From: Nostoc punctiforme PCC 73102
GTDB lineage: Bacteria > Cyanobacteriota > Cyanobacteriia > Cyanobacteriales > Nostocaceae
Direction: 5' to 3'
Length of the DNA: 32,000 bases
Assembly (NCBI RefSeq): GCF_000020025.1
Contig: NC_010628.1
Span: forward strand, 1,860,001-1,892,000
Shown here: piece by piece, positions 1 to 32,000 of the stretch
How positions within the stretch are numbered: the stretch's first letter is position 1
Layout: every line of letters begins with the position of its first letter
The notes under the pieces: generated by a model
The model's database searches: none
What the model was told of the DNA's origin: nothing
What the model saw: only the letters and a program-made list of their open reading frames with translations
Position numbers and translations under genes: made by a program

Positions 1-2
1 CA

Positions 3-383
3 AAGCCAACCGAGAAAAGTGATATTACTGCCAGTTCGGAATTAGGTGTTGCAGGTGCGATCAACATTAACGCACCCGATACCAGTTCCATCCTAAACAG
101 CTTCACCGAATTATCCCCAGTCATCGACACCAATGCACTCATCGCCAATAGTTGCATTTCACGTGGCATCAAACGACAAGAAAACTCTTTTACCATAACA
201 GGTTCTGGTGCTTTGACCCCTAATCGTCCAGGGGTTTCGGTTTCTACCTACACAACTGGAGAGGTGAGAGGTGTAGAAACTACATCCCGTCTCTGGAAGA
301 AAGGCGATCCGATTATTGAACCACAAGGATTATATCGGCTGAATAATGGACAGTTGCTATTGAGTCGAGAATGTTCTAATTAG
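3..383 (+). CDS. 3' end of a large exoprotein gene (filamentous-haemagglutinin/TpsA-like), truncated at its 5' side by the window edge
   Basis: Frame 3 is open from the window edge to TAG 381-383. It is absent from the ORF track because no start codon lies in the window. The translation (..GVAGAININAPDTSSILNSFTELSPVIDTNALIANSCISRG..NSFTITGSGALTPNRPG..LYRLNNGQLLLSRECSN*) matches my recollection of the conserved C-terminal module of cyanobacterial haemagglutinin-like proteins. A TpsB gene lies at 1043-2770. Confidence 0.55.
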   Translation, partial: KPTEKSDITASSELGVAGAININAPDTSSILNSFTELSPVIDTNALIANSCISRGIKRQENSFTITGSGALTPNRPGVSVSTYTTGEVRGVETTSRLWKKGDPIIEPQGLYRLNNGQLLLSRECSN

Positions 384-424
384 TGTTGATTCGCTAAAAT
401 CAAAACAAACTGGAAAATCTGACT

Positions 425-1003
425 ATGGTAGCCATCCTCCAGCAACCGCCAAAAATGACCATCGAGGAGTATTTTGCATGGGAACTCCAGCAAGAACTTC
501 GTTACGAATATGTCAACGGCGAAGTTTTTGCAATGACAGGTGGTACAATTCCCCACAATGATATTGCACTTAACTTTTACAGAGTCTTATACCCACATTT
601 ACGGGCTAGAGGTTGTCGAGTGAATGTGTCGGATGTGAAAGTACAAGTTACTCCTCAAAGTCCTTATTATTATCCTGATGTTATCGTCAGTTGCGACCCT
701 CAAGATCTAAATGCCCGCAAATTTATTCAAAACCCGAAAATTATTGCCGAAGTTCTCTCCCCCAGTACAAGCGAGAAAGATAGGGGTGAAAAATTCACCA
801 ATTACCTGAAAATTCCCTCTTTACAAGAATATTTATTGATAGATTCGGAAAAAATTTCCGTCGAACGCTACTGTCGGGGAGAGGGCAAAATGTGGCTTTA
901 TTATCCCTACACTGAGGGAGATATGATTACCCTATCCAGTATCGAATTTGAGTTAGCGATCGCACCACTGTATGAAGGTATTATTTTTGAAGCAGAAGAA
1001 TAG
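425..1003 (+). CDS. Uma2-family (DUF820) nuclease-fold protein, putative endonuclease
   Basis: 192-aa ORF with the typical family layout: TIEEYFAWE..RYEYVNGEVFAMTGGT..HNDI, then YPDVIVSC and IIAEVLSPSTSEKDRGEKF..Y..IPSLQEYLLID. This family is highly multiplied in cyanobacterial genomes. Confidence 0.85.
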   Translation: MVAILQQPPKMTIEEYFAWELQQELRYEYVNGEVFAMTGGTIPHNDIALNFYRVLYPHLRARGCRVNVSDVKVQVTPQSPYYYPDVIVSCDPQDLNARKFIQNPKIIAEVLSPSTSEKDRGEKFTNYLKIPSLQEYLLIDSEKISVERYCRGEGKMWLYYPYTEGDMITLSSIEFELAIAPLYEGIIFEAEE

Positions 1004-1042
1004 CTTGATTTATAGTGCGATCGCTTTTTCTGTAAATGTAGT

Positions 1043-2770
1043 TCAAAACGGCTGATAGCGAACTGAAAAATTAAAGCCATTATCTTGCAGTGAACTGCCG
1101 CGATCGCTTGTGCCCATAAATGGTATACCATAGTCTGCACGCAATACCAAACCATTTAAAGGTTGCCAGTTCAAGCCTAAACCCAGGCTAGCAATGGTTT
1201 GTGGATCGGCATTAATACCGCGATTGTTCCAAGCTGTGCCAATATCAAAAAAGGGTATTAGCTGTAATGTTTCCACATTCGATGCTAGGGGAATACGAAC
1301 TTCCACACCTCCAACTATTCCATTGTCAGCAACAAGTTGATTTTGACTATAGCCGCGCACTGTATCTACTCCGCCAATACTGATTTTTTCGAGCGAAAGT
1401 AAGGAATCAGGAGTAAGTTGAGTGTTAACTTTGGCCAACATCAAAATGCGGGGAGATAGCCGTTGCACCCATTGAAATTGTCCTAACCAGGAGAAAAAAC
1501 GCCCATCAGTACCACTATCGTTGATGGTTGGATCAAAAGCATCGATGCCAAAACTAAATTGCGATCGCGCCGCTAAGACACTGTTAGCATTACGTTGTAA
1601 CCAATCTTGCGAAAAGCGAATTACCGTAACTCTTGATTTTCCATCTTCGGGGCCTTCAGTAAACGAGAAGGGAATATCATTGAGGATGTAGGTTTGACTG
1701 CGCCGTAAATCGAATGCCAATGAGAGAGCAAATTCGTTGTTTGGCGTGTGGGTTAGCGGTTGACGGATATTAAAAGAAAGGGTTTCGGCTTCGCTGCGGA
1801 TATTTAAATCACGAAATTCGCTTTCAATAATCCGGCTAGCACTGTTACTATAGCGGACACCAATAGTTCCATCTAGGGCGTTAAAGGGAATAGAATAATT
1901 GATATTGTAAATATCTAACCCTTCACTACCAGCATATTCAGCACTGAATTTATCTCCAAACCCTAATAAATTATCGTGAGCAATAAAAACACTCCCTTGT
2001 TCTGAACCAACGCTAGGTGATTGGTTATTTGCAAAGTTCACCCCAGCATGGAATGGTGGCGATTCGGTAATTGTCACCTGTAAAATATTGCTACCTGGGG
2101 TGCTACCTGCGGTTAACTCGGCATTGACTCGTTCAATTACGGGGTCAAGTTGTAATAATTGCAGCGCTTCTTCGAGACGTTTTTGGTTTAAAGGCTTACC
2201 CGCCAGCCGTGCAATCCGGGAACGCACGTATCCAGCTTGCAATCTTTCTAACCCTAAAATGGAAATTCCTTCAAGTTCGCCTTCCACAACTTGGATTTGC
2301 ACAACACCGCTAGCGATATCTTGATTGTTGGGAATAAATGCACCACTGCTGATATAGCCATTATCAACATAGAGTTTGGTGATTTGCGATCGCAGTTGCA
2401 ATAATTGCTCAAATGTAATGTTTGTATTTTCTAAGGGTTGTTTTAACTTGGTGATTTCATCTTTTAAAACAGAATAGCCTGTAATTTGGATTTCTTTGAC
2501 AAAGAAACTTTCGCCGCTAGGAAAAGTGGTATTGGGTTGATTTTCCTGTTGGGGTGATAGGAGTATAGGAACAGGTTGTGCAGGCGGTGTAGGAGCAATA
2601 CTTGGTGATGGTGATGGTTGAGGAATGGTTTCTTCCACTTTCCCTGGAATATCGGGGGGAATTGTCACTCCAGATGGGGGTGTCGATTGGGCAAATACTG
2701 CGATTGGAGTGATGTTTATGCAGGAAAATAATATGAAAAAAAGCTTTTGAAATCGAAGGTAGGAACCCAT
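1043..2770 (-). CDS. ShlB/FhaC/HecB-family two-partner-secretion outer-membrane transporter (TpsB)
   Basis: 575-aa ORF. It has a signal peptide (MGSYLRFQKLFFILFSCINITPIAVFAQS), a Pro-rich linker, a POTRA-like segment (FFVKEIQITGYSVL..LYVDNGYISSGAFIP) and a long beta-barrel-like C-terminal part ending in an aromatic residue (FNFSVRYQPF). Confidence 0.85.
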   Translation of the reverse strand: MGSYLRFQKLFFILFSCINITPIAVFAQSTPPSGVTIPPDIPGKVEETIPQPSPSPSIAPTPPAQPVPILLSPQQENQPNTTFPSGESFFVKEIQITGYSVLKDEITKLKQPLENTNITFEQLLQLRSQITKLYVDNGYISSGAFIPNNQDIASGVVQIQVVEGELEGISILGLERLQAGYVRSRIARLAGKPLNQKRLEEALQLLQLDPVIERVNAELTAGSTPGSNILQVTITESPPFHAGVNFANNQSPSVGSEQGSVFIAHDNLLGFGDKFSAEYAGSEGLDIYNINYSIPFNALDGTIGVRYSNSASRIIESEFRDLNIRSEAETLSFNIRQPLTHTPNNEFALSLAFDLRRSQTYILNDIPFSFTEGPEDGKSRVTVIRFSQDWLQRNANSVLAARSQFSFGIDAFDPTINDSGTDGRFFSWLGQFQWVQRLSPRILMLAKVNTQLTPDSLLSLEKISIGGVDTVRGYSQNQLVADNGIVGGVEVRIPLASNVETLQLIPFFDIGTAWNNRGINADPQTIASLGLGLNWQPLNGLVLRADYGIPFMGTSDRGSSLQDNGFNFSVRYQPF

Positions 2771-2977
2771 TGTTTATATAATCTGTAAAAGATAGTGTCT
2801 AGTGCTATATCCGACTTCTGTTTAATAAGTAATCAAGCAGACATGATACTAGTAGAGCCTCTGTAATTGTGTTCCCAGACCTCAGCGTGGAAGAGAATAT
2901 TATTTAATTAAAATACCATAATAAATTTCTTGATGATTGCACTTTTATGCAATCATCAAAATCCCATTGGAAAATTC

Positions 2978-3349
2978 CTAATATTCTTGATAGTCGCCTC
3001 TATGACCGTAAAAAGTTATTCCATAGGTGCTGCAAAGATTAGCTTGACGCATGAGATCATAAGTGCCATCGCTATAAATGGCTTTAACGTCATAGGTACA
3101 TTGATTGCTGCTATTGCCAAATGTAATCATGTCAAATGAACCGTTAACAATATCTGAATTGAGAATATTATTACCCCAATATCTAGATTTTGCTGAGGAT
3201 ACATATAGTTGAGTAATTTCTAACTCATTGTTGTTGTAAACCAAGAAATCACGGATATCGTTTGCAAGAGCATTCTGACTTGTTAAAGGTACTATTGGAA
3301 ATGCTAAAGTTGTTACTAAAACTGTATTGCGAACTACCTTAGAAAACAT
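2978..3349 (-). CDS. Small secreted protein of unknown function
   Basis: 123-aa ORF with an N-terminal signal peptide (MFSKVVRNTVLVTTLAFPIVPLTSQNALA) and two Cys in the mature part. A GAGAGGTG Shine-Dalgarno-like motif lies a few nt upstream of the ATG. The locus is AT-rich and HIP1-poor. Confidence 0.55.
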   Translation of the reverse strand: MFSKVVRNTVLVTTLAFPIVPLTSQNALANDIRDFLVYNNNELEITQLYVSSAKSRYWGNNILNSDIVNGSFDMITFGNSSNQCTYDVKAIYSDGTYDLMRQANLCSTYGITFYGHRGDYQEY

Positions 3350-3654
3350 AATACACCTCTCAATCTGAATTAATAAAAGTTACAAAAATTTCATCAGCAA
3401 TGGTTGACAAATTGACGATTTTTGTCTTTTTCGATTTATGAACCGTTTCTTTAATACTCAGATTAAGGGAAACGACTAGGAAATACATTCACCTTTTATG
3501 CACATATACGTGCCTAATTTGGATGGTGCGATCGCATAATAGTACGTGCTATTTTGCAGAAAACTGTATGTAGTATTTTGTAGGGTTGCCAATCAAAAAT
3601 ATAAATATGTCTCACGCAGTCGTTCCCGCTTTCTTCGCTCGACTTTATCCAAAA

Positions 3655-4131
3655 TTAAGAACTCGGTTTTCTTTATCCGGCAAAAACCCTGGCTTTTTGG
3701 CAGATACTTTTTCCACACACAGATTCTCGATGACGAAAACTATTGTCTGTATTCTCTTCACCGCCGATGGTAGCTAAATGATTAGCAATAGTAGCGATGT
3801 CTAAAACAGGCTTACGCCTAGCCACCAGCAAAATTTGGCATCTGGCTACTGGAGACAGCCTTGCTAGACTAGAGAATCATCAAAATTGAGTACAGTCAAT
3901 CAGTCTGAACTACGGCGAGCAAACTCTCCTCAGTCATAGCCAAGATTAAACAATCAATTACTGGGATATTGCGACAGGAAAATGTTGGTAAACTTTCCAG
4001 TCAGCCCGTCCTTATGAAGGGAGGATAATTACAAAGCTAAAGGGTTGAACGAGGCCAAGATGTCAACTATAGAAGTTTTAGGGGCTGTAGAGATGAATTC
4101 AGGATGTTCAATGACTGTCAACTTTCGCTAA
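3655..4131 (+). pseudogene. Decayed 3' fragment of a WD40-repeat protein gene
   Basis: One frame from 3830 reads KIWHLATGDSLARLENHQN*VQSISLNYGEQTLLSHSQD*TINYWDIATGKCW*TFQSARPYEG. This is the canonical WD40 unit (..LW....G..L.TL.GH..WV.SV.FSPDG..LASGS.D.TI.LWD) with three in-frame stops. An upstream repeat (..ILFTADGS*MISNSSDV*) lies in another frame. The typical tail (..KGLNEAKMSTIEVLGAVE) follows after a further frameshift and ends at TAA 4129-4131. Confidence 0.6.
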
Positions 4132-4163
4132 ATTGGAAAAAGGAAAACTCAAGGAAATCTTAA

Positions 4164-4859
4164 ATGTCAGCACAATTGTTACTGGTGGATGATGAACCAG
4201 GGATACGGGAAGCCGTGAAAGACTATTTGCAAGAGAGCGGTTTCAGCGTTCAAGTCGCCAGTAACGCCCTTGAAGGTTGGGAATGGATGCAGATGAATAC
4301 ACCTGACTTAGTGATATCCGATGTCATGATGCCCCAGGTGGATGGCTATCAGTTCCTCAAGCAACTGCGAGAAGACCCCCGCTTCCAAGCACTGCCAGTA
4401 GTATTTTTAACTGCTAAGGGTATGACTGGCGATCGCATCCAAGGCTATCATGCTGGTGTTGATGCTTATTTACCCAAACCCTTCGATCCTGATGAGTTAG
4501 TGGCTATAGTCGAAAATTTGCTAGCCCGCCGCGCTGCTAAGACTACAACTACAGGAGATGACGCTGAAACACCCGATCTTGCTGAACTAGCCAATCAGAT
4601 TGCCCAAATTAAAGCATTATTAACCCAAAGAAATGCCATTTCCCAATCGCCAGCCCCTTTTAAAATTGATTTGACTCCCAGAGAACAAAGTGTTTTAAAC
4701 TTGGTCGCTGAAGGGTTGATGAATAAAGAAATCGCCCGTCGTTTGGAAACTAGCGTCCGCAATGTAGAAAAGTACGTCAGCCGTTTATTTAGTAAAACTG
4801 GCACTAATAGCCGTACAGAGTTAGTTCGCTTTGCTCTAGAACACGGTCTGGCTAAATAG
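4164..4859 (+). CDS. NarL/LuxR-type two-component response regulator (REC + LuxR HTH)
   Basis: 231 aa. The receiver domain has an acidic pocket (LLVDDEP), a phospho-acceptor context (DLVISDVMMP) and KPF. The C-terminal LuxR-type HTH reads LTPREQSVLNLVAEGLMNKEIARRLETSVRNVEKYVSRLFSKTG. No cognate kinase is adjacent. Confidence 0.9.
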   Translation: MSAQLLLVDDEPGIREAVKDYLQESGFSVQVASNALEGWEWMQMNTPDLVISDVMMPQVDGYQFLKQLREDPRFQALPVVFLTAKGMTGDRIQGYHAGVDAYLPKPFDPDELVAIVENLLARRAAKTTTTGDDAETPDLAELANQIAQIKALLTQRNAISQSPAPFKIDLTPREQSVLNLVAEGLMNKEIARRLETSVRNVEKYVSRLFSKTGTNSRTELVRFALEHGLAK

Positions 4860-4885
4860 GTATTGTGGGCAAAAGAGGCAGAGGT

Positions 4886-4985
4886 GCAGGGGGCAGAGCG
4901 CAAGGGAGAAAATCAATACTTCTTCCTCCTGCGCTCCCTGCTCCCCTGCTTCTTCCTTATCTCCCTCATCTTCCCCTGCTCCCTT
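4886..4985. repeat. G/C-skewed dispersed repeat block forming an imperfect hairpin just after the response-regulator stop
   Basis: An imperfect inverted repeat is formed by GCAGGGGGCAGAGCGCAAGGGAG (4886-4908) and CTCCTGCGCTCCCTGCTCCCCTGC (4926-4949). The 14-mer CCTGCTCCCCTGCT (4937-4950) recurs exactly at 30421-30434. A related CTGCTCC motif sits at about 12745-12765. It may act as a terminator, but it has no U-tract. Confidence 0.4.
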
Positions 4986-5455
4986 ACTCTTAGGTAATTG
5001 GTAATAGGTAACTGGCTGTCAAACCATAACCTAATACTGGTAATAGATAAAACATAAGTATTTTAGCAAATCAGGCACTTAGCTAAAGTAAAAAGCTAAA
5101 AGCAAGGTTATTTATGTTTACTTTGGTCTTTTAGGTTTTCATTGGATTCGCGCCTGTTGTGCAATTCCCCATCTGTAAAGACACAGGTTTTTCTTCCTGC
5201 AATTTTTGATAAAAACTCGGTAAAATGCACCCGGCTGAGTTGGCTCTCAGATTCTACCAGTACCCTTTGCTACAAAGTTTTTTAATAGAGGAAACTGTTC
5301 CTGGGACTTTGCGCTGCTAAATAAGACTTTCACAAAGTAAAAATCACAAGATTTGATGAATTCTACTTGCTGCTTAGTTTTTATTGCAACGGGGCTATGG
5401 GATCAACATTTGATTTGATGCCCAATTCATGCTTCTTACTACTTAAATTACACAT

Positions 5456-5740
5456 TTAAGTAGGTGGATTTTCAGCAGCATTACGCAAGCGCATAAGCTG
5501 ACGGCGCATTTGAGGTGAAGCTTTAAACTCAGACACTTCCTGCGCTTTAACGGACGCTTGTAGCGTCTCTAGAAAGTCATCAGAACCTTCGGTTAAAGCA
5601 TCAAGTAGCACTTGTAAGAGTTGCTCGCGATCGCTCAATAGACTCTTTTCCTCAATCAACCGGAATTTGAGATGGATTTCGCACTCATAAACACCTACTT
5701 CGAGATTATTTATCTGGCGTGGTAATGCTTTGGAGTTCAT
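5456..5740 (-). CDS. Small conserved cyanobacterial protein, possibly of the Npun_R1517-type family annotated as a heterocyst-differentiation regulator
   Basis: 94-aa ORF with predicted helical, acidic character (..LLQVLLDALTEGSDDFLETLQASVKAQEV..RRQLMRLRNAAE). The family assignment rests only on my memory of RefSeq naming and on gene order relative to narB-nrtP-nirA in Nostoc punctiforme. It has not been verified. Confidence 0.55.
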   Translation of the reverse strand: MNSKALPRQINNLEVGVYECEIHLKFRLIEEKSLLSDREQLLQVLLDALTEGSDDFLETLQASVKAQEVSEFKASPQMRRQLMRLRNAAENPPT

Positions 5741-6621
5741 AGCTATTGAGATTCCTTTACTTGGTTGTCATGAGCGTAAGGAGGTAGATGTCCAGCAAAA
5801 ATTCTTTATATCTCTTTTGAATCCAAAGTGCTTGAATTAAGAATTTTTCTTCATCAATCACTTTTGTAATCCATTTCACTCTCCTGTGTTTTATTTACAA
5901 GCTAAATTTTCACTGTCTAGATTTTGATGTTCCTGTGCCAGATGTAGCTTATGGTAAGCCATAACTATTATTCAGTTTTTAAGATTCTACACAATAAAGT
6001 TTCTGTAAGAAGTTGTTCAACCTTTTTAAAGCTTTTTACATCAACTTTATGTGAACGTCAATAACAGTTGGACTTGTTACTTTAATTTTGGTGTTTATAC
6101 GTAAGTAAAATTGCTTGATTTTTTTGAACTTATTAAAGCCAGAGGTCGATGTAGCACTATTCAGTGAAATTACTTGATGTACGTTTTTTGCAATAGAAAA
6201 TTCAGAAGATATTCGTCAGCAGAATTATTAAGGTAAAAACTTTTGTTCTCCATAAAAAAATGTACACAGATCAAATTATTCCTTGTGAATGCTTCACCTT
6301 ACTGGCTTTGAGGCTTTATGAGTAAGAAAACCCTAGCATTAGTTAAGATTCACACACCACTTTGACTTGTTTGTATACCCTAAATAAAAAAGTAATTTTT
6401 ACAGAAAAATAATTGCACTACTGTCAGTACTAGCTGCTAAATGTGTCTTGAACTCATAACAGAAGTAGTAAGTTAATTCAGTACAGGTGATATTTTTACT
6501 TATGCCCATTCAATATACTCTTTTGAAACTGCGTTCAAAGCTTGTAAATTGAGAGCATTCAAGCTTGAATATAGCGTTTACAATAATTTCAGTGTAATCC
6601 ACCCAAATCTTACACCCTTTT

Positions 6622-6987
6622 ATGGATAACCCCATGCTGCTCAAGTCCACAACCCGTCATGTCCGCATTTTTGCAGGCGAGATCGACCGGGATGGCGACC
6701 TAGTTCCAAGTCAACAGGTCTTAACGTTAGATATTGACCCAGATAACGAATTTAACTGGAATGAAGACGCGCTGCAAAAAGTTTATCGAAAATTTGATGA
6801 ACTAGTAGAAGCATCCAGTGGCGCAGACCTCACGGACTATAATTTGCGCCGTGTGGGGTCAGACTTAGAGCATTATCTGCGATCGCTCCTGCAACTCGGC
6901 GAAATCAGCTACAATCTGTCTGCCCGCGTTACCAACTACAGCATGGGAGTCCCCCAAGTTGCAATTGACGACAAACAAGTAAGCTAA
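6622..6987 (+). CDS. ndhM: NAD(P)H-quinone oxidoreductase (NDH-1) subunit M
   Basis: The translation MLLKSTTRHVRIFAGEI..LTLDIDPDNEFNWNEDALQKVYRKFDELV..YNLRRVGSDLEHYLRSLLQLGEISYNL..RVTNYSMG follows the NdhM sequence pattern I recall from Synechocystis and Thermosynechococcus. The real start may be the ATG at 6634 (MLLKST). Confidence 0.9.
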   Translation: MDNPMLLKSTTRHVRIFAGEIDRDGDLVPSQQVLTLDIDPDNEFNWNEDALQKVYRKFDELVEASSGADLTDYNLRRVGSDLEHYLRSLLQLGEISYNLSARVTNYSMGVPQVAIDDKQVS

Positions 6988-7056
6988 AAAGTTGCTAGGA
7001 GTCTGGCTGAACCCTTCTGACAATTCAGGAAACTCATCAGCAAAAGCCCACGAAAA

Positions 7057-7083
7057 TCCCCTTTCCCGACGTAGGAAGGGGGA
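7057..7083 (+). terminator. Stem-loop about 70 nt downstream of ndhM (weak terminator candidate)
   Basis: TCCCCTTTCC (7057-7066), loop CGACGTA, GGAAGGGGGA (7074-7083). This gives a 10-bp stem with one G-U pair. No U-tract follows on the plus strand. Confidence 0.3.
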
Positions 7084-7499
7084 ATTCATGCGCTACTTTT
7101 GCCAAAATTATATTTGCTATTCTTAATTCTTAATTAAAGTTAATTGTTGCTATCCTACTTATAAACTAAATAAATGCCAACATTCTCTGCCTCTTGATGA
7201 TGCGATAATTCAGCAAAAGCTTGGGGCGCAGTTATGCTTGGGTTATGCTTTGTTAACAGGGTTGGAGCTAGTTGCTTTGGCGATTGAGAGTCACAGAGCA
7301 ATAGAAGCTATGATGAGGCTGGAGGGTTGACTTAGGAGCGTGTTTTTTAGATAAGTTAAGTATTAGCACCTGCTGATATCCACCAGCTAAAATCATCATC
7401 TAAAGTCTGGGTATGTCAATTTTAAGAAAGATGAGCGGTCTAGATTGTCCCTACTAATGCTGTTAAAGAAATTGCCAATCGCTGATCGGTGCGAAAACT

Positions 7500-9785
7500 A
7501 TGGAAAATGACGCGGCAACGCTCTACTGTCCAAACGAAAATTGTCAGGCTGCCAACCCCCTGACTCACAAGTTTTGCCAGCGATGTTCCACGCCCTTACC
7601 CAAAAATTATCTCTGGGCTGTGGTAGATGGCCCAAGTGTGGGTAGCCCTGGAGAAATATTAGCCGATCGCTATTTAGTCGTTGATAAATTTATTCTTTTA
7701 GACACGAAACCTGGTTTCTTAGCGCTAACACCTGAGTTAGAGAATTTACAGCCTCTAAGAGCTTACCTGAGACTCATTCCCTATCGCTTACATGTACCAC
7801 AGGTATATGGAGTGATTTTTATAGCTGACGGATCTTCTCATGAAAGAGAAATATTACTCTTAGAAAAACCGCCACTATTTAAACCGCCACTATTAGTAGA
7901 TGACACAATCCAAGTGTATTTGGGCAGCGAGTTAACCACCGCTTGGCGTGATGCAACATCGATGCGCCAACTCAATTGGTTATGGCAAATAGCTCATCTG
8001 TGGCAACCTCTGGCAAGTGAAGGTGTCGCTTCTAGCTTGCTTGACTCATCTGTATTACGGGTAGAAGGATCGTTAGTCCGGTTGTTGGATTTGCGTTTCG
8101 ACAGCGAAATATCACCAGAATTGCCACAGTTAGGTGAATTTTGGCAGCAATTGGTACATGAAGCCAAACCAGCCATAACTGAATTTGTTGAGCAGGTTAG
8201 CCTTTCCTTAATTCAGGGAGAGATTAACTCAACTGACCAATTGATTACAGTTTTAGACCAGGGACTGGCACAATTAGGGCGATCGCAAACGCCCACGATC
8301 AAAATTATCACCAAAACTGACACTGGCCCAAGTCGCCAACGCAACGAAGATGCCTGTAGCCCTCCCAGTGGAACTCTGATCAGCAAACCACCCCAGCCAA
8401 CGGCTTTAGCAATCGTCTGTGATGGCATCGGTGGCCACGAAGGTGGCAATGTCGCCTCAAATTTAGCCATTGAAACGATCCAGCAGCAGGTACAGCAACT
8501 AACAAAAGTTCCCTACGACCACATAGACCCCTCACTACTGCTTAATGACCTAGAAAAAGCAGTGGCAATTGCCAATGACAAAATTAGTCAGCGCAATGAC
8601 AGTGAAAATCGCCAAGGGCGGCAGCGTATGGGCACGACTTTAGTCATGGCATTGCCTGTTGCACACGAAATGTACATTACCCATGTAGGTGATAGTCGTG
8701 CTTACTGGATTACCCGCCAAGGCTGTTATCAAGTTACCCTTGATGATGATGTCGCTTCCCGTGAGGTGCGGCTAGGCTATGCCATTTACCGCGATGCTGT
8801 ACAACAAAGTTCTGCTGGCTCTCTCGTCCAGGCTTTGGGTATGGGGCCCAGCACTTCACTGCATCCCACATCGGCACGGTTTATGCTCGACGAAGATGCT
8901 ATTTTTCTGCTCACATCCGATGGTTTGAGTGATTTTGATCGGGTGGAGGAATACTGGGAAACAGAAATTTTGCCGATTCTACTTGGGGAAGGAAACATCG
9001 CCAATGTTGCCGATAGATTAATCGAAATTGCTAATACTAAAAACGGACACGATAATGTCACCATCGCTTTAGTCCATTATCAAGTCCAATACTGGGAACC
9101 AGAAATTACCATCAAAGCTTTCATTCCAGAGAGTTATTCTGCCAAAACTGTTGATTTTGCATCCAGGGCAGCAGATGCAAGCCTTTTAGGTAGCCCAAAC
9201 CACAAAACTCAGGTGATTCCCGATACTGAGCCTGCTAAAAATCGCCAATTACCGCTACAGTGGATTGTTCCTTTAATATTTGTGGTGATAGCGGGCTCTT
9301 TAGGATTGTTCGTGAAGGAATTGCGATCGCCATCAGGCTTATTTCCATTTCTTCCCAATCCCACACCAACTCAAAAGCCTACCACCCAAGCAACACCCAC
9401 AGCGCGATCGCTTGATAACCTTTCTCCTGGCTGGGTAATTCAAACCAACAAGGAAATCCCCTTGAGAAATAAACCATCGCTTCCCCCTGGAGCATTTTTA
9501 CAAGTTATCAACACAAATCCAAATCCAAAATCTGGTTCTGGAAATCTTTCGGTTTCTATGCGAGTCTGTCCAAGTAAAAACACGCCAACTCCAGCTAATA
9601 CTAATAAACCAGCAGTAACTTCCTCAATTCCACCCAATTTGAAACCTTTACCGGAAACAGTATTGCTGGAGTTATCCCAACTAAAAAGCTTTGGTGTATC
9701 TGTTTTACAATCAGATGTACCAAATCCCTGTGCAACCGTCACGCAACCGCCAGCTACTCCATCAGCTGACACCAGTCCAACTTAA
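7500..9785 (+). CDS. Membrane-anchored PP2C-family Ser/Thr phosphatase with N-terminal zinc ribbon and a degenerate kinase-like region
   Basis: 761 aa. The zinc ribbon is CPNENCQAANPLTHKFCQRC (aa 10-29). The PP2C motifs are intact: IVCDGIGGHEGG, MGTTLVMA, ITHVGDSRAYW, LLTSDGLSD and NGHDNVTIALV (aa ~267-527). One TM helix (LPLQWIVPLIFVVIAGSLGLFV, aa ~585-605) is followed by a Pro/Thr/Asn-rich tail. Confidence 0.9.
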   Translation: MENDAATLYCPNENCQAANPLTHKFCQRCSTPLPKNYLWAVVDGPSVGSPGEILADRYLVVDKFILLDTKPGFLALTPELENLQPLRAYLRLIPYRLHVPQVYGVIFIADGSSHEREILLLEKPPLFKPPLLVDDTIQVYLGSELTTAWRDATSMRQLNWLWQIAHLWQPLASEGVASSLLDSSVLRVEGSLVRLLDLRFDSEISPELPQLGEFWQQLVHEAKPAITEFVEQVSLSLIQGEINSTDQLITVLDQGLAQLGRSQTPTIKIITKTDTGPSRQRNEDACSPPSGTLISKPPQPTALAIVCDGIGGHEGGNVASNLAIETIQQQVQQLTKVPYDHIDPSLLLNDLEKAVAIANDKISQRNDSENRQGRQRMGTTLVMALPVAHEMYITHVGDSRAYWITRQGCYQVTLDDDVASREVRLGYAIYRDAVQQSSAGSLVQALGMGPSTSLHPTSARFMLDEDAIFLLTSDGLSDFDRVEEYWETEILPILLGEGNIANVADRLIEIANTKNGHDNVTIALVHYQVQYWEPEITIKAFIPESYSAKTVDFASRAADASLLGSPNHKTQVIPDTEPAKNRQLPLQWIVPLIFVVIAGSLGLFVKELRSPSGLFPFLPNPTPTQKPTTQATPTARSLDNLSPGWVIQTNKEIPLRNKPSLPPGAFLQVINTNPNPKSGSGNLSVSMRVCPSKNTPTPANTNKPAVTSSIPPNLKPLPETVLLELSQLKSFGVSVLQSDVPNPCATVTQPPATPSADTSPT

Positions 9786-9910
9786 TCAAATACTCGATAA
9801 ACTGGTAAAAACCTGGAATAATAACAAGTAACAATCAAAGTAAAAAACTTACAAGGTCAAAAAATAGAAAATTTTCACCTTGAAGAATTGTTATTTTAAA
9901 TTATCAAGAA

Positions 9911-10025
9911 AGGCAGGAGGACGTTCGGCGATCGCTCAGTCGAGCCGCAGAGGGCAGTTCTTCCTGGAGGAAAACTACCTGATGTTCGTAGACTCGCTAC
10001 CACTGCGCTACCCTACCTCCTGCCT
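9911..10025. repeat. 115-bp MITE-like element bounded by perfect 10-bp terminal inverted repeats
   Basis: AGGCAGGAGG (9911-9920) and CCTCCTGCCT (10016-10025) are exact reverse complements. The interior carries a HIP1 site and a CCGCAGAGG motif shared with other repeats in the window. The same AGGCAGGA arm forms the hairpin at 31751-31770. ORF 9880-10074 is just its translation. Confidence 0.5.
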
Positions 10026-10061
10026 CCTTCCATTGTTTTTAGCTTTTAATTTTATGAATCC

Positions 10062-11642
10062 ATGCCATCCCTGAATTTGGCGATCGCCCGTCTCTTAAAC
10101 ACTGGCACTGACAACTTCGCCATTTGGGTGGTCAAGGCTCCCTATCCCAGTGGCTACGTTTTACGTGACTGTGTATGGCCTGTTGAACTCAATCAAGTTT
10201 GGCAAGAATGGCAGCAGATGTTTGCTGGCCATAGTCAGCTAGATATTTCCCCAAACTCAACATCTCAAAAGTCGAACCAATTCTCCATAGATTGGATTTC
10301 GCCCCCTTCTGGTCAAACCACTGGGCCTTACAGCAGTCGTCTGATGCAATACTTGGGAATGAATTTATGGCGCTGGGTATTTGACGGGCAAATTCTCGGT
10401 AGTCTAGAACGCAGTCGCGGGATTGCTATGGGTCAGCATACACGTTTGCGCTTTCGGCTAGAAATTCGTGAGCCGGATCTCATCGCTCTGCCTTGGGAAA
10501 TTATGCAGCGTGAGCCTGGCCAATCGGCAATGTCTCTCTCCCAAGATTTGCTATTTAGTCGTACCAGCAGTGAAGTTGACCCATTACCGTATTTGCGAAC
10601 TGACCAAGCTTTAAGTATTTTGCTCGTTTTAGGTCATGATGAAAAGCTGCAACTAGAACAAGAAGCGGCTATTTTACAGCAAAGTCTTGTAGATACACCT
10701 GTGGGTGGTAATTCTCAAAGATATGCACCTTGTATAGTAAATAAACTTATACAACCAACTCCACAAGAGTTGATTCAAGAATTAGAAACCAAAGCATACA
10801 ACGTTTTCTTTTACGCTGGACATGGTTTGCCAGGAGCAGACGGAGGATTACTGTTTTTACGACCAGATATGCCCCTGAATGGGATCGAATTGGCGCAAGT
10901 ATTGACCCGTACAGGTGTGAAACTAGCACTTTTCAATGCCTGTTGGGGCGCACAACCAGCTGCTATCAATCATCAAGCCATACCTGCCAGTAGTTTAGCC
11001 GAAGTACTAATTCGTCATGGTGTGCCTGCTGTTTTGGGGATGCGCGATGAAATCGCCGATCGCGAAAGCCACAGTTTTATTCAAGCGTTTACCGAAGCTT
11101 TGCGATCGCACAAACCCATAGATGAAGCCGTATCACTGGCTAGACAAGAGTTATTAACACTGTATAAATTTAATCAACCAGCTTGGACTTTACCTGTTCT
11201 CTACCTGCATCCAGATTTTAATGGCGAACTCATTAAGAATCTAGATGAAGGTATTACCGAACTGCCAGACACAGCCATTCCTGATGTCGGTTCACCGCTT
11301 CCGACTGCTTCGTTGCGATCGCTCACTCCAAAAGGTAAAACCTGGTTGTTGCGTTATGGAGTCACCCGCATCGGCCGCACGAAAGATAATGATATTGTCA
11401 TCGCCGAACCATCTGTATCCAAACGCCACGCCGAAATCTTCTGCCGTAATACTCTTACTGATGCTACATTGGTGCGAACTTATTATTTGCAAGATTTTTC
11501 CACATACGGTACAACCTGGTTTTTAGGCCCTAATGGATGGCAACAAATCCTCCGAGAGGAAGTACCACTGAAATCGGGAATGCAGTTAAAGTTTGGAAGT
11601 GCTAGAGGCGAAACCTGGGAGTTTATTATTGAAGACTCCTAG
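10062..11642 (+). CDS. CHAT-domain (caspase-fold) protease with C-terminal FHA domain
   Basis: 526 aa. CHAT hallmarks are present: RLRFRLEI..PDLIALPWEIM, the catalytic His in FFYAGHG (His254, 10821-10823) and the catalytic Cys in LALFNACWG (Cys294, 10941-10943). The FHA domain spans aa ~427-512: TRIGRTKDNDIVI, SVSKRHAEI, then STYGT where STNGT is expected. Confidence 0.85.
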   Translation: MPSLNLAIARLLNTGTDNFAIWVVKAPYPSGYVLRDCVWPVELNQVWQEWQQMFAGHSQLDISPNSTSQKSNQFSIDWISPPSGQTTGPYSSRLMQYLGMNLWRWVFDGQILGSLERSRGIAMGQHTRLRFRLEIREPDLIALPWEIMQREPGQSAMSLSQDLLFSRTSSEVDPLPYLRTDQALSILLVLGHDEKLQLEQEAAILQQSLVDTPVGGNSQRYAPCIVNKLIQPTPQELIQELETKAYNVFFYAGHGLPGADGGLLFLRPDMPLNGIELAQVLTRTGVKLALFNACWGAQPAAINHQAIPASSLAEVLIRHGVPAVLGMRDEIADRESHSFIQAFTEALRSHKPIDEAVSLARQELLTLYKFNQPAWTLPVLYLHPDFNGELIKNLDEGITELPDTAIPDVGSPLPTASLRSLTPKGKTWLLRYGVTRIGRTKDNDIVIAEPSVSKRHAEIFCRNTLTDATLVRTYYLQDFSTYGTTWFLGPNGWQQILREEVPLKSGMQLKFGSARGETWEFIIEDS

Positions 11643-11789
11643 TATAGCTATTGCAGAAATGGATTTTCATGTTTAACATCAGCTTTTAAAATCTATTTTT
11701 TCCAGAGAAAAAATCAACTGTTTTTGCGGAAATCTCTTGTGAGGAATTGTAGTTGTCAATACCACCAAATAATCGGGAGAAAATAAAAA

Positions 11790-12437
11790 ATGGCTAAAAA
11801 AATTAACGGCTCAGACACCTTCTCTTCTTCGCCATCTCAAGTAGATTTAGATTTATTAGAAGCACTACTAGAACCAGACGATGCTACCTATCCCTGGAAT
11901 CCAGCTGATGAAGAATCAGAAGCTTATTTTCATGAATTAGAACAACAGTTCGGAATGCAAGATTTGCTTGAGGAAGAACTGACAACGCGATCGCAAGATT
12001 TTTATAACAATCTAGACACACTTTGGTCTAATATCTCCCTTACGTCAAGCTATAATAACAATCCCCAACAGGCACTAGTGCTGAATCTTCAAGAAACACT
12101 ACGTAATACTTTTGCCGCCTGTGTCCCCCAAACATTGCTCAATACCATCGCCCAGAAAGCTGCTGAGATTTTTGCTGTCCAGCAATCAATGGGTGAACAA
12201 CTAGTTGAGTGCGTTCAGACAGTTTTACCAACTTGGGGAACTGAGGATCTTTTAGTTTTAGCTCGTCCTTTTGCTTACGCTATGCGAAGTAGCGAATCGA
12301 AAAACGCGGCATCTGCCATAAGTAATCTTAACAATAGCGAGTGGACAGCTTTATCAGAAGTAGAAAAAGCAAAGGTCACTTTAGCGATCGCTTCTTATGC
12401 TTTTACTCAACTCAACCAGTCTCAGTCTGAACTATAA
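11790..12437 (+). CDS. Acidic protein of unknown function
   Basis: 215-aa ORF preceded by a GGGAGA Shine-Dalgarno-like motif. The N-terminal half is very acidic (DLDLLEALLEPDDATYPWNPADEESEAYFHELEQQFGMQDLLEEEL). I recognise no domain. It is on the same strand as, and immediately after, the CHAT-FHA gene. Confidence 0.6.
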   Translation: MAKKINGSDTFSSSPSQVDLDLLEALLEPDDATYPWNPADEESEAYFHELEQQFGMQDLLEEELTTRSQDFYNNLDTLWSNISLTSSYNNNPQQALVLNLQETLRNTFAACVPQTLLNTIAQKAAEIFAVQQSMGEQLVECVQTVLPTWGTEDLLVLARPFAYAMRSSESKNAASAISNLNNSEWTALSEVEKAKVTLAIASYAFTQLNQSQSEL

Positions 12438-12779
12438 AATCGGGAATAAGTGACAGTTGATCGGTAACGGGCAATAGAAAAAGTAGAGAAAGCCAAAATT
12501 TTCATCATCCGCTGTGTTCGCATAGCCCACGCTTTGTAATCGCTATACGTTTAGAGTCATCTCTTGCAAAGATGTTGATTTACATTCCGCAGAGGCGCAA
12601 AAAAAGAATCGAAAATCAAGACTTTTGCAAGAAGTTTAATGATTTTTATTTTTTAGGCATAGTTATCCCAGAGTAAATTTACGGTATGCTTATTTTCTAA
12701 CTAGGCCATCTATCCAAAGATATAAATATTCAAATTATTCCCTTGCTCCTCTGCTCCCTGATTCCAGTTTCTTCATCTC

Positions 12780-14150
12780 TTATTTTGGGCCGAGAAATCG
12801 GGTAGCGAAATTTTGCGATCGCGTAGGTGATAGCGCCCGTGCCTTGAGAATTGCCGCCATCAAAAAGGCGTAAGATAACACCCCAACAACTACCAACAGC
12901 AAGGCATTGATAGATCCTGTCGCATTCCACAGAGCGTGGAGTGCAGCAGCACTAAGATAACCAATAGAAAGAATTTGCCAACTTCTACTGGGCTTGAGAA
13001 CAGCCAATCCGATAAAATAGCCCAGGTAGCCACTATAAGCCATGTGTCCTGCTACAGAGCCTAAAATTCTCGGAATTAGCAGTTGTAAACCCGCTAGTTG
13101 ACCAGCAGCGCCTATGCCTACCTGTTGTGCAATATCGGGCACATATTGTCCAAGAGTTTCCAATAGAGTGAAGCCTACAGCAGAAGCCGTTCCCAGGAGA
13201 ATACCATCTAGGGGTTCCCAAACGCCGATCTTTTCCCGCCAAGGTGAAGATAACATTCTACCAATGGCAAACGCCCCTAACACAGGTAATGCCTTGAGTA
13301 ATTCCTCCATCAACCCAGCACCAAAAAACATCCGTACCAGTAACTCTGTGAAGGTGGTCGATTCTTGGGGTGAGGGCAAGTTTCCAGGAAGAATACCGCG
13401 AAACACGAAAATAAATAGATCCAACAGTGGACTGAGTAAAATCAACGTTGTACTCAATGCCGCAGCCATTAGCACCCACCAAGGCTTCTGTTTACCGCAA
13501 AGTTGGTAAACAAAATAGTAGGCAGCGAAGGCGATATAAGTTGCAACGATAATTTGATTAGCTTGGGGCTGACCGACTGTAGCAAACATTAACACTACAA
13601 AGATTACGGTCAGTATTCCCGGTACAAGGTAAGCTTTTCGAGTTAAATCTTTACCAGTGGAAATAATAGGGAAAAGCTGAGTGAAGCTAACAGAATCTGG
13701 CTGCTTTAATTGGGTGTGGCCGTGGTAATTTGTTGCCGAAGGTAATGGTGTAACTTGGTTAACTGTTGTGGCCGGGGCTTGGTAAGTAAATTCGTACTCA
13801 AAAACGTATTGCGGACCATCAGCACCTAGAGAAATGCGATCGCCTGGGTGCAATTCCTGACATTCATACAAGCGTTGTCCATTCAAATAAGTGCCATTAG
13901 CACTATTTAAATCACAAAGTACCCAGCTGAATTTGCTATCTGGCGATAAAGAGAGGGGACGAACCACCGCATGACGACGAGATACCATCCGGTACATCAT
14001 GGCATCCAAGACAACTTGGCAGCTGGGGTCGCGTCCAATTACCATCTCTTTGCTGGGGGGCAGCGAGTAGCGAGATTCTGATCCAGAAGCTGCCCCATTA
14101 CCAGACACTAGCCGCAGAAATGCATTATGTCTTGCGTTTTTGCCTGTCAT
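12780..14150 (-). CDS. FHA domain fused to a PrsW-type multi-pass intramembrane protease
   Basis: 456 aa. The N-terminal FHA domain is canonical (MVIGRDPSCQVVL, VSRRHAVV, DLNSANGTYLNG, GDRISLG). A linker and about 7 hydrophobic helices follow, carrying the PrsW/CAAX-protease-like motifs EELLK (aa 282-286), FTLLE (327-331) and HALWN (405-409). Confidence 0.85.
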   Translation of the reverse strand: MTGKNARHNAFLRLVSGNGAASGSESRYSLPPSKEMVIGRDPSCQVVLDAMMYRMVSRRHAVVRPLSLSPDSKFSWVLCDLNSANGTYLNGQRLYECQELHPGDRISLGADGPQYVFEYEFTYQAPATTVNQVTPLPSATNYHGHTQLKQPDSVSFTQLFPIISTGKDLTRKAYLVPGILTVIFVVLMFATVGQPQANQIIVATYIAFAAYYFVYQLCGKQKPWWVLMAAALSTTLILLSPLLDLFIFVFRGILPGNLPSPQESTTFTELLVRMFFGAGLMEELLKALPVLGAFAIGRMLSSPWREKIGVWEPLDGILLGTASAVGFTLLETLGQYVPDIAQQVGIGAAGQLAGLQLLIPRILGSVAGHMAYSGYLGYFIGLAVLKPSRSWQILSIGYLSAAALHALWNATGSINALLLVVVGVLSYAFLMAAILKARALSPTRSQNFATRFLGPK

Positions 14151-14544
14151 CGAGTTAGTGTGCGTTTCTAAACTAATTCTTCTTCATATAATTTGGCAGC
14201 AGGACTAACCTTAGCCACATTAACAGCAGCATTGCTAAATCCACTATAGCTTCACTTACTGCTAAGAAATTTAAAATTCTAGAAGGGAAATTTCAAATTG
14301 TTTCACCTAATGTTAATAAGTATTCCATGTACTGAGAGTTTGTCCTAAATGGGCTTGTCATGCGGATGAATCAGACTATATGATTTGTCTGCTTTTGACA
14401 TCCTAGCGGTAAATTTCATCCAAAGCAATTTATCAAAAAACAGTAATTTTTACTGCATTTAGTTTCATTTAGAAAATATATAATTTCTGGTGGTCTATTG
14501 CGAGCTGTATGATCTTCTTCCAAAGAGACAGGCTAGCGCTTTTC

Positions 14545-14631
14545 CTTCTCTACGAGAGGCTGCGCCCTAAGCGGAGCTATGCCGAAGGCTTTACGGAACG
14601 CTCTGCGAACGCAAAGCGTCTTGTAAAGAAG
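14545..14631. repeat. Small dispersed repeat (SDR-like hairpin element), copy A
   Basis: CTTCTCTACGAGAGGCTGCGCCCTAAGCGGAGCTATGC (14545-14582) matches the reverse complement of 28232-28269 at 37 of 38 positions. The ends CTTCTCTACG and CGTCTTGTAAAGAAG form imperfect terminal inverted repeats. Confidence 0.6.
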
Positions 14632-14796
14632 GGAGTTTCCCCATGAGTAACTGGCGTTAGCACGGTAGCGAGTACTCGAACGTTTGTAGGAGCGTCACCT
14701 GAAAGGTCAGCTGTTTTTGCCACAGTTTATTTGAAGCAGGGAGTAGGTAAAGAAACTACCCTGAATATCCCCCCAAAAGATTTTCGGTGTGTTGGC

Positions 14797-15036
14797 TCAA
14801 ATAACTGTAGCCAGTTCTGGGTGTTCAATCTTGGTTCCAAGTACTATCAGGAATTCTGCCAGCCAACGGGGGTGAGCAGGCCAAGCCGGTGCTGTCACCA
14901 AATTACCATCAACTATTGCCTCATCAACAGGGATATCAACATAAACCCCTCCAGCACTCTTGACATCTGGACTACAAGTAGGGTAGCCAGTGCATCTCTT
15001 CCCTTGCAGTACATCAGCAGTTGCTAATAACTGTAA
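14797..15036 (-). pseudogene. 3' fragment of a DJ-1/PfpI-family (type-1 glutamine-amidotransferase-like) gene
   Basis: The minus-strand frame has no start codon, so it is missing from the ORF track. It reads (C)LQLLATADVLQGKRCTGYPTCSPDVKSAGGVYVDIPVDEAIVDGNLVTAPAWPAHPRWLAEFLIVLGTKIEHPELATVI* with the stop at 14799-14797. This is the C-terminal third of DJ-1/PfpI proteins. The nucleophile-elbow region and everything upstream are replaced by unrelated AT-rich DNA. Confidence 0.6.
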
Positions 15037-15244
15037 GCACCTCCACCTATTAGTTAATAGTCAATAGTCTAGAATCAATATTTATCAATTGTTTATAAAA
15101 TAAATATTAATTTAGAGTTGAGTCTATTAGGCATGAGCAGATGCACGAATTTTTGACACATTACAGCAATAATTCTGCGGTAATGTATCATTTCATGGTG
15201 GCAAGTTAACAAAGTGTAATGTACCGAACACATTTGTTCTGTAA

Positions 15245-15703
15245 TTAAAGCAGATTAAATTCTGCGATCGCTATTGGAAAGTTTTTGCTTTCATGTCCTG
15301 GGCGGCTGAGTTTAATTAAGGCAAAACGCTGTAAGGGTGTTAAAGCTGCCCAATGTTGCGGTGTCAGATTTACACCTATTTCTTGAGCTTTTTCCTGGAG
15401 GCTAGGTGGTACAGTGCTAGAGTCTAGCCATGCAGGATGTGGCTCAATGGGTAATTTTGTAGCTGGTATACCTGTGCGTTCTAGAATTAATTGTTGAATA
15501 TGTTCGCGGTAAGACTGAATTTCCGTTTCTGTTGTGCAAGGTAACTCGACTAAAGCTTGACGCTCGGCTGTAGTCATTTGATTCCAATCAGATAGTTTTA
15601 GCTTAATGCCACAAGTATCTAAATTGCAACGCACCTGCATGGGGATACAACGAAGGGAATCAACAAAGTCTGCTTCAAATTGAAAAAAATATGTCATAGT
15701 CAA
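15245..15703 (-). CDS. narM: Nitrate reductase-associated protein (NarM-type)
   Basis: 152 aa beginning ..YFFQFEADFVDSLRCIPMQVRCNLDTCGIKLKLSDWNQMTTAERQALVELPC. This is the pattern I recall for the nitrate-reductase-associated family required for NarB activity in Synechococcus elongatus. It is on the same strand as narB, 1 kb downstream. Confidence 0.7.
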   Translation of the reverse strand: MTMTYFFQFEADFVDSLRCIPMQVRCNLDTCGIKLKLSDWNQMTTAERQALVELPCTTETEIQSYREHIQQLILERTGIPATKLPIEPHPAWLDSSTVPPSLQEKAQEIGVNLTPQHWAALTPLQRFALIKLSRPGHESKNFPIAIAEFNLL

Positions 15704-15943
15704 GTATTAAAAATTTGATTATTCTAAATTAACGATTTTTAAACATCAATAATTTTATATTTAACTTACAGAAATAACTAATTAAAAACAAGAGTTAACT
15801 AGCGATCGCACACTAATAATCTTTACCAAATTCAGTTTTGGCTGTTCTTAATTATAAGTATACTTTGTTGCTTGTGGTAAATTCAGCCAAAACTATATTT
15901 ATATACAAATAATACTCGAAAATATCTGAATTGATCTTTAATT

Positions 15944-16402
15944 TTAACGAGTGTTTCTGTCATTACTGAGACGAATTATCAAGTAACTAATTGATAAGGC
16001 GAGAATAGCTATTCCTAAACCAATTATATCAACACCTCCAACTTTTTCTAAATCAAGAATAATAATTTTTCTGGCTACGGCAATCAAAGAAGTGACAATA
16101 ACTAATTCAACCTGAAAAACGTGCTTTCGCAAATAAGCTGTGATATTTTCTAAAATTTCTAAAGCAATTAAAATATTCAAAAATAGCCCAAATATTTTAT
16201 ATAAGGTTGTGTTAAACTTAGCATAAGGGGCTGTCAATAACTCTCTAAAAATAAAAACTGCTAAGTCTCCGATTGCAACCAAAATTACAACTACCATAAA
16301 AATAGATAGAACTTTAGAAACTAGCACCTCTATGTTTTCAATGATGTGCATGAAGTTTTCATCTTTGGTAGCTCCGAGAATTTGCCTCATTAACTTTTTC
16401 AT
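15944..16402 (-). CDS. PsiE-like small integral membrane protein
   Basis: 152 aa from ATG 16402. The track start at 16411 is a GTG, and an AGGTG Shine-Dalgarno-like motif precedes the ATG. Four hydrophobic helices and the core LFLNILIALEILENI..VELVIVTSLIAVARKIIILD resemble the phosphate-starvation-inducible PsiE family. Confidence 0.6.
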   Translation of the reverse strand: MKKLMRQILGATKDENFMHIIENIEVLVSKVLSIFMVVVILVAIGDLAVFIFRELLTAPYAKFNTTLYKIFGLFLNILIALEILENITAYLRKHVFQVELVIVTSLIAVARKIIILDLEKVGGVDIIGLGIAILALSISYLIIRLSNDRNTR

Positions 16403-16420
16403 TTGCTGCACCTGATTTTT

Positions 16421-16457
16421 AAATAAAATAAAATCCTATAGATAAATCTAGAGGATT
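16421..16457 (-). terminator. Hairpin plus U-rich tract between narB and the PsiE-like gene (intrinsic-terminator-like)
   Basis: The minus-strand RNA reads AAUCCUCUAGA-UUUA-UCUAUAGGAUU (10 of 11 pairs), followed directly by UUAUUUUAUUU. It lies 230 nt after the narB stop and ends about 10 nt before the Shine-Dalgarno motif of the next gene. The stem is AU-rich and therefore weak. Confidence 0.35.
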
Positions 16458-16687
16458 AAAAAAAGATGATTTGTAAGTTTACTATCTGATTTTTATTCTT
16501 TCCCATAGCTTAACTTGGTGCTAGTAAAATCTCTGCTTACTAGAAATCTAGCCTCTTTATATATGGTAATTGCTATGAGTCAAGAGTAGAGAGCCATAAA
16601 AAATGATAATAACTATTGGTTATTTATTATTGACTAAATTACTTATTAGTGATTGTTAATTACCTCTTGAGAGATATACTTTGCACC

Positions 16688-18970
16688 TTAGCATTGTGAT
16701 GACTGGAATTGATAATCTTTGACTGCAACTTCTACAGAAATTGGAATCAGCTGCACAGCACAGGCTTTTAATTCTGGTTGCAGCGAATCCGGGCAAGATT
16801 CTGGATGGGTGAGGGCGTTAGCTTCGGCATTATCTGCCCATAATGAACCCCAGTGCATAGGGACAAAAACTGTACCAGGTGCGATCGCTTTTGTCACTTT
16901 AGCAGGAAATTGAGCTTTACCCCGACGCGATCGCACTTGCACACACTGATTATCTAAAATACCTAACTTCGCCGCATCACGGGGATGAATTTCGATAAAC
17001 GGTTCGGGGTGCATTTTGCAAATTTTTTCAATGCGACCGGTGCGTGTTTGGGTATGCCAATGTCCGTAAAGTCGCCCATTAGTTAGCACAAAAGGATAAT
17101 CTGGGTCTGGTGGTTCTGCCAATCCCTTTGAGTAATATGCCCCAAATTGAGCGCGTCCATCAGGGGTATGAAAGCGTAAATCAGTGTAAAGCCGTTTTCC
17201 CATTCTGAGTGTATGGTACTTACGCTTCTTCTCGGCTTCTTTGTCAGAGAAAGTTTCTTCTTCTGGCTGAAAACTTAAGAGTCCTGTTTCAGTATCGATA
17301 AATACTGACTCTACTTTCTTGGCTGGGTAAGGCCATTGAGTTGGGCCTTGTGTCAATTGCTCATGACTGATACCTGTCATATCGCAGGGGCGATTTTGAG
17401 TTAATTGGACGAATTCAGCATAAACTTCAGCCGAGTTAGCAAAGGCGAACTCTTTTTCAAAACCTAATCTCCGTCCAACTTCAGCGAAAATTTCCCAATC
17501 TGCTTTAGCTTCTCTTGGTGGTTGGCGAAATGCTTGACACAGAGTTACCACCCGTTCGGAGTTTGTCATCACACCAGTTTTTTCACCCCACTGGGCTGCT
17601 GGTAGCAAAACGTGAGCATAGGCAGAGGTTTCTGTGGGATAATAAGCATCTTGGTAAATGGTAAAAGGCGATCGCAACAACGCCTTCTTAGTTCGCTCCA
17701 AATCTGGCATACTTACAGCCGGATTAGTAGCTGCAATCCACAATAACCCGACAGCATCACTTTCCAAGCCAGTAATCATATCCCAAGCAGTCAAACCGGG
17801 ATTGGGTGAAATCTGTCCTGGTTTAAGTCCCCAAAACTCCTCAACTTCTGCGCGATGCTGAGGATTTTTCACAACCCGATAACCAGGTAATAAATGTGCC
17901 AAACCTCCGGCTTCGCGTCCTCCCATTGCATTCGGCTGACCAGTCAGGGAAAAAGGGCCAGCCCCAGGTTTGCCGATTTGTCCAGTCATCAGGTGCAGAT
18001 TGATGATAGTTCTTACCTTGGCTGTCCCTTCTGATGATTGATTCACACCCATCGACCACAAAGAAAGTACCCGCCTAGATTCACCCCAATAACGGGCTGC
18101 TGTTTCTAAATCTTCAATACTGATTCCGCATTGACGAGCTACCACTTCCGGGGAATAGTGGCGAATCACTTCAGCATAAGCGGGAAAGTTGCTGGTGCAG
18201 TCGTCCATGAACATGGTATCGATGTAGTTCCAGCGCATCAATAAGTGAGCGATACCGTTCAACAAATCGATATCTGTACCCGGACGAATGGCTAAATGTA
18301 AGTCGGCGGCTTCTGCGGTTGGCGTGCGTCGGGGATCGACCACAATCATTTTGACTTTGCGGTTCTTTTTGTGATATTTCTCTAGTCGGTTAAAAACGAT
18401 TGGATGACATTCGGCTGTATTAGTGCCTATTAAAAATGCACAGTCGGTTAACTCCAAGTCTTCATAACAGCAGGGCGGACCATCTGAGCCAAAACTTTGA
18501 ATGTACCCAGCCACAGCACTAGACATACATAAACGGGAGTTGGCATCAAAATTATTAGTACCCAGACAGCCTTTCATAAGCTTCTGGGCTATGTAGTAGT
18601 CTTCGGTTTGAAACTGACCGGAACCATACATACATAACGCTTCTGGCCCTTGGGTGAAGCGGACTGTTTGAATACGCTGCGTGATGAGATTAAAAGCTTC
18701 ATCCCAACTAACGCGCCGAAACTCTTGATCTAAAGAGTCTCGCACCATTGGGTAATGTAATCTATTTTTATCTAAAGATTCTGCGATCGTTGCGCCTTTG
18801 ACACAAACCATTCCTTGACTAGATGGATGGGCTTTATCGCCCCGCACCCGCCAAGTCGGATTTCCTTGACCATCTCGATTAGTTGCTTTGCCAAGTTGGG
18901 CTGGGGGTGAAACTTCTAGTCCACAGCCAACACCACAGTAAGGACAAAGAGTTTTGGTAAATTCACTCAT
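16688..18970 (-). CDS. narB: Assimilatory ferredoxin-dependent nitrate reductase (molybdopterin oxidoreductase)
   Basis: 760 aa with an N-terminal 4Fe-4S motif ([13 protein letters not shown]), bis-MGD oxidoreductase domains throughout and a C-terminal molybdopterin dinucleotide-binding barrel. It is the last gene of the nirA-nrtP-narB arrangement. Confidence 0.95.
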
Positions 18971-19028
18971 GGCAGTTGTACCATTTTGTTATTTTGATTG
19001 TGCAATCTCATCTTTTTAAACATCTTTA

Positions 19029-19125
19029 CTCTGCGTCTCTGTGGTTAAATAAATTATTTTTAAACCGCAGAGGCGCAGAGGAGGACACTTCTGTGCGGGG
19101 GTTCCCCCCGTTGAAAAAAGTGTCC
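19029..19125. repeat. Two adjacent repeat-derived hairpins in the nrtP-narB intercistronic spacer
   Basis: The arms CTCTGCGTCTCTGTGGTT (19029-19046) and AACCGCAGAGGCGCAGAG (19063-19080) are complementary at 16 of 18 positions. A second pair, GGACACTT (19083-19090) and AAGTGTCC (19118-19125), encloses CGGGGG-TT-CCCCCG. The motif CCGCAGAGGCGCA (19065-19077) recurs at 12587-12599. Confidence 0.55.
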
Positions 19126-19212
19126 GTCAGCGCTGAGAAAAAACTTCATGAGTTGCACTCACAAGACAAGATGAAAATATCTCTTGTAATGCTCGATTTT
19201 CAAAGGATAAGT

Positions 19213-20715
19213 CTATTCTTCAGTTAAGAAAACAGAGCTTTTAGTTGCAGTTTCTGATGCTTCACCTTCGTAGGCTGGAGCAAAGGAACCTTTTGGTTCT
19301 TTGAGGAAGAAGGCACACATAAAAGCACAGATTAGTGCAGCTATACCCATTGTGCTAAATAGTGTGGGAGCGTCGGTTAAGCTAAAAATTGTTAGGTAAA
19401 CTACGCCGCCAAAATTACCGTAAGCTCCGACATTGCCCGCAATTTGTCCAGTGGCTTCCTTTTTAATCATGGGTACGATGCTGTAGGTTGCACCGCAACC
19501 AGCTTGAGCAAAATAAGCGGCAAACATTGTAACTGCGATCGCTACTGGAATCGGCCAGTTACTATTAATAAAATGTGCCATCAAATAACTAACACCGATA
19601 CCAACGCTGATAATGGTCATCGTCCACTTACGCGAACCAAATTTATCAGAAATTAAACCACCACTAGGACGAGAAACCAAATTTAAGAAGGGATAGGTGG
19701 CAGCAATCATCCCAGCGACAACATGCTCTAAACCAAAGGTTTTCTCAAAAAATGCCGGGAGCATAGAAACGGCTGCCAGTTCGCTGCCAAAGTTGGTTAT
19801 GTAAGTGAATTCGAGTAAAGCTACTTGTCCAAATTGAAAGCGTTCAGATACAGGGTAAGTTTTCTTGCCAGTGAGAAGTTCTCGGTTTACCTGCCAAGCT
19901 TTATAACTTTGGTAAGCAAACAATCCTGCTAATACCAACCAAGTCAAATACATTTGACTCAGAGTTAGGAAGTGAATTTTCTTTTGTTCTAAGCGCCAAG
20001 CTAATAAACCCAAGGCGAAAATCAAACCAAAATTTGAGATCATCATCGCCCAGAAGCTTTTGATGCTAGTCACTTCTAGGGAACCATTCTTTTTAGGTTT
20101 CTTGTAGACTTTGCCTCTAGGCGTATCTTGGACAGTGTTGTAGTAAATTACGCCATAAATAGCAGTTATGATGCCTACAAGTGCGATCGCTAATCGCCAG
20201 TTAGAAGCACCACCAGAGAAAAAGCTAGTAGAAATTGCAAGTATCGGTAAGGCAAACTCTGCGCCAAAAGCTCCGAAGTTGCCCCAACCGCCATAAATGC
20301 CCTGAGCAATTCCCATCTCCTTTGGCTGGAACCATTCTGCCACCATGCGGATACCGACAACAAACCCAGACCCGACAATTCCCATCAGCAAACGACTGAT
20401 GACTAATTGATTAAAGTCTTGCGCTAGGGCTGTTGCTAAACAAGGAACTACTGCAAACATCAGCAAGATTGAGTAGGTGATTCTAGGACCAAAACGATCT
20501 AGAAGCATCCCAATGATTAACCGGGCGGGAATTGTGAGAGCGAGGTTACAGATGCCCAAGGTTTTGATTTGCTCAGGGGCTAAATGTAGTTCTTTGCCAA
20601 TGGTTGTAGCGAAGGGAGCAAAGTTAAACCAACAGACAAAGGTGAGAAAGAAAGCAAACCAAGTCTGATGTAAGATGCGGTAGCGATCGCTGAATGAAAA
20701 TAATTTTTTAAGCAT
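19213..20715 (-). CDS. nrtP: MFS-type nitrate/nitrite transporter (NrtP/NapA)
   Basis: About 12 predicted TM helices with the NNP-family signature region (GIAQGIYGGWGNFG, AGNVGAYGNFGG). It sits between nirA and narB, as in Nostoc punctiforme. The likely start is ATG 20715 (MLKKLFSFSDRY), because the track's longer 5' extension runs into an intergenic repeat. Confidence 0.9.
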   Translation of the reverse strand: MLKKLFSFSDRYRILHQTWFAFFLTFVCWFNFAPFATTIGKELHLAPEQIKTLGICNLALTIPARLIIGMLLDRFGPRITYSILLMFAVVPCLATALAQDFNQLVISRLLMGIVGSGFVVGIRMVAEWFQPKEMGIAQGIYGGWGNFGAFGAEFALPILAISTSFFSGGASNWRLAIALVGIITAIYGVIYYNTVQDTPRGKVYKKPKKNGSLEVTSIKSFWAMMISNFGLIFALGLLAWRLEQKKIHFLTLSQMYLTWLVLAGLFAYQSYKAWQVNRELLTGKKTYPVSERFQFGQVALLEFTYITNFGSELAAVSMLPAFFEKTFGLEHVVAGMIAATYPFLNLVSRPSGGLISDKFGSRKWTMTIISVGIGVSYLMAHFINSNWPIPVAIAVTMFAAYFAQAGCGATYSIVPMIKKEATGQIAGNVGAYGNFGGVVYLTIFSLTDAPTLFSTMGIAALICAFMCAFFLKEPKGSFAPAYEGEASETATKSSVFLTEE

Positions 20716-20781
20716 TCTAATTGAAGAGGTAAAGAAGTGCGGGAGATTGTAAAACTGTTGGGTTAGCTTGTTTATCGAACA

Positions 20782-20868
20782 AAGATCCCCCAACCCCCCC
20801 TTAAAAAGGGTGGCTATTTTCTTCCTTTACTCCCTTCTTAAAGGAGTCGCCACAGGTGGGGGGATCTT
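20782..20868. repeat. Hairpin repeat in the nirA-nrtP intercistronic spacer
   Basis: AAGATCCCCCAACC (20782-20795) and GGTGGGGGGATCTT (20855-20868) are complementary at 13 of 14 positions and flank 59 nt. That interior contains CCCTTAAAAAGGG, a motif typical of Nostoc intergenic repeats. Confidence 0.55.
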
Positions 20869-20888
20869 ATTTTTGGAAATAGCAGTTA

Positions 20889-22472
20889 CTAACCGCTAAT
20901 TACTAAGGCTTCTTGCTTGAGTTTTGCCCCAAAGTTTTTGATTAGTAAGTCTTGCAATAATGGCTGCAAGTCTTCGCACGGTACGCCTTTGGTAACGCAA
21001 GTTCCTAAATGAGCGTCTTTGCCGACTTTACCGCCCATATATATATCAACACCTTCCAAGGTTTTGCCATTTTTACGAGTTTTGGTTCCCATCAAGCCGA
21101 TGTCTGCAACTTGGGGCTGGCCGCAAGAGTTTGGGCAACCTGTCCAGTGAATTCGGACTGGATTGGTGAAGATTAAGTCTTCTTCTAAGGCTTTAATCAT
21201 TTCCAGGGCGCGGTTTTTGGTTTCGATGAGAGCGAAGTTGCAAAATTGTGCGCCTGTGCAAGATACTAGCGATCGCGCCAGTAAACCTGGATTAATAGAA
21301 AATCTTTCTAGCAACGGTTCTGTGAAAAATGTTGCTAACCGTGAGTCAGAAATGTTGGGGATAACGATGTTTTGCTCAACGGTAAAGCGGATTTCACCAC
21401 TGCCAAAAACTTCAGCTAGACGAGCGATTTCAAACATATCTTCGGCATACAGTCGCCCGACGGGAATATTTAAACCTGCGTAATTTAGCCCCGGTTGTTT
21501 TTGTTTATATACTCCGATGTGGTCGCGTTTTTCCCAGTCGATCTCGTCTTTTGCGGCTGCGGGTAATAACGATTTACCCAAACGAGTGTCTACTTCTGCT
21601 CGAAATTTTTCTAAACCCCATTCATCAATTAGCCACATCAAGCGGGATTTTTGCCGATTGGCACGCGGCCCGTGGTCACGAAAGACTTCTAAAACTGCTC
21701 TACATACAGCTACCACATCTTCTGGAGCCACCCAAGCATTTAGAGGAATCGCCGCCTCACAGCGTTTAGCTGAGAAAAAGCCACCTACGAGGATATTAAA
21801 GCCAAATATCGGTGGTTTAGAGAATTCTTGCCCATTCGCTTCCTTAAATGCGGGAACAAAAGCTAAATCATTAATTTCAGCGTGAACTGAATTGTCTCTT
21901 CCACCTGCGATCGCAATGTTAAATTTCCGTGGTAAGTTGCTAAACTCTGGGTTTCCTTCACCTTTGTTGGTGAGCATATCTTGAATCTGCTGTATCAACT
22001 CTCGTGTGTCGTACAACTCATCTGCATCCAACCCCGCCACCGGATCGCCTGTGATATTGCGGATGTTATCCATCCCTGATTGGATAGTGGTTAAACCAAC
22101 TGCGTGAAATCTATTAAAGATATCTGGTAAATCTTCAATTCTGATTCCCCGTAATTGGATATTCTGTCTGGTGGTAATATCGGCGCACCCATCATCTCCG
22201 TAACGCTGCACCACTTGGGCTAAAACACTCATCTGACTGCTGGTGAGAATACCATTAGGCATCCGTAACCGCATCATAAACTTGCCTGGGGTAACAGGGC
22301 GAAAAAATACGCCCACCCACTTGAGCCGATGATCGCGATCTGTTTCGTCCATTGCTTCCCAGCCCAAGGCGGCAAATTTCTCTATCTCATCCCTGATGGC
22401 GAGTCCATCTTTTTGCGCCTTGAATTTCTCGAATTTATTGAGGCTGGTAGTCGTAGTTGTTGTGTCTGTCAT
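20889..22472 (-). CDS. nirA: Ferredoxin-nitrite reductase
   Basis: The sulfite/nitrite reductase 4Fe-4S-siroheme family is recognisable (..SCTGAQFCNFALIETK.., ..WTGCPNSCGQPQVADIGLMG..). The N-terminus MTDTTTTTTSLNKFEKFKAQKDGL resembles Anabaena NirA, so ATG 22472 is preferred over the track's TTG at 22523. Confidence 0.95.
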   Translation of the reverse strand: MTDTTTTTTSLNKFEKFKAQKDGLAIRDEIEKFAALGWEAMDETDRDHRLKWVGVFFRPVTPGKFMMRLRMPNGILTSSQMSVLAQVVQRYGDDGCADITTRQNIQLRGIRIEDLPDIFNRFHAVGLTTIQSGMDNIRNITGDPVAGLDADELYDTRELIQQIQDMLTNKGEGNPEFSNLPRKFNIAIAGGRDNSVHAEINDLAFVPAFKEANGQEFSKPPIFGFNILVGGFFSAKRCEAAIPLNAWVAPEDVVAVCRAVLEVFRDHGPRANRQKSRLMWLIDEWGLEKFRAEVDTRLGKSLLPAAAKDEIDWEKRDHIGVYKQKQPGLNYAGLNIPVGRLYAEDMFEIARLAEVFGSGEIRFTVEQNIVIPNISDSRLATFFTEPLLERFSINPGLLARSLVSCTGAQFCNFALIETKNRALEMIKALEEDLIFTNPVRIHWTGCPNSCGQPQVADIGLMGTKTRKNGKTLEGVDIYMGGKVGKDAHLGTCVTKGVPCEDLQPLLQDLLIKNFGAKLKQEALVISG

Positions 22473-22727
22473 GAGGCTGACTCTCGTGAGAATTTGTGCT
22501 GCTAATTGCCCGATATCAATCAACCCGTAGTTCCATTAGGTGGTGTATCTACGAGGGTTAGGGAATAAAAATTTAATATTTGATTACGGCTGATTATTGT
22601 TACTCAAAAGTATTCCAACGTGAAACTTCAAATCCTTGCTTAGTTAAGGAAAACTTGTCGCCATTTACATCTGTAAAATTTGTCAAGCAGGTTTAGATAA
22701 TGTTCATGTAACAATTTCGATACTCAT

Positions 22728-22769
22728 AACTTAAGACGAGATTTCTGTTAAAATCGTATAAATTGTTAC
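22728..22769 (-). promoter_or_regulatory. NtcA-activated (class II type) promoter candidate for nirA
   Basis: A canonical NtcA box GTA-N8-TAC sits at 22756-22769 (GTATAAATTGTTAC). Exactly 22 nt downstream on the minus strand is a TAN3T -10 hexamer, TAAGTT (22733-22728). This implies a leader of about 250 nt. Confidence 0.6.
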
Positions 22770-22797
22770 GATTTTTTAGTAAAATTGCTGAAAATGG

Positions 22798-22812
22798 ATG
22801 CATAATATGCAT
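22798..22812 (-). promoter_or_regulatory. LysR-type T-N11-A dyad, candidate NtcB site upstream of the nirA NtcA box
   Basis: ATGCATAATATGCAT contains TGCA-N5-TGCA within T-N11-A (22799-22811). It is centred about 42 bp upstream of the NtcA-box centre, and a third TGCAT lies at 22818-22822. Confidence 0.35.
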
Positions 22813-22902
22813 TTTTTGCATCAAGGTCGGCTAATGAGCCACTTAAAGCGCTTGATAAAGAGTGTTTGACATGATCTAAGCGGTTTTGGATTGCCATAGA
22901 TT

Positions 22903-22926
22903 AATCCAAAATCCAAAATCCAAAAT
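22903..22926. repeat. Heptamer tandem repeat (AATCCAA x3.4) in the leader of the Rieske gene
   Basis: AATCCAA AATCCAA AATCCAA AAT. The first unit also pairs with TTTTGGATT (22884-22892) to give a 9-bp hairpin. Confidence 0.7.
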
Positions 22927-22938
22927 TGAGTGGCAATT

Positions 22939-23349
22939 ATGAAACGTCGTGATTTTATTAATTGGGTAGGTTTGGGTTTGATAGCGAGTTCTCTACCTGT
23001 AGCGATCGCAGCTTGTTCTTCCCAAACACCTTCTGCATCTGGAGATTGGCAAACAGTAGGCACTTCGGCAGAATTAGATAAAACTGGTCAATTGTTGGCT
23101 AAAAACTCACCTGCTGGGCCTGTGTTGGTAGTCGGTACATCTAAAGCCGCAATGACAGCTGTTAACCCTACCTGTACTCACGCAGGTTGCACCGTAGCAT
23201 GGAAAGCTGAGGCAAAAAAATTCGCTTGTCCCTGTCATGGCTCAGAATATGGGGTTGATGGTAAGGTGCTAAAAGGCCCAGCTACAGAAGCGCTTAAAAC
23301 TTACGCCGCCAAAATTGAAGGTAATTCAGTTGTAGTCAAGCCAACTTAA
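22939..23349 (+). CDS. petC3: Small Tat/lipoprotein-type Rieske [2Fe-2S] protein (PetC3-like)
   Basis: The signal is twin-arginine (MKRRDFINWVGLGLIASSLPVAIAAC) with a lipobox Cys. The Rieske motifs are CTHAGC and CPCHGS. It is divergent from nirA, as I recall for all0606 (PetC3) in Anabaena PCC 7120. ATG 22939 is preferred over GTG 22930. Confidence 0.8.
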   Translation: MKRRDFINWVGLGLIASSLPVAIAACSSQTPSASGDWQTVGTSAELDKTGQLLAKNSPAGPVLVVGTSKAAMTAVNPTCTHAGCTVAWKAEAKKFACPCHGSEYGVDGKVLKGPATEALKTYAAKIEGNSVVVKPT

Positions 23350-23366
23350 ACAATATAATTCAGGGT

Positions 23367-24665
23367 ATGGTGAGTAATATCAACCAGCTTTTGGTGCAAG
23401 CCCAGACAGCATATAATGCAGCTGATTGGTCATCACTGATTCAATATTTACAACAATTAGTTTTAGGGTCAGACTCACAACATCCAGAGGTAGTTAAAAA
23501 TCGAGAATATCTGCTAACATTAGCAATTTCAGTGTTAGAGATGGGAGATTTTCAACAACGCTGGGAAATCACCAAAGTTTTGACTCACTTGGGAAATATT
23601 GCTATTCCACCACTCATTGACATCTTAGAAGATGAAGATGCAGAGGAAGAATTACGCTGGTATGCAGCACGGACTTTGGGTGAATTTCAGCAGCCAGAAG
23701 CGATCGCACCCTTAGTTGAATTGTTGAAAACTGATGAGGATGAAGAACTCAAAGCGATCGCAGCCACAGCACTAGGACAAATGGGTACTGTTGCGATCGC
23801 TGCCCTATCTGAACTCCTGAAACAAGAAGATACAAGGCTTTTAGCAGTGCGATCGCTTTCCTGTATTCCCCAAACAGAAACCATCACACCACTGTTGAGT
23901 GTAGTGCAAGATTCACAAGCCACAATCCGCACTGCTGCAATTGAAGCCCTCAGCAGTTTTCATGACGAACGTATACCAACAGTTTTGTTAAACGCTTTGA
24001 ATGATATTGCTGCTACAGTTAGGCGTGCAGCAGCCCTTGGTTTAGGTTTTCGCCCCGATTTGCGCGAAGCATTAGATTTGGTAACAAGACTGCAACCCAA
24101 GCTTTACGACTTTAACCTTGATGTTTGTTGTGCAGCCGCAGTTTCCCTTTCTCGGATGGGTTGTAATGACGCTGCAAAACATTTATTTGATTTGTTGATT
24201 TCACCCCAAACATCAACAAAGCTGCAATTAAAAACCATCCGCGCTTTAAGTTGGGTGGGTACACCATCTAGTTTGGAATATTTGCAAACAGCATTTAATC
24301 AAATCACTTCAGAGACACTTTGGCAAGAAATTGCCACCGTTTTGGGGCGAGTACAAAAGCCGCAAACTACACAAGCGGTAGAAATATTATTGCAAATACT
24401 GCGATTGCAGCATCCAGCCACAGAGATTGTCAACATCAAAAGTGCGATCGCTTTATCTTTAGGGCAGTTAGGCGAAATACAAGCTATTGAACCATTGATT
24501 TCACTGCTAGCTGATTCTAATGCATCGGTGAGACTGCACGCGATCGCTGCACTCAAAAATCTGGATAGTGAAGTTGCACATCAAAAATTGCAGCAATTAG
24601 CAAATAACACCGCACTCACACCAGATTTGCAACAAGGAATAGCGATCGCTTTGGCTGAGTGGTAA
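23367..24665 (+). CDS. nirB: HEAT-repeat (PBS-lyase-like) protein; NirB-equivalent by position
   Basis: 432 aa made of repeated units of the form ..AI..LI..L.D.D..VR..AA.AL... It starts 17 nt after the Rieske gene and lies between nirA and ntcB, the position of nirB (all0605) in Anabaena PCC 7120. The nirB assignment rests on synteny only. Confidence 0.65.
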   Translation: MVSNINQLLVQAQTAYNAADWSSLIQYLQQLVLGSDSQHPEVVKNREYLLTLAISVLEMGDFQQRWEITKVLTHLGNIAIPPLIDILEDEDAEEELRWYAARTLGEFQQPEAIAPLVELLKTDEDEELKAIAATALGQMGTVAIAALSELLKQEDTRLLAVRSLSCIPQTETITPLLSVVQDSQATIRTAAIEALSSFHDERIPTVLLNALNDIAATVRRAAALGLGFRPDLREALDLVTRLQPKLYDFNLDVCCAAAVSLSRMGCNDAAKHLFDLLISPQTSTKLQLKTIRALSWVGTPSSLEYLQTAFNQITSETLWQEIATVLGRVQKPQTTQAVEILLQILRLQHPATEIVNIKSAIALSLGQLGEIQAIEPLISLLADSNASVRLHAIAALKNLDSEVAHQKLQQLANNTALTPDLQQGIAIALAEW

Positions 24666-24688
24666 ATTCTCTCAAAGATGATGGAGAG

Positions 24689-25555
24689 TTAGAGGGAGTG
24701 AACCCATATTTCTGTTAAATTTACCAGGCTGGTGAGAACACAAGGATCGCAATTGCTGAAATTTCCAAGATTAAATACAGCAGAAGTCAGGGAGTTGCTT
24801 GACGATATTTTATGAAGACTATAGTATTCGATAAGAGTATTGATTTGATCTTCCAAAGCAGAGATAACTGTCTTTACATATCGATCAAGTGTAAGACGAA
24901 CTCTTTCAACTGTAATGCGAACTGCCTGTTGAGGAATAGTTCTAGCTCTGAAAAGTTGTTTCTGATTTTTGTACCAAACCAGTTCTGTTTTGCCTGCAAT
25001 GCTTCCTTGTAGTCCTGCCCCTGAACTCCCAGTAATTTTATCTACTGTCCAAGCCCAAGAAAATATATTTGGGTCAAGAGGATTAAGTGGAAACTCGCAG
25101 TAAATATACTCATAACCTTTGATAGTTTTGAGTAATATGCTTTCATAACTATTTACAACGCCTTATGCTGCCTGACTCAAAATAATCTTCTCGTTCCAAT
25201 GTTGGATAATGGCTGCTCCAAGCTCATTAGGCGAGGATTGCTCTGTTAAACCAGGAAAACCTAGCTGGATAGACTTCTTGATAATGTCTGCTCTCTGAAT
25301 TACAAATAAAAATGAACTTCCGAAGTTGAAGCTATTCAGTTGGAGAGATTTGAGTGACCAACCTGTTTTAGTCACCAAGTCAACAGCATCATAGAGAAGC
25401 TTGCTTCGTTCCAAAGCGGGGTCTGATAGAGGAATATCTTTAACATAATGAAAAATTGCTTCCCATGTGTAATCTTCTATCGACCCTATGACTGGAGATG
25501 CAATAGTCGCAATAATGGCTTGCCTTAATCTTTCAATCTCGCTGTCCGTCAACAC
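24689..25555 (-). pseudogene. 288-codon ORF of unknown function (restriction-endonuclease-like context) interrupted by a single in-frame TAA
   Basis: The track ORF 25163-25555 (130 aa) ends at TAA 25165-25163. The same frame continues for 157 stop-free codons (GVVNSYESILLKTIKGYEYIYCEFPLNPLD...LVNLTEIWVHSL*) to TAA 24691-24689. That continuation contains no ATG, GTG or TTG, so it cannot be an independent gene. Confidence 0.6.
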
Positions 25556-25784
25556 TCAGAGATTCCTCTACAGGTTGTAAAAATTCACTCATTGTCATAC
25601 CCAAAGCCTTAGTGATATGGCTAAGAACTCTAACAGATGGACTTTTTAGCCCTCGCTCAAGCTGGCTGATATAAGTCCTGTGCAGACCTGTGACTTCTGC
25701 AAGATACTCCTGTGACCAACCTTTTTCTGTACGACGACGCTGTAGTTCTAGTCCTAAAATTTGGTCTAGTTTACTGGGCTGCAT
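25533..25784 (-). CDS. XRE-family HTH protein resembling restriction-modification controller (C) proteins
   Basis: 83 aa from ATG 25784: MQPSKLDQILGLELQRRRTEKGWSQEYLAEVTGLHRTYISQLERGLKSPSVRVLSHITKALGMTMSEFL. The GxSQE..A...G..RTYIS.(I/L)ERG pattern is C-protein-like. It overlaps the downstream ORF start by 23 nt. Confidence 0.8.
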   Translation of the reverse strand: MQPSKLDQILGLELQRRRTEKGWSQEYLAEVTGLHRTYISQLERGLKSPSVRVLSHITKALGMTMSEFLQPVEESLSVDGQRD

Positions 25785-25798
25785 GAAGAAAAAGATTA

Positions 25799-25841
25799 GT
25801 ATTTTGAATACAAAAGTTCTACAGACTAAAGTATTCAAAAT
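25799..25841 (-). promoter_or_regulatory. Operator-like dyads upstream of the HTH gene
   Basis: GTATTTTGAATAC (25799-25811) is a GTATT-N3-AATAC palindrome 15 nt from the ATG. ATTTTGAATAC (25801-25811) and GTATTCAAAAT (25831-25841) form a perfect 11-bp inverted repeat 19 bp apart. Confidence 0.4.
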
Positions 25842-25998
25842 TTTTGCTCAAAATAATGAATGTGATGAATTTAAAATTTCATATATTGAATAAGTCTTTT
25901 TTGGCGGAATTCACCAAAAAATTCTATGTAAAGCGGATAATTCCTGATGTGAGAGGTAAAACCTGATTTATACAAATGTAAATCACAGGAAAATTACT

Positions 25999-26040
25999 GT
26001 AACTAACTATACTAAATTGCGGAGAATAAACCGTTAACTT
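25999..26040 (+). promoter_or_regulatory. NtcA-activated (class II type) promoter candidate for ntcB
   Basis: GTAACTAACTATAC is a GTA-N8-TAC box at 25999-26012. Exactly 22 nt later comes TAACTT (TAN3T) at 26035-26040. The ATG at 26077 lies about 30 nt after the predicted start site. Confidence 0.6.
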
Positions 26041-26076
26041 AGTGAAAGCTATAAATGTAATTCAGGCTACATAAAA

Positions 26077-27024
26077 ATGCGCCTAGAGCAGTTGCAAGCC
26101 TTTCTAGCGATCGCACAAACCGGCAGCTTTCAACAAGCAGCGCGAACATCTGGTGTTACCCAATCGACGATTAGCCGCCAAATCCAGGCATTAGAAGCAG
26201 ATTTGGGTGTAGAACTTTTTCATAGAACTACTCACGCCAAATTAACGCTGGGAGGTGAATGTTTACTACCCCGTGTCCGCAAAATTTGCCAAGAATGGGA
26301 GACAGCTACACAAGAATTAGCTGATTTAATCGCTGGAAAGCAACCAGAACTTTGCATTGCCGTGATTCACTCATTATGTGGATCTTACTTACCACCAGTG
26401 TTGCAAAAATTCTGTCATGCTTATCCAGATGTGCAATTGCGGGTGACTTCATTAGGAAGCGATCGCGCCCTGAAAGTCCTCAAAGATGGATTGGTAGATT
26501 TAGCAATTGTGATGAATAATCGCTTTTTAACCACTGCTAGGGAAATGGTGGTAGAAGTACTTTATGATGAACCAATAGAAGTTCTCACCGCAGCTAATCA
26601 TCCCCTGGCACAATATGAATGTGTCCCTTGGTCGGAGCTAATTCTTTATCCCCAAGTGGTTTTTAAAGATGGTTATGGGATGCAGCGCTTAATACAAGAT
26701 AGATTTGAGCGAATGGAAGCTACACTTCAGGCAGCTTTAGAGGTAAATACCCTAGATGCCTTTCGGGGAGTGGTGCGCCAAGGAGAATTAATCGCTTTGC
26801 TACCTCAATCAGCATTACTGGAAGCACGTCTTGACCCTACTTTAGCGGTTCGTTCCTTAGAGAACAATAATATTAGTGGTTTAACAGATGGTTCAAGTTT
26901 GACTCGGCGGGTAGTTATGGTAACAACTCAAGATCGACTACAAATTCCCCCCATTAAGTACTTTTGGCAACTCGTGCGGGAAAATATCCCATTACAAATT
27001 GACCAGCAGCGATCGGCTTCTTGA
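26077..27024 (+). CDS. ntcB: LysR-type transcriptional activator of nitrate assimilation
   Basis: 315 aa with an N-terminal LysR HTH (MRLEQLQAFLAIAQTGSFQQAARTSGVTQSTISRQIQALEADLGVELFHR) and an effector-binding domain. It sits between the nirB-like and cnaT-like genes and has an NtcA-type promoter, as described for ntcB in Anabaena. Confidence 0.8.
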   Translation: MRLEQLQAFLAIAQTGSFQQAARTSGVTQSTISRQIQALEADLGVELFHRTTHAKLTLGGECLLPRVRKICQEWETATQELADLIAGKQPELCIAVIHSLCGSYLPPVLQKFCHAYPDVQLRVTSLGSDRALKVLKDGLVDLAIVMNNRFLTTAREMVVEVLYDEPIEVLTAANHPLAQYECVPWSELILYPQVVFKDGYGMQRLIQDRFERMEATLQAALEVNTLDAFRGVVRQGELIALLPQSALLEARLDPTLAVRSLENNNISGLTDGSSLTRRVVMVTTQDRLQIPPIKYFWQLVRENIPLQIDQQRSAS

Positions 27025-27026
27025 GT

Positions 27027-27110
27027 GTCATTAGTCATTGGTCATTAGTCATTTTCAGAAAGGACAATGGACAAATGACAGTAGACAAAGGACAAAGGAC
27101 AAAGGACAAA
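27027..27110. repeat. Two heptameric STRR-type tandem arrays in the ntcB-cnaT spacer
   Basis: GTCATTA GTCATTG GTCATTA GTCATTT occupies 27027-27054. Seven units GGACAAT GGACAAA TGACAGT AGACAAA GGACAAA GGACAAA GGACAAA occupy 27062-27110. The final A is the first base of the cnaT ATG. Confidence 0.75.
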
Positions 27111-28183
27111 TGAGCAATGTATTTAGGGAATTACTGAAAAAAGTAGGTAGCGGAAACCACACAGGCGAAAACTTAACTCGCGTCGAAGCAGCCAGCGCCA
27201 CTAAAATGATGCTGCTGGGTGAAGCTACACCAGCCCAAATCGGAGCGTTTTTGATTGCTCATCGAATCAAGCGTCCTACGGGGGAAGAGTTAGCGGGAAT
27301 GTTGGATGCTTATGATGAACTGGGGCCAAAGCTACAACCATTCGACTCTGGACGACCAGCGATCGCTCTTGGCATTCCTTATGATGGCAGAACCCGTACA
27401 GCACCAATTAGTCCAGTAACAGCTTTACTACTCGCCGCAGTTGGACAACCAGTGATAATGCACGGAGGCGATCGCCTGCCAACAAAGTACGGCTTACCCT
27501 TGATCGATATTTGGCAAGGTTTAGGAGTCGATTGGACTAACCTACCACTGGCAAAAACCCAGCAAGTCTTTGAGCAAACGGGAATCGGCTTTATTTATCT
27601 GCCTCAGCATTTTCCCTTAACTAACAGTATTTGGGAGTACCGCGACCAACTTGGCAAACGTCCACCCTTGGCGACAATGGAGCTAATTTGGTGTCCTTAT
27701 GTTGGGGATGCTCACGTCATTGCTGGATTTGTGCATCCGCCGACAGAAGGGATGTTTAAGATAGCTCTAGGGCTGCGGGAAGTAACGAAATTTACATTAG
27801 TCAAAGGATTGGAAGGTAGTTGCGACTTACCGCGCGATCGCACTGCAATTATCAGCTTATCTTCATCCTTAGCATCCCAAGAGGTAGAAAGATTGCACCT
27901 CGTACCCCGTGATTACGGCTTTACTACCAAGAACGTACCCCTTGGAACTACTGAAGAATTGGTGGCAGATATTCAGGATGTTTTAGCAGGTAAACCAGGT
28001 GAACTAATGCAAACAGCCTTGTGGAATGGTGGATTTTACTTATGGCGGAGTGGTATTTGTTCAGATATGCCAGAGGGTTTAGCTAAAGCAGAAGAATTGT
28101 TAACCAATGGTGCAGTAGCAGCTAAACTCCAGGAACTCAGCCAGTCAGTAAATTCCCTCTCAACAGCATTTATACCAGTGTAA
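27110..28183 (+). CDS. cnaT: TrpD-like (glycosyltransferase family 3) protein, CnaT-type nitrate-assimilation factor
   Basis: 357 aa from ATG 27110 (MSNVFRELLKKVGSG). The track's GTG 27038 start simply translates the heptamer arrays. The layout is anthranilate-phosphoribosyltransferase-like (GEATPAQIGAFLIAHRIKRPTGEELAGMLDA, GIPYDGRTRT, HGGDRLPTKYG). It lies directly downstream of ntcB, like cnaT (all0601) in Anabaena. Confidence 0.75.
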   Translation: MSNVFRELLKKVGSGNHTGENLTRVEAASATKMMLLGEATPAQIGAFLIAHRIKRPTGEELAGMLDAYDELGPKLQPFDSGRPAIALGIPYDGRTRTAPISPVTALLLAAVGQPVIMHGGDRLPTKYGLPLIDIWQGLGVDWTNLPLAKTQQVFEQTGIGFIYLPQHFPLTNSIWEYRDQLGKRPPLATMELIWCPYVGDAHVIAGFVHPPTEGMFKIALGLREVTKFTLVKGLEGSCDLPRDRTAIISLSSSLASQEVERLHLVPRDYGFTTKNVPLGTTEELVADIQDVLAGKPGELMQTALWNGGFYLWRSGICSDMPEGLAKAEELLTNGAVAAKLQELSQSVNSLSTAFIPV

Positions 28184-28185
28184 TT

Positions 28186-28281
28186 AATTACGAATTACGA
28201 ACTTGTACTGTGCGTAGTCGTAAAGCCTGCAGCATAGCTACGCTTAGGGCGCAGCCTCTCGTAGAGAAGTATTACGAATTA
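28186..28281. repeat. SDR-like element (copy B, 28202-28270) inserted into an ATTACGA heptamer array
   Basis: AATTACG AATTACG (28186-28199) lies on the left and ATTACGAATTA (28271-28281) on the right of a 69-nt insert. The insert core (28232-28269) is the reverse complement of 14545-14582 with one mismatch. The element sits between the convergent cnaT and LCP stops. Confidence 0.6.
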
Positions 28282-29709
28282 TTTACTCAGCGACTTCTCC
28301 AAAATAGATTTTTGTTGCAACCAATCTTGACCTACTTGAATACTGACATCCGAGCCAAGGTTGCCAGTACTTTCCACACGCACTTCGCCAAATCCCAAAG
28401 TTTCACGAATTGATTCGGCGCTGTCACCATCTCCTTGCTGGGCGACAATATGAGTTACCTCTAAAGGTTCACCCCATGCTTTAGCTATATAAATATTGCG
28501 ATATCCAGATTTTTCCAAGGCTCTAATTAATGGTTGGAGATTAGAGCGATCGCCACCTGTACTATCTTGAATTGCTACACGTAAAGAACGTGGATTAGTC
28601 GCCTGCTGTTCCTGATCTGATTCCAAGCCAAAATGTTGAGCCATCAGTTTAGCAATACCATCTTTACTGGGCAACCAATAGCTAGCATCAAACTCATTTT
28701 TTTCGCTAAAGCGGCCTGGCAGCATTAACATTTGCATATTAGAGCGATTTGTCCGCACGCCAAAACCCATTAGCGCCACTAACTCTTCAACCGTCAAATT
28801 AGTATCGATGTGGTCTTTAACTACATCCAGAACTTTAGGTAATTGAGCAACAGTAGCTGGGTTGAGTGTTTGATCCATCAAGGCCCGAATGACCATTTGC
28901 TGGCGTTGAATCCGACCAATATCACCGAGTTCGTCATGGCGAAACCGCAGTAATTGCAATGCCTGCTCGCCGTTTAAATGCTGCTTACCCGCCTTCAAAT
29001 TGATGTACAAATGTTGAGAATCATCTTGATACTTCATATTTTTGGGGACATAAACTGTTACGCCACCCAAAGCATCAATTAGCTTGGCAACTCCTAAAAC
29101 GTTAATTCGGATATAGCGATCAATTCCTGCCCCACCCAAGAGATTACTGACGGTTCTGGCAGTCAAAGCTGGCCCACCTTCGACATTAGCAGAATTAATT
29201 TTTTTCACTCCATACCCCTCTATTTCTGTGCGGGTATCTCTGGGAATGGAGAGCATGATTATTTTTTTCGTCTCTGGATCAAATTTGAGTAAGAGCATTA
29301 CATCCGAAAGACCATCAAAGGAGTTTACCTGGGGCAGGTATTTGAGGTTTTTGGTGTCTTGGGGAGGGTTTTGGACATCTGGGGGAAGTACGCTCATCCC
29401 CATAACTAAGAGATTCACAGGGCGAGTTAATTGTGAAAATCGCATCACACCCCCAGAAATGCGATCGCCATCAAAGGCCGCCTCCTCCTGTGGACTTAGC
29501 TGGGCTTGCTGCAAAGGTGTACTGGTTAAAGACACCGCCAAAAGTGCCCCTGCTGTTGCTGACACCATTGCAATCCCACTCATCCCTACCCAAAACCACA
29601 GCCAACGTCCAGATTTCGAGTTCTGAGGAATTTTTTTATTGGACTTTGAGGCTTTTCCCGACTGGTTTTCTTCCGCCGAACTTCTTTGAATGGTCACAGA
29701 CTTCCTCAC
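28279..29709 (-). CDS. LytR-CpsA-Psr (LCP) family cell-envelope protein
   Basis: 476 aa. A basic N-terminus and one TM helix (WLWFWVGMSGIAMVSATAGALLAVSL) precede the LCP core (DVMLLLKFDP..IIMLSIPRDT..KINSA...GGP.L..RTV..LLG..IDRYIRINV.G...LIDALGGV.V, ALQLLRFRH...GDIGRIQRQQ). A LytR_C-like C-terminal domain follows. Confidence 0.9.
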   Translation of the reverse strand: MRKSVTIQRSSAEENQSGKASKSNKKIPQNSKSGRWLWFWVGMSGIAMVSATAGALLAVSLTSTPLQQAQLSPQEEAAFDGDRISGGVMRFSQLTRPVNLLVMGMSVLPPDVQNPPQDTKNLKYLPQVNSFDGLSDVMLLLKFDPETKKIIMLSIPRDTRTEIEGYGVKKINSANVEGGPALTARTVSNLLGGAGIDRYIRINVLGVAKLIDALGGVTVYVPKNMKYQDDSQHLYINLKAGKQHLNGEQALQLLRFRHDELGDIGRIQRQQMVIRALMDQTLNPATVAQLPKVLDVVKDHIDTNLTVEELVALMGFGVRTNRSNMQMLMLPGRFSEKNEFDASYWLPSKDGIAKLMAQHFGLESDQEQQATNPRSLRVAIQDSTGGDRSNLQPLIRALEKSGYRNIYIAKAWGEPLEVTHIVAQQGDGDSAESIRETLGFGEVRVESTGNLGSDVSIQVGQDWLQQKSILEKSLSK

Positions 29710-29983
29710 ACTTACTCAATAATTAAATTTGGTAAATTTGCAGACTAAAAATATCCAAACAAATCAACCCATAATAGCTAACTCTTAATTATCAGTGCTA
29801 ACTTTTTTAATGTAGTGTCAACCACAACACTTATAGCAGCATTTTTCCTGCTTTTGGGCCAACCTAGAGATGTTTTACTGAAGTATGGCAATAATAAACT
29901 GGATTTGACTAGATATATAGAGAAATCAACCATAATTTTTTAGGAAATAGGTAAAACTACTGAAAAATTTTCGTCCTAAAAAA

Positions 29984-30346
29984 TTAAGATAAGTACTTAC
30001 CAAACACTCGTTCTGCTAAAGTACTAAAGCCTGGTAAACGTCCAGATTTGCCCTGCATTAAGCGCAAAATCAACCAGATAGTCACTATAAAATAACCCGA
30101 CGTGAGAAAACTATTCAGGATAAATAGACGTAGCGAAAAAAAATCTGAAGTTGTGGCTCCGGTACTTAATAATAAATATCCCAACAGCCAAGTAAGTGCC
30201 AAAGTGATAGACAGACGGCTAACAGCAAGTTGTTCCCGGCTGGCCTGTCCCCGATAGAGAGTCCACAAAGATGGAAAAAAGCCGATAATCGGAATCAAAT
30301 ATAAAAGCAACTGGGTTTTGGGGATTGGGCATGGGGCATTGGGCAT
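29984..30346 (-). CDS. Small integral membrane protein of unknown function (start uncertain)
   Basis: Three hydrophobic helices are present (LLLYLIPIIGFFPSLW, ITLALTWLLGYLLLS, FLTSGYFIVTIWLILRL). The only internal ATG (30346) lies inside a TGGGCAT heptamer repeat. The track start at 30571 is 10 nt from the divergent gene and would translate repeat DNA. Confidence 0.5.
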   Translation of the reverse strand: MPNAPCPIPKTQLLLYLIPIIGFFPSLWTLYRGQASREQLAVSRLSITLALTWLLGYLLLSTGATTSDFFSLRLFILNSFLTSGYFIVTIWLILRLMQGKSGRLPGFSTLAERVFGKYLS

Positions 30347-30408
30347 CCCTTCGGCTTCTCCTAACGGAGACGCTGCGCGAACGCTCAGGGCAAGTGGGCA
30401 TTGGGCAT
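30320..30408. repeat. TGGGCAT-type heptamer array split by a ~45-nt SDR-like insert
   Basis: GGGGATT GGGCATG GGGCATT GGGCAT occupies 30320-30346. The insert is CCCTTCGGCTTCTCCTAACGGAGACGCTGCGCGAACGCTCAGGG. After it come GTGGGCATTGGGCATT (30393-30408). ACGCTGCGCGAACGC resembles ACGCTCTGCGAACGC in copy A at about 14598-14612. Confidence 0.6.
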
Positions 30409-30581
30409 TATTATTCTCCACCTGCTCCCCTGCTCTCCACTCCCTGTCCTCTTTTGATTCAAAATTTTTCATTGGGGTTAGTATAACTCCTAAACTAGAA
30501 GGATGAATAAGACTCATATAGTTAGAGATAATAAGCTGTAAAGAAAGATTTAACTTAGTTCTATCCCGCAATTAGCTCAAA

Positions 30582-31748
30582 ATGCAGACACGCAAGCTAC
30601 TCGACTGGTGGCAAACATTCACACCAATAGCGCGAATCGGGGCGATCGCGTTATTCGTTCCACTGCTAGTTCTAAATGGTTGGGCACTTTCGGTATTTTT
30701 TAATTATTTCCATTCTCTCATAGTCATTTTAGTCGGAGCCTCAGTTTTAGCATTTCTGCTCAACTACCCCGTGAGTTGGATGGAACATCATGGTGCTAAA
30801 CGAGAGCAAGTTGCTATCCTAGTATTTCTCTTGGCTTTATCGATTTTATTGGCGTTGGGTGTGACGCTTGTTCCGTTAGCCCTTACCCAAGCTCAACAAC
30901 TGGTGGCTCGGTTGCCAGAGTTGATCGACTCTGGACGCTCTCAGCTAATGATATTAAACGAAAAAGCAGAAACTTTTGGCTTACCGATTAACCTCGATGC
31001 TCTGGTAGTACAAATCAACGATCGCGTCAAAGGACAATTACAAGCGATCGCTGGACAAGTTTTAAATCTGGCGGTAGTTACAGTCACTAGTCTGCTAGAT
31101 ATCCTCTTGACGATGGTTTTGACTTTCTACCTTTTACAGCATGGGAGTGAACTCTGGGAAAGTTTAGTAGAATGGCTACCCTCTAAATTTCGCGCTCCTT
31201 TCTCCCAAACAGTCCGCCTAAGCTTTCAAAATTTCTTCATCACCCAGTTGATTTTATCTACCTGTATGGCCTCAGCCCTCATTCCTACCTTTTTGTGGCT
31301 GAAAGTACCATTTGGACTGCTATTTGGGCTAACTATTGGTCTAATGGCTCTCGTCCCCTTTGGTGGTTCTGTGGGCATTGCTCTGACTACACTATTGGTA
31401 GCACTGCAAGATTTCTCAATGGGTGTGAGAGTTTTGATAGCAGCAGTAATCGTACAGCAAATTCTCGAAAACTTAATTGCCCCGCGAATTTTAGGCAGTT
31501 TTACGGGTTTAAATCCAGTTTGGATTTTAATTTCAGTTTTAACAGGGGCAAGAATTGGCGGACTTTTGGGTGTAATTGTGGCAGTACCCACCGCTGTTGT
31601 CATTAAAACTGCTTTAAGTGCCTTGCGTCTTGCTGGCGAGACAAACGATAGCGGCACGGGGGAGGTAACTGCACCCATTGCAGCAAACGAGTCCTCGAAA
31701 GCAAACGCTAACAACACTCTGAGTATTTCTGAAGCGACATTACCTTAA
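30582..31748 (+). CDS. AI-2E family transporter (PerM/UPF0118-type permease)
   Basis: 388 aa with about 8 TM helices and the family's conserved C-terminal core (..LIPTFLWLKVPFGLLFGLTIGLMALVPFGGSVG.., ..QQILENLIAPRILG.., ..NPVWILISVLTGARIGGLLGVIVAVP). Confidence 0.9.
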   Translation: MQTRKLLDWWQTFTPIARIGAIALFVPLLVLNGWALSVFFNYFHSLIVILVGASVLAFLLNYPVSWMEHHGAKREQVAILVFLLALSILLALGVTLVPLALTQAQQLVARLPELIDSGRSQLMILNEKAETFGLPINLDALVVQINDRVKGQLQAIAGQVLNLAVVTVTSLLDILLTMVLTFYLLQHGSELWESLVEWLPSKFRAPFSQTVRLSFQNFFITQLILSTCMASALIPTFLWLKVPFGLLFGLTIGLMALVPFGGSVGIALTTLLVALQDFSMGVRVLIAAVIVQQILENLIAPRILGSFTGLNPVWILISVLTGARIGGLLGVIVAVPTAVVIKTALSALRLAGETNDSGTGEVTAPIAANESSKANANNTLSISEATLP

Positions 31749-31750
31749 GA

Positions 31751-31770
31751 AGGCAGGAGGTTTCCTGCCT
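31751..31770. terminator. Stem-loop between convergent AI-2E transporter and serpin genes
   Basis: AGGCAGGA (31751-31758), loop GGTT, TCCTGCCT (31763-31770) give a perfect 8-bp GC-rich stem. It starts 3 nt after the transporter stop and ends 3 nt before the serpin stop. There is no clear U-tract. Confidence 0.45.
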
Positions 31771-31772
31771 CC

Positions 31773-32000
31773 TCATTGTGGATCAATGATGGAACCCATA
31801 AACAAAACGTTTCCCGTCTGATTATCCCTAATGGCGCAGAAGAAGGGACGATCGACAATCATTCGGAATGGTTCTGGTTCATCTCTCAAAGATGTTGCTA
31901 CTATTCCCACTGAAGTAGCCGCAGCCGCTTCAGTGCCTTCTTCGTTCACTTCCAAAAAAGTTTTATGCTTAACTTGGCTAATGGCAAAATTTTTACCCAT
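31773..32000 (-). CDS. Serpin-family protease inhibitor, C-terminal part (gene continues beyond the window)
   Basis: The serpin hinge and reactive-centre loop read FLEVNEEGTEAAAATSVGIVATSLRDEPEP. The conserved C-terminus follows: FRMIVDRPFFCAIRDNQTGNVLFMGSIIDPQ*. Confidence 0.85.
   Translation of the reverse strand: MGKNFAISQVKHKTFLEVNEEGTEAAAATSVGIVATSLRDEPEPFRMIVDRPFFCAIRDNQTGNVLFMGSIIDPQ

Follow-up and report, generated by a model that had tools for sequence, protein, structure and literature searches.

A conserved cyanobacterial gene cluster linking a membrane-anchored PP2C phosphatase to two predicted FHA-bearing proteases

Introduction

Gene clusters in which FHA readers of phosphothreonine sit beside a PP2C-type eraser have been described before, e.g., fhaA-fhaB-pstP-pknA-pknB of Mycobacterium tuberculosis and the type VI Fha1-PpkA-PppA set. 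PstP is anchored in the membrane and carries an extracytoplasmic tail, as does the PP2C phosphatase considered here. CHAT proteases are known from type III-E CRISPR and other conflict systems. HetF is the founding member and the relevant CHAT precedent; its CHAT domain cleaves PatU3 in a Cys295-dependent manner, and PatU3 is degraded. The PrsW protein of Bacillus subtilis is the site-1 protease of the anti-sigma factor RsiW, and fusions of an FHA domain to PrsW have received no more than a brief mention in a comparative-genomics survey. In Anabaena PCC 7120, all1731 (prpJ, encoding PrpJ1) and the published Fox gene alr1728 are both required for growth on N2 in air; prpJ mutants are Fox- and devoid of the major heterocyst glycolipid.

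Here we describe a four-gene cluster of Nostoc punctiforme PCC 73102 in which these elements come together. In the reading that we favor, and to which we assign about an even chance, it is a module, conserved among cyanobacteria, that carries out phosphothreonine-dependent proteolysis at the membrane and relies on a kinase encoded at another site in the genome. We favor it because the domains, the catalytic residues, the Arg and Ser of the FHA domains, synteny, the genetics of PCC 7120, the HetF precedent and the kinase found in a single related locus all agree.

Results and Discussion

The locus and its counterpart in Anabaena PCC 7120

The stretch of 32,000 nucleotides that we analyzed (the window) contains four open reading frames at 7500-9785 (+), 10062-11642 (+), 11790-12437 (+), and 12780-14150 (-), exactly where an earlier note on this DNA had placed them. 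They encode a PrpJ1-type membrane PP2C phosphatase (761 aa), a HetF-like CHAT protease with a C-terminal FHA domain (526 aa; CHAT-FHA), an acidic protein (215 aa), and an FHA-PrsW intramembrane protease (456 aa). The PP2C, CHAT, FHA, and PrsW domains recognized in that note from the sequence alone all gave Pfam matches above the gathering scores, and the catalytic residues, on whose conservation its proposal had been made to depend, are conserved in the orthologues of all three enzymes.

While the earlier note could not map the cluster to a characterized pathway, it matches the alr1728-all1731 region of PCC 7120, whose published Fox genes were introduced above. The gene table of that strain lists alr1728 and, converging on it, all1729, all1730 ("similar to HetF"), all1731, and all1732, with matching sizes. 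By order, orientation, size, and annotation, rather than by aligned sequence, the Nostoc cluster corresponds to alr1728/all1729/all1730/all1731. The genomic position of the PP2C gene and the membrane-PP2C architecture of its product, transmembrane helix included, are those of PrpJ1 (All1731), an orthology that likewise derives from synteny and not from aligned sequence. The cluster is therefore partly known genetically, through the roles of prpJ and alr1728 in heterocyst maturation; in the literature that we searched, we found nothing that ties PrpJ to its FHA-protease neighbors. Expression of alr1728, all1729, and all1731 rises about threefold 12 h after nitrogen step-down; all1730 is hardly induced.

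Graded linkage of the four genes

Homologues of the cluster genes are grouped together across cyanobacteria, as the earlier note had required of a genuine module. When FHA-PrsW was used as the anchor, the CHAT-FHA and acidic genes lay next to it in 35 of the 54 species-level loci that could be evaluated, arranged and oriented as in the window, which rules out a chance grouping; the PP2C gene was present in 30 of these 35. The four genes thus form a real cluster kept across cyanobacteria, and the conserved loci span Nostocales, Chroococcidiopsis, Crinalium, Elainella, Leptolyngbyaceae, and Aphanothece.

The linkage of the four genes is graded, not equal. Pairing of CHAT-FHA with the acidic gene is almost obligate (adjacent in 66 of 69 metagenome contigs anchored on CHAT-FHA; 33 of 36 lineages after dereplication). 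The PP2C gene accompanied CHAT-FHA in 33 of 55 contigs and 23 of 32 dereplicated lineages (72%), and overall it lies upstream of CHAT-FHA in 60-85% of cases. FHA-PrsW was found within the flank in just 15 of 50 contigs and 11 of 27 lineages; it adjoins the cluster in every Nostocales locus and in about 30-40% of the other lineages, in which it usually comes after def. It is non-adjacent in 60-70% of the non-Nostocales lineages possessing CHAT-FHA. In 32 of 66 loci it lies directly downstream of def, both genes on one strand, in the presence as well as in the absence of the CHAT cluster. FHA-PrsW may therefore be an independent unit. Under this alternative, which we consider possible but rather unlikely, the PP2C, CHAT-FHA, and acidic genes would form one module, and FHA-PrsW would be a housekeeping membrane protease that became their neighbor through inherited gene order. 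The convergent orientation of FHA-PrsW, which precludes its co-transcription with the other three genes, fits such a division, as does the fact that the FHA domains of CHAT-FHA and FHA-PrsW are unrelated beyond their fold. Nevertheless, the adjacency recurs in distant Nostocales, Chroococcidiopsis, Leptolyngbyaceae, Elainella, and Aphanothece, and it survives in a locus (L062) in which the cluster genes are rearranged, yet all lie within about 10 kb. Moreover, prpJ and alr1728 share both the Fox phenotype and the threefold induction at 12 h, and the two proteases share a rare feature, fusion to an FHA domain; these points argue for a single module.

The PP2C phosphatase

The 761-aa protein matched Pfam PP2C_2 (40.4 bits; cut-off 24) and PP2C (35 bits), as well as the NCBIfam models PRK14559 and Stp1_PP2C, the latter over aa 272-525 (E 6.7e-46) of a catalytic domain that spans aa 272-527 (8313-9080, +). 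All 29 orthologues retain its metal-binding motifs RxxNED, DGxGGH, GDSR, SDG, and DN. A profile match above the curated threshold together with the metal-binding Asp motifs places it in the PPM/PP2C family, and it is predicted to be a catalytically intact, membrane-anchored phosphatase of the PrpJ1 type. A single predicted transmembrane helix (aa 587-605; 9258-9314, +; Kyte-Doolittle score 2.18) is followed by a Pro/Thr-rich tail with little conservation. Conservation falls to 0.2-0.4 beyond aa 540; T570, in the motif KTQVI just N-terminal of the helix, is kept in 28 of 29 orthologues.

The N-terminus carries a 4-Cys zinc ribbon (aa 9-34; 7524-7601, +) in which C10, C15, C26, and C29 are invariant and which matched Pfam DZR in 13 of 13 orthologues. 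The NCBIfam model 4Cys_prefix_kin scored 27 bits on this ribbon in one orthologue (L040; cut-off 24) and 13-22 bits in the others; the window protein stayed below the cut-off at 13.2 bits (E 0.082). The ribbon is followed by a conserved domain of about 230 aa without a recognized fold (aa 35-271; 7602-8312, +; e.g., RQLNWLWQ). In the orthologues it aligns to positions ~155-328 of the PRK14559 phosphatase model. Single-sequence and profile searches yielded no Pfam or PDB match for it, a single-sequence AF2 model reached a pLDDT of 37, and hhalign against a kinase alignment returned a probability of 4% for a kinase-like fold. A pseudokinase in the N-terminus of the phosphatase is not supported by these comparisons; what this region has in common with kinases is the zinc ribbon only.

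The CHAT-FHA protease and its acidic partner

CHAT-FHA, which occupies the all1730 position, is 73-94% identical across Nostocales and matched Pfam CHAT (63 bits; cut-off 24) and FHA (52 bits). Its caspase-fold CHAT domain (aa 139-369; 10476-11168, +) contains the dyad His254/Cys294, which is invariant in 37 of 37 orthologues; by profile and dyad it belongs to the CHAT proteases and is predicted to be catalytically intact. The earlier note had looked to type III-E CRISPR and gasdermin systems for precedents. Neither Craspase nor a gasdermin protease but HetF is the nearest characterized relative: its Cys/His dyad recurs in the CHAT part, which matches the NCBIfam HetF model (E 2.4e-41). We regard CHAT-FHA as a paralogue of HetF and not as HetF itself, because its score with the NCBIfam CellDiv_HetF model, 141.9 bits, lies below the cut-off of 1200 and only the CHAT part aligned. 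In HetF, a transmembrane segment and periplasmic TPRs follow the CHAT domain, whereas the window protein, for which no transmembrane helix was predicted, is soluble and has an FHA domain at its C-terminus. The partners differ as well: instead of PatU3, a different, acidic orphan protein is encoded alongside CHAT-FHA.

This partner (11790-12437, +; pI 4.08) belongs to the All1729 family, and none of its 455 homologues is named. It gave no significant Pfam, PDB, or fold match. In its AF2 model (mean pLDDT 61), the N-terminal half is disordered and aa 93-214 form a helical bundle; the homologues share no invariant threonine.

In the FHA domain of CHAT-FHA (aa 435-512; 11364-11597, +; Pfam E 6.6e-14), every orthologue has G438, S453, and S480, 34 of 37 have R439 and H456, and Tyr or Phe occupies the position of the canonical Asn. 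In the linker N-terminal of this domain, T399 (EGITELPD) is invariant (37 of 37).

The FHA-PrsW protease

FHA-PrsW (alr1728 position) is 77-97% identical across Nostocales and has 208 homologue clusters at 50% identity (E<=1e-30). It matched Pfam PrsW-protease (131.8 bits, cut-off 23.5; E 3e-38) and FHA (65 bits; E 7.8e-18). The PrsW domain (aa 222-434; 12849-13487, -) covers the full Pfam model (1-196). All of 24 sequences ranging down to 33% identity have E283, K286, E331, and H405, and at least 90% of them have E282 and H369. The profile match, several hydrophobic segments indicative of a multi-pass protein, and the motifs EExxK, FxxxE, H, and HxxxN identify it as a glutamic-type protease of the PrsW/M82 family. 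It falls into the same Pfam family as B. subtilis PrsW and has all four of the catalytic motifs; the added N-terminal FHA domain sets it apart. Assignment to the PrsW-RsiW-SigW pathway was rejected (NCBIfam intramemb_PrsW, 19.5 bits; cut-off 225), and Pfam scans revealed no ECF sigma or anti-sigma gene among the window ORFs.

In the cytoplasmic FHA domain (aa 37-109; 13824-14042, -), the same 24 sequences have invariant G39 and H60, and R40, S57, S83, N85, G86, and T87 are conserved to at least 90%. The phosphate-contacting Arg and Ser are thus kept in both FHA proteins. Profile and pocket residues assign both to the FHA family, CHAT-FHA without the Asn, and both domains are predicted phosphothreonine readers.

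A probable kinase outside the cluster

The window lacks a Ser/Thr kinase, as the earlier note had stated: no Pkinase domain was found by Pfam in the other 19 window ORFs (18 of at least 100 aa and a 94-aa ORF of the Npun_R1517 family), and tblastn with the PknB kinase domain found nothing there with an E better than 6.2. The same holds in 145 of 146 related loci; an in-cluster kinase occurred in one of 66 cyanobacterial genome loci and in none of 80 metagenome loci. The Nostoc-type cluster differs from the classical FHA/PP2C/kinase clusters in its missing kinase and in readers that are fused to proteases. Non-cyanobacterial FHA loci (L071-L077) follow the classical pattern, with kinases adjacent. 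Classification as a Hanks kinase-FHA-PP2C signaling cluster was rejected, as no Ser/Thr kinase lies within the cluster. In the single exception (L022), an active kinase has been inserted that bears the same zinc ribbon as the PP2C protein (hhalign probability between the two ribbons, 92%) and shares 77% identity with the phosphatase in its transmembrane and C-terminal domain.

A possible pathway of phosphothreonine-dependent proteolysis

In the phosphothreonine-dependent module that we propose, an unlinked Hanks-type kinase, probably a "4-Cys-prefix" membrane kinase, would phosphorylate membrane-proximal proteins on threonine. These marks would recruit the two proteases through their FHA domains, which are unrelated to each other, whereupon the CHAT protease would cut in the cytosol and the PrsW protease in the membrane. 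By removing the marks, the PP2C phosphatase would limit or reset proteolysis. Such a pathway would amount to the phosphorylation-gated proteolytic switch that the earlier note predicted. T399 in the CHAT-FHA linker and T570 in the juxtamembrane linker of PP2C (T-x-V-I/V/L) are candidate docking threonines, and the CHAT protease may have the acidic protein as its substrate, inhibitor, or adaptor. In heterocyst formers, the pathway may feed into maturation of the heterocyst envelope, since mutants in the PCC 7120 counterparts prpJ and alr1728 are unable to grow on N2 in air.

Points against this reading are the looser linkage of FHA-PrsW, the lack of an invariant threonine in the acidic protein, the missing Asn of CHAT-FHA, the weak induction of all1730, and a match to PCC 7120 drawn from position, size, and annotation. 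The missing threonine and Asn would fit an alternative in which the PP2C targets have nothing to do with the neighboring genes (e.g., regulators of ntcA/hetR expression) and the FHA domains mediate phospho-independent interactions or autoinhibition. We consider this improbable, given that both FHA domains retain the Arg and Ser that contact phosphate, that PP2C adjoins CHAT-FHA in 72% of dereplicated lineages, and that T399 and T570 are conserved within otherwise variable linkers.

Genomic context

CHAT-FHA has the CHAT-fold protease in common with the type III-E Craspase (gRAMP with TPR-CHAT/Csx29), and the occurrence of CHAT proteases in conflict systems might suggest an anti-phage or programmed-cell-death island with a caspase-like protease triggered by infection. 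We regard this explanation as very improbable. PADLOC returned no significant match for any of the four proteins; its sole match was marginal (PDC-S14 on the acidic protein; E 0.0083, 13 bits). In agreement with the earlier note, which had seen no CRISPR or gasdermin context, the window ORFs lack such domains and the window holds no CRISPR-like repeats; cas genes, gRAMP/Cas7-11, TPR, a CRISPR array, and gasdermin are all absent from it, and assignment to a type III-E CRISPR/gasdermin CHAT system was rejected. In contrast to Craspase, CHAT-FHA is a conserved core gene and not part of a mobile defense locus. The cluster genes behave as core genes: CHAT-FHA and FHA-PrsW together range from 73 to 97% identity across Nostocales, composition is normal, and the chromosomal position is kept in 28 loci, with the PP2C gene downstream of ndhM (6622-6987, +; Pfam NdhM E 3.5e-52), although nothing ties ndhM itself to the module. 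Nitrate-assimilation genes occupy the flank opposite ndhM in about half of the Nostocales loci.

A conserved cluster of phosphatase and FHA-protease genes

The earlier note had described a group of four genes in which a membrane PP2C phosphatase adjoins two proteases carrying FHA domains. This description is accurate and the finding is real: the gene coordinates match the ORF calls exactly, and the PP2C, CHAT, FHA and PrsW assignments all lie above the Pfam gathering scores. The PP2C gene (7500-9785, forward strand; 761 aa) encodes a protein that matches PP2C_2/PP2C in Pfam and possesses a single strong hydrophobic helix (aa 587-605). Downstream on the same strand are the genes for a HetF-like CHAT protease with a C-terminal FHA domain (CHAT-FHA; 10062-11642; 526 aa; CHAT at aa 139-369, FHA at aa 435-512) and for an acidic orphan protein (11790-12437; 215 aa). 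The convergent FHA-PrsW gene (12780-14150, reverse strand; 456 aa) encodes an FHA domain (aa 37-109) and a PrsW intramembrane protease (aa 222-434, matching the full-length model), and the hydrophobic segments predicted for this protein mark it as multi-pass. Across the Nostocales, identities amount to 77-97% for FHA-PrsW and 73-94% for CHAT-FHA; the FHA-PrsW protein of the window is 100% identical to the copies of Nostoc sp. LEGE 12450 and of a Nostoc MAG.

Judged by their sequences, the PP2C, CHAT-FHA and FHA-PrsW genes encode working enzymes. All metal-binding motifs of the PP2C are invariant in 29 orthologues, as are the catalytic His254 and Cys294 of CHAT-FHA in 37. Among 24 FHA-PrsW proteins, the most distant of them 33% identical, residues E282, E283, K286, E331, H369 and H405 show little or no variation, and neither do G39, R40, S57, H60 and N85 of the FHA domain. 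The FHA pocket of CHAT-FHA retains Gly438 and Ser453, with Arg439 and His456 each present in 34 of the 37 orthologues. At aa 482, 34 of the 37 carry Tyr or Phe in place of the usual Asn of the Asn-Gly motif, a replacement that may alter peptide specificity. Neither of the two FHA domains arose by recent duplication of the other. Two threonines are conserved within otherwise variable linkers: T399 of CHAT-FHA (EGITELPD; 37/37) and T570 in the juxtamembrane region of the PP2C (K-T-x-V-I/V/L; 28/29). FHA domains commonly prefer a hydrophobic residue at position +3. The T570 motif fits this preference; T570 and T399 are candidate FHA targets only.

Linkage of the four genes is graded

With FHA-PrsW as the first anchor, 66 cyanobacterial loci were obtained from a collection in which each species is represented by a single genome; an initial alignment of highly diverse FHA-PrsW proteins was too divergent to scan the loci with. 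The full order (ndhM, PP2C, CHAT-FHA and acidic gene, convergent with FHA-PrsW) was present in every Nostocales locus with a close FHA-PrsW copy (at least 70% identical) and enough flank, and was also found in Chroococcidiopsis, Crinalium, an Oscillatoriophycideae MAG, Aphanothece and Elainella; a Leptolyngbyaceae MAG possesses the cluster in rearranged form. CHAT-FHA adjoins FHA-PrsW in 35 of the 54 loci with enough flank, 30 of which also contain the PP2C gene, and eight more loci possess CHAT-FHA, the acidic gene and FHA-PrsW without the PP2C.

Reciprocally, CHAT-FHA was used as the anchor in metagenome contigs, with lineages dereplicated at an identity of at least 85%. The acidic gene adjoined CHAT-FHA in 66/69 contigs (33/36 dereplicated lineages), the PP2C gene was located directly upstream in 33/55 contigs (23/32 lineages), and FHA-PrsW lay inside the flank in 15/50 contigs (11/27 lineages). 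The linkage is thus graded: the acidic gene is a near-obligate neighbour of CHAT-FHA, the PP2C is a frequent one, and the presence of FHA-PrsW depends on the lineage.

The likeliest reading of this cluster, which we hold with moderate confidence, is a phosphothreonine-dependent proteolysis module whose kinase is encoded in trans. Its main rival holds that FHA-PrsW is an independent unit and that its adjacency is inherited rather than functional, which we regard as possible and somewhat doubtful. In 32 of the 66 loci, all of them non-Nostocales, a peptide deformylase-like gene (named by eye from its sequence; e.g., L024:8744-9304 and loci L025-L041) directly precedes FHA-PrsW in the same orientation, and this pairing is independent of the presence of the CHAT cluster. 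The full order is kept in all the Nostocales loci mentioned above.

A second FHA-PrsW copy, 58-59% identical and without the cluster neighbours, occurs in some Nostocales, namely Stigonema, Scytonema tolypothrichoides and Iphinoe (L046, L049 and L067); S. tolypothrichoides possesses one copy with the cluster (L015) and one without it (L049). A contig labelled as an Actinomycetota MAG (L041) carries the deformylase-like gene, FHA-PrsW, the acidic gene and CHAT-FHA in a typical cyanobacterial arrangement (55-62% identity); its binning is probably wrong and its origin cyanobacterial.

A defence or cell-death island is an unlikely alternative. For the four proteins PADLOC gave a single, marginal match, to the acidic protein (E 0.0083), and identity with a defence system was rejected; the window contains no CRISPR array, and core-like conservation and a stable chromosomal position also argue against such an island.

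Probable counterparts of the cluster among known developmental genes

In the gene table of Anabaena PCC 7120 (PMC3141674 supplement), the rightward alr1728 is followed by all1729 ('unknown protein', 745 bp), all1730 ('similar to HetF protein', 1678 bp), all1731 (2377 bp) and all1732 (457 bp). From alr1728 to all1731, the genes agree with those of the window in order, orientation and relative size, and the equation of our cluster with this region rests on synteny, size and annotation. As summarised in PMC6161253 (citing Jang 2007), all1731 is prpJ, encoding a plasma-membrane PP2C, and its mutation abolishes both the major heterocyst glycolipid and N2 fixation in air. The gene alr1728 is listed in PMC4005646 (citing Lechno-Yossef 2011) as a FurA-activated 'Fox gene with unknown function'. 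Related loci showed none of the FurA boxes that have been published for its promoter. Twelve hours after nitrogen step-down, expression of alr1728, all1729 and all1731 was 3.1-, 3.6- and 3.0-fold up, respectively, and that of all1730 only 1.5-fold (PMC3141674).

Against the NCBIfam HetF model, the CHAT part of CHAT-FHA scores 142 bits (E 2.4e-41), far below the equivalog cut-off of 1200. HetF, the founding CHAT protein, links cell division with heterocyst differentiation, and PatU3 is degraded by its CHAT domain in a reaction that depends on Cys295 (PMC9457339). While HetF possesses a transmembrane segment and periplasmic TPRs, CHAT-FHA has its FHA domain in that place. Given the sub-cut-off score and this differing C-terminal architecture, CHAT-FHA is a HetF paralogue and not HetF itself.

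Known in part already are PrpJ1, the Fox gene alr1728 and the HetF-type proteases; one phospho-regulated proteolytic unit made from these parts does not appear in the literature searched. There, FHA-PrsW fusions receive a passing mention in a single survey (PMC3482391), and no paper was found that joins PrsW, FHA and PP2C, that joins PrpJ and FHA, or that treats cyanobacterial CHAT together with FHA domains. That heterocyst maturation needs PrpJ1 and Alr1728 has been known for more than a decade. The conserved cluster places both beside a HetF-like protease, with phosphothreonine readers on the two neighbouring proteases, and its composition thus points to a testable mechanism: PrpJ1 would steer development by restraining FHA-targeted proteolysis. 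The idea of one unit makes the question of the PrpJ1 target directly testable, and an FHA domain fused directly to a protease would be a simple bacterial coupling of phosphorylation to irreversible proteolysis. Non-heterocystous and some unicellular cyanobacteria possess the cluster as well, so that its underlying role is probably a more general one, such as cell division or the quality control of envelope or membrane proteins.

A putative partner kinase encoded in trans

The earlier note had reported no competent Ser/Thr kinase in the window, and Pfam indeed finds no protein kinase among its 19 other ORFs (18 of at least 100 aa and one of 94 aa); the best tblastn match of the PknB kinase domain to the window has an E-value of 6.2. 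A kinase of any kind is present in 4 of the 66 cyanobacterial genome loci (up to 10 kb on each side), in only one of them within the cluster, and in none of 80 metagenome loci. The exception is Aliinostoc sp. HNIBRCY26 (L022), where a gene for a 493-aa Ser/Thr kinase (L022:14500-15981, reverse strand) is inserted between, and on the same strand as, the PP2C and CHAT-FHA genes. This kinase carries a 4-Cys zinc ribbon (NCBIfam 4Cys_prefix_kin, 37 bits; cut-off 24), is predicted to be active from its intact domain with HRD and DFG motifs, and is 77% identical over 163 residues to the adjacent PP2C in its TM helix and C-terminal domain. The two look like a matched kinase/phosphatase pair with a common sensor domain.

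Compared by hhalign, the zinc ribbons of the PP2C and of the L022 kinase match with a probability of 92%, and 4Cys_prefix_kin scores 27 bits in the PP2C of L040, 15-22 bits in other orthologues and 13 bits in the window protein. This shared kind of ribbon suggests that the usual partner of the PP2C would be a trans-encoded membrane kinase of the L022 type.

The PP2C N-terminus and the acidic protein

The zinc ribbon of the PP2C is accompanied by a conserved N-terminal domain of about 230 aa, which in orthologues aligns with part of the PRK14559 phosphatase model and matched no known fold when PDB and Pfam were searched with the single sequence and with a profile. A single-sequence AF2 model was unusable (pLDDT 37). 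The degenerate-kinase look of this region, judged by eye, was pursued as a pseudokinase through the PDB and Pfam searches, hhalign against PknB and against an alignment of 14 kinases, and comparison with the L022 kinase; these yielded nothing beyond the zinc ribbon, and the idea was not supported.

The acidic protein (pI 4.08) gave nothing significant in Pfam and no family or fold match in further searches. Its N-terminal half is acidic and predicted to be disordered, aa 93-214 are predicted to form a helical bundle (pLDDT 70-84), and it carries a conserved YPWNP motif; its alignment contains no invariant threonine. The counterpart all1729 has been placed in a 'core set' of filamentous-cyanobacterial genes (PMC2821919). 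The family was found also in Chroococcidiopsis and an Aphanothece MAG (L025, L055), and is hence not strictly tied to filaments.

A more elaborate version, which we consider improbable, is that CHAT-FHA and its acidic partner would act like separase and securin, the whole phospho-release circuit included. The acidic protein would serve the caspase-fold protease as a pseudosubstrate inhibitor or as its first substrate. Its release would depend on a phosphorylated threonine, which the fused FHA domain would read and PrpJ1 would erase, and FHA-PrsW would form a second, membrane arm responding to the same phospho-mark. If true, bacteria would here have a circuit of the phospho-degron type through which cells become committed to a developmental fate.

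The remainder of the window

Other window ORFs include NdhM, a response regulator, Uma2, a ShlB-type transporter and several more, together with a nitrate-assimilation set (nirA, MFS nitrate/nitrite transporter, narB, nitrate-reductase-associated protein and LysR regulator). The nitrate-assimilation region spans 15245-24665 and 26077-28183, with nirA, the MFS, narB, nitrate-reductase-associated and PsiE-family genes on the reverse strand, and this flank is kept beside the cluster in many Nostocales. The 1.1 kb between FHA-PrsW and the nitrate-reductase-associated gene (14151-15244) contain no convincing ORF and no Rfam match; many other Nostocales loci hold there a 200-aa gene, DJ-1/PfpI-like by eye, which is absent also from L001 and L002. 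The Rfam scan of the window gave no matches, and promoter and terminator scans did not exceed shuffled expectation. A Rieske protein, a HEAT-repeat protein, the LysR regulator and a glycosyltransferase-family-3 protein are encoded near the nitrate-assimilation region. A heptamer tandem repeat (AAAGGAC, 7.4 copies; 27059-27110) lies at the start of the glycosyltransferase-family-3 ORF, just downstream of a 14-bp direct repeat (27027-27053).
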